Shown here in pieces: positions 1 to 64,000 of a stretch of 64,000 bases of DNA. Below the pieces are notes generated by a model that ran no database searches, had not been told where the DNA came from, and saw only the letters and a list, made by a program, of their open reading frames with translations. The DNA lies in assembly GCA_950097015.1 (NCBI GenBank), contig CATNEN010000034.1, positions 4,340,001-4,404,000 on the forward strand. The letters run 5' to 3'. Positions within the stretch are counted from its first letter, which is position 1. Each line of letters starts with the position of its first letter. Position numbers and translations under genes: made by a program. The stretch comes from Macrostomum hystrix (taxonomy: Eukaryota > Animalia > Platyhelminthes).

Positions 1-214
1 AATGTCCCCAGATACATCAGAATGTCCCCAGCTACATCAGAATGTCCCCAGTTACATCAGAATGTCCCCAGCTACATCAGAATGTCCCCAGTTACATCAG
101 AATGTCCCCAGCTACATCAGAATGTCCCCAGCTACATCAGAATGTCCCCAGTTACATCAGAATGTCCCCAGCTACATCAGAATGTCCCCAGCTACATCAG
201 AACATCCCCAGTTA
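1..214. repeat. 20-bp minisatellite AATGTCCCCAGCTACATCAG (truncated by window)
   Basis: About 10 tandem copies are visible. Confidence 0.95.
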
Positions 215-218
215 CGAA

Positions 219-356
219 GCAGCAGCCAAACTAGAAGGCCTGCCTGTACTGCAGCAGCAAACTAGAAGACCTGCCTGTACTGCAGCAGCAAACTAGAAGG
301 CCTGCCTGTACTGCAGCAGCAAACTAGAAGACCTGCCTGTACTGCAGCAGCAAACT
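219..356. repeat. 31-bp minisatellite GCAGCAGCAAACTAGAAGGCCTGCCTGTACT
   Basis: About 4.5 copies, directly after the cNMP gene stop. Confidence 0.9.
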
Positions 357-359
357 GTC

Positions 360-3300
360 TCAAGCTTCCTGTTCGTCGCTGAGGCGAGTATTCTCGGCTT
401 CCCGCAGCAGTTCGGCTTCTACCCGCAGATGCCGTCCGCGTCGGGGCCGACCGCCGGTGTCGGCAGCTGGCATCGCCGTCAGCAGCTGCTGCAGTTGCTG
501 TAGGTCAACGCCCGACCTCCAGCCGTCGCGGGGCAGCGGATGGCCCAGTTGGAAAATTCCTCGGAACAGGCCGAGCACCGCTTCCCCGTCACGAGCCAGC
601 AGCTCCTCGACTGAGGCACCGGTGGCGGCTTCCAGTTTTTCAACTGGCACAATGATCAGCTCGGTGTCGGAGGCGGCGTAGGCGGAGGTCGACCGGAAGC
701 CGTGACGGAGCAGCGACTCTGTGCCAAACAGCTCGCCTGCCTCGAGCGTCTCCAACAGCTGACTGGGTCTGTTGGGACCCGGCGTAACCGTGATGGAGAC
801 CCTGCCAGAGTACACTATGAACAGACAGCTCATCTGGTCTGTGCCCTGGTTGCCGGGGAGGATGGAGAAGCTTAGTTAGCACTCCTCGATACACATTATT
901 AGATTATATTGAATTTTTTCCTGCTTGTTGTTACCCCAGAAGGGATTATGTCAGGGCTACCGGGAGTGGAACTAATAGTTTATAGAGGAGATAAACATTT
1001 GAACAAATATTGCACATCATTTGGTGACCATAGACCCGTAGAAGGCGATTCTGCCCATTTCGCTGACTCCTGAGCACACACGAACACAGATTCCGCACAC
1101 AGGTGTGTACATCTGCCCTGACTTTTTCATCGTCAGGCAGTGTACACTCTCACTTGCCTTGGAGGTTGGTGTTCAAGGGTGTAACCTCAAAATAAATGTG
1201 GCCTCGCCGCGGAATCGAATTCAGGGACCCTGGTGCAAGAGGCAAACGCGTTAGACCGCTAACACTCACCTCCTTATTGAGGGGATAGTTTAATGAGTTT
1301 AAAATAAACTTATTGATGAGATTATTATCATAATGAGGGCAATATTAGCCTTATGTGAGGATAATTATCTAAATGAGGAGATTTATTAGATCCGGGATTT
1401 CTGCTTGTTCTCCCTAGAACTGCTTGTCGAATCCAAATCGGCTGCCAACCTCCAGGAAGATGCTCTGGTTCGGTGTCTTTTTATCGACGAAAGCCATCAC
1501 GCTGGCCTGATTGGCCTTCAGCCGTTGCAGCTCGCGTTCGGTGAAGAGGCGGCCGACCTGCGGGTGGCAAATCAGCGCCTCCAGCCCGAAGGCGTAGACT
1601 CGACATGCTGCGGCCGGCGTGGCTTCAGTGGTCGCTGGCGCGATGAGCAGTTGCAGCTCTGTCTCAGTGGCTGCGGGATACCTGCTCGCGATTATAAAAG
1701 ATACAGTCTCAATATATCAACAATTCAGAAAATTTTCAAGAAACCAAAAGTTTTGGGAAACCAAAGTTTCGGGAAATCAAAGTTTCGGGAAATCAAAGTT
1801 TCGGGAAACCAAAGTTTCTGGAAACCAAAGTTTCGGGAAACCAAAGTTTCGGGTAACCAAAGTTTCGGGAAACCCAAAAAGCATGGTCACCTGGTGGCTA
1901 GAAAGTTTTTGAATGCTTCCGGCCTTCTCAGAAAAATATCGCGGAATTCACAACCGATGGCGGTCTCAAGGACGTGTTGGTTCACCAGCTGCAGCTCGGT
2001 ATCATCTTGCAGGGCCCGGGCCTCGTAGCAGCAGACACTGGGTAAGTAGAGCTGCTCGGGGCAGAGCAGGCTGCCCGCAGGCCGGATTTCAGTCCGCTCC
2101 TGTCAATAAAAAAGTTTGTCAGTATTAACAGTGAAAAGATCACGCTATTTTCCCCTGGGGAAAGACCACGGCGCTGCCTACTTCACGACAGCTCCCAAAC
2201 CGAATGACCGATTGATGACCGATGACCGACATGATTACATGATGAAATTTTGTAAGCACGCAAAGTAAGCCTATACTAGGGATTTTTCTGCCAGACACCC
2301 CTACGAGAATTGTTGAATATCTCGATGATTGAGCGGAAAATTTTAGCCCGTTTTCTGGATTTTCATGTCGGTTGGTTTAATATTTAGAGAGATACAGAAA
2401 TGGAGTATTTGAAGTGAAAAAAAAAGAAAAAATCGCCGAGCTCTCGGCCCTACCTGGCAGATGCTGTCGCTGCCAGCTCCGCAACGGGCAGTATGTGACA
2501 CCTCTGCCTCGCCGCTTTGCAAGAAATAAATTATCCTCCGCTTAGACGCTTCCTCAGTGACCATGGTTTCGCCGACGGCAAAGCGCTCTAGACCGCGGCC
2601 ACCCAGGATCACGGCCCGGTGACAGAATCTCAGCGAGCGAAGCTCAGTGGGGGTGAGGATATCATTGCCTAGCGGCATCAGCAGCTGCTGGATCTGGGCT
2701 GTCACCAGCCGGATGACGGCCAGCCCTTTGAATGTCAGCTCGTCGCGTCCGGCCGGCTGACCAGAGCCGCTTACGTGGCCTCCAGTGAGGAGGTCCTCGC
2801 GAGACGGCGGGAACACCTCGTCGCGGAAGGCGCGATCATCGTCGGCGGCGTTCAGCAGGGTGGCGCCGACAAACTGGCGGAAAGTCTCCGAGCGTCGCTT
2901 CATGACAGAGATGAAGCTGCGACAGAGGGCCTCCTCCATGGAGTCAACGTCCAGTGCGACAACAGTGCAGGACTTGTTGGCGTAGGCGGAGCGAGAGCAG
3001 AGGCAGGCGCTCTGCAGCAGAAGCGACTCGAGGCACGCGCAGCCGCCTCGGCTGACAATGCCCAACAGGATGTGAGATCCGTCCGGCCCAACAGGGGCAG
3101 TCTCGCGAAGTTCGCCTTCGAGCAAGACGTACACCTTCTTAGCGTAGTCGGTGCCTTCAGCATACAGGCAGTCGTGCTTCTGCAGCGTTAGAATCTGCGT
3201 CACCATCTGGACTTTGTCGCCGAACAGGCTGTCCAGCTCGGTGGGTCTCAGGAGGCCGCTGAGCTGCGGAGTTCGGCACAAACGAAGCACCGAGCGCCGA

Positions 3301-5065
3301 TGAAGGGCGGGGAAGCTGAGCCTCTGGCGGTCCTGCACAGCGTCAGCGACTGTCGCAGGCTCAGCAGCAGGTTCAGCATCGGCTGCGGTGGCAGCAGCCA
3401 ACACTTCCTCTTCTTGGTTATGTACCAGCTCCGATTGAAGCTCTTCGGTGACTCGGGCCAGAGCTTCGGCATCGTCTGCAAGCTGCGCGTAGATGTGCTG
3501 AGGACACAGGTCGACCTGCAGGCTGATGAGGGTGGACAGCTCCGTCACGGTGGCCGTGTATGGTGAGGCTAGCCGCAGCAGGGCTTGGCAGCAGAGGTTC
3601 TCGCCGGCTCCCCGCCTAGTCGATGCGCCGCGCGAGTCGGACAAGTTCACGCTGCCCTGCAGAATACAGTAAAGCCTGTCTGGCACGGAGCCTTCGTTTA
3701 GCAACACGTAGCCCGCCTCGTAGTCGTACGTCTGCGGGAATGTTTTCAAGGGTTACGGCTGCTTAGCTGCTTAGCATAGGGTCAGGGCCAGAGCGATCTA
3801 ACGTGTTTGCCTCTCGCGCCAAGGTCCCTGAGTTCGATTCCGCGGCGAGGCCACATTCATTTGGGGCGCAGCCGAGGAGAGAAGGCTTGGGGGCTTTTCG
3901 TGAAATTTACGACCTTGATGGCCAACGTCCAAGGCACATTGAGATTGTATACTGCCTGACGATGATAAAGTCAAGGCAGATGTACACACCTGTGTGAGTG
4001 TGAGTGTGTGCCTGCGTACAGTATCTGTGTGCGTGTGTGCTCAGGAGTCAGCGAAATGGGCAGAATCGCCTCATCGCCAAATAATGTGCCTTGCCGACAG
4101 TCCCTCTGCAACGATAGTTTTAAGATAATGGCTGCCTAGCAACAAAATTGGTGCTGGGTTGCAAAGCAACGCTGGGTTCTTTGATCTCACAGAGTGTAGC
4201 TCCTGATTGGTTCACGGACTCGGGGTGGTGGCAAGTGACGGATCGTGTGTACGTGCTCAGGGATCGACTGTAGCCAAATGATACCCCGGTAGCAAAGCCT
4301 CTGCAAATTTTAATTCGACTCTTTGAAAACCTTCAGCGGCTCGTCCCAGCTTTCAGCCAGCGCGTGCATGTCCTTGACTGGCAGGGGCCGGAGGTACTTG
4401 ATGCCGCGCAGGCATTCCAGAAAGGCACCTCGCTGAATCTCGTTGGCAGCAGCTCTCAGGCTGACGAGATCCTTCAGGCCCAGCGAGAATAGCAGAGTGT
4501 CCTCCACTGCCTCCAGAGTGAACTGGCAGGGCTTGCCAATGCAGAGCGAGTCGAAGAACAGTTCAGCGCCGCTCTCCAGCAGCCTGAGCTGGTACTGCTG
4601 AAGGCAGGGCGATGGATGACCGCGCAGCTCGCGCAGCTGGCCCTTGTACACCAGGTGGCACTGTTTGATGACGTCACGCTCCCTGATAAGTTTCATGCCG
4701 GCCGCCAATCTGATTGGCGCAAAGGCATCGATGAAGGCGTGAATGAGCTCGTCCGTGTAGTACAGAGCCGGTCGACGCGACCAGGCGTCCAATAAGAACA
4801 GGCGCTCTTCGCAAGTCTTGTGATGCTTAGGCAGCTGGGCCAGGACATGATTAGGGTCTTGCACAACCTCGTGCGACAGGCTAACGCTGGCTACAACACT
4901 TTCAATGTCAGATATGTGAGACTTGTAGCCTGGGCAGCCGCATTCCTGCCTTTGATTGTACTGTTTATCTTGGGATTCATTGCTGGCGTTCGAGTTGACA
5001 TCCGGTTCTGCGGCCCGCGGACTCAGCAGTACAAAGACACCGTCAGAATCGTTGGACAAGCTCAT
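360..5065 (-). CDS. Protein with five tandem cyclic-nucleotide-binding-like (CAP_ED/cNMP) domains, about 979 aa, 5 exons
   Basis: Exons 5065-4331, 3731-2454, 2099-1891, 1681-1450, 845-360 join in frame at GT-AG sites (e.g. EPLK|TYDYEAG, SIFLE|GTDQMSC). The cNMP beta-roll pattern recurs five times; the best copy is IFLEGTDQMSCLFIVYSGRV...GELFGTESLLRHGFRSTSAYA. The first donor (GTTTTC) is weak and the 3' end is less certain. Confidence 0.8.
1030..1270 (-). mobile_element. tRNA-derived SINE family A copy (intron of cNMP gene)
   Basis: The reverse complement reads TTAGCGGTCTAACGCG...TTCGATTCCGCGGCGAGGCCACA, then the shared body (CTGCCTGACGATG..GTCAGGGCAGATGTACAC, GGAGTCAGCGAAATGGGCAG). It aligns with the copies at 3783, 44780 and 60590. 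Confidence 0.75.
1740..1878. repeat. 16-bp intronic minisatellite GGGAAACCAAAGTTTC
   Basis: About 8 copies. Confidence 0.9.
3783..4085 (+). mobile_element. tRNA-derived SINE family A, most complete copy
   Basis: A-box-like GCCAGAGCGATCTAA and B box GTTCGATTC, followed by a body shared with five other loci in the window. Confidence 0.8.
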
Positions 5066-5276
5066 TGGCGGAGCTGCAGTTGCTTGCGATTTTCAAAACT
5101 TTGGCTAGAGAATTTGGCGAAAATGATAAATAAATAACATTTATATGCCCAGCAAAGCAGCTAGATTAGAAATTGTCTATGGCCTTTACTGCTAAGAAAT
5201 ATGTCTCGCTTCGAGCTGGTTTCAATTAGAAGAAAAGGAAAGTTGACACTTACGACACTTTACTGACGACTATGAG

Positions 5277-5578
5277 TTCAGCCAGCCAGTCAGTCAGTCA
5301 GTCAGTCAGTCAGTCAGTCAGTCAGTCAGTCAGTCAGTCAGCCAGTCAGTCAGTCAGTCAGTCAGTCAGTCAGTCAGTCAGTCAGTCAGTCAGTCAGTCA
5401 GTCAGTCAGTCAGTCAGTCAGTCAGTCAGTCAGTCAGTCAGTCAGTCAGTCAGTCAGTCAGTCAGTCAGTCAGTCAGTCAGTCAGTCAGTCAGTCAGTCA
5501 GTCAGTCAGTCAGTCAGTCAGTCAGTCAGTCAGTCAGTCAGTCAGTCAGTCAGTCAGTCAGTCAGTCAGTCAGTCAGA
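5277..5578. repeat. (CAGT)n microsatellite
   Basis: About 75 near-perfect copies. Confidence 0.98.
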
Positions 5579-6243
5579 CAGCTGATCGTAGCTTTGTCCC
5601 GTAGAGCTGAAACAGCTGGTAAAGCTGAAGCAGCAGCAGCAACGGCCGGTGTAAACTTAGATTTTGACTGACAGCTAGTCAGGCCCAGACAACAAGGGCT
5701 TCCCGATCCGTACTGTGCAGCTGCAAGTTATGGAAATGCACGCAATGTCAAGAACACGGCTAAGATTTCTCTGTTCCTCCAGTAACTTGCTGTCAATGCC
5801 AATTAAGGGCTAAAATTGGACTAAAGCTTTTAAACTGCGTCATTAAACCCGTTGTAAGAATGTAAGCTTGTAAGAATGACATATAAAAAGTTTTGTCTAC
5901 TTGAAGTAGCATGCGGGCGAATAGCAGTTTCTTAATTTGACAATTTAGTTTTCGGTAATCATGCAGTAAGTTTGCGATTGTGGCTTTCATTCAGCATTAC
6001 AACTGTATTAGCAAATACTCAAAATAATTTTTTCTTACCTGTCAGCCTGTCAGTCTGAGCTCAGTTTGTGTGTACTCAATCAAAATCTTGTGTCATACAG
6101 TTTAAGGGTTGCCGAATGCATTATGCAATAGCTGGCTTGGCATATTGTGAGTGTTCTGACAAAACAAACTATTATGCGACCAATGCTGCTCTAGAAGACA
6201 AATCTTCATTGTGCATGAAGCCTGCAGGGTCAGTCCTCATCCA

Positions 6244-6278
<35 letters not shown>

Positions 6279-7503
6279 CCTATCCAACCCAAACAAATTC
6301 GAGTTTACTTTGGATTGACAGGTGCCAATCAAATGCCTGTCAAAGCCCGCAGCTAAATGCGGGCAGCCCTACCACCCACCCCCATTATTTTCTATTTAGT
6401 CCGACCAGCCCAGAGTAAGTGTTCGAGGATTGTGCACACAGTAAAGTGGTAGCGAGGTCGGAATGTTGACTTTGTGGCTCTCGCACACACACACATGCAT
6501 ACACACTCTGTCTGGCATATATATACACACACAATCTAAGGCTTTGCCTTTGGGAAATCTTCATATCTTTCGGTTTCTTAAGCTACTGTTCGCCAGTTAA
6601 GAAGGAGTTGGTTGAAACAACACTAAGCAAAGTGGTGCATAGTCGACTGGTTTCTCTTGTCTAATAATTTACTGACAGCGGAAATCTGCTTTTTCATTTC
6701 GAGCACAGTGGAGATTATCTAAGCGGTCTGTTAGACTGTTTTAGACAAAATATCTATAGGGATAAAGTTGTCTGCTCTGGTTCCCATGAAATCCTCACCC
6801 AGGCCATTAAGGATAATCCAGGAGAGAGTTGATGAGCAACTCGACCATTAGAACTAATCCAGCTGTAAATAACCGCCATTTTTAGCCTTTTAAGTTATGC
6901 TGAAAAAAACATTGTCAGATAATAACAAAAATCAATCGGATTAACTGAAAATCACCAATCGTCAAAGATCGACAGGAGGCAAAAAGCGGAACCAAACTTG
7001 GCCCCCTGCTAAGCGTTCCCCGCCAAGGGCCAGATCCATTCAGCTGTATTATTAATCGATTATAGAAAACTAATAAAAGCAAAGTTGATTTGATCAATAG
7101 TTTATTAGCGTCAAAGTTGACTGAGGATCAGAGGAGACTGAATGAGGATTTAGAAGAGCTGCGCGTTGAACAGGGGGTACAGTGCGTCGACTAAACAAAC
7201 TGGTACAGTGTCAGTGCAGCTAGGTAGGGTGCACATTTATATATAAATAAACATTTTTATCTTCGGAAAAAGCTGTCTGTTAAATTCCTGTATTTACAGC
7301 ATTCTACAGGCAAACCTGCATAGTGACGAGGTAGACAAACAATTAGAGGGAGAAAATGAGCCATTCATGATTTCCTTGTTGAGGTATTTCGAACGATGAG
7401 AAGCGAAAGCAACTGTTGCCATGCCGTTGCTATGCCACCCGAAATGACTAGCCACCCGAATTTGAGAGGCAGGCAGGGATTAAAGAGCCCTCCCAGTCAG
7501 TAT

Positions 7504-9766
7504 TCAGGTAAAGATTCGGCGTATTCGACACCTGTGCAATTCGATTTGCTGTTCACAGCGCTGGCAAACCACCTTGATGGGATTGTAGCGCATCGCACAA
7601 TTGCACCAATCGGTCTTGTACTGATACTCGACCTGGTGATTCCGATTGCCGCAGCACAGGTGCGCGCATGACCTGTGATCCGTGCTAGCAACGCTGACAT
7701 TGCACTGACGCTCGTCCACGCCGAAATAGCCGGCCACCTCGTTGCGCTGACAGAAGTCCGGCGGTCGGTTGGTGTAAACCAGCAGCTTCTTGCGCACCCG
7801 CTTCGCCCGTCGCTGCCGATCGTCGTGGTAAAACAGTTGCGAAGCCTGACCGTCCGGCGACGAAGATGCCAAAGTGGAAGAAGAAGACGGCGCGAGTTGC
7901 TCAAGGCTAGCCGGCGGGAGGACGTGCTTTGACCTGACAAAGAGTTTCTGTAGATTGCTTTCAATGCGGCGAGAATGGCGGCGGAGGCCTTTGATACAGA
8001 TGCGCTTTGAGCAGGAGCCGGAGATGCCCAGACAGTTGCAGATGTTGATTCTGCTGCGCTTCACCACCTGTGTCATCCGGGGGTGGATGCCATCTTGTCA
8101 AGATTTATGATCACATTTTTGCAGTCATATCGAGCCCCACCCAGCGCCACTCACAATATGACCGGCCCGCCTATTGTGAAAGTTGACCATCTCGATGAAG
8201 TCCATGTCCGGTGCGAAGCCGCGGGAGTCGCGAAAGAACTGCCGGACTCGCTGACTGGCCAGGGCGATATTATCGTCGCAGGTTGGGACATTCAGGTGGC
8301 CGTATTTCTCGCTGATCTTCTCCGGGTTCAGCATCTTCAGCTGCTCTTTGCCCAGGGCGATGCTGCGGCGTGGGCGGGTCCGCTCCTCGCGACGATTCTG
8401 CTTCCGACGCTGTTGCTTACGACGCTGCTGCTGCCGACGCTGTTGCTGATCCAGTCGACTTCCGCGCTGCCTTGGTGTCTGATGACACGGACAGTCGAGA
8501 CCGGAGACGCCGCGACGGCAAGCCATCACCAGCTCCTCGATGGCCTTGCTGACCGATATTGCCCAGACAAATGCGGCCTGCGGATAGCCTGGGATTACAA
8601 CAGGTGGGCAGAATTTATTCAGTCTTTCTGAGCAGAAGTTTGAGTCGATTTTGAGTTAATGCTCACCCGAGTTGAGAAACGGTGCAGCGAATGTGCAATT
8701 CCAGCGCTCATTTCGAAACATTGACTGACAGATCTTGTAGCCGTTTACCAGGCCGATGTGCACGAACTTGTCAGCCAAGCTGGCCTCCCGGCAGTAGGTC
8801 GACTGCGGACTGCCCGGCAGCGCCAGATGCGCGCCGCCTGCGCACATCGCCTCCCGGCTGGTGGTGAGAAAGTGCAGAAATGTCTGCGCGTCCATTCGGT
8901 AATTGTCGCCAACCGCCTGGTCCCGTCTGCCCGAGCCTTTGTAGCCGAAGACGCTGCTGTAAGCGATTGGTGTTGAAGCTGTCCGCTTCTAGACATTCAC
9001 TCAACATCCGCCTTGGATTCGCCCTAGTCTTTGCTAACCAAAGTTTCACTCTGCTCTCGCCCTGCTCTCACCCTGCTCTCACCCTGCTCTCACCCTGCTC
9101 CCACCCTGCTCCCACCCTGCTCCCACCCTGCTCCCACCCTGCTGTCGCCCTGCTGTCGCCCTGCTGTCGCCCTGCTGTCGTCCTGCTGTCGCCCTGCTGT
9201 CGCCCTGCTGTCGCCCTGCTGTCGCCCTGCTGTCGCCCTGCTGTCGCCCTGCTGTCGCCCTGCTGTCGCCCTGCTGTCGCCCTGCTGTCGCCCTGCTGTC
9301 GCCCTGCTGTCGCCCTGCTGTCGCCCTGCTGTCGCCCTGCTGTCGCCCTGCTTTCGCCCTGCTCTCGCCCTGCTGTCGCCCTGCTGTCGCCCTGCTGTCG
9401 CCCTGCTGTCGCCCAGCTGTCGCCCTGCTTTCGCCCTGCTGTCGCCCTGCTGTCGCCCTGCTGTCGCCCTGCTGTCGCCCTGCTCTCACCCTGCTCTCGC
9501 CCTGCTTTCGCCCTGCTGTCGCCCTGCTCTCGACCTGCTCTCGCCATACATTTATGCCTGAGAGTCTAGCCATTCAATCAAGCTTACCCGTCAACATGAG
9601 GGCAGGCCGCCATGAAGGAGCATAGTGCAGCCAGAGCTACCACGAAGGCGCAGTTCACCCGGCGGAGGTGCCAGAAATTCGCGCCAGGCGTCGCCGACAC
9701 TGCTGCGGCAGCAGCCGCCGCCTCCGCCGCGTCTGCATCAGCCGCGTCGGCTTCTTGTGACTTCAT
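7504..9766 (-). CDS. Wnt: Divergent Wnt family ligand, about 488 aa, 4 exons; subfamily not assignable by eye
   Basis: Exons 9766-9588, 8956-8667, 8588-8155, 8067-7504. Wnt motifs: CQSMFRNERWNC, AAFVWAIS, CDDN, HNRRAG, CNCLGISGSC (lipidated Ser kept), PDFC, CAHLCCG. 22 of the 24 canonical Cys are present in register. Exon 1 has a hydrophobic segment. Confidence 0.92.
9045..9545. repeat. 11-bp minisatellite CTGCTGTCGCC in Wnt intron 1
   Basis: About 45 copies with degenerate edges. Confidence 0.95.
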
Positions 9767-10229
9767 CGCAGCGATTTTAACCAGGCTTTGAAAGAACCGA
9801 CGACTCCGGCCTGTGGGATGCCCTGGAATCCGCTGACCCTCCTTCCGACTAAACCCTTGACGCGTAATTTAAGAACCGGCCAAATTGAACAGCGAGCAAT
9901 GCCCGGCGTCTGGAAAGGGAGGGAAGGCCTTGGCCTGGGAACCGACCAATCAGCGCGCGCCTAGACAGCCTAATTGGGCCGTGCTCTGCCAAGTGTGCCT
10001 TCCTTGGCGTGACTGCCATCGCTAATTCAATAATGGATATTTCTATAATTGCCCCTGCCTATGATATCGAACGCATTTTCCTATTCAATATTTCACTCTT
10101 CTACAGTAAAAACCGGAATTATAATTTAGTACCTGAAATGAGACCTGTTGGATTCTAGTGAATTCTTGTCACGCAAATGTCAGATAACTAAAACATCTCT
10201 CATTCGGGATTTCATTCGGGAGATTATGT

Positions 10230-11215
10230 AACTGGGGAGATTATGGAATTAGAAAGATAATGGAATTAGAAAGATAATGGAATTAGAAAGATTATGGAAT
10301 TAGAAAGATTATGGAATTAGAAAGATTATGGAATTGGGAAGATTATGGAATTGGGAAGATTATGGAATTGGGAAGATAATGGAATTAGAAAGATAATGGA
10401 ACTAGAAAGATTATGGAATTGGGGAGATAATGGAATTAGAAAGATAATGGAACTAGAAAGATTATGGAATTAGAAAGATTATGGAATTAGAAAGATTATG
10501 GAATTAGAAAGATAATGGAATTAGAAAGATTATGGAATTAGAAAGATTATGGAATTGGGGAGATAATGGAATTGGAAAGATTATGGAATTGGGGAGATTA
10601 TGGAATTAGAAAGATAATGGAATTAGAAAGATTATGGAATTGGGGAGATAATGGAATTAGAAAGATAATGGAATTAGAAAGATTATGGAATTGGGGAGAT
10701 AATGGAATTAGAAAGATTATGGAATTGGGAAGATTATGGAATTGGGAAGATAATGGAATTAGAAAGATTATGGAATTGGGAAGATTATGGAATTGGGGAG
10801 ATAATGGAATTAGAAAGATAATGGAATTAGAAAGATAATGGAATTAGAAAGATAATGGAATTAGAAAGATAATGGAATTAGAAAGATAATGGAATTAGAA
10901 AGATAATGGAATTAGAAAGATTATGGAATTGGGGAGATTATGGAATTGTGGAGATAATGGAATTAGAAAGATAATGGAACTAGAAAGATTATGGAATTGG
11001 GGAGATAATGGAATTAGAAAGATAATGGAACTAGAAAGATTATGGAATTAGAAAGATAATGGAATTAGAAAGATTATGGAATTAGAAAGATTATGGAATT
11101 GGGAAGATAATGGAATTGGAAAGATTATGGAATTGGGGAGATTATGGAATTAGAAAGATAATGGAATTAGAAAGATTATGGAATTGGGGAGATAATGGAA
11201 TTAGGAATTGGGAAG
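10230..11215. repeat. 17-bp minisatellite ATTATGGAATTAGAAAG
   Basis: About 58 copies; the same family recurs at 22850-23085. Confidence 0.95.
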
Positions 11216-12699
11216 ATTATTCAATAGACAAGATTTGTGAGTTGGGAAAATTATGGAATTGAAAAGATTGTGGCGCACCGTATTATATATTGTTATATTA
11301 TATTTTGTGGGACGATTTTAGAGTTTGTCCAATTGCCAAGGTGCTGTAGGCCGAGATGGCCAATGGCTGCTCCAGTGCTTGCAATAATTGAAACGCTAGT
11401 CTGTGCCACATGGCATGTCAACAGTGCGTTTAAGTACGCACTGTTCACAATGAAGCATTGTTTCTGCATTGACTCTCTAGGCCATTGTAGTGGTCAGTTC
11501 CTGCCAACTAACGCAGAACTGCCTAGCTATCAATCAAAAACAGCACAGACTTGAGTTGTAGCTCGTAACGTCAATCAAATGTCGTTAGAGGCCTACCTTG
11601 ATAATCTGATATGATTGCCCACTTTTATTTGCCCCTAGGGGGGGGGCAGCTGGGGGTCGGACTAGACTAATTGGCCCCAAAAACTACCAATGGCCAAGCA
11701 GAAAAAAAAATGCAAAAGCAGCAGACCCATTGTGATCCGTTTCTCTCGGTGCTTTCAAAATAGCCAACTCCTTCACAGCAAAAAAATAAGCATTCTGTTC
11801 TGGTCAACGAGGCCTGTTTGCCAATGGACATTGGAGCACTTTAGACAGAGGGAGAACCTTGCTCTCTTCCCGCAGATTTTGCACCAGATTGGAAGCTGCC
11901 GCCGCTGCTGCTGCTGCTGCATCGTGGCTCCTTAACCACTCTCTAGCAAGAGACTGGAATGTTTTACGGTCCGGAAAACACGGCCCCAATGGCCCCTCTC
12001 TCTCCCTATCTTAGATAACCAGCTGTCAATCAGCATCAGCAGCTGTCAAAGCTGAAGGACGGGTGGGTAATACGGTACAAAATCCCATCTCTTCCTAGAG
12101 ATGAAAGCCTTAAGGGGTATTGGCACAGACAGCGAGTGTTTGTGCCAACGGATTTAACGGAGAGAGCTTTCAACGCATCCCCAGTTCATGCTAGTTGATG
12201 GATTGCGTTGAATCACAGGGCGCACGCACACACACACTGATGAATCCTATCACACACATGAATAGGCCAGAGTGTTAGTGCCCAGAGCTTGGTAGATAAG
12301 GCCTGAAAGCTCATCAACAACCTCTTGACTCACGACTCACAGATTAAGCACGCTCAGTTGGCTATCTATCTTATCTGATGGATGAAATTGAAAATTCTCA
12401 GCCAGTGCTTCTCCATCTCATCAATCAAGACCTGGTTTCACACTTGCGCAACTACTCATCTCCACCGCCTTCAGGCGAAGGCCTGCGTTGAGCTGAGCGG
12501 AACCAAGGCATTTCCCTGCTCGAGGCCAATGTGTGATTAGTATATTATTCTCTACACATTCTAAGGAAAAATGAGGCTCATAGACAGATTAGGAAAGAGT
12601 TTGGGACTTTTGGACTCTCTAATAATGAGATTTGGGATTTTCAGATAGTTTTAGGAATTATTTTGGGACGTTTTTGGGAGTTTTTGGTACTTTCGGTCA

Positions 12700-15600
12700 G
12701 TTTAGGGGAGAGTTTAGTGGCTTTCGGTCAGTTTAGGGAAGAGTTTAGTGACTTTCGGACAGTTTAGGGAAGAGTTTAGTGACTTTCGGACAGTTTAGGG
12801 AAGAGTTTAGTGACTTTCGGTCAGTTTAGGGAAGAGTTTAGTGACTTTCGGTCAGTTTAGGGAAGAGTTTAGTGACTTTCGGACAGTTTAGGGAAGAGTT
12901 TAGTGACTTTCGGTCAGTTTAGGGAAGAGTTTAGTGACTTTCGGACAGTTTAGGGAAGAGTTTAGTGACTTTCGGACAGTTTAGGGAAGAGTTTAGTGGC
13001 TTTCGGTCAGTTTAGGGAAGAGTTTAGTGACTTTCGGTCAGTTTAGGGAAGAGTTTAGTGGCTTTCGGACAGTTTAGGGAAGAGTTTAGTGACTTTCGGT
13101 CAGTTTAGGGAAGAGTTTAGTGACTTTCGGTCAGTTTAGGGAAGAGTTTAGTGACTTTCGGATAGTTTAGGGAAGAGTTTAGTGACTTTCGGTCAGTTTA
13201 GGGAAGAGTTTAGTGACTTTTGGTCAGTTTAGGGAAGAGTTTAGTGACTTTCGGACAGTTTAGGGAAGAGTTTAGTGGCTTTCGGTCAGTTTAGGGAAGA
13301 GTTTAGTGACTTTCGGTCAGTTTAGGGAAGAGTTTAGTGACTTTCGGTCAGTTTAGGGAAGAGTTTAGTGACTTTCGGTCAGTTTAGGGAAGAGTTTAGT
13401 GGCTTTCGGTCAGTTTAGGGAAGAGTTTAGTGACTTTCGGACAGTTTAGGGAAGAGTTTAGTGGCTTTCGATCAGTTTAGGGAAGAGTTTAGTGACTTTC
13501 GGACAGTTTAAGGAAGAGTTTAGTGGCTTTCGGTCAGTTTAGGGAAGAGTTTAGTGACTTTCGGACAGTTTAGGGAAGAGTTTAGTGACTTTCGGACAGT
13601 TTAGGGAAGAGTTTAGTGACTTTCGGTCAGTTTAGGGAAGAGTTTAGTGGCTTTCGGTCAGTTTAGGGAAGAGTTTAGTGACTTTCGGTCAGTTTAGGGA
13701 AGAGTTTAGTGACTTTCGGACAGTTTAGGGAAGAGTTTAGTGGCTTTCGGTCAGTTTAGGGAAGAGTTTAGTGACTTTCGGACAGTTTAGGGAAGAGTTT
13801 AGTGGCTTTCGGTCAGTTTAGGGAAGAGTTTAGTGACTTTCGGTCAGTTTAGGGAAGAGTTTAGTGGCTTTCGGTCAGTTTAGGGAAGAGTTTAGTGACT
13901 TTCGGTCAGTTTAGGGAAGAGTTTAGTGACTTTCGGTCAGTTTAGGGAAGAGTTTAGTGACTTTCGGATAGTTTAGGGAAGAGTTTAGTGGCTTTCGGTC
14001 AGTTTAGGGAAGAGTTTAGTGGCTTTCGGTCAGTTTAGGGAAGAGTTTAGTGACTTTCGGACAGTTTAGGGAAGAGTTTAGTGGCTTTCGGTCAGTTTAG
14101 GGAAGAGTTTAGTGACTTTCGGTCAGTTTAGGGAAGAGTTTAGTGACTTTCGGTCAGTTTAGGGAAGAGTTTAGTGACTTTCGGTCAGTTTAGGGAAGAG
14201 TTTAGTGGCTTTCGGTCAGTTTAGGGAAGAGTTTAGTGACTTTCGGACAGTTTAGGGAAGAGTTTAGTGGCTTTCGATCAGTTTAGGGAAGAGTTTAGTG
14301 ACTTTCGGACAGTTTAAGGAAGAGTTTAGTGGCTTTCGGTCAGTTTAGGGAAGAGTTTAGTGACTTTCGGACAGTTTAGGGAAGAGTTTAGTGACTTTCG
14401 GACAGTTTAGGGAAGAGTTTAGTGACTTTCGGTCAGTTTAGGGAAGAGTTTAGTGACTTTCGGTCAGTTTAGGGAAGAGTTTAGTGACTTTCGGTCAGTT
14501 TAGGGAAGAGTTTAGTGGCTTTCGGTAAGTTTAGGGAAGAGTTTAGTGACTTTCGGTAAGTTTAGGGAAGAGTTTAGTGACTTTCGGTCAGTTTAGGGAA
14601 GAGTTTAGTGACTTTCGGACAGTTTAGGGAAGAGTTTAGTGGCTTTCGGACAGTTTAGGGAAGAGTTTAGTGACTTTCGGTCAGTTTAGGGAAGAGTTTA
14701 GTGACTTTCGGTCAGTTTAGGGAAGAGTTTAGTGACTTTCGGTCAGTTTAGGGAAGAGTTTAGTGACTTTCGGTCAGTTTAGGGAAGAGTTTAGTGGCTT
14801 TCGGTCAGTTTAGGGAAGAGTTTAGTGGCTTTCGGTCAGTTTAGGGAAGAGTTTAGTGGCTTTCGGACAGTTTAGGGAAGAGTTTAGTGACTTTCGGATA
14901 GTTTAGGGAAGAGTTTAGTGGCTTTCGGTCAGTTTAGGGAAGAGTTTAGTGGCTTTCGGACAGTTTAGGGAAGAGTTTAGTGACTTTCGGATAGTTTAGG
15001 GAAGAGTTTAGTGGCTTTCGGTCAGTTTAGGGAAGAGTTTAGTGACTTTCGGTCAGTTTAGGGAAGAGTTTAGTGGCCTTCGGTCAGTTTAGGGAAGAGT
15101 TTAGTGGCTTTCGGTCAGTTTAGGGAAGAGTTTAGTGGCTTTCGGTCAGTTTAGGGAAGAGTTTAGTGACTTTCGGTCAGTTTAGGGAAGAGTTTAGTGG
15201 CCTTCGGTCAGTTTAGGGAAGAGTTTAGTGGCCTTCGGTCAGTTTAGGGAAGAGTTTAGTGGCTTTCGGACAGTTTAGGGAAGAGTTTAGTGGCTTTCGG
15301 TCAGTTTAGGGAAGAGTTTAGTGACTTTCGGTCAGTTTAGGGAAGAGTTTAGTGACTTTCGGTCAGTTTAGGGAAGAGTTTAGTGGCTTTCGGTCAGTTT
15401 AGGGAAGAGTTTAGTGACTTTCGGTCAGTTTAGGGAAGAGTTTAGTGACTTTCGGACAGTTTAGGGAAGAGTTTAGTGACTTTCGGACAGTTTAGGGAAG
15501 AGTTTAGTGACTTTCGGTCAGTTTAGGGAAGAGTTTAGTGACTTTCGGACAGTTTAGGGAAGAGTTTAGTGGCTTTCGGTCAGTTTAAGGAAGAGTTTAG

Positions 15601-18600
15601 TGACTTTCGGATAGTTTAGGGAAGAGTTTAGTGGCTTTCGGTCAGTTTAGGGAAGAGTTTAGTGGCTTTCGGATAGTTTAGGGAAGAGTTTAGTGACTTT
15701 CGGATAGTTTAGGGAAGAGTTTAGTGGCTTTCGGACAGTTTAGGGAAGAGTTTAGTGACTTTCGGATAGTTTAGGGAAGAGTTTAGTGGCTTTCGGTCAG
15801 TTTAGGGAAGAGTTTAGTGGCTTTCGGACAGTTTAGGGAAGAGTTTAGTGACTTTCGGACAGTTTAGGGAAGAGTTTAGTGACTTTCGGTCAGTTTAGGG
15901 AAGAGTTTAGTGGCTTTCGGACAGTTTAGGGAAGAGTTTAGTGACTTTCGGACAGTTTAGGGAAGAGTTTAGTGGCTTTCGGTCAGTTTAGGGAAGAGTT
16001 TAGTGGCTTTCGGTCAGTTTAGGGAAGAGTTTAGTGACTTTCGGACAGTTTAGGGAAGAGTTTAGTGACTTTCGGTCAGTTTAGGGAAGAGTTTAGTGGC
16101 TTTCGGTCAGTTTAGGGAAGAGTTTAGTGACTTTCGGATAGTTTAGGGAAGAGTTTAGTGGCTTTCGGACAGTTTAGGGAAGAGTTTAGTGACTTTCGGA
16201 CAGTTTAGGGAAGAGTTTAGGGACTTTCGGACAGTTTAGGGAAGAGTTTAGTGGCTTTCGGTCAGTTTAGGGAAGAGTTTAGTGGCTTTCGGACAGTTTA
16301 GGGAAGAGTTTAGTGACTTTCGGACAGTTTAGGGAAAAGTTTAGTGACTTTCGGACAGTTTAGGGAAGAGTTTAGTGACTTTCGGTCAGTTTAGGGAAGA
16401 GTTTAGTGGCTTTCGGACAGTTTAGGGAAGAGTTTAGTGGCTTTCGGACAGTTTAGGGAAGAGTTTAGTGACTTTCGGTCAGTTTAGGGAAGAGTTTAGT
16501 GACTTTCGGACAGTTTAGGGAAGAGTTTAGTGACTTTCAGTCAGTTTAGGGAAGAGTTTAGTGGCTTTCGGACAGTTTAGGGAAGAGTTTAGTGACTTTC
16601 GGACAGTTTAGGGAAGAGTTTAGTGACTTTCGGACAGTTTAGGGAAGAGTTTAGTGACTTTCGGTCAGTTTAGGGAAGAGTTTAGTGACTTTCGGACAGT
16701 TTAGGGAAGAGTTTAGTGACTTTCGGTCAGTTTAGGGAAGAGTTTAGTGACTTTCGGTCAGTTTAGGGAAGAGTTTAGTGGCTTTCGGACAGTTTAGGGA
16801 AGAGTTTAGTGACTTTCGGACAGTTTAGGGAAGAGTTTAGTGACTTTCGGACAGTTTAGGGAAGAGTTTAGTGACTTTCGGACAGTTTAGGGAAGAGTTT
16901 AGTGACTTTCGGACAGTTTAGGGAAGAGTTTAGTGACTTTCGGTCAGTTTAGGGAAGAGTTTAGTGGCTTTCGGACAGTTTAGGGAAGAGTTTAGTGGCT
17001 TTCGGACAGTTTAGGGAAGAGTTTAGTGACTTTCGGTCAGTTTAGGGAAGAGTTTAGTGGCTTTCGGACAGTTTAGGGAAGAGTTTAGTGACTTTCAGTC
17101 AGTTTAGGGAAGAGTTTAGTGGCTTTCGGACAGTTTAGGGAAGAGTTTAGTGACTTTCGGACAGTTTAGGGAAGAGTTTAGTGACTTTCGGACAGTTTAG
17201 GGAAGAGTTTAGTGGCTTTCGGACAGTTTAGGGAAGAGTTTAGTGACTTTCGGACAGTTTAGGGAAGAGTTTAGTGGCTTTCGGACAGTTTAGGGAAGAG
17301 TTTAGTGGCTTTCGGACAGTTTAGGGAAGAGTTTAGTGACTTTCGGTCAGTTTAGGGAAGAGTTTAGTGACTTTCGGTCAGTTTAGGGAAGAGTTTAGTG
17401 ACTTTCGGTCAGTTTAGGGAAGAGTTTAGTGGCTTTCGGTCAGTTTAGGGAAGAGTTTAGTGACTTTCGGTCAGTTTAGGGAAGAGTTTAGTGACTTTCG
17501 GACAGTTTAGGGAAGAGTTTAGTGACTTTCGGACAGTTTAGGGAAGAGTTTAGTGACTTTCGGTCAGTTTAGGGAAGAGTTTAGTGACTTTCGGACAGTT
17601 TAGGGAAGAGTTTAGTGGCTTTCGGTCAGTTTAAGGAAGAGTTTAGTGACTTTCGGATAGTTTAGGGAAGAGTTTAGTGGCTTTCGGTCAGTTTAGGGAA
17701 GAGTTTAGTGGCTTTCGGATAGTTTAGGGAAGAGTTTAGTGACTTTCGGATAGTTTAGGGAAGAGTTTAGTGGCTTTCGGACAGTTTAGGGAAGAGTTTA
17801 GTGACTTTCGGATAGTTTAGGGAAGAGTTTAGTGGCTTTCGGTCAGTTTAGGGAAGAGTTTAGTGGCTTTCGGACAGTTTAGGGAAGAGTTTAGTGACTT
17901 TCGGACAGTTTAGGGAAGAGTTTAGTGACTTTCGGTCAGTTTAGGGAAGAGTTTAGTGGCTTTCGGACAGTTTAGGGAAGAGTTTAGTGACTTTCGGACA
18001 GTTTAGGGAAGAGTTTAGTGGCTTTCGGTCAGTTTAGGGAAGAGTTTAGTGGCTTTCGGTCAGTTTAGGGAAGAGTTTAGTGACTTTCGGACAGTTTAGG
18101 GAAGAGTTTAGTGACTTTCGGTCAGTTTAGGGAAGAGTTTAGTGGCTTTCGGTCAGTTTAGGGAAGAGTTTAGTGACTTTCGGATAGTTTAGGGAAGAGT
18201 TTAGTGGCTTTCGGACAGTTTAGGGAAGAGTTTAGTGACTTTCGGACAGTTTAGGGAAGAGTTTAGGGACTTTCGGACAGTTTAGGGAAGAGTTTAGTGG
18301 CTTTCGGTCAGTTTAGGGAAGAGTTTAGTGGCTTTCGGACAGTTTAGGGAAGAGTTTAGTGACTTTCGGACAGTTTAGGGAAAAGTTTAGTGACTTTCGG
18401 ACAGTTTAGGGAAGAGTTTAGTGACTTTCGGTCAGTTTAGGGAAGAGTTTAGTGGCTTTCGGACAGTTTAGGGAAGAGTTTAGTGGCTTTCGGACAGTTT
18501 AGGGAAGAGTTTAGTGACTTTCGGTCAGTTTAGGGAAGAGTTTAGTGACTTTCGGACAGTTTAGGGAAGAGTTTAGTGACTTTCAGTCAGTTTAGGGAAG

Positions 18601-19560
18601 AGTTTAGTGGCTTTCGGACAGTTTAGGGAAGAGTTTAGTGACTTTCGGACAGTTTAGGGAAGAGTTTAGTGACTTTCGGACAGTTTAGGGAAGAGTTTAG
18701 TGACTTTCGGTCAGTTTAGGGAAGAGTTTAGTGACTTTCGGACAGTTTAGGGAAGAGTTTAGTGACTTTCGGTCAGTTTAGGGAAGAGTTTAGTGACTTT
18801 CGGTCAGTTTAGGGAAGAGTTTAGTGGCTTTCGGACAGTTTAGGGAAGAGTTTAGTGACTTTCGGACAGTTTAGGGAAGAGTTTAGTGACTTTCGGACAG
18901 TTTAGGGAAGAGTTTAGTGACTTTCGGACAGTTTAGGGAAGAGTTTAGTGACTTTCGGACAGTTTAGGGAAGAGTTTAGTGACTTTCGGTCAGTTTAGGG
19001 AAGAGTTTAGTGGCTTTCGGACAGTTTAGGGAAGAGTTTAGTGGCTTTCGGACAGTTTAGGGAAGAGTTTAGTGACTTTCGGTCAGTTTAGGGAAGAGTT
19101 TAGTGGCTTTCGGACAGTTTAGGGAAGAGTTTAGTGACTTTCAGTCAGTTTAGGGAAGAGTTTAGTGGCTTTCGGACAGTTTAGGGAAGAGTTTAGTGAC
19201 TTTCGGACAGTTTAGGGAAGAGTTTAGTGACTTTCGGACAGTTTAGGGAAGAGTTTAGTGACTTTCGGTCAGTTTAGGGAAGAGTTTAGTGACTTTCGGA
19301 CAGTTTAGGGAAGAGTTTAGTGACTTTCGGACAGTTTAGGGAAGAGTTTAGTGACTTTCGGACAGTTTAGGGAAGAGTTTAGTGACTTTCGGACAGTTTA
19401 GGGAAGAGTTTAGTGACTTTCGGACAGTTTAGGGAAGAGTTTAGTGGCTTTCGGTCAGTTTAGGGAAGAGTTTAGTGACTTTCGGACAGTTTAGGGAAGA
19501 GTTTAGTGACTTTCGGACAGTTTAGGGGAGAGTTTAGTGGCTTTCGAACAGTTTAGGGGA
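12700..19560. repeat. 31-bp satellite GTTTAGGGAAGAGTTTAGTGACTTTCGGWCA with higher-order structure
   Basis: About 220 copies with no spacers. Rare variants recur at 806, 558 and 2046 bp offsets. Confidence 0.98.
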
Positions 19561-19925
19561 GTGTTTAATGTTTTTTTAAGCACTTTTTGGGACTTTTGGG
19601 CAGTTTAAGGAAGAACTGTGGGCTTACAGGCGAAAACATCTGAATTAGTTTTTTGCGCATTGTCGATTGTATTTCAGTTTAGCGGTGAAGTCCCATTTAG
19701 GAAATGAAGAGTGTGACTGGCACAGTGATACGCAAACGCATTCTTGATTCCCAGCTTGCAGATCGTAGTCGATTTGCATATCAATACCTTGTGGTGCTAC
19801 TAGTGCAGTTTGAGTGGGTGCGAATCTTACACTCTGTGCGCCAGCCGAGAGACTAACGAAATTCTTGAAAGAAAACACGCTATTTTTTTCTTCCGATTTT
19901 GTTTTAAATACACCCGATTACACCC

Positions 19926-20245
19926 CATTCAGTCCAGTCCAGTCCACTCCACTCCACTCCGCTCCACTCCACTCCACTCTACTCTACTCCACTCCACTCC
20001 AGTCCACTCCACTCCACTCCACTCCACTCCACTCCACTCCACTCCACTCCACTCCACTCCACTCCAGTCCACTCCACTCCACTCCACTCCACTCCACTCC
20101 ACTCTACTCCAGTCCACTCTAATCCACTCCGCTCCACTCCACTCTACTCCACTCTACTCCATTCACACTGCACTCCAGTCCACTCCACTCTACTCCATTC
20201 ACACTGCACTCCAGTCCACTCCACTCCACTCCATTCACACTGCAC
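19926..20245. repeat. (CCACT)n pentanucleotide repeat
   Basis: Direct tandem array. Confidence 0.95.
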
Positions 20246-20568
20246 TCGAAAAGCGTATCAGAGTTGAATAAAAGTTTTTCTAGAACCACTTAGTAAAGCG
20301 GTTTTATCTTCAAACGCTACTTAGTTAGAACAGTAGTATTTTGCACACGTTTCTAAACTGATCGGCCAACACTGATCAAACATATACTCAACTGAGCCTG
20401 TGTTTGACAACAGTCTATTTACCTTCTGTTTCTGCCAAGAAAGTTATAAAGAAGCAATGCTTGATTGATTCCTTTTAATTCCTCTGCGAGCAGAAAGTTG
20501 AGAGTCAGTGAGATCACTAGCAGTGGCACCTGCTCTGTTAAGCTTATCAGGAAACTACAGAAGTCGAA

Positions 20569-23500
20569 ATGCTGCTTTTATTTGCTAGCCTCCTTGTACT
20601 GGCGCATTGTAACGAGGTGAGTTGGAACTTGGGGAAACCAGTCAATAAATCTTAGGCTGAATATTCAACTCCAGTTATCCACGCAAAACAGCCCACACCT
20701 ATCTTCTTATGAGTGAATATCCTATTTTCGATTATCCCAAACTGAATATCCCATTTTTAATTATCCCGCACCGAATATCGAAGTTTCAATTATTCCGCAC
20801 CGTATATCCCATTTTCAATTATCCCGCACCGAATATCCCAGTTTCAATTATCCCGCACCGAATATCCCAGTTTCAATTATCCCGCACCGAATATCCCATT
20901 TTCAATTATCCCGCACCGAATATCCCAGTTTCAATTATCCCGCACCGAATATCCCAGTTTCAATTATCCCGCACCGAATATCCCAGTTTCAATTATCCCG
21001 CACCGAATATCCCAGTTTCAATTATCCCGCACCGAATATCCCATTTTCAATTATCCCGCACCGAATGTCCCATTTTCAATTATCCCGCACCGAATATCCC
21101 AGTTTCAATTATCCCGCACCGAATATCCCAGTTTCAATTATCCCGCACCGAATATCCCAGTTTCAATTATCCCGCACCGAATATCCCATTTTCAATTATC
21201 CCGCACCGAATATCCCAATTTCAATTATCCCGCACCGAATATCGAAGTTTCAATTATCCCGCACCGAATATCCCAGTTTCAATTATCCCGCACCGAATAT
21301 CCCAGTTTCAATTATCCCGCACCGAATATCCCATTTTCAATTATCCCGCACCGAATATCCCAATTTCAATTATCCCGCACCGAATATGGAAGTTTCAATT
21401 ATCCCGCACCGAATATCCCAGTTTCAATTATCCCGCACCGAATATCCCAGTTTCAATTATCCCGCACCGAATATCCCAGTTTCAATTATCCCGCACCGAA
21501 TATCCCAGTTTCAATTATCCCGCACCGAATATCCCAGTTTCAATTATCCCGCACCGAATATCCCATTTTCAATTATCCCGCACCGAATATCCCAGTTTCA
21601 ATTATCCCGCACCGAATATCCCAGTTTCAATTATCCCGCACCGAATATCCCAGTTTCAATTATCCCGCACCGAATATCCCAGTTTCAATTATCCCGCACC
21701 GAATATCCCATTTTCAATTATCCCGCACCGAATGTCCCATTTTCAATTATCCCGCACCGAATATCCCAGTTTCAATTATCCCGCACCGAATATCCCAGTT
21801 TCAATTATCCCGCACCGAATATCCCAGTTTCAATTATCCCGCACCGAATATCGAAGTTTCAATTATCCCGCACCGAATATCCCAATTTCAATTATCCCGC
21901 ACCGAATATCGAAGTTTCAATTATCCCGCACCGAATATCCCAGTTTCAATTATCCCGCACCGAATATCCCAGTTTCAATTATCCCGCACCGAATATCCCA
22001 TTTTCAATTATCCCGCACCGAATATCCCAGTTTCAATTATCCCGCACCGAATATCCCAGTTTCAATTATCCCGCACCGAATATCCCAGTTTCAATTATCC
22101 CGCACCGAATATCCCAGTTTCAATTATCCCGCACCGAATATCCCAGTTTCAATTATCCCGCACCGAATATCCCAGTTTCAATTATCCCGCACCGAATATC
22201 CCAGTTTCAATTATCCCGCACCGAATATCCCAGTTTCAATTATCCTGCACCGAATATCCCATTTTCAATTATCCCGCACTGAATATCCGAGTTTCAATTA
22301 TCCCGCACCGAATATCCTAGTTTCAATTATCCCGCACCGAATATCCCAGTTTCAATTATCCCGCACCGAATATCCCAGTTTCAATTATCCCGCACCGAAT
22401 ATCCCAGTTTCAATTATCCCGCACCGAATATCCCAGTTTCAATTATCCCGCACCGAATATCCCAGTTTCAATTATCCCGCACCGAATATCCCATTTTCAA
22501 TTATCCCGCACTGAATATCCGAGTTTCAATTATCCCGCACCGAATATCCTAGTTTCAATTATCCCGCACCGAATATCCCAGTTTCAATTATCCCGCACCG
22601 AATATCCCAGTTTCAATCCGAAATCAATATCGCGATTCAAAATTCGACACATTAGTTATGCTAAGCCGAATCCCACGATGAAATATTTCTCACTAAACAT
22701 TCTAAGCCAAATGTCCTATGCCTGTAAATCCATATTGCATGCAGCACATCTGGGTGGCCCAAATTGACGGAGGCAGTCAGGTGGCTCAGTGGGTCGCCGA
22801 CGCCCACGGACTAATTAACGACGGGCAGGTGAGTTGAGCGCTGAAATCGTGGAATCGGAAAGAATATGGAATTGGGAAGAATATGGAATTGGGAAGAATA
22901 TGGAATTGGGAAGATTGTGAAACTGGGAAGATTGTGGAATTCGGAAGATTGTGGATTTTGGGAAGATTGTGGAATTGGGAAGATTGTGAAACTGGGAAGA
23001 TTGTGGAATTTGGAAGATTGTGGAATTGGGGAGAATATGGAATTGGGAAGATTGAAAAATTAGGAAGATTTTGGAATTGGGAGTAATATAAAATTTATTT
23101 GGAGTTTAGCAGTAGCGGTTTCACTCTACTTTCAGTAGTATGGTAACGGACATGAATGCTAATTTCAGATAATCTTATCAGAAATTATCTCTTGATTACT
23201 CCAGAATTCCGAATTTCATAATTATTTCAGATACCTTATCTAAATAACAAGTACGTGTTCCGCCTGCCCAGTCTTCGAATCACCAACCAGAGCTCGGCCT
23301 TGAGTTTACTCGAAGCTGCCATAGTCCGGGCGCGGCAGGGCGAAGTCAACAACAGTTTGTTGCAGCATCCGGAAGTGGCATGGGTGTCTTATCAGACGGG
23401 GCGCAAGAGAACGAAAAGAGACATATTGGAGTTTAATGAGGTCAGCGTCTGTGACTCTGGGATCTATAATTATAATTGCTGGAGGGCTGTTGGCAAGGGC

Positions 23501-26500
23501 ACATCATTTGGTGACAGTAGACCCGCTGCCAGCGAGGAGGCAGTTCTGCCCATTTCGCTGACTCCCGAGCACACGTTCACACAGGTGTGTACAACAGCCC
23601 TGATCTACAACAGCTGCGGGTCTAGTGTCATGAAATTATGTACTATATAAAAAATAAATTTATTTTTTATATGGGAGTAGTAATTATGGGATAATTGTAT
23701 ACGAGATTTTTTAATTTCGAATTTTTATAAAGAATTTTTAATATGTGGTTTGGGGAATTATCAGTCTCAACTTCCGAAACTGGCCTCAGATCCCAGGCCA
23801 GCACCAGATCCCACCAGACTGGCAGTTTCCCGGCATCAAATCCGGTTCAAACCGGTTCTCGCCGAGCGGCCTATCATTGGCCGCCGGCTCAAACGAGCCG
23901 TTTATCGACCCATTCTGGCCGCGCCAGTGGTACCTGCACGATGCCCGCGGTAGCGACCGACAGCCGCGCCTCGACATCATGGGCGTCGCCGCCGCCTGGT
24001 CCTGGAACTTCACCGGCCGCGGCGTCACGGTTGCCGTGGTGGACGACGGCGTTGAGAGCGACCATCCGGATCTGGTGGACGCCTTCGACCCGGACGTCAG
24101 CTACGATTATTCACGAGGAGTCAGGGAGCCCAAACCTGTGTACTTTAACTATGTGCAACAGCTGTGAGAGCGCGCTACACTGTATCCCAAATTACCCCGT
24201 TCCCAAAAAAAAAAATCCGATTCCTAACCCTGAATCTCACAAAAATCCCACTACCAACCCTGAATTCCACAAAAATCCCACTACCAACCCTGAATTCCAC
24301 AAAAATCCCATTCCCAACCCTGAATCTCACAAAAATCCCATTACCAACCCTGAATTCCACAAAAATCCCATTAACAAACCCTGAATGTCACAAAAATCCC
24401 ATTCCCAAACCCTGAATCCCACAAAAATCCCATTCCCAAACCCTGAATCCCACAAAAATCCCATTCCCAAACCCTGAATGCCACAAAAATCTCATTAACA
24501 AACCCTGAATCCCACAAAAATCCCATTACCAAACCCTGAATGCCACAAAAATCCCATTCCTAATTATAAATGCCGTCGAAATAACTTTCTCAACCTCAAA
24601 AAATCCCATGGAAATCCTATTCCTAACCCGAATTTCAATAGAAGTCCCACTACCAACCCTTACTAAAATATAAATCCCATTCCCAATTCTAAATCCCATA
24701 GAAATCTCACTCCCAACCCTAAACTCCAATAAAATTTCATTCCATTCCATCATTTTAGATATAAACCTTGTCACTTATGACCCATGTTTCCGTATATCCT
24801 TACCGATATTAATATCATATTTATTAAACACCCTAGCTAAGATGAAGTTCTTCAGTTAATAAGTGGTTAAAATTTCATAAAATTTGCAGAGAGGACGGTA
24901 GAACTGGAACCTGGTGAGTAACGAGAAAAAACTTCACATTTTTTTACAAGTCAATTCCTTTAACTACAAAGCAAATAATCGCCATTAATAAACTAACAAT
25001 TATTGTAAAAAAGACCATAGCAACCGCATTCCCACTGCGCAGGCACGGCACCCGCTGCTCCGGGGTTATTGCGATGTCGGCCAACAACACCTTCTGTGGA
25101 GTTGGCATCGCTTTCAACGCTCGCATCGGAGGGGTGAAAATTCTTGAAGGCGACGATAGCGACCTCCGCGAAGCTCGCGGCCTGACGCACGCGCTAGACA
25201 AAGTGCACGTGTACTCGTCCAGCTGGGGACCCGGAGACGACGGCGCCATCATGGAGGGGCCGCGCGATCTGACGCGGGAAGCCTTCAGGGTCGGCGCCCA
25301 ACTTGGCCGCAACGGCCTCGGCGCCATCTACGTCTGGGCGTCGGGCAACGGCGGCGGCAACAGCGACAACTGCAACTGCGACGGCTACTCGGCCTCCGTG
25401 TACACCCTGACAGTCAGCAGTGTCAGCCAGAGCCTCGACTCGCCCTGGTACGCCGAGGAATGCTCGGCTACGATGACAGCAGCTTATTCAAGCGGCGAGG
25501 ATGAGCAGCAGCAGGTGGTGACCACGGATCTCAGACATCAGTGCGCTGCGGACTTCAGCGGCACATCAGCGGCAGCACCGATGGTTTCAGCGATGGCCGC
25601 ACTGGCACTGGAGGCCAAGTGAGTCGCAGTTCATCGATTTATTTAAAAAACGCACTTTTCCAAGATCGTCTGCTTTCAGTAGCGATGACGGAAAAGCTTG
25701 CTAATCTTTGAATGGGAAGTAGAAAATGGGAAGTAGAGAATGGGAAGTAGAGAATGGGAAGTAGAGAATGGGAATTAGAGAATGGGAAGTAGAGAATGGG
25801 AAGTAGAGAATGGGAAGTAGAGAATGGGAAGTAGAGAATGGGAAGTAGAGAATGGGAAGTAGAGAATGGGTAGTAGAGAATGGGTAGTAGAGAATGGGAA
25901 GTAGAGAATGGGAAGTAGAGAATAAGAAGTAGAGAATGGGTAGTAGACAGTGGGTAGTAGACAATGGGTAGTAGAGAATGGGAAGTAGAGAATGGGAAGT
26001 AGAGAATGGGTAGTAGAGAAAGGGTAGTAGAGAATGGGAAGTAGAGAATGGGAAGTAGAGAATAAGAAGTAGAGAATGGGTAGTAGACAGTGGGTAGTAG
26101 ACAATGGGTAGAAGAGAATAGGAAGTAGAGAATTGTAAGTAGAGAATGGGTACTCTCTGGACTCTCCTATCCGAGCGGTTGGGAGTTCGAATTTTTCAGT
26201 GCAATTTTTAATAGATTTTTTTTATGGCCCTTAAACGATTTTTGCGGGCTTCAAATTATCCACCACCCACCGATGCAGCCCGAACATCACGTGGCGCGAC
26301 TTTCAGCACGCAGTAGTCTGGACGTCGCAGACGCGGCAGCTTCGTCGGCGAAGTCTAGCCGGTTGGCGTCGAAACGCTGCCGGGCATCGTTATCATCACC
26401 GCTTCGGCTTCGGCATCGTCAACGTGGCGGCCATCATCCGGCTGACGGCACCGGGACGGTGGCAACGAGTGCCGGAGGCGGCAACGGTGGAGCTCGACGG

Positions 26501-29500
26501 ATGGAGCTGTGGAAACGGCTGGTGGGCGCTGGGTGTGGATGGGATGGGATGGGATGGGATGGGGATGGGATGGGATGGGGATGGGATAGGATGGGGATGG
26601 GGTTGGGGATGGGGATGGTGATGGGGATGGTGATGGGGATGGGGATCGGGATGTGGATCGGATGGGGATGTGGATGGGATAGGTATGTGGGTAGGATGGG
26701 GATGGGGATGGGGATGGGGATGGGGATTGGGAATGGGGATCGGGATGTGGATCGGATGGGGATGTGGATGGGATAGGTATGTGGGTAGGATGGGATAGGG
26801 ATGTGGACGGAATGGGTATGGGGATATGGATGTGGATGGGATGGGGATGTGGACGGGATGGGAATAGGATGGGGATGGGGATGGGGATGGTTATAGGAAT
26901 AAGGATGCGGATGGGAATCAGGATGGGGATGGGAATCAGGATGTGCATGGGAATGAGGATGGGGTTGGGAATGTGGATGGGGCTGAGGATTGTGTTGGGG
27001 ATGTGTATGGGGGATGGCGTTGGGGATTGGGATGGGAAGCAAATGAAACGCTCGTAGTGTGGAATGATAAAAAGTCAATTCCCTGTATTAAATATTGTGT
27101 TGGGGTAACTTTTTCACTAAAACTTTAGCTGGCTACCTTTTCTAAAAAACTTTTTTTATCCACTGCCTGTAAACTAATTCGTCTCCGATTGGCCAGGGCC
27201 GTTAGCCAATCAGAGCCTCTCAAATGCGAACTGGAGGTCAGCGAACGGGAGGCTAGTCCAATCAGATTTCTGGAGCACGTGCAGGTCGTCCTGAGCATGA
27301 GCTACTCTGAGCGAGGCGCCCTGGCCATCTATGTGACCTCAGGAGCTGGTGAGTCACGTGACTAACTGGGGGTTGGGCTGCTATGGGAATAAATAAGGAG
27401 GCAATGTGTATGGGAATGAGGATGGGAACGACGAGGGGAATGAGGATGGGAATGAGGATGGGTATGGGAATGAGGATGGGGATGGGAATGAGGATGGGGA
27501 TGGGAATGAGGATGGGTATGGGAATGAGGATGGGGATGGGAATGAGGATGGGGATAGGAATGAGGATGGGGATGGGAATGAGGATGAGGATGGGAATGAG
27601 GATGGGGATAGGAATGAGGATGGGGATGGGAATGAGGATGGGTATGGGAATGAGGATGGGGATGGGAATGAGGATGGGGATGGGAATGAGGATGGGGATG
27701 GGAATGAGGATGGGGATGGGAATGAGGATGGGGATGGGAATGAGGATGGGGATGGGAATGAGGATGGGTATGGGAATGAGGATGGGGATGGGAATGAGGA
27801 TGGGGATAGGAATGAGGATGGGGATAGGAATGAGGATGGGTATGGGGATGGGGATGGGGATGGGAGTTGGGAATGGGGATGGGGATGGGGATGGGGATGG
27901 GGATGGGGATGGAAATCAGGATGGGGATGGGAATGAGGATGAGAATGCGGATGTGGAATGGGAATGAAGATGAGAATGGGGATGGGAATGAGCATTGAAT
28001 ATTGGAATGATGATGGTACTGTGAGAGATACAATTCAGACTACTGACAACAGTAGAAAAGCAAAGACTTGGCTGCAAAACTCTCACATAACACTAAAAAA
28101 TATCGCCATAAAAATGGCAAGCTTAAAAGAGACTTCTGTGCACACTAAGAGTGGTGGGAGAGGACTGCGTGTGGCTATGGCTGACTGACGAAGGCAAACA
28201 AGCCAGAACCGCTAAGAATAGAATTGAGTTTGTTGACGGCTGTGAAATAGGGATGTGGATGGTGCTTTCAGCTACTGAAGCACACGGAGTAATATTAATC
28301 CTACAATACTACTACCGCCATTATGCAGTAGTATAAAATGAAAAAGATTAGAAAACTTGTACAAAATCTGCAAAATTAATTTTTCTATAAATATGTATTT
28401 CAGGTTCTCAAAGCCAGCTGCTAACCCCGAGACCAAGGGACAACTCAAATGAAGGAATCATCAACTGGGACTTTCTCACTGTGCATTTCTGGGGTGAAAA
28501 TTCCCGCGGCAAATGGCGACTGCTGATAGAAGATCAGGTAATGGGAGGCGCTCTATTCTCATCTATATTTTCTGCATTGCTCAGCTTTCGCTTGGTTGCT
28601 ATAGCAACAGTTCCTATTTTGTAAAATGGAAGATGGGAGATTTCTCATCCATTGAGAAATGGGAGATATTTTTAGCGAAGCATTGGACTAACCTAGGTTT
28701 AAAATCAAGCTTGTTGAATGAAAATATGACTGAAACAGGTGAGGCTAAGACAGGTGAGGCTGAAACAGGTAAGGCTGAAACAGGTGAGACTGAGACAGGT
28801 GAGACTGAAACAGGTGAGACTGAAACAGGTGAGACTGAAACAAGTGAGACTAAAACAGGTGAGACTGAGACAGGTGAGACTGAGACAGGTGAGACTGAAA
28901 CAGGTGAGACTGAAACAAGTGAGACTAAAACAGGTGAGACTGAGACAGGTGAGACTGAGACAGGTGAGACTGAAACAGGTGAGACTAAAACAGGTGAGAC
29001 TGAGACAGGTGAGACTGAGACAGGTGAGACTGAGACAGGTGAGACTGAAACAAGTGAGACTGAGACAGGTGAGACTGAGACAGGTGAGACTGAGACAGGT
29101 GAGACTGAAACAGGTGAGACTGAAACAAGTGAGACTAAAACAGGTGAGACTGAGACAGGTGAGACTGAGACAGGTGAGACTGAAACAGGTGAGACTAAAA
29201 CAGGTGAGACTGAGACAGGTGAGACTGAGACAGGTGAGACTGAGACAGGTGAGACTGAAACAAGTGAGACTGAGACAGGTGAGACTGAAACAGGTGAGAC
29301 TAAAACAGGTGAGACTGAGACAGGTGAGACTGAGACAGGTGAGACTGAGACAGGTGAGACTGAAACAAGTGAGACTGAGACAGGTGAGACTGAGACAGGT
29401 GAGACTGAGACAGGTGAGACTGAAACAGGCGAGACTGAGACAGGCGAGACTGAGACAGGTGAGACTGAGACAGGTGAGACTGAGACAGGTGAGACTGAAA

Positions 29501-29802
29501 CAGGTGAGACTGAAACAAGTGAGACTAAAACAGGTGAGACTGAAACAGGCGAGACTGAGACAGGCGAGACTGAGACAGGTGAGACTGAGACAGGTGAGAC
29601 TAAAACAGGTGAGACTGAAACAGGTGAGACTGAACAGGTCTGATTCGACTCTCCATTGCAGTCTGGCAGGGGTGACGGGCATCTCCGCAGCGGCCGTGTC
29701 CAGTCGCTGCGCCTGCGACTGCTCGGCACAGCGAACATGCCGCGGCACAGGGCGCGCACGGCTGGCCGACGTCGAGACGACGACGATAACGCAGATGACT
29801 GA
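20569..29802 (+). CDS. Subtilisin/kexin-like proprotein convertase (furin/PC1-like, S8B peptidase plus P domain), about 661 aa, 10 exons, no TM or Cys-rich tail
   Basis: Exons 20569-20616 (signal MLLLFASLLVLAHCNE), 22745-22828, 23231-23440 (RKRTKR|D propeptide site), about 23790-24163 (start uncertain), 24890-24913, 25043-25618, 26279-26521, 27197-27348, 28404-28537, 29662-29802. Catalytic D (VVDDG), H (HGTRC), oxyanion N (SGNGG) and S (GTSAAAP) are intact. P domain motifs LEHVQ and WGEN are present. Confidence 0.92.
20715..22615. repeat. 29-bp minisatellite TTCAATTATCCCGCACCGAATATCCCAGT in convertase intron 1
   Basis: About 64 copies. Confidence 0.97.
22850..23085. repeat. 17-bp minisatellite (same family as 10230-11215), convertase intron 2
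   Basis: AATATGGAATTGGGAAG units. Confidence 0.9.
23510..23605 (-). mobile_element. 5'-truncated SINE family A fragment
   Basis: GTTCTGCCCATTTCGCTGACTCCCGAGCACAC..CAGGTGTGTACA matches the family A 3' body. Confidence 0.6.
24205..24570. repeat. About 30-bp minisatellite CACAAAAATCCCATTCCCAACCCTGAATC
   Basis: About 12 copies in a convertase intron. Confidence 0.9.
25710..26150. repeat. 14-bp minisatellite GAATGGGAAGTAGA
   Basis: About 31 copies. Confidence 0.93.
26530..27035. repeat. G-rich (GGGAT)-based low-complexity array
   Basis: Degenerate GGGATG repeats in a convertase intron. Confidence 0.85.
27385..27990. repeat. 18-bp minisatellite GGGAATGAGGATGGGGAT
   Basis: Tandem copies in a convertase intron. 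Confidence 0.9.
28725..29640. repeat. 15-bp minisatellite GAGACTGAAACAGGT in convertase intron 9
   Basis: About 61 copies. Confidence 0.97.
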
Positions 29803-29832
29803 GGAGACTAAGGAGTTTCTGGTGAGACTGAA

Positions 29833-29833
<1 letters not shown>

Positions 29834-29879
<46 letters not shown>

Positions 29880-29880
29880 A
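29834..29880. repeat. (ATCT)n microsatellite
   Basis: About 11 copies. Confidence 0.9.
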
Positions 29881-30424
29881 CTTTCATTACCTTTTTCATT
29901 TCAGATGTACCGACTTCCCCGTGAAGCCCTGAAGCCATGAAGATTGATTTTAAGAACAGCGCAAACACTACAGCTGCACGCTTTCATGCTTCGCTTTAAT
30001 TCAATCACCAAATAAAAAAAATAATCACCAAGAATAACAATCTCGCACACATAGCATGTCCACATTAATTGACATTTCTTTCGCAGAGAGGGGTAAAGAA
30101 ACACACACACACAATCGCTGTATCCATGCAGATTCAACTCAAGATTTAATTAATAATAAATTGCCTAAACAGTAAAACTCTATGACGATTGCCAATGAGA
30201 GTTTAAGCCTACCTGAAAAAAAGCTAGTGCTTTCCTGCAATGGCACAAAGTGTCAAATAATTGGTTGCCTACTTAAGGGCTGCATCTGCGGACTCAAGTC
30301 TTCAGGCTAAAAATAATTGCAAACTGAAAAATAAAGGTTACACATGAAAGTTCTATGAAAATATTGAACTAATTCAAGGCTTTCTCATTCTTGTCTTCAC
30401 ATCCTTATCTCGGTGCATATTACT

Positions 30425-33400
30425 TAAGAAACCCACCTGATACACCTGGGACCCACCTTATACACCTGGAACCCACCTGATACCAATGGAACCCACCTGA
30501 TACCAATGGAACCCACCTGATACCAATGGAACCCAACTGATGCCAATGGAACCCACCTGATACCAATGGAACCCACCTGATACCAATGGAACCCAACTGA
30601 TACCAATGGAACCCAACTGATACCAATGGAACCCAACTGATACCAATGGAACCCACCTGATACCAATGGATCCCAACTGATACCAATGGAACCCACCTGA
30701 AACCAATGGAATCCACCTGATACCAATGGAATCCACCTGATACCAATGGAACCCACCTGATACCAATGGAACCCGCCTGATACCAATGGAACCCACCTGA
30801 TACCAATGGAACCCACCTGATCCACCTGATACCAGTGAAACCCACCTGATACCAATGGAATCCACCTGATACCAATGGAATCCACCTGATACCAATGGAA
30901 TCCACCTGATACCAATGGAACCCACCTGATACACCTGGTACCCACCTGATACCAATGAAACCCACCTGATACCAATGGAACCCACCTGATACCAATGGAA
31001 CCCACCTGATACCAATGGAACCCACCTGATACCAATGAAACCCACCTGATACCAATGGAACCCGCCTGATACCAGTGAAACCCACCTGATACCAATGGAA
31101 TCCACCTGATACCAATGGAATCCACCTGATACCAATGGAACCCACCTGATACACCTGGTACCCACCTGATACCAATGAAACCCACCTGATACACCTGGTA
31201 CCCACCTGATACCAATGGAACCCACCTGATACACCTGGTACCCACCTGATACCAATGAAACCCACCTGATACCAATGGAACCCACCTGATACCAATGGAA
31301 CCCACCTGATACCAATGGAACCCACCTGATACCAATGAAACCCACCTGATACCAATGGAACCCACCTGATCCACCTGATACCAGTGAAACCCACCTGATA
31401 CCAATGGAATCCACCTGATACCAATGGAATCCACCTGATACCAATGGAACCCTCCTGATACCAATGGAACCCACCTGAGACCAATGGAACCTGCCTGATA
31501 CACCTGGAACCCACCTGACACCAATGGAACCCTCCTGATACCAATGGAATCCGGCTGATACCAATGGAACCCACCTGAGACCAATGGAACCCACCTGATA
31601 CCAATGGAACCCACCTGATACCAATGGAACCCACCTGATACCAATGGAACCCTCCTGATACCAATGGAACCCACCTGAGACCAATGGAAATCGCCTGATA
31701 CCAATGGAACCCACCTGAGACCAATGGAACCCTCCTGATACCAATGGAACCCACCTGATACCAATGGAACCCTCCTGATACCAATGGAACCCACCTGAGA
31801 CCAATGGAAATCGCCTGATACCAATGGAACCCACCTGAGACCAATGGAACCCACCTGAGACCAATGGAACCAGCCTGATACCAATGGAACCCACCTGATA
31901 CCAATGGAACCCTCCTGATACCAATGGAACCCACCTGAGACCAATGGAACCTGCCTGATACACCTGGAACCCACCTGACACCAATGGAACCCTCCTGATA
32001 CCAATGGAACCCGGCTGATACCAATGGAACCCACCTGAGACCAATGGAACCCGCCTGATACCAATGGAACCCACCTGATACCAATGGAACCCTCCTGATA
32101 CCAATGGAACCCACCTGAGACCAATGGAACCCGCCTGATACCAATGGAACCCACCTGATACCAATGGAACCCACCTGAGACCGATGGAACCAGCCTGATA
32201 CCAATGGAACCCACCTGATACCAATGGAACCCTCCTGATACCAATGGAACCCACCTGAGACCAATGGAACCTGCCTGATACACCTGGAACCCGCCTGATA
32301 TCCTGATACACCTGGAACCCTCCTGATATCCTGATACACCTGGAACCCTCCTGATACCAATAGAAAACCACCTGATACCAATGGAATCCACCTGATACCA
32401 ATGGAATCCACCTGATACCAATGGAACCCACCTGATACCAATGGAACCCACCTGATACACCTGGAACCCTCCTGATATCCTGATACACCTGGAACCCTCC
32501 TGATACCAATAGAAAACCACCTGATACCAATGGAATCCACCTGATACCAATGGAACCCACCTGATACCAATGGAACCCACCTGATACACCTGGAACCCTC
32601 CTGATATCCTGATACACCTGGAACCCTCCTGATACCAATGGAACCCACCTGATACCAATGGAACCCACCTGATACCAATGGAACCCACCTGATACCAATG
32701 GAACCCGCCTGATACCAATGGAACCCACCTGATACCAATGGAACCCGCCTGATACCAATGGAACCCACCTGATACCTATGGAATCCACCTGATACCAGTG
32801 AAACCCACCTGATACACCTGGAACCCTCCTGATATCCTGATACACCTGGAACCCTCCTGATACCAATAGAAAACCACCTGATACCAATGGAACCCACCTG
32901 AGACCAATGGAATCCACCTGATACCAATGTAACCCACCTGATACCAATAGAATCCACCTGATACCAATGGAACCCACCTGATACACCTGGAACCCTCCTG
33001 ATATCCTGATACACCTGGAACCCTCCTGATACCAATGGAACCCACCTGATACCAATGGAATCCACCTGATACCAATGGAACCCACCTGATACACCTGGTA
33101 CCCACCTAATACCAATGAAACCCACCTGATACCAATGGAACCCTCCTGATACCAATGGAACCCACCTGAGACCAATGGAACCCTCCTGATACCATTGGAA
33201 CCCACCTGAGACCAATGGAACCCGCCTGATACCAATGGAACCCACCTGAGACCAATGGAACCCGCCTGATACCAATGGAACCCACCTGATACACCTGGAA
33301 CCCTCCTGATATCCTGATACACCTGGAACCCTCCTGATACCAATAGAAAACCACCTGATACCAATGGAACCCACCTGATACCAATGGAATCCACCTGATA

Positions 33401-35190
33401 CCAATGGAACCCACCTGATACTAATGGAACCCACCTGATACACCTGGAACCCTCCTGATATCCTGATACACCTGGAACCCTCCTGATACCAATGGAACCC
33501 ACCTGATACCAATGGAACCCACCTGATACACCTGGTACCCACCTAATACCAATGAAACCCAGCTGATACCAATGGAACCCTCCTGATACCAATGGAACCC
33601 ACCTGATACCAATGGAACCCGCCTGATACCAATGGAACCCGCCTGATACCAATGGAACCCGCCTGATACCAATGGAACCCACCTGAGACCAATGGAACCC
33701 ACCTGAGACCAATGGAATCCACCTGATACCAATGGAATCCACCTGATACCAATGGAATCCACCTGATGCTAATGGAATCCACCTGATACCAATGGAATGC
33801 ACCTGAGACCAATGGAACCCACCTGAGACCAATGGAATCCACCTGAGACCAATGGAACCTGCCTGATACACCTGGAACCCACCTGACACCAATGGAACCC
33901 TCCTGATACCAATGGAACCCGGCTGATACCAATGGAACCCACCTGAGACCAATGGAACCCGCCTGATACCAATGGAACCCACCTGATACCAATGGAACCC
34001 TCCTGATACCAATGGAACCCACCTGAGACCAATGGAACCCGCCTGATACCAATGGAACCCACCTGATACCAATGGAACCCACCTGAGACCGATGGAACCA
34101 GCCTGATACCAATGGAACCCACCTGATACCAATGGAACCCTCCTGATACCAATGGAACCCACCTGAGACCAATGGAACCTGCCTGATACACCTGGAACCC
34201 TCCTGATATCCTGATACACCTGGAACCCTCCTGATACCAATGGAACCCACCTGAGACCAATGGAACCTGCCTGATACACCTGGAACCCTCCTGATATCCT
34301 GATACACCTGGAACCCTCCTGATATCCTGATACACCTGGAACCCTCCTGATACCAATAGAAAACCACCTGATACCAATGGAATCCACCTGATACCAATGG
34401 AATCCACCTGATACCAATGGAACCCACCTGATACCAATGGAACCCACCTGATACACCTGGAACCCTCCTGATATCCTGATACACCTGGAACCCTCCTGAT
34501 ACCAATAGAAAACCACCTGATACCAATGGAATCCACCTGATACCAATGGAATCCACCTGATACCAATGGAACCCACCTGATACCAATGGAACCCACCTGA
34601 TACACCTGGAACCCTCCTGATATCCTGATACACCTGGAACCCTCCTGATACCAATGGAACCCACCTGATACCAATGGAACCCACCTGATACCAATGGAAC
34701 CCACCTGATACCAATGGAACCCGCCTGATACCAATGGAACCCACCTGATACCAATGGAACCCGCCTGATACCAATGGAACCCACCTGATACCTATGGAAT
34801 CCACCTGATACCAGTGAAACCCACCTGATACACCTGGAACCCTCCTGATATCCTGATACACCTGGAACCCTCCTGATACCAATAGAAAACCACCTGATAC
34901 CAATGGAACCCACCTGAGACCAATGGAATCCACCTGATACCAATGTAACCCACCTGATACCAATAGAATCCACCTGATACCAATGGAACCCACCTGATAC
35001 ACCTGGAACCCTCCTGATATCCTGATACACCTGGAACCCTCCTGATACCAATGGAACCCACCTGATACCAATGGAATCCACCTGATACCAATGGAATGCA
35101 CCTGATACAAATGGAACCCACCTGATACCAATGGAATCCACCTGATGCTAATGGAATCCACCTGATGCTAATGGAATCCACCTGGTACAA
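30425..35190. repeat. 20-bp satellite CCCACCTGATACCAATGGAA with variant units and a 2016-bp internal duplication
   Basis: Array of about 4.75 kb; variants CCTATGG and AATGTAAC recur 2016 bp apart. Confidence 0.97.
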
Positions 35191-35789
35191 ATTGAACGCA
35201 CCCGTTAAAGTTGAGTAATGTGGAGAATGTTCTCATCGACTAAAATTGCAGATTTTTCCTAGTTTGGCTTATTAATTTTTAATGCAAGGTACGAGTAAAA
35301 CAAAAGTGCTATGCCAAAATATCTTAAGAAATAGTCGGTGGATGTCTTGAAGTGTTTATTTATTCGGGCAATAATTTTCTAAGTTAGAAAATTTTCAACA
35401 CGTGCTTAGTTGGTAAAACAGGCAGAAAAATTGTGCCAGCTGCATCAGTAAAAGAAATTTCCAGTAGAATCACTAACAAAAAACAAGGAATAAAAACAGT
35501 TTTAATGGAAAGCTTCAGTGCTGTTGATATTGGCATCGTTCTAATTACCATTCTGCTGTGCTATGGTTGGATATCTCGCTGAGTTTATCGTAAGGCCGCT
35601 TAACTGAAAAAATAGCCACAGCAAGACAGAAAAAAGTAAAGTTTTTTTCGACTGAAAGAAATGTTGACGAGAAAATTGTGCAAGTAAAAAAGAAATCCAC
35701 ACTGAGGAGAATTACATGGACAGTAACACCGGCTCATTATCTCTTGTCTCTCCTTCCCCACAGCACTCCCTTTCCGTCACTACCCGAGT

Positions 35790-37907
35790 TCAAGCTGTGT
35801 ATATGTACTTTTCCCAATCCGGATCAGTCTCAACAGACTGCTCAACCTCACTGTCAGTGTAGAGCAGCAGTCGGCAATCGCCGCTGACCCGATTGTACAG
35901 GAAGCTGGCGACGTAGGTGGCGTCGGCACTCGCCGCAGCCGAAGCTCGCAGGGCACAAACCTGAGCTGAATGCCGCACGGAGCCACCTGTGCCGATAATC
36001 AGCTGCTGGCAATAGTCAGCTGGCGAGTTGTACGGTGATCGTCGGTTGAACTGGCTGCCCTGCCAAACTGACCGACGGCGATGGCAGTTGCCGGCCGGAG
36101 ATGCGCCGGCTGAATTGCCCGATGGAATTAGCTTTGGAACAGTTAGCGGGATGGAGGCATTCTGCGTGCACTTATAGGAAACTTATCTGGATCTAGTCAT
36201 AAAGATAAGATTGATCTAGATAGGATTGATCAAGATAGTATTGATCTTGATAGGATTGACTTATATAGGATTGATTTATAAAGGATTGATCAATATAGTA
36301 TTGATCAAGATAGTATTCATCTATATAGATAGGATAGGATTGATCTTAATATGATTGATCTTAATAGGATTGATCTAGATAGGATTGATCTAGATAGGAT
36401 TGATCTTGATAGGATTGACCTAGATAGGATTGATCGTGATAGGATTGATCTATATAGGATTGACCTAGATAGGATTGACCTAGATAGGATTGATAGTACT
36501 GACAAATATAGGACTTATCTAGAATAAATATTGGTCTATTATGCGCACGTCTGCCACAATTAGCATATCTAATTACTATTAGTTTTTAGTACTAGTAAAT
36601 TTTCACTGAGTAATGAAATCATCAAGGTCACGCTGTCAAAGCGTGTTCATTCCTCCTTAAAAGGATTCTAACAGTCAAAGAGAGGGTCGGGAAATTCCGA
36701 TCTGAATTATTTATTGCCTAGAATTATTTCTGCAATGCCAGTGAGTGTGAGCTGCTGATTCGCAAATTGAGTGGGTGGCGGGACAAGCCTGCAGTGCCAA
36801 TGCTTACAACTATTTGCCAGCTAGTCACCAGTATATTGTACTCAATATGCACAACTGGCACACCCAGAACCCACCCAGAATACTAAGATACTCACCTAGC
36901 ACACACAGAAACCAATTTGTAAACCCAAGATCTACCTGGCCCACCCGGAACCCACCTGGAACCCTCCTGGAACCCACCTGGAACCCTCCTGGAACCCACC
37001 TGGAACCCTCCTGGAACCCACCTGGAACCCTCCTGGAACCCACCTGGAACCCACCTGGCACACCCGGAACCCACCTGGCACACCCGGAACCTACCTGGTA
37101 TACTCGGAACCCAACTGATATACTCGGAACCCACCTGGCACACCCGGAACCCACCTGGTATACTCGGAACCCACCTGGCACACCCGGAACCTACCTGGTA
37201 TACTCGGAACCCAACTGATATACTCGGAACCCACCTGGCACACCCGGAACCCACCTGGTATACTCGGAACCCACCTGGCACACCTGGAACCTACCTAGCA
37301 TACCCAGCATACCCAGAACCCACCTAATACACTAAAATACTAACCTAGCTCACCCAAAACAAACATGGACAAACACACAAAACCAACTTTGAACACTTAA
37401 GATCTAAGTGGGACACTTTAAACACACTAGCCCACATGGAACCCACCTGGCACACCCGGAACCCACCTGGCACACAATCCCGGCCAGCTCCGTGCAGCCG
37501 ACATCGTCTAGGCCGAAGCTCTCCTTGACCAGCAGGCAGTCCTGATTGCCACCCAGATTATTTGGCCGGCCGCTGCGCCAGACGGTGTCGGCGACAATCA
37601 TAGCGCCGCGGCCGTTGACCAGTCGCCAGCCGGTGCGGCTGTTGTCGCGCTCGTCGGCCAGATCAGCAGCGCCGATCCACAGTCGGGCAGAATAGCCAGC
37701 CAGGGCGGTGATGGCGCCAGAGTGGGTGACGAGCTCGGCTGCCATCAGGCCGCACAGCCGATTTGCTTCACACCACGTGACCTGCGGCTCGGCGCGAATC
37801 AGCGTGCAGACGTCGGGCGACAATCCGGTGCTGAATCCGGACGGGCAGTCCAAGGCTGACGCTGAACAAGCCAGAAAGCAGAGCCAGAAAACTTGCAGAT
37901 TTGCCAT
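35790..37907 (-). CDS. Secreted C-type lectin domain protein with a probable C-terminal PAN/apple-like domain, about 260 aa, 2 exons
   Basis: Exon 37907-37467: signal peptide, TWCEANRLC, WIG, WRSGRPNN..NQDC. Donor CAG|GTGGGT joins in phase 0 to exon 36131-35790 (CTAAC branch, AAG acceptor), encoding ...QVCALRAS...SFLYNRVSGDCRLLLY. The CTL call is firm; the exon 2 linkage is inferred. Confidence 0.75.
36200..36505. repeat. 15-bp minisatellite GGATTGATCTAGATA in lectin intron
   Basis: About 20 copies. Confidence 0.9.
36860..37335. repeat. 20-bp CCCACCTGGCACACCCGGAA-family array in lectin intron
   Basis: The unit matches the lectin exon1/intron junction and is related to the 30425-35190 array. 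Confidence 0.88.
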
Positions 37908-38224
37908 TCAAAGCTCATTGCACTCTACTCTTTACTATTTGAAAATTATCCGTTTTACTCATTAAAACAGAAAATGGAAACGTATCCTTTTGAATGGCTG
38001 TGAAATCATTGGCTGATTTCATGTATCCTCCTTTGTCCGCTGGAAAATAATGAAATATTGTCTTACTATACTACTTCCTTATTAGACAGCATTGAGTAGT
38101 ATGTTCAATTCTGACACACTCCTAAAATAAAAATAAAACAATCAGAAAATATTTTTTGAGTTTTATACTCGTACCTTACTTTAAAGAAAACACATAAAAA
38201 ACACATCTCACACATTAGTAACAG

Positions 38225-38490
38225 CCAAATTTGTAACAAATCTGACACATTTGTAACTAACCTGACACATTTTTACATAGTCTGACACATTTGTGACTAA
38301 CCTGACACATTTGTAACTAATCTGACACATTTGTAACTAACCTGACTAATTTGTAACTAACCTGGCACAATTTTACCTAACCTGACACAATTTTACCTAG
38401 TCTGACACAATTTTACCTTGTCTGACACATTTGTAACTAACCTGACACATTTGTAACTAACCTGACACATTTGTAACGAACCTGACACAT
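38225..38490. repeat. 20-bp minisatellite AACCTGACACATTTGTAACT
   Basis: About 13 copies. Confidence 0.9.
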
Positions 38491-38929
38491 TCAGGAGTGT
38501 GGGACAGGAGAGTCAGTGTTCTCAGCTCCTATCTTGTTAGCATGAGAGGACAAAAATCCATCATTCCTAGTAGTCCCAGTAGGGAAGTCCAATTTCCGAG
38601 TCGTTTTTTCGACACGGCGAGTCAAAGGAGCGCCTAGAAACTTACTCAAAAAATTCTGACGAGTAATTAACTGGCGAAGCGCCTTCTCGTGAGCTCGATG
38701 GGGCTAAACTTGAGAACTCATTTCCTCTCCTTCAGGGCAAGACAAAAATAGGAATCAGATTAGTGCATTGCTCAAAATCTTTCAAATCAACGGATTTGAG
38801 TTTGTCATCGGGTGATGAGGAAACGGTGAAAACTGGTAATTACCTGACCAGACTGGAAGAATTCATTTCAGTTACTCGAAAACCATAGTGCAGAGGAGGT
38901 ACAAGCTAATTGCAATAAGCTTAAGTGGG

Positions 38930-39912
38930 AGAGGGAAGCAGTAGAGGGAGAGGGAGAGGGAGAGGGAGAAGGAGAAGAAAAGGGAGAGGGAGAAGCAGAG
39001 GGAGAGGGAGAGGGGGAGGGAGAGGGAGAAGCAGAGGGTATAGAGGGAGAAGCAGAGGGTATAGAGGGAGAAGCAGAGGGTATAGAGGGAGAAGCAGAGG
39101 GTATAGAGGGAGAAGCAGAGGGTATAGAGGGAGAAGCAGAGGGTATAGAGGGAGAAGCAGAGGGTATAGAGGGAGAAGCAGAGGGTATAGAGGGAGAAGC
39201 AGAGGGTATAGAGGGAGAAGCAGAGGGTATAGAGGGAGAAGCAGAGGGTATAGAGGGAGAAGCAGAGGGAGATGGAGATGGAGAGGGAGAGGGAGAAGGA
39301 GAGGGAGAGGGAGAGGAAGAGGGAGAAGAAGAGGGAGAAGAAGAGGGAGAAGAAGAGGGAGAAGAAGAGGGAGAAGAAGAGGGAGAGGGAGAGTGAGGAG
39401 AGGGAGAAGCAGAGGGAGATGGAGATGGAGATGGAGAGGGAGAAGGAGAGGGAGAGTGAGAGAGAGGGAGAAGCAGAGGGAGATGGAGATGGAGAGGGAG
39501 AAGGAGAGGGAGAGGGAGAAGAAGAGGGTAGAGGGAGAAGCAGAGGGTATAGAGGGAGAGGGAGAGTGAGAGAGAGGGAGAAGCAGAGGGAGATGGAGAT
39601 GGAGAGGGAGAAGGAGAGGGAGAGGAAGAGGGAGAGGGTAGAGGGAGAAGCAGAGGGAGATGGAGATGGAGAGGGAGAAGGAGAGGGAGAGGAAGAGGGA
39701 GAGGGTAGAGGGAGAAGCAGAGGGAGAAGAAGAGGGAGAGGGAGAGTGAGAGAGAGGGAGAAGCAGAGGGAGATGGAGAGGGAGAGGGAGAAGGAGAGGG
39801 AGAGGAAGAGGGAGAGGGTAGAGGGAGAAGCAGAGGGAGAGGGAGAGGGTAGAGGGAGAAGCAGAGGGAGAGTGAGAGGGTAGAGGGAGAAGCAGAGGGA
39901 GAGGGAGAGGGA
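38930..39912. repeat. Purine-rich (GA) array including 21-bp GAGGGAGAAGCAGAGGGTATA units
   Basis: About 1 kb of almost pure polypurine strand. Confidence 0.93.
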
Positions 39913-40638
39913 TAAACATTTTCTGCTGCTACCTAAATTGCTAAAGAAACATAGTCTGTAAGTGTAAGTTTTCTGCCCAATGTAGGGTGCGAAGCAGTAT
40001 GTTTTGTTGTCTGGATGCGACACTGATAGTATCTGGAGGTCAATTTTCGCTCCAAGTTAAACTATTAGCTTACGCTTCCAGGCGCCAGACCCACTTCACA
40101 ATATGGTCAAGTTCTGCCACTTTCCCAGCACAAGATGGAGATGCAAATGAAGCCTGGAAAGCATTCTCGTGAGAACTGTGCTCACTCCATTGCAGAACAA
40201 TGTTCCGAGTTATTTATCTTAACAATTACACATTGAAGCAGCATCTAGCCAGGCTCACTCCTGTTTTGCTAATGATCTTGTCAACAACAATGACAAGTTA
40301 GAGTGACAGCTTGTCAGGCATTAAAGCCGACAAACAAATGGTGCCTTTAAGGAAATATAATATTTTTATCAAAGTTGGTCTGGTGCTTGAGTGTGCATAG
40401 AATATGTCAGGGATATTGTGATTAGAAGTGATTATCTTGGCAAGCATGCCTAAAACATCTGGCTTTTAGATTTCAATATGGGATTTCACAGGAGAATATG
40501 GGAAATAAAATATTTGAATTTATTGTTTCTTGTTAATGATAGATTGTCTAAGACTAACACGTGTGCAGCCCAGATATTGAACGACTACTCGAAACTCGAA
40601 TTAAAGTGGTGACGTCATCGAGTGCTCAGAGTCGCAGC

Positions 40639-41894
40639 TCACAGACCGCGCTGAATGACGGGAATGATGCCCTGCAGCAGCTTCACCCACACGGCCTTGT
40701 TGTCCAGGAAGGCCTTGCCCAGACGGCGCTCGAACACCACAGCCAGAACTGTGTTCAGGTCCTGCGGGTCATTGGGTCAGGGAGTGAGGACCGTGTGTTC
40801 AGGTCCTGCGGGTCATTGGGTCAGGGAGTGAGCACCGTGTGTTCAGATCCTGCGGGTCATTGGGTCAGGGAGTGAGCACCGTGTGTTCAGGTCCTGCGGG
40901 TCATTGGGTCAGGGAGTGAGGACCGTGTGTTCAGGTCCTGCGGGTCATTGGGTCAGGGAGTGAGGACCGTATGATCAGGTCCTGCGGGTCATTGGGTCAG
41001 GGAGTGAGAACAGTGTGTTCAGGTCCTGCGGGTCATTGGGTCAGGGAGTGAGGACCGTGTGTTCAGGTCCTGCGGGTCATTGGGTCAGGGAGTGAGCACC
41101 GTGTGTTCAGGTCCTGCGGGTCATTGGGTCAGGGAGTGAGGACCGTGTGTTCAGGTCCTGCGGGTCATTGGGTCAGGGAGTGAGCACCGTGTGTTCAGGT
41201 CCTGCGGGTCATTGGGTCAGGGAGTGAGGACCGTGTGTTCAGGCACAAGCCGCATACTTCAAAGTGCTGCACAGTCACATTGCGACCCTTGTGGGAGCTT
41301 CCAATGAGCTCCAGCGAGCTGGCGCACACCTCCATGTCGTCCAGGCTCTGGATGGCTCCGTCCAGGGTGTTGACCACGCGGAGGGCGTGAGCCTGCATTC
41401 TCGGCATCTTCTCCAGCTCGGCGCGGCTTTTTCCTTTGAAGTCGCGAAACAGGTCCTGATGCTTCGGGAACATGTCGAATAGGCTGCGGGAAATCCGTCA
41501 TTCGGTTCGTACACAGACAAGTACAGCCTGCTCAGCTGTTCACAGAGTCTGTACACATCGTCCGTACACAGATTCTGTACACAGACAAGTACAGCCAGCT
41601 CAGCCGTACACAGATTCTGTACACACACAAGCACAGTCAGCTCAGCTGTACACAGAGTCTGTACACACACAAGCACAGTCAGCTCAGCTGTACACAGAGT
41701 CTGTACACACACAAGCACAGTCAGCTCAGCTGTACACAGAGTCTGTACACACACAAGCACAGTCAGCTCAGCTGTACACAGAGTCTGTAACCAGGTTCTC
41801 ACGTCAAGAAGATGTCCATTCCCAGAGCCTTCTTGTCCTTCACAGCCTGAGACCAGCCAGCCAGAATGATTTTCTTCTCAGCTGGAGTTAGCAT
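40639..41894 (-). CDS. Globin, copy 1 (146 aa, 3 exons)
   Basis: Exons 41894-41803, 41483-41258, 40761-40639, with introns at the classical B12.2 and G7.0 positions. Sequence MLTPAEKKIILAGW...LFDMFPKHQDLF(CD1)...MQAH(E7)...SSH(F8)...IQRGL. Confidence 0.95.
40751..41243. repeat. 44-bp minisatellite spanning the globin intron2/exon3 junction (11 copies)
   Basis: Unit GTGTGTTCAGGTCCTGCGGGTCATTGGGTCAGGGAGTGAGGACC; 3 copies in globin 2 (43283-43425). Confidence 0.97.
41510..41790. repeat. 42-bp minisatellite in globin 1 intron 1 (related array at 43690-44140 in globin 2)
   Basis: TACACAGAGTCTGTACACACACAAGCACAGTCAGCTCAGCTG units. Confidence 0.88.
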
Positions 41895-42244
41895 GATCAG
41901 CTCTTGGTAGAGAAAGGTCTGTATGTGAATAGCGGCTACAAAATAGTTTAGGAGTGGTTCTTAACGAATACTATTTTTCGTATTTAAATTTCAGTGCTTC
42001 TTATGACAATTTTTTGTTTATCCAGTTTGTTACATCTATTACAATTAGCGCTTTCCCATCAACTATGATTGGTTGAAATCTCACTTTTCGACAGAAAATG
42101 CAACCCTATTCTACTCCTGTCAGTAGGATAATCATGAATTACTGTCGGTTTTGTTTGCAGAAAAGTTTTAACATGAGCGTGCATTATGGAAACTAAACAA
42201 AGTTTACTAAGACAATAAACCTTGTCAGAGTACTTCTGTTATCG

Positions 42245-42480
42245 TTGCATTAAATACAAACACGGACCTCGCAACCAGGTGTTGTAGCCATCTACAACCC
42301 AGACTTGAAGGTCGGGGTTCGATTCACGACTCAACTGGAACTATTTTCTGTTCTATAGCAAGAGCCTTTTCTCTGCGTTGCTTCAGTTCACCCAGCTGCT
42401 AAATGGGTACCAGCATTAGCTGGGGCAAATGAGGTTGGATGTGCCGTCCGCCCAGTCCATGGACTGAACAGCCGTACGCA
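42245..42480 (+). mobile_element. Second SINE-like element (family B)
   Basis: B box GGGGTTCGATTCAC, followed by CACCCAGCTGCTAAATGGGTACC, which resembles the conserved central domains of invertebrate SINEs. Only one copy is in the window. Confidence 0.45.
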
Positions 42481-42604
42481 GCTTTCAGGTGCGCCGCGTA
42501 ATAGCTGCGGCTGTGCTGTCGGCTGCACATCTGACCCAATTGGGGCAGGTGTAAAAAATTATAATTATTACAGCATTTATTACAACTGGTAAAATTTGGT
42601 GCCA

Positions 42605-42795
42605 TTAGACCCGCAGCCAGTGGAGAGGCAGTTCTGCCCATTCCGCTGACTCCTGAGCACACACGCTCACAGATACTCAAACAGATGTGCATTATCTACC
42701 CGTACTAAGGGTTGTCCCTCAATTCGCCTTGAATTTGGCATTGCTGCGGAATCGAGCTAACGAACCTTTGGTGCGAGAGGAGAATGCATAATAAC
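42605..42795 (-). mobile_element. Degenerate, internally deleted SINE family A copy
   Basis: GCAGTTCTGCCCATTCCGCTGACTCCTGAGCACAC and GCGGAATCGAGC match the family A ends. Confidence 0.6.
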
Positions 42796-43170
42796 ACTCT
42801 CTCGTTCCTATTGACACTCGGGCTGTCATTTTGAAGGCAAGCCGCATTAATAAATAAACTCATTAATTCATTAATTATTCAAAGCTGTTCGCTTCTACTC
42901 AGGTTTGAGAATTAATAAAAATTTGCTTCGTTAATTTAGTGATGACAGAATTTGGGCAAGCAGTGATACTCGTAAGTAGCATAGAAAACAAAAATGGATT
43001 TTTAAATGATTTCGAAAAAATGTTCTTACAAATACTAAGATTTTACTGTATCTTGTTTTTTCTTATTTGCAGAGCGAAATGTGTTTGCGGTGAGCTGCAG
43101 GGTTGATGAAACTCGGTTCCGACTGGGTCGAAAAAAGGTGGTTGCGTCATCGAGTGCTCAGAGGCGCAGC

Positions 43171-44304
43171 TCACAGACCGCGCTGAATGACGGGAATGAT
43201 GCCCTGCAGCAGCTTCACCCACACGGCCTTGTTGTCCAGGAAGGCCTCGCCCAGACGGCGCTCGAACACCACAGCCAGAACTGTGTTCAGGTCCTGCGGG
43301 TCATTGGGTCAGGGAGTGAGGACCGTGTGTTCAGGTCCTGCGGGTCATTGGGTCAGGGAGTGAGCACCGTGTGTTCAGGTCCTGCTGGTCATTGGGTCAG
43401 GGAGTGAGCACCGTGTGTTCAGGCACAAGCCACATACTTCAAAGTGCTGCATAGTCACATTGCGACCCTTGTGGGAGCTTCCAATGAGCTCCAGCGAGCT
43501 GGCGCACACCTCCATGTCGTCCAGGCTCTGAATGGCTCCGTCCAGGGTGTTGACTACGCGGAGGGCGTGGGCCTGCAGCCGGGGCATCTTCTCAAGCTCG
43601 GCGCGGCTTTTTCCTTTGAAGTCGCGAAACAGGTCCTGATGTTTCGGGAACATGTCGAACAGGCTGCGGGAAATCCGTCATTCGGTTCGTACACAGACAA
43701 GTGCAGCCTGCTCAGCTGTTCACAGACAAGTACAGCCAGCTCAGCTGTACACAGAGTCTGTACACATAGTCCGTAAACAGATTCTGTACACACACAAGCA
43801 CAGTCAGCTCAGCTGTACACAGAGTCTGTACACAGACAAGCAGTCAGCTCAGCTGTACACAGAGTCTGTACGGCCAGCTGATCCGTACACAGACAAGTAC
43901 AGCCAGCTCAGCAGTACACAGAGTCTGTACGGCCAGCTGATCCGTACACAGACAAGTACAGCCAGCTCATCTGTACACAGAGTCTGTACGGCCAGCTCAG
44001 ATGTACATAGAGTCTGTACACAGACAAGTACAGCCAGCTCAACAGTACACAGAGTCTGTACACACAAGAGTACAGCCAGCTCAGCTGTACAGAGTCTGTA
44101 CACACAAGAGTACAGCCAGCTCAGCTGTACAGAGTCTGTACACATGATATCCTAAAGACAGACAGACAGTTACTATGTCAGCATTTAGAATATTTTGTCA
44201 GCAAGTTCTCACGTCAAGAATATTTCCACACCCAGAGCCTTCTTGTCCTTTACAGCCTGGTTCCATCCCGCTAAAATGATCAGCTTCTCCTGGTCGGTCA
44301 GCAT
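43171..44304 (-). CDS. Globin, copy 2 (146 aa, 3 exons), tandem paralog
   Basis: Exons 44304-44213, 43663-43438, 43293-43171 have the same lengths (92/226/123) and phases as copy 1. There are 9 amino-acid differences; the CD1 Phe and the E7 and F8 His are intact. Confidence 0.95.
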
Positions 44305-44779
44305 GGCTTCTTCAGAATGTTTTTTGTATTACAAATTATTTTTTAGAAAACACAATAATCATTAAGCAGTGGTGGTCACTTTTATGTAAAAGCGACGATA
44401 TTAATTGTAGCTGCTCTACCATTGCTCTGAGTGTTACTGCAGTAAACAACCCAATATGACACAAGTCTACCTCTATTGGCCATCGCAATCAAAGTTCACA
44501 GCGGCAAAATTTGACTGAAAAAGCTTTTCTTAAGCAAAACACTTACAGAGACAAAAGATGATAAACAAGTCACCAGTTCAGAGCCCTAGTTATTTGTGAA
44601 GGTCAGGTTGCAATTTTTAGGTTAGCTTATGAGGTGAAAATTTTTATTTCTTGTCTCAAGCAAACAACTTACGCTCGTAATGGTTTGTAACATAGAACAA
44701 ACAGGAATTAGTCTGACGATAAGAGAAAATTGAATAGACAGGTAATGAGTGTGTTTTGCGTGTTTCCGAATTGTCAACA

Positions 44780-45050
44780 TCGTCTATTTCACTGACTCCT
44801 GAGCACATATGCACACAGATACTGTACGCAGGCACACACACACAGGTGTGTACATCTGCCCTGACTTTCACATCGTCAGGCAGTGTACACTCCCACTGGG
44901 CCTTGGAGGTTAGCACTCGAAGGCGTTAATTGCACGACAAGCACCCAAGCCTTCTCTCCGCGGCTGCGGCCCAAATGAATGTGGCCTCGCCGCGGAATCG
45001 AGCTCACGACCTTGGTACGAGAGACGAACCTGTTAACCGCTCTGCTACTT
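44780..45050 (-). mobile_element. SINE family A copy
   Basis: The reverse complement starts TAGCAGAGCGGTTAAC (A-box consensus TRGCNNAGYGG) ...CTCGATTCCGCGGCGAGGCCACATTCATTTG, followed by the full body. Confidence 0.8.
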
Positions 45051-45054
45051 ATTA

Positions 45055-45400
45055 ACAGACTGTCTACCTGAAAGACACAGACTGTCTGCCTGAAAGACAC
45101 AGACTGTCTGCCTGAAAGACAGACTGTCTGCCTGAAGACAGACTGTCTACCTGAAAGACACAGACTGCCTAACTGAAAGACAGACTGTCTACCTGAAAGA
45201 CACAGACTGTCTACCTGAAAGACACAGACTGTCTACCTGAAAGACACAGACTGTCTACCTGAAAGACACAGACTGTCTACCTGAAAGACACAGACTGTCT
45301 GCCTGAAAGACAAAGACTGTCTACCTGAAAGACAAAGACTGTCTACCTGAAAGACACAGACTGTCTACCTGAAAGACACGGACTGTCTACTACCTGAAAG
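45055..45400. repeat. 22-bp minisatellite ACAGACTGTCTACCTGAAAGAC
   Basis: About 15 copies abutting the SINE head. Confidence 0.92.
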
Positions 45401-46224
45401 GCCTTCATGAAGTCATGTCCTGTCATGCTATGTCATGTAATGTCCCAATCTAGTTAATCGCAGCTACTTAAAATGCTATCCTTTTCCATGCTGTTTCGCC
45501 TTTCGGCATTGAGGAGTAGATTAAAATTTTTGTTGCAGGTTCATTTTTCCGAGTCAAGTTCATAAATGCATAACTGAATAGAATTTTTCGCATATAATAA
45601 TATCAGTAGGCTGTGATGCGAATATTTTTAAATGCAAGCGACATCAAAAATGAAAAAAAACATCAAACAAAGAATTCTTTTGCTCATTTTGGTTTTTTTA
45701 TATTCTGAAAGAAATTTATTTTCTCGTTTTTTTCCTGTAGCGATAAGTGCAAGAGGTATACGCTTATGATATCAATTATGTCATTCCATTTTTGTTGCTA
45801 GGCACTAAAGTAGATTACTGTAGAAGTCTAATAGAGAAATGCAAAATAATATAGCGCTATTTTTTTGTTCCACAATGTGACCTACTATTAATTGATCCTC
45901 GAAGGATGCTATATAGGAAACTAAAGACACAAGCTTTATGTTTAGTGTTTCTATTTGACACTCTACACTCTACAACATCAAAAGAAAATACACCAACAGA
46001 ATTAGCAATAGAATAACAAATGCTTGTGCGAGATGAAAAAGATGTGTGTTTTCCTAAGAAGAAAACAAAAGACAACAGAAAAAATTTTTTAGTTCAACAA
46101 GCCGAAATTTTAACTAAAATAATATGCGAAACAATAACTGTTTCAATTACTATCAAGCAGTGAGAGTTGAAACAAATAGAAACAGCCAAAGTGAAAGTTC
46201 AAGCTAATGGAGAATCCCACTTGA

Positions 46225-46985
46225 GACTTCAAGCTACTGGGAAATCTCAAGAGCGACTTCAGCTACTGGGGAATCCCGAGAGAGACTTCAAGCTAATGGG
46301 GAATTTTAAGAGAGACTTCAAGCTACCGGGGAATCCCAAGAGAGACTTCAAGCTATCGGGGAAACCCGAGAGTTATTTCAAGCTACTGGGAATCTCCAAG
46401 AGAGACTTCAAGCTACTGGGAATCCCCAAGAGAGATTTAAAGCTACCGGGGAATCCCGAGAGTTATTTCAAGCTACTGGGAATCCCCAAGAGAGATTTAA
46501 AGCTACTGGGGAATCCTAAGAGTTATTTCAAGCTACTGGGAATCCCCAAGAGAGATTTAAAGCTACTGGGAATCCCCAAGAGAGATTTAAAGCTACTGGG
46601 GAATCCTAAGAGTTATTTCAAGCTACTGGGAATCCCAAGAGAGATTTAAAGTTACTGGGGAATCCCAAGAGTTATTTCAAGCTACTGGGAATCCCCAAGA
46701 GAGATTTAAAACTACTGGGGAATCCTAAGAGTTATTTCAAGCTACTGGAAATCCCCAAGAGAGATTTAAAGCTACTGGGGAATCCCAAGAGTTATTTCAA
46801 GCTACTGGGAATCCCCAAGAGAGATTTAAAGCTACTGGGGAATCTCAAGAGTTATTTCAAGCTACTGGGAATCCCCAAGAGAGATTTAAAGCTACTGGGG
46901 AATCCCAAGAGTTATTTCAAGCTACTGGGAATCCCCAAGAGAGATTTAAAGCTACTGGGGAATCTCAAGAGAAAATTCAAGCTAT
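46225..46985. repeat. About 30-bp minisatellite TTCAAGCTACTGGGGAATCCCAAGAGAGAC, becoming an approximately 59-bp dimer
   Basis: About 25 monomers. Confidence 0.92.
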
Positions 46986-47707
46986 TGTTTTTCGAAAAGT
47001 TTTCATAATAGCTATAAAATGTGCCAAATCTCAAAACGAATATACAGGTGATTGAAATTGGCTTGCTATACGGGCATCAAAATAGCGGACAAAAAGAGAG
47101 TTTTTAATAAACATAAAATTTGCAGGAATATTCAGTAGGACGTCAAAGCCATGCACAGATAAACGGTGGGAGTAACTATAGTCGCTACTACCATAGATAG
47201 CCAGGCACTCTTTGCTCAGGGGATACCTTCGGACTGAGTCGTACACTTTTTGCAACCTTGGTAACGAGGATGCTTTGAAATGATCATCTGTCACTGAAAT
47301 TTATTCATCAATAAAAGTACAAGGTGGTATTTCATCCACAGTTTTCTTTTTTTTCTGTATCCCAGAGCAATTTTACATGTTCTTGTCACCGGGGTCTTCG
47401 ACAAGAATCGCTGAATGTATCAACGATGCTGAGGTCGGACGGCTTTGAAAGTAAGTTAATCTTGAAGGGTGGAAAATTTTACCCATATGGTAATTTGTCA
47501 TTCGGTTTGGGAGCTATCGCGAAGTAGTCAGTGGGTATTTGAAATAACCCCGTAGTCTCTCACATGTAAATAGCGAGAAGCTAAACATCTAACCCGGCCC
47601 GTCAGGTTCCTCAGGGCTACGAGAAAAGCCAGTTTTTTCCCAAGCAAAGGGCTACAGACCTCCCTGCCTCAGGGATTAGCGGAAAGTCAAATCCCAAGCT
47701 GCGGGGC

Positions 47708-50700
47708 CTATTGGACTGCTGGCATGCGCTTAGCTGGGTTCTCCTCGCCGGAGCCGACGGCCGGTGACTGCGACGGACGCTTCCTGACGCCGCCGACGCC
47801 TTCGCCACCAACGCCGCCGCCGCGCACAATGGGCCTTGACGTCATGGCCGCGGCACCGTCGCCGGCCTGATCAGCTGTGAAATCTTCATCAACCAGCGGC
47901 TGGCCGGGCATCCAGTTGGCCAGGTAGTTCTTGGCCGGCTCGCGAGCCGAGGCATCGGCGGAGCGACCCGCCTGCTGCTGCTGCTGCTGCTGGCACTCAC
48001 GCTCCAACAGCTGGCTCAGCTCGGACAGCATCTGGCTGTCGTTGAACCAGCGATGCGTGCACACGGACCGCATGCTAGGCCTCTGGTCTGGCTTGACAAC
48101 CAGCATGCGCTTGACTAGGTCGACGGCGTCCTGGTCAACATTTCTCCAGTGCTCTTTAGGGAAGGTCACGTGACCGCCTAGGATTTGCGCCTGCAGGTCG
48201 TAGTCTTTGCGCTCCTCGGTGAATGGCGGATAGCCGGCCAGGCTGCGGGTCAGGGGGTTCATTCAAGCAGTGGAATTTACACCTGACGGCTTATCTGATT
48301 TGGGATTGCAATCCGTGGATCCATGGGATTTTAACAAGAATTCAACATTTAACTATGTGGTTTAAATGTTTGTTTCAACATTTAACAAACCGAGGATCTG
48401 AGGATAGTTGGGATTTCAAAATGAGGATCTGAGTATAGTTGGGATTTCAAACTGAGGATCTGGGGATAGTTGGGATTTCAAACTGAGGATCTGAGGGTAG
48501 TTGGGATTTCAAACTGAGGATCTGAGGGTAGTTGGGATTTCAAACTGAGGATCTGGGGATAGTTGGGATTTCAAACTGAGGATCTGAGAATAGTTGGGAT
48601 TTCAAACTGAGGATCTGAGAATAGTTGGGATTTCATACTCAGGATCTGAGAATAGTTGGGATTTCAAAATGAGGATCTTTGTATAGTTGGGATTTCAAAC
48701 GGGATCTGAGGACAGTTGGGATTTCAAACTGAGGATCTGCGGATAGTTTTGGGATATCTAAGCTGACGATCTGAGGACAGTTGGGATTTCAAACTGAGGA
48801 CCTGAGGATAGTGTTGGGATTTCAAACTGGGGATCTGAGGATAGTTTTGAGATTTCAAACTGGGGATATGGGGATAGTAGGGATTTGAAATCGTGCATTT
48901 AAGCCACAGAATACTCACCAAATAAAGAAGATAACTCCCAATGACCAGACGTCCACCTTGTTGGTGTAGGGCTGGCCATTGCTGAGCATGATCTCAGGAG
49001 CCAAATAGCACTGGGTGCCGCAGAAGGTGCGCAGATGGGTTTCACTGGAAACCAGTTTGGAGACTCCGAAATCAGCCAGCTTGACCAGAGTCTTGTTTTG
49101 CCCGGCCTCCTTTAGTAGAAAATTCTCCGGCTAAAATAAATTTAAGAGTACATTTTTATGCCTACTTATACTCGCCATAAAAGTAGGATTATCAGGATTA
49201 CCTTTAAGTCTCGGTGTGTGATGCCCTGCTCATGTAGGTGCTGCAATGGACAGAGGAGGCGGATTAATTTGCAGATTCTAAATCATACAGATCATTGCTA
49301 CACTAGCTAACTGCTTAGACTCACCTTCACAGCCTGGGCCATCTGGTAGCACAGAAGTTTGGCTGTAGCATTTTCAAATCCGCTTCGATTCGGTTGCTCT
49401 ATTATGCGATCGAACAGCTCGCCACCCTCAGCTCTGAAATTGCAGCTGGACAATATTGAAAACAGCAATCTACCCAGTTTATTCCATAGACTAGCCATTC
49501 TTCTCCATAGACTAGCCATTCTTCTCCATAGACTAACCATTCTTCTCCATAGACTAGCCATTCTTCTCCATAGACTAGCCATTCTTATCCATAGACTAGC
49601 CATTCTATTCCATAGACTAGCAATTCTACTCCATAGACTAGCCATTCTACTCCATAGACTAGCCATTCTACTCCATAGACTAGCAATTCTACTCCATAGA
49701 CTAGCCATTCTTCTCCATAGACTAGCCATTCTATTCCATAGACTAGCCATTCTATTCCATAGACTAGCCATTCTTCTCCATAGACTAGCAATTCTACTCC
49801 ATAGACTAGCCATTCTTCTCCATAGACTAGCCATTCTATTCCATAGACTAGCCATTCTTCTCCATAGACTAGCCATTCTATTCCATAGACTAGCCATTCT
49901 TCTCCATAGACTAGCCATTCTATTCCATAGACTAGCCATTCTATTCCATAGACTAGCCATTCTTCTCCATAGACTAGCCATTCTACTCCATTGACTAGCA
50001 ATTCTATTCCATAGACTAGCCATTCTATTCCATAGACTAGCCATTCTATTCCATAGACTAGCAATTCTACTCCATTGACTAGCCATTCTATTCCATAGAC
50101 TAGCCATTCTATTCCATAGACTAGCCATTCTATTCCATAGACTAGCCATTCTTCTCCATAGACTAGCCATTCTACTCCATTGACTAGCAATTCTATTCCA
50201 TAGACTAGCCATTCTATTCCATAGACTAGCCATTCTATTCCATAGACTAGCAATTCTACTCCATTGACTAGCCATTCTATTCCATAGACTAGCCATTCTA
50301 TTCCATAGACTAGCCATTCTATTCCATAGACTAGCCATTCTTCTCCATAGACTAGCCATTCTACTCCATTGACTAGCCATTCTTATCCAGAGACTAACCA
50401 TTCTACTCCATTGACTAGCCATTCTTATCCAGAGACTAACCATTCTACTCCATTGACTAGCCATTCTTCTCCATAGACTAGCCATTCTTCTCCATAGACT
50501 AGCCATTCTATTCCATAGACTAGCCATTCTATTCCATAGACTAGCCATTCTACTCCATAGACTAGCCATTCTATTCCATAGACTAGCCATTCTATTCCAT
50601 AGACTAGCCATTCTTCTCCATAGACTAGCCATTCTATTCCATAGACTAGCCATTCTATTCTCTTGACATCCTTGACATGCTATCAAGCGCTCACAGACCC

Positions 50701-53700
50701 AACAAGCTCACAATTCCAAGATGAGAAACACCCTGTCGTCGGCTTCAATAAAGCGTTCTATGCGCACAACATTGGGGTGGTTGAGGCGCTGCAGAATGGT
50801 CACCTCGCGACGGATGCTCTCGTCCGCCGTTAAGCCGGCAGGCAGAGAAAGCGACTTCTTGCTCAGAATTTTCATTGCGTAGCGGTGACAGGTGCCCGTC
50901 TCGAACACCAGCTTCACCTCGCCGAAAGCACCGCTAATTAAATTAGAAAGGACAAACTGAAGTTGTCGATTTGGGAAGGGAAATGGCAGATCACACACAC
51001 TGGGAAGGGGAAATGGCAGATCACACACACACTGGGAAGGGGAAATGGCAGATCACACACACACTGGGAAGGGGAAATGGCAGATCACACACACTGGGAA
51101 GGGGAAATGGCAGATCACACACACACTGGGAAGGGGAAATGGTAGATAATACACACACTGGGAAGGGGAAATAGCAGATCACACACACACTGGGAAGGGG
51201 AAATGGCAGATCACACACACTGGGAAGGGGAAATGGCAGATCACAATGGGAAGGGGAAATGGTAGATAATACACACACTGGGAAGGGGAAATAACAGATA
51301 ATACACACTGGGAAGGGGAAATGGCAGATCACACACACACTGGGAAGGGGAAATGGCAGATAATACACACTGGGAAGGGGAAATGGCAGATAATACACAC
51401 TGGGTAGGGGAAATGGCAGATCACACACACACTGGGAAGGGGAAATGGCAGATAATACACACACTGGGAAGGGGAAATGGTAGATCACACACACACTGGG
51501 AAGGGGAAATGGCAGATAATACACACACTGGGAAGGGGAAATGGCAGATAATACACACTGGGAAGGGGAAATGGCAGATCACACACACTGGGAAGGGGAA
51601 ATGGCAGATCACACACACTGGGAAGGGGAAATGGCAGATCACAATGGGAAGGGGAAATGGTAGATAATACACACACTGGGAAGGGGAAATGGTAGATAAT
51701 ACACACACTGGGAAGGGGAAATGGCAGATAATACACACACTGGGAAGGGGAAATGGCAGATAATACACACACTGGGAAGGGGAAATGGCAGATCACACAC
51801 ACACTGGGAAGGGGAAATGGCAGATAATACACACTGGGAAGGGGAAATGGCAGATAATACACACTGGGTAGGGGAAATGGCAGATCACACACACACTGGG
51901 AAGGGGAAATGGCAGATAATACACACACTGGGAAGGGGAAATGGTAGATCACACACACACTGGGAAGGGGAAATGGCAGATAATACACACACTGGGAAGG
52001 GGAAATGGCAGATAATACACACTGGGAAGGGGAAATGGCAGATCACACACACTGGGAAGGGGAAATGGCAGATCACACACACTGGGAAGGGGAAATGGCA
52101 GATCACAATGGGAAGGGGAAATGGTAGATAATACACACACTGGGAAGGGGAAATGGTAGATAATACACACACTGGGAAGGGGAAATGGCAGATAATACAC
52201 ACACTGGGAAGGGGAAATGGCAGATAATACACACACTGGGAAGGGGAAATGGTAGATAATACACACACTGGGAAGGGGAAATGGCAGATAATACACACAC
52301 TGGGAAGGGGAAATGGCAGATAATACACACTGGGAAGGGGAAATGGCAGATCACACACACACTGGGAAGGGGAAATGGCAGATAATACACACACTGGGAA
52401 GGGGAAATGGTAGATCACACACACACTGGGAAGGGGAAATGGCAGATAATACACACACTGGGAAGGGGAAATGGCAGATCACACACACTGGGAAGGGGAA
52501 ATGGCAGATAATACACACACTGGGAAGGGGAAATGGCAGATCACAATGGGAAGGGGAAATGGTAGATAATACACACACTGGGAAGGGGAAATGGCAGATA
52601 ATACACACTCTGGGAAGGGGAAATGGTAGATAATGCACACACTGGGAAGGGGAAATGGCAGATAATACACACACTGGGAAGGGGAAATGGCAGATAATAC
52701 ACACACTGGGAAGGGGAAATGGCAGATAATACACACTCTGGGAAGGGGAAATGGTAGATAATACACACTCTGGGAAGGGGAAATGGTAGATAATACACAC
52801 ACTGGGAAGGGGAAATGGCAGATAATACACACACTGGGAAGGGGAAATGGTAGATCACAATGGGAAGGGGAAATTGCAGATCACACACACTGGGAAAAGT
52901 GAATGTTGTTTCGGAGTTAGAAGAGAAACTTTTGTTGAGCAAAACTGGGTTAAGTAAAAAAACAGGATTAGCTGATTTGGCTGATATTTGGCTGATAACA
53001 GACTGGGCTGAAGGCCACTTACTTTCCAAGAGTCTTGCCCACAGTGTAGTGCTCAGTGACGCTAGCCGGAAACTGCTTCTGCACAATGGCATCGAACTCA
53101 ACGTAGGTCCAGGCCTTATTAGTGGCGAATGCTAAAGAAATCTCGTCATTGTTAGTTAGCACCCGCGACTTGGAACGGCCTGCGCATTCCGGGTGAAGTT
53201 GAAAAAAAAACAATTTGCTTATAATACGACTCAACGCGAAAAACAAGTAGGAAAAAACACCACTAGAAAACTTACCGATTTTTTTACCGTTAACAAATGT
53301 TCCATTGCTGCTCACATCTTTAATTTGAGTATGAAATGATCCGTCATTGGCCTTGACCTAAATGAAAACATGCAAAAATTTAGCAAGTACCAAATATAAT
53401 GAAGCTTAGAGCAATATCAATATTCGCAAAAGTGCATGACAAATCTTACCCTCTTAATTTTGAGATGCTCCTGAGAATAGTTGAGCATGAAAGGATCGTT
53501 AGCGTTAATCAGCGGGTGGCTGCAGCCAGCGTTCCTGCCAATCACCACCTCTTCATCGTCTTTCAGATCTGAAATTTGCGATTGAAGACTATTAGTTAGA
53601 CAGAAAATAGGTAGTAATTTTATAAAGTAGAAACAATTCATTAAAATATCATGCTTACGCTCGTAGTTAACTCAGACTCAAAGTCAGCTCAGACTCCTCA

Positions 53701-54754
53701 GACTACTCAAACTCACCAGTACCTCAGACTACTCAAACTCACCATTTCGTCACACCATTCAGACTCACCAGTTCATCATCAGACTGCTCAAACTCACTAG
53801 TTCCTCAGACTACTCAAACTCACCAGTTCCTCAGACTACTCCAATTCACCAGTTCCTCACACTACTCAAACTCACCAGTTCCTCAGACTACTCAAACTCA
53901 CCAGTTCCTCAGACTACTCTAATTCACCAGTTCCTCAGACTACTCAAACTCACCAGTTCCTCAGACTACTCAAACTCACCAGTTCCTCAGACTACTCAAA
54001 CTCACCAGTTCCTCAGACTACTCAAACTCACCAGTTCCTCAGACTACTCAAACTCACCAGTTCCTCAGACTACTCCAATTCACCAGTTCCTCACACTACT
54101 CAAACTCACCAGTTCCTCAGACTACTCAAACTCACCAGTTCCTCAGACTACTCAAACTCACTAGTTCCTCAGACTACTCAAACTCACCAGTTCCTCAGAC
54201 TACTCCAATTCACCAGTTCCTCACACTACTCAAACTCACCAGTTCCTCAGACTACTCAAACTCACCAGTTCCTCAGACTACTCAAACTCACCAGTTCCTC
54301 AGACTACTCAAACTCACCAGTTCCTCAGACTACTCAAACTCACCAGTTCCTCAGACTACTCCAATTCACCAGTTCCTCACACTACTCAAACTCACCAGTT
54401 CCTCAGACTACTCAAACTCACCAGTTCCTCAGACTACTCAAACTCACCAGTTCCTCAGACTACTCAAACTCACCAGTTCCTCAGACTACTCAAACTCACC
54501 AGTTCCTCAGACTACTCCAATTCACCAGTTCCTCAGACTACTCCAATTCACCAGTTCCTCAGACTACTCCAATTCACCAGTTCCTCAGACTACTCAAACT
54601 ACAGTATGTCTGACTCACAGATATTCTGAAAATGATTTCGCAGGCTAAACAGACGGCCATAGCAATCTGGCGGTGTAGCCATTGTCTGATCTTCGTTCTG
54701 ATCGGCTTCAAAATCATCCTCAACCGCTTGGGTGCCGACGATTGGAGCAGACAT
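47708..54754 (-). CDS. CHEK2: Checkpoint kinase 2 (FHA plus Ser/Thr kinase), about 536 aa, 9 coding exons
   Basis: Exons 54754-54619, 53568-53450, 53357-53276, 53179-53023, 50933-50712, 49433-49325, 49240-49202, 49130-48919, 48242-47708 are all phase-consistent. FHA motifs IGR, SQEH, SSNGTFVNG; kinase motifs GNGAFGEV, YAMK, HPNVV, HRDLKPEN, DFG, LAPE, DVWSLG. Confidence 0.93.
48405..48885. repeat. 31-bp minisatellite in CHEK2 last intron
   Basis: TTGGGATTTCAAACTGAGGATCTGAGGGTAG, about 15 copies. Confidence 0.92.
49475..50660. repeat. 21-bp minisatellite CCATAGACTAGCCATTCTATT in CHEK2 intron 5
   Basis: About 56 copies. Confidence 0.96.
50970..52895. repeat. About 30-bp minisatellite GGGAAGGGGAAATGGCAGAT(CA)nCT in CHEK2 intron 4
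   Basis: Units vary in length; a 464-bp block is duplicated (variant TGGGTAGGGG at 51405 and 51869). Confidence 0.96.
53680..54600. repeat. 26-bp minisatellite CCAGTTCCTCAGACTACTCAAACTCA in CHEK2 intron 1
   Basis: About 34 copies. Confidence 0.96.
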
Positions 54755-54903
54755 TTCCTGAAAATAAAAGCAATATCATCGATTGTTCGTGTATAGCATG
54801 TAAAAAATTGACACTTAAGTACCTACACATTCTGATCATAATTTAAAACACAACAACAAAGCAAAAAAAATATTTTCGAAGAATTTAAATGCATATTTAC
54901 TGA

Positions 54904-54909
54904 TTTATT
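54904..54909 (-). terminator. Putative poly(A) signal of MRM2
   Basis: First AATAAA on the minus strand after the MRM2 3' array, followed by a U/GU-rich tract at about 54875-54845. Confidence 0.45.
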
Positions 54910-55019
54910 TGCAGACTATTATTGAGGCACGAAAAGTTAATAAGCATCTGATGACTAACTTTAGGCGCAATTGATACAAAACAAAACTACATAGAATAAG
55001 CGAAATTATATGCAGTGAG

Positions 55020-55800
55020 AAAGCGGTGTGACAGTCACAGTTCCAGCAAGCGGTGTGCCAGTCACAGTCACAGTTCCAGCAAGCGGTGTGCCAGTCACAG
55101 TCACAGTTCCAGCAAGCGGTGTGCCAGTCACAGTCACAGTTCCAGCAAGCGGTGTGCCAGTCACAGTCACAGTTCCAGCAAGCTGTGTGCCAGTCACAGT
55201 CACAGTTCCAGCAAGCGGTGTGCCAGTCACAGTCACAGTTCCAGCAAGCGGTGTGCCAGTCACAGTCACAGTTCCAGCAAGCGGTGTGCCAGTCACAGTC
55301 ACAGTTCCAGCAAGCGGTGTGCCAGTCACAGTCACAGTTCCAGCAAGCTGTGTGCCAGTCACAGTCACAGTTCCAGCAAGCGGTGTGCCAGTCACAGTCA
55401 CAGTTCCAGCAAGCGGTGTGCCAGTCACAGTCACAGTTCCAGCAAGCGGTGTGACAGTCACAGTCACAGTTCCAGCAAGCGGTGTGCCAGTCACAGTCAC
55501 AGTTCCAGCAAGCGGTGTGCCAGTCACAGTCACAGTTCCAGCAAGCGGTGTGCCAGTCACAGTCACAGTTCCAGCAAGCGGTGTGCCAGTCACAGTCACA
55601 GTTCCAGCAAGCGGTGTGCCAGTCACAGTCACAGTTCCAGCAAGCTGTGTGCCAGTCACAGTCACAGTTCCAGCAAGCGGTGTGCCAGTCACAGTCACAG
55701 TTCCAGCAAGCGGTGTGCCAGTCACAGTCACAGTTCCAGCAAGCGGTGTGACAGTCACAGTCACAGTTCCAGCAAGCGGTGTGCCAGTCACAGTCACAGC
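55020..55800. repeat. 33-bp minisatellite TTCCAGCAAGCGGTGTGCCAGTCACAGTCACAG immediately after the MRM2 stop
   Basis: About 24 copies. Confidence 0.97.
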
Positions 55801-55802
55801 TG

Positions 55803-57017
55803 TCAGCTAGCCGGCAGTGTGAGTCCTCTCGCCACAAAGTAGAACTCAGCTGAGTCGCTGCGGCTGGCCGGAGGCTTGACTCGGCGCACCCCGCCAGCGA
55901 AGAACTTTCGCAGCGGCGCCTCCAGTCGCGGAGTCTCGGCGCTGTCCCACAGTTTGCAGATAAAACCGGCGCCAGGACGGCCCAATTGAAGGCAAAGCTG
56001 CAGCGCAAGCTCGCAGAGTTCAACGCAGACGGAGGCGTCGAGGCTGCGCTCGCCGGAGGCGCTGGGCGCCATGTCGGAGACCAGCCAGTCGACTTGCCTA
56101 TTGGCAAGAGCATTGCGGAGGGCGGCCAGACAGTCTGGCGAGCGGATGTCCAGCTCGGATAGGATTACTGCGTCTGGCACCGGGGCGATGTGCTGCTGGT
56201 CGAATGCCACCACCAGGCCTTGGCTGCGGGCCGGCTGCGGCACCTGGAAATTAAGTGAAAGTAACGCAGCACAAAAATAGCAAAGGTATGAAGGAACTAA
56301 GTATGAAAGTAGCGAAGGAGAAAATGTAACGGAGTGTCAAAGCAGGAAAGGTAGCGAAGGATGTAGGGAACGGAGATGGAAAGCAGCGAATCGTGAAAGT
56401 AGCGAAGTAGGGAACAATAAAAATAACGCAACAAGAAAGTAGCGAAGTATAAAAGCAACAGAGCATGATAGTAGAGTAGAAGGGAAGTAACAGAGCATGC
56501 AAGAAGCCAAGGAGGAAAGTAACGGAGCGTGCAAGTAGCGAAGGATGAAAGTAACGGAACATAAAAGTAGCTATCAGGATGAAAGTAACGGAGCATGAAA
56601 GTTGCTATAAGCATGAAAGTAACGGAGCATGAAAGTAGCTATAAGCATGAAAGTAACGGAGCATGAAAGTAGCGATAAGGATGAAAGTAACGGAGCATGA
56701 AAGTAGCTATAAGGATGAAAGTAACGGAGCATGAAAGAAGCTTTTAGGAAAAGTTGCGGGGGATTAAATAAGCGAACCTCGGGTCCCTTGAGCAGCCTGG
56801 CCAGAACCTGGGTCCAGGATCCGGGCGCGGCTCCGCACTCCACAACACACTGGCCAGGCTGGAACAGTTGCAGTTTGTCGTGCAACTCCAAAAGCTTGTA
56901 GGCGCTGCGGCACCTGTAGGACTCGTAGCGGGCCTTGCGCACGTAGACATCGCGCAGCTGGCGCACAACCCACGGGTTGCCAGGATTGCGGATTGCGGAA
57001 TAGAGCCGGCGCTGAAA
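55803..57017 (-). CDS. MRM2: FtsJ/RrmJ-family 2'-O-ribose rRNA methyltransferase, mitochondrial type; 5' end lacks an in-frame ATG
   Basis: Exons 57017(or 57011)-56778 and 56243-55803. Motifs WVVRQLRDVYV, RCRSAYKL, ECGAAPGSW, SDMAP, ICKL, SRSDSAEFY give an intact K-D-K-E tetrad. The start is unresolved (see findings). Confidence 0.85.
56300..56740. repeat. Degenerate GAAAGTAACGGAGCAT-type repeat in MRM2 intron
   Basis: More homogeneous towards 56570-56735. Confidence 0.8.
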
Positions 57018-57184
57018 CTGGTGGGTTTCGGGATCGTAATCCTCGATTCACGCAAGACATCCCGAAAGTACAGTATTAGGGATTCATGTACCCAATTAGG
57101 CGTCACAGATTTTTTACAATTTTAGATTGAAATCCCCCCGTTAGAACTCACATATCCCCTAGATTGGGATTTTTCCCTTCTAAA

Positions 57185-57785
57185 ATGGCACAGATCCCCT
57201 AGAATTGCAGTTTGGGATCTTGTTCCCTAATTAGATGGCACGGATCCCCTAGAACTGCAGTTTGGTATCTTGTTCCCTAATTAGATGTCACAGATCCCCT
57301 AGAACTGCAGTTTGGGATCTTGCTCCCTAATTAGATGTCACAGATCCCCTAGAACTGCAGTTTGGGATCTTGCTCCCTAATTAGATGTCACAGATCCCCT
57401 AGAACTGCAGTTTGGGATCTTGCTCTCTAATTAGATGTCACAGATCCCCTAGAACTGCAGTTTGGGATCTTGCTCCCTAATTAGATGTCACAGATCCCCT
57501 AGAACTGCAGTTTGGGATCTTGCTCCCTAATTAGATGTCACAGATACCCTAGAACTGCAGTTTGGGATCTTGCTCCCTAATTAGATGGCACGGATCCGCT
57601 AGAACTGCAGTTTGGGATCTTGTTCCCTAATTAGATGGCACGGATCCCCTAGAACTGCAGTTTGGGATCTTGCTCCCTAATTAGATGTCACAGATACCCT
57701 AGAACTGCAGTTTGGGATCTTGTTCCCTAATTAGATGGCACGGATCCCCTAGAACTGCAGTTTGGGATCTTGCTCCCTAATTAGA
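57185..57785. repeat. 50-bp minisatellite TTTGGGATCTTGCTCCCTAATTAGATGTCACAGATCCCCTAGAACTGCAG
   Basis: About 12 copies upstream of MRM2. Confidence 0.95.
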
Positions 57786-58733
57786 GGTGACTAATTACTG
57801 TGACAGTTTAAAAATCCCCTAGAGAAAGGCACAATAACTCACCAATGGGAACTGTGAAGTGACAAAGACCAAACAAAGTATTGCATACTACCTGGTATTA
57901 GATAATAATCAATGTTATTTAGCACTATTTAAATGTGCATGTATTATTTATCACAAGACTGACATCAAAACTAGAAATTAAACATTACATCCATCCAAAT
58001 TAGGCCTAAAAATTAAGCACAAGAATTGAAAAGCAAAAAATATGAATTACAAACAAAAAATATGTCCTCACGATATTTGTACATTTTAGTCATTTCAATA
58101 TATAATCATGAAAGTAATCGAACCTTAAAATAGTATATTATTATTAAGCATTTTTTAAAGTAATGTATTGTCACGGACAACGTTAAAATACAAGTAAATA
58201 AAACGAGCAGCAAATTATAATAAGATTGCGTTGAGATACAACGGCAGGACATTGGAATTGTCATCTAATCAAAAAAGATAACACATATTCATAACCAATA
58301 GATGCGCTAACTTTCACACATCGGATATTATATGACTAGATAAATGATTATTAACGGTAATAACAAAGCGACTTTAGACACGCAACTTGAAATAATGTCA
58401 GACACGAGGTTGTAGAAACACGTGCGCAATGAGAAATGTTATTTAGACGAGAGAGGGGGAACAGGTGAGACAGGCAAGGGACAGGTAAGACAGGTGAGAC
58501 AGGACGTTAAGAGACGGACGTTGTGACAAAGAGACAGGAAAATAAGAATGCTTTTATAGAGACAAGAAACAGGAGGGTCTGCAAGAAATATGAAAACAGA
58601 ATAGGAATACAGGTAGAGTAGCTCGCTTGACAACAATTAAATAGAGAAAACTCAAAATCAATTATGAGTCTGAGTGTTTAATTGATGAGTCTGTGTGTTT
58701 AATTGATGAGTCTGAGTGTTTAATTGATGAGTC

Positions 58734-58773
58734 TGCCCTGAAGATGACCGATTGTGGTCGAAATGCATTGGCA
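58734..58773 (+). ncRNA. Minimal type I hammerhead ribozyme motif (Penelope-like element type)
   Basis: TGCC (stem I) CTGAAGA T GACC gattgt GGTC (stem II) GAA ATGCAT (palindromic stem III) T GGCA (stem I'). All core nucleotides are present. Confidence 0.6.
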
Positions 58774-58992
58774 AAATTCTAAGAAAATTGAAATGTTGAT
58801 TTTGAGTTTTCTCTATTAAGAATAGGAATACAACACTCACTCGTCTATCAGCAATTCTCACTCAAAAAATTCTGGAGCATCTATAAATTTTATGAAGCGC
58901 GTAAAATCAGTCCGGAATAGTGCAAACTGGGAGCAACAGAAATGATTATGGAATCATCTCCAGCAATTCCTAACACGCAAAAACACCTGAAT

Positions 58993-61900
58993 CTAAAATC
59001 GATTCGCTTTGATGCCGCTGAGCAGTCGGGCAGCCGGGCCGACACCGCCGGTGGGTCCCGAACCCGACGCCGACGCTCCCGCCGAGCCAGGCGGCTCAGC
59101 GGATGAGTCGACAGCGGCGGCGACCTCTTCTAGGAAGGCGCGCGTATTCAATACGGATGTGCCGCCTAGTAGTACATTGACGACGGCATTGTTGCGATTG
59201 CAATTATGCACGGCCAGGGTTTCAACGTAGGTGACGCCGCCAACAACAAAGACTATTAGATCGGCTGGTCTTTGTTGGGCCGCCGTTGGCGGAGCCGACA
59301 CAAACGGGTAAGCGGCCTCTTTTAGCTTGGCTTTGCAGGCCTGATCAATCAGGTCGGCTAGAAGCGGCTGGTGCTGTGTGAAAATATTCTCCACGCCTTT
59401 AATGCCCTTGAATAGGCGCTTAGTCACGGATAGCGGCGTCTGGGTGCCGAATAGGTCATGTGTTCGAGCCTTCGAGCCACCGTACCTGAAATGCAGGGCT
59501 TATGAAATGGAAATGGGAACAGAGAGCGTGGAAATGGGAACAAAGGGCTCGGAAAGGGGATCAGAGAGGGTGGAAAGGGGATAAGAAAGGGCGGAAAGGG
59601 GAACAGAGAGGGCGGAAAGGGGAACAGAGAGGGTGGAAAAGGGATCAGAGAGGGTGGAAGGGGGAACAGGGGCGGAAAGGGGAACAGAGAGGGCGGAAAG
59701 GGGATCAGAGAGGGCGGAAAAGGGAACAGGGGCGGAAAGGGGAACAGAGAGGGCGGAAAAGGGAACAGGGTGTGGCGCCGTCGGTCTATCGCGGCCAGGC
59801 GCATGGATAGCCTGAGCGTGGGCGGGCGCGGGGCCGCCAATGTCCTTTAACTCTTCGCTAACTTATTAATATACAGGCCTAGGGCGTGGCACGTTGCCAC
59901 CGCTCAATAATATCGCACGTTGTACTTGTGTTTCGCGTTCTATATAAGTGATGTGACTGATGCACAAATATAATTATCTTGTTCGCTCTAAACTAACAAA
60001 CATATGAGTCTCTCTAAACGACACGACACAGGGGCGGAAAGGGGAACAGAGAGGGCGGAAAGGGGATCAGAGAGGGCGGAAAGGGGATCAGAGAGAGCGG
60101 AAAGGGGAACTAAAGAGAAGGCAATTAGGAACGCAGCGAAAGGGAACTAAAAAGCAGAAATCGAGTACAAAAGTACATTTAGGGGAGATAAGAACAGCAA
60201 GGGAGAGAGGAAGGGAATATAGGATCTCTACAAAAAACACCAGCTCATATATTTTGCAAAACCAATGTCGCACCTGAGCATAGCAGCAATGAGTCCGGTC
60301 TGCTGTTCGGTTAGTCCCCTCCGGTTCAAAGCGTCCCGCAGAGCGGGCAGCGCCGAAGCGGCCTGAGTCTCGTAGCGCAGGGCGAACAGCAGGGCCAGCC
60401 GGAGGGCGTCCAGCTCGGCGACCTTCGGCGAGGCGATGAGCTGCTGGACACGCTGAAGGTGGGCGTGGGCCTCGCCGCCCAGAGCTGCAAGCTCCTGCTC
60501 CAGCTCGGACACCTGCGGACAGGTGAGCAAGCGACCGGTGAAATTTAGGCACACTTCCTTTAGCATATAGGAAAAAATAATTAACAGATGGCACCGAGCG
60601 AACTTCTGACGAAAAGGTCGAGAGTTCGAATCTCAACCAATGGGAGACTCCGTGAGCAAGACACTTGATTCCCCAGTGCGAGGCCACATTCATTTGGGGC
60701 GCAGCCGCCGGGAGAAGGCTTGTCGTGCATTTTACGCCCTTGAGGGCCAACCTCCAAGGCAAGGTGAGAGTGTACACTGCCTGACGATGAGAAAGTCAGG
60801 GCAGATGTACACCTGTGTGAGCGTGTTCCTGCGTACAGTATCTGTGTGCGTATGTGCCCAGGACTACAGTTACCAAATGATGTGCCATCCTGCAATTATC
60901 ATTATTTATATTATTATTGAGGGAATAGCAATCTTAGAGGATAAAAATCACACTTTAAAGTAAAAGAATTGGAAAGAAACGAAAAACAGCATCAAACGCA
61001 GAGAAATCTCACCTCAAGCAGGTTACGGTCGCCAACCAGCTTAGAGATCTCGGACATAAGATTGACATGCTTTGTCACACTGCCCGATAATTTTTTGAAG
61101 GCTGGATAATTTTCAACAAAATTTTTCATATCGCCAATGCTTTCAATTTTGCCAGCCGTGGCCTGCTGTTTGCGTTGAAAGTCTTCCATAAGAAGCTTGA
61201 CAGCGGCGCCCAGATCTCCAAAGTTCACGTGCCAATGATCCCGATAAAAGTCGTCATATTGTACACTTAGATTGAGTTTAGTGTCGCCTAGTTCGACAAC
61301 ATTGTTACGAATGCCTAACAGTTCGTGTACCATGGCCTGGTAGGTCCATTGGTTTAAGAGAGGCGTGACGGGATCCTCGCGACGATCTAGTATCAGCAGG
61401 TGCGTGGTTCCGCGTTCCTGGAATTGGTTTCCAGGTATTTTAAATGAACTAATGAAAATGGAAATGAAACCTAATTCAGTTAGGCCAGATACACTGCCAG
61501 TTGCACAGCCGCAGCTATTGCGCGGCGCATCCAAAGGTTATGTACAGCTGTTCAGTCCGTGGACCTGATTAGTCCGTGGACCAACATACCTAATATTTTC
61601 GCCGCTAAGTTGAGACCTAATTAACAGCTGGGTAAACTGAAGCAATGAGAAATCAACTGTCTGTCTGATAAACACAAATTTTTGCGATGCTAAGATTTTC
61701 AATGCAGACCTTATTTGGAAAACTAGAAATGAAGTGTCTGATCACCTACTAACAGTCGCTAGTGTAGCTAGCTCGAGTCACTAGTCGATAGGATTAGCGC
61801 CTAGCTTAGCAGAGTAGTTAGCTCATACAGGCTATGGTGTTCTTATCTTAGTATCTTAGTATCGTTCAAAAGTTCAGTTAAGCTTTAAAGCATAAAGAGT

Positions 61901-62809
61901 ACCATAGCGCTTGTGCTTGGAAAAACGTTGGCCGGTTATTCCACGGTTTTTCCACCACTATATGGCACACCCGCGGAAATTTTGTCTGCGACTTTGTTCC
62001 AGCCAATAAGATAGCTCGGATGAGCCTCAGCCAATAGCAATCGCTGACAGGCTGGGAGGGGTCCAGAACGGCTATAAATATAGGACACATTCCCCGGCCG
62101 AAAGTAAATAGCTACCAGAAGTAGAGGAAAGACTTACACTAGACAAAAATTTATAAAGCGAATATTTTAAAATATGAATCCGCCCTTATCTCACCTGAAA
62201 GTTAAACAAGCCCTCTTTTTCTCGTTCAACCAGACCGGCAAGTTGTTCGGCTAGTCGACGGGCATTAGGAGACGAATTCTGATAGCGAATAAATGGCAGC
62301 CGCTTCAAGGACAGCAGCACTCCGGTTAGGCCCTCGGCGCAGCGCTGCAACGCGGCAGGCTGCCAGGCGAATCCGCGCACAGCTCGACGCTGATTGGCTG
62401 TGAATAGCAGCGGACTCAAAGCCAGATAATCGGCGAATACCTCTTGAACTTCGCGCACGACTTCTTGCTCGTCGTGCTCTGCTAGGCTCTTTAGATCTTG
62501 CCGACTAATAGCCTGACTAAAGAACAGGCAGTAGGAGCCGTACTTTGGATTGCGCAACTCGCCATGCAGCAGCTGCATATTGGCTTTAGTTGGTCGGATA
62601 AATACCACAGCTTTGAGGTGTTTCATTGGTTGCCGGGGACTCTCTAGTCTTTCTAATAGGAACACTTCATGCTTGCTAATTTCGGACATTGTGTAGGCAA
62701 CTGACAGTATCTCAATGGTCTCTTGGTCCATTAGTAGAATCTTCATGCCTTGGCCGCTAACCTGCAGCATAGTCTGGATATAATCTCGAATGGCTTTCAC
62801 AACATCCAT
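58993..62809 (-). CDS. VPS45: Sec1/Munc18 family vacuolar protein sorting 45, about 583 aa, 4 coding exons
   Basis: Exons 62809-62195, 61417-61013, 60512-60274, 59485-58993. Motifs MKILLMDQET, HLKAVVFIRPT, LRNPKYGSY, LLILDRREDPVTPLLNQWTYQAMVHELLGI, VTKHV, KGVENIFTQHQP, VFVVGGVTY. Confidence 0.95.
59500..59770. repeat. 21-bp purine-rich repeat GGAAAGGGGAACAGAGAGGGC in VPS45 intron 3 (second patch at 60030-60105)
   Basis: Two patches of the same unit. Confidence 0.88.
60590..60885 (+). mobile_element. Chimeric SINE: different tRNA-like head fused to family A body (VPS45 intron 2)
   Basis: The head GGTCGAGAGTTCGAATCTC...GAGCAAGACACTTGATTCC joins the family A body at GCGAGGCCACATTCATTTGGGGCGCAGCCG. 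Confidence 0.7.
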
Positions 62810-64000
62810 GATCAATGTGATGAATGAAGTGCTGGGACTTGAAGCTGAAATCATTAGCAAATCAAAGTAAAAACGTTAACATTTATCATGACAAAACCTC
62901 TTTTAATATTTTATATTTGATCCTTTTCTTTTGCCATAGACATTATTTAAGAATTTAACTGCATGCCATTGTTAGCAAAGAACTAAGTATATAAAACTTA
63001 TTCAGATAAGATCTTCATTCAATAATCATATTTTTGTTATAATAAAGAACAACTAATAAGTGCAAATGCAACATTATCACTGAACGGTTATGTCATTGAT
63101 GTGCAACATAAAACACAAAACTTTTGCAATGCAATTTTTTGTATAGTCATTGGTTTGCATGCTATAGCTGGTTTCACTAAAACTAAAATGTCTGTGGCAA
63201 AATAAATTGTGTAAAAATAGCTAATTTTCTAGTTGTTTTTTCACCTATATTCTTCAAGCCGACAAAGTAAACAACAAAGAATAGTATTTCTAGGAAAATT
63301 CTAGACAAATATGATTATATAATTGCAGCTGATGGAGACAGACAAAAAACAATACAAAGAAACAAATCAAATCAATACAAATTTGTCTAGCAAGAATCAA
63401 ACATTAGGTAAGGTGGCTTGCTTTGCTTATATGACACATTTACTTTATATAAGTAATTAGACTAGCAATTAAGTAGATCTTTAAAATCACAATCGGGAAA
63501 CAAAAAAGTAAAATAGCTACTTTTCTTAAAGATTGAGATATTGAGTTGCTCATCTGAATATCTGTACTATCTAAATTGAAAATAATATCTAGCAATAGGC
63601 CTTAGTGTATGAATAGGGACAATGCTCAAAAAACATGGCTGCCAAGCCCCTGAGTTATGAAATTATAGACATGGCTACTATGCTATTAAGCAAGTCACAA
63701 CAATTCTCTAATTTCACACAATAATATTTTACAAAAAATGATTATTTTCTTAGCTACTGCAAGTAATACTAAAACTTGCAAGAGTTCTGCATGGCTTGGC
63801 ACTGTCTATAGCCAACACCAAAGAGATAGAGATCATCTTCCAAACCATTTGGAACAATTACGAGGTCAAGGGATTATATTGTCAGCTAAAGCAGTCAAAA
63901 AAGTCAACATTGAATTTTATTTGATAAACAGTCCAAAGGAAAATTTTCAATTTGACAAATTTTCCATAAGATTATTTTCAATTTGATGAACATTCCCTTG

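Follow-up and report, generated by a model that had tools for sequence, protein, structure and literature searches.

Can a Wnt protein serve as a ligand when the Phe-x-Trp-Cys-Cys tip of its index finger has been replaced, and which partner would it then engage? This question is raised by a gene in the analysed window, a stretch of 64,000 nt of Macrostomum hystrix DNA. An earlier note had read its product as a lipidated Wnt which binds Frizzled with the thumb only and is hence a possible antagonist or ligand for another receptor.

Gene structure and transcription

The minus strand encodes a four-exon Wnt gene with the ATG at 9766, the stop codon at 7504-7506 and a product of 488 aa. The coding exons are located at 9766-9588, 8956-8667, 8588-8155 and 8067-7504, and every intron shows GT..AG borders. 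The parts of the gene are listed from its 5' end.

9588-9766, minus strand: coding exon 1, translated from the ATG at 9766, ends in phase 2
8957-9587, minus strand: intron 1, GT..AG, 631 nt
8667-8956, minus strand: coding exon 2, start of the N-terminal domain up to and including R-W-N-C-T-F, covered by contigs
8589-8666, minus strand: intron 2, 78 nt, phase 1, within F-L-N-S / G / Y-P-Q
8155-8588, minus strand: coding exon 3, helices of the N-terminal domain, Gln/Arg-rich insert, W-loop equivalent and N-F-H-N-R-R-A-G
8068-8154, minus strand: intron 3, 87 nt, phase 0, at the boundary A-G-H-I / V-V-K-R
7504-8067, minus strand: coding exon 4 and stop codon, thumb hairpin, linker and C-terminal cystine-knot domain
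6940-7503, minus strand: 3' untranslated region, end approximate, taken from the reach of the contigs past 7300

In the part of the protein encoded by exon 1, a long N-terminal region precedes a hydrophobic segment which resembles a signal peptide. By inspection of the sequence, this segment comes after about 37 N-terminal residues, and a similar arrangement is found in group A of the M. lignano relatives described below. Since the stretch ahead of the segment is unusually long, secretion of the window Wnt is assumed and considered putative. The protein contains low-complexity inserts, and intron 1 holds a minisatellite with 45 copies of an 11-nt unit (9051-9545).

Transcription was assessed using Logan contigs from four public runs belonging to three studies, which span 7300-8957. 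At the contig level, the letters of the hairpin are identical to those of the window in all of them. The examination of the hairpin in RNA proposed by the earlier note was carried out on contigs, and no Trp-Cys-Cys was present in them. A joint skipping 87 bases at intron 3 was found in four of the four runs (spliced-out stretch 8065-8151, cut movable by 3 bases) and a joint skipping 78 bases at intron 2 in three runs (8588-8665, cut movable by 1). The contigs have a loose end at 8957, which corresponds to the last bases of exon 1 and confirms intron 1, and in runs X2, X3 and X4 they run on past 7300 by 337-361 letters towards lower positions. Identical hairpin letters, together with exact intron skipping, indicate that the altered tip is real and transcribed.

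Cysteine framework and contact sites

The Pfam model wnt (PF00110) matched exon 4 with an E-value of 6.2e-26 (92 bits) and exon 2 with 3.2e-5, both above the cut-off of 20.3 bits. Sequence matches of exon 4 in the PDB were Wnt3a, Wnt3, Wnt5a, Wnt7a and Wnt8. The C-terminal 187 residues, encoded in exon 4, were modelled using AlphaFold2 (mean pLDDT 83.7), and Foldseek returned nine matches to this model at E ≤ 0.001, all of which are Wnt chains. Pfam, the PDB sequence matches and Foldseek therefore agree with the first assignment of the protein as a Wnt. In an alignment with canonical Wnts, whose set defines 24 conserved cysteine columns, Cys is present in 22 of the 24, just as the earlier note had counted them in register; the two which are absent are exactly the vicinal pair, whose loss had likewise been recognized correctly. 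Because the two canonical cysteines bond to each other, loss of both leaves no unpaired Cys.

Three sites which contact Wntless or Frizzled in canonical Wnts were located in the window protein.

8269-8295, minus strand: W-loop equivalent, L-N-V-P-T-C-D-D-N where canonical Wnts have W-x-W-G-G-C-x-D-N
7993-8040, minus strand: thumb hairpin, C-N-C-L-G-I-S-G-S-C-S-K-R-I-C-I
7555-7605, minus strand: index-finger tip, C-N-C-A-M-R-Y-N-P-I-K-V-V-C-Q-R-C

The interfaces between Wnt and WLS comprise K215/W218 of hairpin 1, W333 and C334-C335 of hairpin 2 and W150 of the W-loop (PMC8316347). The replacement of the W-loop motif had been seen in the earlier reading and was confirmed. The acylation hairpin CNCLGISGSCSKRIC is kept and matches the pattern C-x-C-x-G-x-S-G-x-C, with the putative acylation Ser at 8020-8022; for the sequence CNCLGISGSC, the claim of a retained palmitoleoylation Ser is thus correct. 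The Trp of the K-T-C-W motif at the thumb base is Ile in the window Wnt. Among the aligned Wnts, the tip Cys pair and this Trp are both lost in 27 rows, both kept in 51 and mixed in 6; these are raw counts with only three independent pairs on supported branches, which is too few to test co-loss.

The minus strand at 7555-7605 translates to CNCAMRYNPIKVVCQRC; the range 7557-7605 given before ends two bases short of completing the last Cys codon. Compared to the canonical F-x-W-C-C, Phe is replaced by Met, Trp by Tyr and Cys-Cys by Asn-Pro-Ile, which makes the tip one residue longer. Contacts of site 2 are C315, F317, W319, the C320-C321 disulfide and V323 (PMC10695916, PMC6040091). Val is retained at the column of XWnt8 V323, and with Met, Tyr, Ile and Val at the compared positions of site 2 its hydrophobicity is maintained. 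AlphaFold2 predicts an intact long hairpin with strands at residues 144-160 and 165-180 and a four-residue turn at 161-164 (Y-N-P-I), whereby the mean pLDDT of the ten-residue blocks between 141 and 180 is 88-98. According to this model, the finger tip is rebuilt rather than deleted. The claim that Trp and Phe are gone thus holds for both residues, but they are substituted within a hairpin predicted to be intact. Across three Macrostomum lineages, 5 of the 10 tip residues are invariant (mean of 3.2 per ten-residue window), which is only moderately above the average conservation of the protein, as about 30% of the ten-residue windows equal or exceed this value.

Relatives and phylogenetic placement

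An exhaustive HMMER search detected two M. lignano Wnt groups as the only close relatives; the window protein itself is absent from the databases searched. Group A consists of UniRef A0A267GD83 and A0A267FP07 (P0151, P0152), group B of A0A267GXP9 and A0A267ETA4 (P0002, P0153), and their tips read CNCSMLYNPIRVHCERC and CRCQMKSNPIRVDCQQC. Both groups share with the window Wnt the tip M-x-x-N-P-I-K/R-V, the loss of W-x-W-G-G-C, Ile for the Trp of K-T-C-W, the identical 22 cysteines and introns at the same three positions. They differ from it in sequence (identity about 51% for group A and about 42% for group B) and in their inserts; group A has an apparent extra intron in the linker, and in one group Ser is found instead of Tyr at the tip. 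No neighboring genes are common to the window and either M. lignano locus within 10 kb. The M. lignano duplicates differ at 8 residues only or are identical, and distances between the window and M. lignano are saturated; hence, dN/dS is unsuited here. A word-based search with the window protein gave M. lignano models only, several of them frameshifted, from a query saturated by low-complexity words. A canonical M. lignano Wnt11 was sought among GC-rich matches (P0059, P0097, P0087) and none was found.

The vicinal pair is also absent in all flatworm Wnt11 proteins examined (Smed-wnt11-1 and Smed-wnt11-2 of planarians, Dendrocoelum, trematode, cestode and monogenean), which lack the same two Cys columns as the window Wnt, and it is likewise missing from some sponge, ctenophore, acoel and ostracod (crustacean) Wnts. 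The M. lignano genes and these other cases rule out that the tip loss is unique, and its presence in the Macrostomum relatives and in flatworm Wnt11 indicates a lineage trait instead of a one-off oddity. The earlier statement that the tip is almost invariant in Wnts does not hold for flatworm Wnt11 and the Wnts of several other animals. The state was found throughout one characterised subfamily, flatworm Wnt11, which the earlier note itself had named as grounds against its reading, and a literature search of incomplete coverage found no paper remarking on the cysteine loss there.

The likeness to flatworm Wnt11 extends beyond the missing pair. Among 84 Wnts, Met at the F317 column and Asn at the C320 column are each confined to flatworm Wnt11 and the Macrostomum clade, and in both groups K-V still follows the turn and the acylation Ser is retained. 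The window tip C-N-C-A-M-R-Y-N-P-I-K-V-V-C fits the Wnt11 form C-x-C-x-M-x-x-N/G-F-K-V-x-C plus one residue, the tip of flatworm Wnt11 being one residue shorter. At the other two sites they differ: in flatworm Wnt11, the Trp of K-T-C-W is exchanged for another aromatic residue (Phe or Tyr), whereas the window Wnt has Ile there, and the Wnt11 W-loop mostly retains Trp (F-Y-W-A-G-C; Y-W-A/S-G-C), whereas the window Wnt has V-P-T-C.

In the flatworm Wnt phylogeny which the earlier note had suggested, the window gene and the M. lignano groups form a clade with 100/100 support, but four trees and two AU tests leave its subfamily unplaced. The clade is a long-branch orphan with a stem of about 3.6 substitutions per site. 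In free trees it is not joined to flatworm Wnt11, which groups with arthropod Wnt11. When the joining with flatworm Wnt11 was enforced, the log-likelihood rose by 3.7 units if the tip columns were included and fell by 3.1 units if they were left out, and the AU tests gave p-values of 0.6 and 0.386. On these alignments, the data neither favor nor reject a kinship between the Macrostomum clade and flatworm Wnt11.

In a preprint, Gasiorowski et al. (2026) report multiple Macrostomum-only Wnts outside the bilaterian families, a macrostomorph-specific ‘WntM’ and expanded Frizzled and sFRP families in Macrostomum (bioRxiv 10.64898/2026.07.29.741434). Like WntM, the window clade, whose close relatives are all from M. 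lignano, joins no bilaterian Wnt family. Matched by description, the clade is probably WntM or the Macrostomum Wnt11 copies of that preprint, which makes no mention of cysteines or the finger tip. The window gene would then enlarge an already catalogued, lineage-specific group of Wnts by one gene, which is expressed and stems from another Macrostomum genome. A literature search with incomplete coverage found no paper on the finger anatomy of this group.

Function and comparison with known Wnts

Taken together, the gene is intact, spliced and transcribed and encodes a fast-evolving Wnt of a clade so far found in Macrostomum only; this Wnt is probably a ligand which works through remodelled contacts to its partners. 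The gene model, its expression, the cysteine register, the conservation within the clade and the wide occurrence of the tip loss are direct results, whereas we infer acylation, secretion and receptor choice from the sequence. The predicted Wnt fold, 22 of 24 cysteines and the hairpin with the serine presumably acylated by Porcupine have all been kept. The three fingers with which canonical Wnts hold Wntless and the Frizzled CRD have been rebuilt at the W-loop, the thumb base and the index-finger tip, where a predicted Asn-Pro turn takes the place of the disulfide-braced turn. Such a protein would be a lipidated, secreted and working ligand, the lipid of which still docks in the CRD groove. Its remodelled, hydrophobic and conserved site 2 would shift the partner preference, and the partner would probably be a paralogue from the expanded Frizzled or sFRP families of Macrostomum. 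The window Wnt may have an altered receptor preference. The exchange W333A in Wnt3a nearly abolishes TOPFlash signaling and leaves secretion intact (PMC8316347), so the changed tip could truly weaken canonical Frizzled engagement.

It is a tentative and rather unlikely idea that the clade forms a ‘private’ Wnt, in which the lipid anchor was kept and the three Trp-bearing contacts to Wntless and Frizzled were replaced in co-evolution with a dedicated partner. If true, this ligand-receptor pair would be shielded from the remaining Wnts of the worm, and candidates for the partner would be an expanded Frizzled or sFRP paralogue or a non-Frizzled receptor. That the rebuilt fingers serve a non-Frizzled receptor (Ror, Ryk or PTK7) as such is regarded as improbable. 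Every compared protein contact to Frizzled and Wntless has changed within a retained fold, and a beta-catenin-independent action has been proposed for planarian wnt11-1 and wnt11-2 (PMC4661829); the retained acylation hairpin, however, suggests a lipid-binding CRD groove, although the CRD of Ror or sFRP could supply one.

A natural antagonist or decoy would fill the Frizzled CRD groove with its lipid thumb, fail in grip or co-receptor recruitment owing to the altered index finger and W-loop, and block other Wnts. The replacement of three Trp contacts and the Wnt3a mutant, which is secreted yet nearly inactive in TOPFlash (PMC8316347), would fit such a role, but the new tip is conserved and still hydrophobic. 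Furthermore, RNAi against planarian wnt11-1 and wnt11-2, which have the same loss, causes loss-of-patterning phenotypes as expected for active, positively acting ligands (PMC4661829). An antagonist is therefore not required to explain the loss; it does not follow from binding with the thumb only, as the earlier note had proposed, and we consider it quite improbable. A working ligand with remodelled contacts is more likely than a thumb-only antagonist.

A decaying duplicate with relaxed constraint on the tip, i.e., a pseudogene in the making, could explain the very long stem branch and the low-complexity inserts. It is highly improbable, and a pseudogene is contradicted by the intact frame, the 22 kept cysteines, the conserved introns, transcription with splicing, and a tip motif common to lineages of only 42-51% identity. 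A mistake of assembly or sequencing in the hairpin letters is next to impossible, being refuted at the contig level by identical letters in four runs of three studies and by the same motif in the independently sequenced M. lignano genes.

The loss bears on a feature usually held to be universal for Frizzled recognition, since the Macrostomum clade and all flatworm Wnt11 proteins examined, among them posterior Wnts of planarians with known RNAi phenotypes, manage without the Trp and the vicinal disulfide of the index-finger tip. Together they form a natural set of cases in which to study what share of site 2 is needed for a Wnt to work and how the specificity between ligand and receptor evolves.

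Compared with the structures of XWnt8-Fz8 CRD (4F0A), Wnt3-Fz8 CRD (6AHY) and Wnt3a-WLS (7DRT), the window Wnt has the fold and the cystine framework in common. The acylated thumb hairpin, judged here by sequence, and the long index-finger hairpin are alike as well, whereas the Trp of the W-loop, the Trp of the thumb base and the Trp-Cys-Cys of the tip are substituted without exception. The N-terminal domain of Drosophila WntD (4KRR) was a weak Foldseek match. In WntD, the index finger is kept, and both the acylated Ser and the lipid are missing. Like the window Wnt, it is divergent and departs from a near-universal Wnt feature, in its case with a specialised role, but the arrangement of lost and kept features is the opposite.

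Gene model, transcripts and neighbourhood

Joining of four coding exons on the minus strand gave a Wnt reading frame of 1467 nt (488 codons), and each of the three introns (631, 78 and 87 nt) is bounded by GT..AG. A sequence search of the PDB matched only the solved chains of Wnt3a, Wnt3, Wnt5a, Wnt7a and Wnt8.

Coding exons of the Wnt gene
Coding exon 1: 9766-9588, minus strand, from translation
Coding exon 2: 8956-8667, minus strand, Pfam wnt (E 3e-5)
Coding exon 3: 8588-8155, minus strand, from translation
Coding exon 4: 8067-7504, minus strand, Pfam wnt (E 6e-26)

Logan contigs of four public sequencing runs from three studies (X2, X3, X4 and X9) were placed on 7300-9040, at contig level, so that rare variants could be missed. 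Contigs of X2, X3 and X4 span exons 2-4 entirely, and X9 provides a 237-nt contig bridging the joint of exons 3 and 4. No coding differences from the window were found in the contigs of these runs; the single deviating letter (7363) lies in the 3' UTR. The contigs lack precisely the predicted introns 3 (87 bases) and 2 (78 bases), and a loose contig end at 8957 corresponds to the end of exon 1. Given the identical coding part and the exact intron skips, the runs contain spliced Wnt RNA, and the hairpin did not arise through misassembly. An assembly error, for which the earlier note had proposed looking for WCC in transcript data, is effectively excluded: spliced contigs of all four runs carry the letters of the genome at contig level. 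Decay of the gene is effectively excluded as well. Run X2 also contains a 136-nt contig (8560-8695) unspliced through intron 2, alongside a spliced 58-nt contig; the former may represent pre-mRNA or DNA carry-over.

Further features of the locus
2346-5065, minus strand: neighbour gene, at least two ORF pieces matching the cyclic-nucleotide-binding domain PF00027 (E 8e-18 and 0.003)
5278-5581: (TCAG) microsatellite, 76 copies, in the spacer separating Wnt gene and downstream neighbour
7800-7930, exon 4: Ser-rich stretch, then multibasic linker (RQRRAKRVRKK) ahead of the C-terminal domain
8360-8470, exon 3: Gln/Arg-rich insert QQQRRQQQRRKQQRRKQNRREERTRPRR between C-x-C and W-loop
9051-9545, intron 1: 11-nt minisatellite, 45 copies of CTGCTGTCGCC, giving long spurious ORFs on both strands
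10238-11204: 17-nt tandem repeat, ~57 copies, upstream of the Wnt gene
12689-19567: 31-nt satellite, ~222 copies with 95% matches, filling nearly 7 kb
19933-20247: (TCCAC) array, ~62 copies
20715-22617: 29-nt tandem array, 66 copies
22849-23082: 17-nt array related to the repeat at 10238-11204

One frame of the 17-nt repeat reads as repeated MELERLWNWGDNGIRKI and is probably not coding. The GC skew of 0.46-0.48 across 12-20 kb is caused by the 31-nt satellite.

Finger tip, W-loop and thumb

The window protein was aligned with six canonical Wnts, and it has Cys in 22 of the 24 conserved Cys columns. Only the vicinal pair, the adjacent cysteines of the index-finger tip F-x-W-C-C, is absent, and the loss of both leaves the protein without an unpaired cysteine. 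This agrees with the earlier note, which had also correctly read W-x-W-G-G-C-x-D-N as replaced (the W-loop translates LNVPTCDDN) and the palmitoleoylation Ser as kept (thumb hairpin CNCLGISGSCSKRICI, Ser at 8020-8022). The tip, CNCAMRYNPIKVVCQRC, lies where that note had put it (7557-7605), extending two bases further (7555-7605). In XWnt8, C320 and C321 are bonded to one another, and site 2 on the Frizzled CRD involves C315, F317, W319, this tandem disulfide and V323 (PMC10695916, PMC6040091).

Site-2 residues of XWnt8 and their counterparts in the window protein, from the alignment
C315: Cys
F317: Met
W319: Tyr
C320-C321: Asn-Pro-Ile
V323: Val

Hence, the Phe, Trp and Cys-Cys described as lost are indeed replaced, but the tip is rebuilt and still largely hydrophobic at the site-2 positions. 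AlphaFold2, applied to exon 4 only with a 64-row alignment (mean pLDDT 83.7), predicted a long hairpin with strands 144-160 and 165-180 and the four-residue turn Y-N-P-I; across 141-180, blocks of ten residues average a pLDDT of 88-98. All nine Foldseek matches of this model at E ≤ 0.001 are Wnt chains.

In the Wnt3a-Wntless structure, Wnt3a grips Wntless through K215/W218 of hairpin-1, W333 and the C334-C335 disulfide of hairpin-2, and W150 of the W-loop (PMC8316347). Unlike Wnt3a, the window protein lacks the W-loop Trp (W150) and has Ile for the Trp of K-T-C-W (W218), both within Wntless-gripping elements. Secretion of the Wnt3a mutant W333A is unimpaired, whereas its TOPFlash signalling is nearly abolished (PMC8316347).

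Relatives and origin of the tip

Exon 4 was compared exhaustively by HMMER with 1.84 billion cluster representatives. Of the 338 Wnts recovered, only two had an E-value below 1e-30, both Macrostomum lignano 'Protein Wnt'. The window protein itself was absent from the two protein collections searched, one being these representatives. The M. lignano tips read CNCSMLYNPIRVHCERC and CRCQMKSNPIRVDCQQC, the W-loops KPAIPTCDDN and GISLPSCDDN; the acylation hairpin is kept, and introns lie at the same three positions as in the window gene. No neighbour genes common to the window and the M. lignano loci were found within 10 kb. One M. lignano gene (group A; locus L001, 12987-13763) has an apparent extra linker intron, judged from tblastn piece boundaries only, which is absent from the window gene and the other group (B). 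Of the columns aligned across the three Macrostomum lineages, 32.5% show no variation. In the tip, five of ten residues (M, N, P, I, V) are invariant and K/R is conservative; ~30% of ten-residue windows are conserved at least as well, and therefore the tip is not relaxed, yet not exceptional.

Contrary to the earlier note, the tip is not almost invariant in Wnts. Among HMMER matches with a recognisable hairpin, 22 lack the vicinal pair, a count from a sample biased to the query and not a frequency. They include Wnts of Schistosoma, Calicophoron, Cichlidogyrus and Dendrocoelum, Sycon WntM, a Halisarca Wnt, Mnemiopsis Wnt6, a Pleurobrachia Wnt, Hofstenia wnt-1 and an ostracod Wnt. Used as a query, the Dendrocoelum protein proved to be the orthologue of Smed-Wnt11-2. 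The pair is absent in all recovered flatworm Wnt11 with a readable hairpin (planarian wnt11-1 and wnt11-2; trematodes; cestodes including E. granulosus 'Wnt-11'; the monogenean Cichlidogyrus), the typical tip being C-N-C-R-M-x-x-G-F-K-V-x-C; arthropod Wnt11 and mollusc Wnt4 retain Y/F-H-W-C-C. In an 84-row alignment, vicinal pair and K-T-C-W Trp tend to disappear together by raw count: both are lost in 27 and both kept in 51 rows, and six rows are mixed. Each trait shows some eight changes on the tree, with only three independent pairs on supported branches.

The phylogeny suggested in the earlier note firmly united the window protein with the M. lignano proteins (100/100 support, stem ~3.6 substitutions per site), but this Macrostomum clade has no supported attachment among families in the Wnt trees. 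Flatworm Wnt11 falls within a 100/100 clade also containing arthropod Wnt11. Constrained joining of the Macrostomum clade with flatworm Wnt11 was 3.7 log-likelihood units better than a quick free tree with tip columns included (AU p 0.6), and 3.1 units worse than a careful free tree with tip columns removed (AU p 0.386). The AU tests neither support nor reject this grouping, which could also be affected by long-branch attraction. Independently of the trees, Met in the F317 column and Asn in the C320 column are confined, among 84 Wnts, to the Macrostomum clade and flatworm Wnt11. This moderate evidence suggests that the rebuilt tip rather probably goes back to a flatworm Wnt11-like ancestor shared by both groups and is not convergent.

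Interpretation and comparison with flatworm Wnts

Most likely, the window gene encodes a putative lipidated, secreted and active ligand; its protein interfaces with carrier and receptor would be remodelled, perhaps in step with a particular CRD paralogue. An antagonist is a less likely alternative, as is a ligand of a non-Frizzled receptor. For the favoured active ligand, the planarian genes offer a comparison: RNAi of wnt11-2 gives 'tailless' regenerates and RNAi of wnt11-1 shorter tails, and non-canonical action was proposed for both (Sureda-Gomez et al., PMC4661829). Thus, flatworm Wnts without the vicinal pair behave as working ligands.

The Wnts catalogued for M. cliftonense and M. hystrix in a 2026 preprint comprise two Wnt1, multiple Wnt5, multiple Wnt11 and multiple macrostomorph-specific 'WntM' ligands, alongside expanded Frizzled and sFRP families (bioRxiv 10.64898/2026.07.29.741434). 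Neither cysteines nor the finger tip come up in this preprint, and a literature search for papers noting loss of the vicinal pair found none. The window gene is a further-genome addition to a lineage-specific Wnt group already in databases and the preprint, there probably as WntM or Wnt11 copies, and the finger anatomy of this Macrostomum group appears undescribed. Neodermatan Wnt11 likewise has an insert at the site of the Gln/Arg-rich insert, and the finger anatomy is also common to well-studied flatworm Wnt11 genes.

Follow-up and report, generated by a model that had tools for sequence, protein, structure and literature searches.

How does a gene whose reading frame holds no start codon ahead of its conserved domain come to be translated? 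The question is raised by a gene of the FtsJ/MRM2 type in Macrostomum hystrix, which RNA contigs and translation resolve into two exons on the minus strand at 57017-55803 of the window, by which we mean the whole stretch of 64,000 nucleotides that was analysed. A sequence-only reading had noticed that an in-frame TGA near 57050 is followed by no ATG before the conserved region, and had proposed that the initiator is supplied in trans by a spliced leader ending in AUG. Assembled RNA contigs now place such a leader at the start of the first exon, and we give a probability of about 0.85 to the explanation as a whole, that is, the junction, a start at the leader AUG, the requirement for trans-splicing, and a targeting role of the N-terminus. 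All features described below lie on the minus strand unless the plus strand is named.

The first exon (56778-57017; 240 nt, 80 codons, phase 0), as defined by its translation and by contig coverage, reads FQRRLYSAIRNPGNPW...LLKGPE without any in-frame ATG, and carries the SAM-binding motif GAAPGSW together with the first catalytic Lys. It is followed by a GT..AG intron in phase 0 (56244-56777; donor GAG/GTTCGC, acceptor TTTCCAG/GTG), behind which exon 2 (55803-56243) continues in phase 0 and translates as 146 codons, open to a TGA stop at 55805-55803; this exon contributes the catalytic Asp (SDMAP), Lys (CKLWD), and Glu (SAEFY). The intron consists mostly of a degenerate 34-bp tandem array (56420-56749). 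Within this array, at 56607-56677, one unspliced contig from the sequencing run here called X3 is 69 nt, or two array units, shorter than the window, a difference that points to variation in copy number among alleles, paralogues, or strains.

With the two exons searched separately rather than as the joined protein, the Pfam profile FtsJ (PF01728, 181 positions) was matched by exon 1 over its positions 1-42 (E 4.8e-13) and by exon 2 over 45-180 (E 4.2e-27), so that the profile, split over the exons, amounts to one complete domain. In the alignment, invariant columns comprise K41, G62, P65, G66, and W68 in exon 1, where they include the GAAPGSW motif (G-x-x-P-G-x-W), as well as D57, K97, and E133 in exon 2. 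The column of K41 and those of D57, K97, and E133 are what we take to be the catalytic tetrad K-D-K-E of RlmE, and conservation of both the tetrad and GAAPGSW indicates that the reading frame is under selection. Among solved structures, exon 2 matched human MRM2 best (2nyu, 5.4e-22; 7o9k, 9.2e-22), whereas the scores were 4.4e-12 for E. coli RlmE and, for the paralogues, 1.9e-11 (Trm7/FTSJ1-type) and 1e-10 or weaker (FTSJ3/Spb1). Furthermore, the named animal matches of a protein word search were all annotated as "rRNA methyltransferase 2, mitochondrial", with RlmE as the annotation of the bacterial matches; the candidates of that search did not include a Macrostomum protein corresponding to the gene, the best identity being 45%. 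By structure-match scores and by named animal matches, the gene lies nearer to MRM2 than to FTSJ1/Trm7 or FTSJ3/Spb1, and judged from these comparisons it is the MRM2 orthologue, encoding a predicted mitochondrial 16S rRNA 2'-O-ribose methyltransferase of the RlmE/FtsJ family.

Read from the TGA at 57050-57048, the FtsJ frame begins IEDYDPETHQFQRRLYSAIRNPGNPWVVRQ... (in a fuller reading, IEDYDPETHQFQRRLYSAIRNPGNPWVVRQLRDVYVRKARYESYRCRSAYKLLEL...GAAPGSWTQVLARLLKGPE) and is devoid of Met through the whole of exon 1, which bears out the sequence-only reading. This TGA closes the frame 10 codons 5' of the acceptor that the contigs identify; as part of the outron, it does not occur in the mRNA. Not until residue 58 of exon 2, within the catalytic SDMAP motif, does the gene have an in-frame Met, and initiation at this residue would therefore yield a product without the SAM-binding motif. 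The ATGs at 57060, 57087, 57153, and 56950 are all out of frame with the FtsJ ORF. Among these, the nearest upstream one (57058-57060), correctly recognised beforehand as being out of frame, has an offset of 2 and sits in the outron under zero contig cover, and that at 56950, the sole other AUG in exon 1, opens an out-of-frame ORF. The gene thus possesses no in-frame AUG of its own able to give a complete protein.

An upstream exon bearing the start codon was sought as well. An exon-like segment at 57843-57886 has its ATG (57886) 44 nt before a GTGAGT donor (57842); it has no RNA support and ends in phase 2, which is incompatible with the phase-0 acceptor, as had been argued from the letters of the DNA. 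Taking every minus-strand ATG between 58992 and 57020 whose open frame leads to a phase-0 GT donor, we obtained 12 chance candidates. Only one of them has a donor close to GTRAGT, namely the ATG at 57060 combined with a donor at 57051; it would need an intron of 34 nt, has no RNA support, and was rejected. Neither does any phase-0 upstream coding exon appear in the RNA contigs, which agrees with the earlier expectation. That every AG of this stretch yields a phase-0 exon start also proved accurate, for all four AGs in 57110-56950 do so (57043/42, 57019/18, 57013/12, and 56959/58), although the pattern weighs little, because three of the four lie in or adjoin coding sequence that is rich in CAG and GAG codons.

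The transcript itself was traced in public sequencing runs. Six runs from two studies contain 55700-57200, none of them recorded as RNA, and four were aligned to 55800-57184, a stretch picked as lying between two long tandem arrays. Contigs of three runs (X1, X3, and X4) skip 534 bases between 56241 and 56776; when the cut is shifted by 2, the skipped segment reads CT..AC on the plus strand, which on the minus strand corresponds to GT..AG. Such splicing marks the contigs as RNA-derived, and they fix the intron at 56777-56244 and the end of exon 1 at 56778. Two of them, record 5 of X3 (263 nt) and record 6 of X4 (735 nt), map to 57018-56776, where the genome match ends at 57018, and the 735-nt contig spans both exons, running onward across the intron to 56241-55800.

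Beyond position 57018, the X3 and X4 contigs share an identical overhang of 20 nt, ATGCAATAAATTGAGTCTTC on the plus strand, so that in mRNA sense they read GAAGACTCAATTTATTGCAT, then g57018, then TTTCAGCGCCGG. Overhang and g57018 together equal exactly the last 21 nt of the Macrostomum lignano leader (...GAAGACTCAATTTATTGCATG). The complete leader of that species is 35 nt long, CGGTCTCTTACTGCGAAGACTCAATTTATTGCATG, and ends in TTGCATG (PMC8629364), and it is strongly conserved across Macrostomum species (PMC10468722). The predicted AUG-ending leader is thereby recovered from the transcripts, the overhang ...TTGCAT being completed by g57018 to the published terminus. The match reaches 57018 because the terminal G of the leader coincides with the G of the genomic AG; the AG rule and the leader's own ...AUG/GU donor set the junction as leader-AUG/UUU, where the acceptor AG occupies 57018-57019 and the exon opens at 57017, in phase 0. 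Accordingly, the mRNA reads SL-AUG/UUU CAG CGC in frame (MFQRRLYSAIRN), for a protein start M-FQRRLYSAIRN. Two marks of a leader-AUG-initiated ORF (slORF) are hence present, a leader that ends in AUG and its joining at an AG acceptor with this AUG in frame. Leader addition had been proposed at 57017 or 57011, of which the former is borne out by the X3 and X4 contigs; a junction at 57011 was seen in no contig of the four runs.

In X3 and X4, nothing but the leader is joined to the acceptor, and 57022-57184 is bare of contigs in all four runs (depth 0), although gaps in contig cover prove nothing by themselves. The leader junction comes from assembled contigs of one study (X3 and X4), the second study (X1) supporting the intron only; contigs of this kind lose rare isoforms and do not give transcript levels or true 5' ends. 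Intron-retaining contigs occur in X3 and X4 at lower depth (56279-56805), yet the outron at 57022-57184 is uncovered, and the presence of intron pieces in the absence of outron fits a removal of the outron by trans-splicing before cis-splicing of intron 1. A gene for the SL RNA was not found in the window, even with up to 3 mismatches allowed.

The MRM2 pre-mRNA is thus trans-spliced at the AG 57019-57018 to the 35-nt leader ending in AUG, by which the leader AUG comes to stand directly before the codon UUU at 57017, in phase 0. No AUG precedes it in the mature mRNA, and it is the sole in-frame AUG before the catalytic core. Being both the first and the only usable in-frame AUG, it is where scanning ribosomes would start. 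No stop intervenes between the leader AUG and the FtsJ ORF, and the predicted product, made up of Met + 80 + 146, would comprise about 227 residues and start with MFQRRLYSAIRNPGNPW. Translation from the leader AUG is what we infer from the position and frame of the junction, in conjunction with precedent. Since MRM2 lacks a start codon of its own, a functional enzyme would require trans-splicing, and this dependence can be soundly inferred.

To this explanation, several alternatives need to be compared. The true start might reside in an unseen upstream cis-spliced exon, perhaps encoding a longer presequence, in which case the trans-spliced form would be one isoform among others, and possibly a minor or non-mitochondrial one. 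In its favour is the greater distance between N-terminus and conserved Trp in animal orthologues (see below), and contigs leave room for rare forms, such as a minor cis-spliced form or one using the acceptors at 57011 or 57041. However, both RNA runs show the leader and nothing else at the acceptor, the region 57022-57184 carries no contig, the exon-like segment ends in the wrong phase, and the single near-consensus phase-0 option (57060/57051) demands an intron of 34 nt, so that we grant this alternative a small chance. A far smaller one, indeed almost negligible, is left to an assembly error of 1 bp within 57020-57060 that would hide an ordinary start at the ATG 57060. The idea draws some appeal from the fact that this ATG is situated only 43 nt upstream in a frame that stays open through exon 1 (ORF 56764-57060), but the observed mRNA does not contain 57060, and in two runs the leader is joined at 57017; because the stretch around 57060 is absent from the mRNA, an indel 5' of the acceptor would be irrelevant to it.

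It is also conceivable that the leader AUG is skipped or poorly used, the product being non-functional, made at a low or regulated level, or initiated at a non-AUG codon. Judged by the vertebrate Kozak rule, U at both -3 and +4 gives the leader AUG a weak context, and a ribosome passing over it would next encounter the AUG at 56950, which opens the out-of-frame ORF. Against this stands the conservation of all catalytic and SAM-binding residues, which speaks for selection on the frame, and an intact enzyme is not to be had from any other in-frame AUG. Furthermore, a leader AUG has been reported to act as initiator in Schistosoma, according to the accounts of Cheng et al. 2006 given in PMC9851317 and PMC12582326. 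We consider poor use of the leader AUG improbable, at a level just below that of the unseen exon.

What the resulting N-terminus might do is a separate matter. Computed on the leader Met plus the exon 1 translation, residues 1-16 (MFQRRLYSAIRNPGNP) include 3 Arg and no Asp or Glu, the first acidic residue being Asp 24, in keeping with the Arg-rich, acid-free N-terminus foreseen by the sequence-only reading. The 11-residue helical hydrophobic moment is 0.74, a value reached by 270 of 5000 shuffles. By these weak and self-chosen descriptors, the N-terminus has the composition of a mitochondrial matrix-targeting presequence, namely rich in Arg/Lys, free of acidic residues, and capable of forming an amphipathic helix. 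That this short, basic segment serves as a mitochondrial targeting signal, which would fit the expected location of MRM2, seems to us slightly favoured over the opposite. Only 16 residues precede the conserved Trp, as compared to 28-44 in nine animal-type sequences (five of the nine with an animal MRM2 name, four unnamed) and 27-31 in two alphaproteobacterial-type RlmE sequences, so that this part of the protein has roughly half the usual length, and cleavage of a presequence of the ordinary size is unlikely. In addition, QRRLYSAIR aligns opposite the basic RRLxxxxR N-terminal tail of bacterial RlmE-like proteins, and the basic, acid-free composition would thus in part be a trait of the family; the segment may be the rRNA-binding tail of this family, not a dedicated presequence.

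The gene is embedded in a neighbourhood rich in tandem repeats. Between the upstream Sec1-family gene and the MRM2 acceptor, the outron or intergenic space holds a 50-bp array of 12 copies (57185-57785; 95% matches). Each unit contains CTGCAG and TTCTAG, and as a consequence the outron is full of AGs, which are unused in the contigs seen. A second array (55031-55799), made up of 23 near-identical copies of 33 bp, follows the MRM2 stop at a distance of 4 nt. In contig records 3 and 6, 30 nt lie past 55800, which places at least the first 30 nt of this array in the 3' UTR; ahead of an AATAAA (54904-54909), the likely polyadenylation signal of MRM2 as read from the sequence, this UTR probably contains a pure tandem repeat of about 770 nt. 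About 150 nt further on follows the putative acceptor of the next gene, TTTTATTTTCAG (AG 54759-54758), and then GAA ATG (54754) of its predicted first exon. This acceptor precedes the gene's own ATG at 54754 by 3 nt; leader addition at this point would likewise put the leader AUG in frame, for a protein start M-E-M-S.... On the other side, the last exon of the Sec1-family gene, which we read as VPS45-like, is recognised by the Pfam Sec1 profile (E 5.2e-14), and its ORF ends at 58993, about 2 kb before the MRM2 acceptor including the 600-bp array. Elsewhere in the window, kilobase blocks of constant and extreme GC skew are seen at 13000-22000 (+0.55, then -0.43 to -0.54) and at 26000-35000 (+0.57 to +0.67, then about -0.35), which are probably long satellite or tandem arrays.

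The use of a leader AUG as initiator has already been established in flatworms, and MRM2 is a confirmed new example in another lineage rather than a new mechanism; our understanding of trans-splicing is not changed by it. For Schistosoma mansoni, PMC9851317 cites Cheng et al. 2006 to the effect that 28% of trans-spliced transcripts have the leader AUG in frame and that over 40 cDNAs depend on it; the same work is also cited in PMC12582326, PMC5832876, and PMC7653826. For Macrostomum, the leader was described as likely ending in an ATG start codon (PMC10468722), and the paper on the Macrostomum lignano leader (PMC8629364) does not discuss a start role of this AUG. As a precedent for a mitochondrial start encoded by the leader, we considered the phytochelatin synthase of S. 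mansoni, SmPCS, which has a predicted mitochondrial leader of 12 residues; it is not trans-spliced (PMC3101182) and was set aside.

Its significance is that a mechanism documented in Schistosoma is extended to an early-branching, free-living flatworm. Moreover, genes of this kind will be truncated or lost where a gene finder insists on an ATG in the genome or a pipeline removes the leader in full, its ATG included. A wider proposal, to which we assign a little less than an even chance, is that Macrostomum harbours a set of conserved housekeeping genes whose own start codons have been lost and which depend entirely on the leader AUG, with MRM2 as the member documented in RNA, and that the complete mitochondrial import signal of MRM2 is formed by the leader Met and a shortened tail of 15 residues. 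If true, the leader AUG as an initiator would predate the parasitic flatworms, and trans-splicing would gate the maturation of the mitoribosome. As Macrostomum is a model for transgenesis, the role of the leader AUG is directly testable there.

To place this gene among known systems, it has in common with human MRM2/FTSJ2 (2nyu, 7o9k) and with RlmE (FtsJ, 1eiz) the FtsJ signature, the GAAPGSW motif, and the K-D-K-E residues. It differs from animal MRM2 orthologues in its shorter stretch ahead of the conserved Trp and in that its initiator codon would come from another RNA. With respect to its surroundings, the succession of Sec1-family gene, MRM2, and next gene resembles, in layout, the operon-like SL clusters of nematodes and flatworms, as three genes share one strand and the predicted poly(A) signal has an operon-like spacing to the next acceptor; in contrast to such clusters, the gap between the Sec1-family gene and MRM2 is long and occupied by an array. 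The closest likeness is to the leader-AUG genes of Schistosoma, in which, as in Macrostomum MRM2, a leader ending in AUG is joined in frame at an AG acceptor to a gene that has no in-frame AUG of its own before its conserved domain. While the earlier work concerned the parasite S. mansoni, the present case, in which a start at the leader AUG is likely, would bring the free-living, early-branching Macrostomum under the same scheme.
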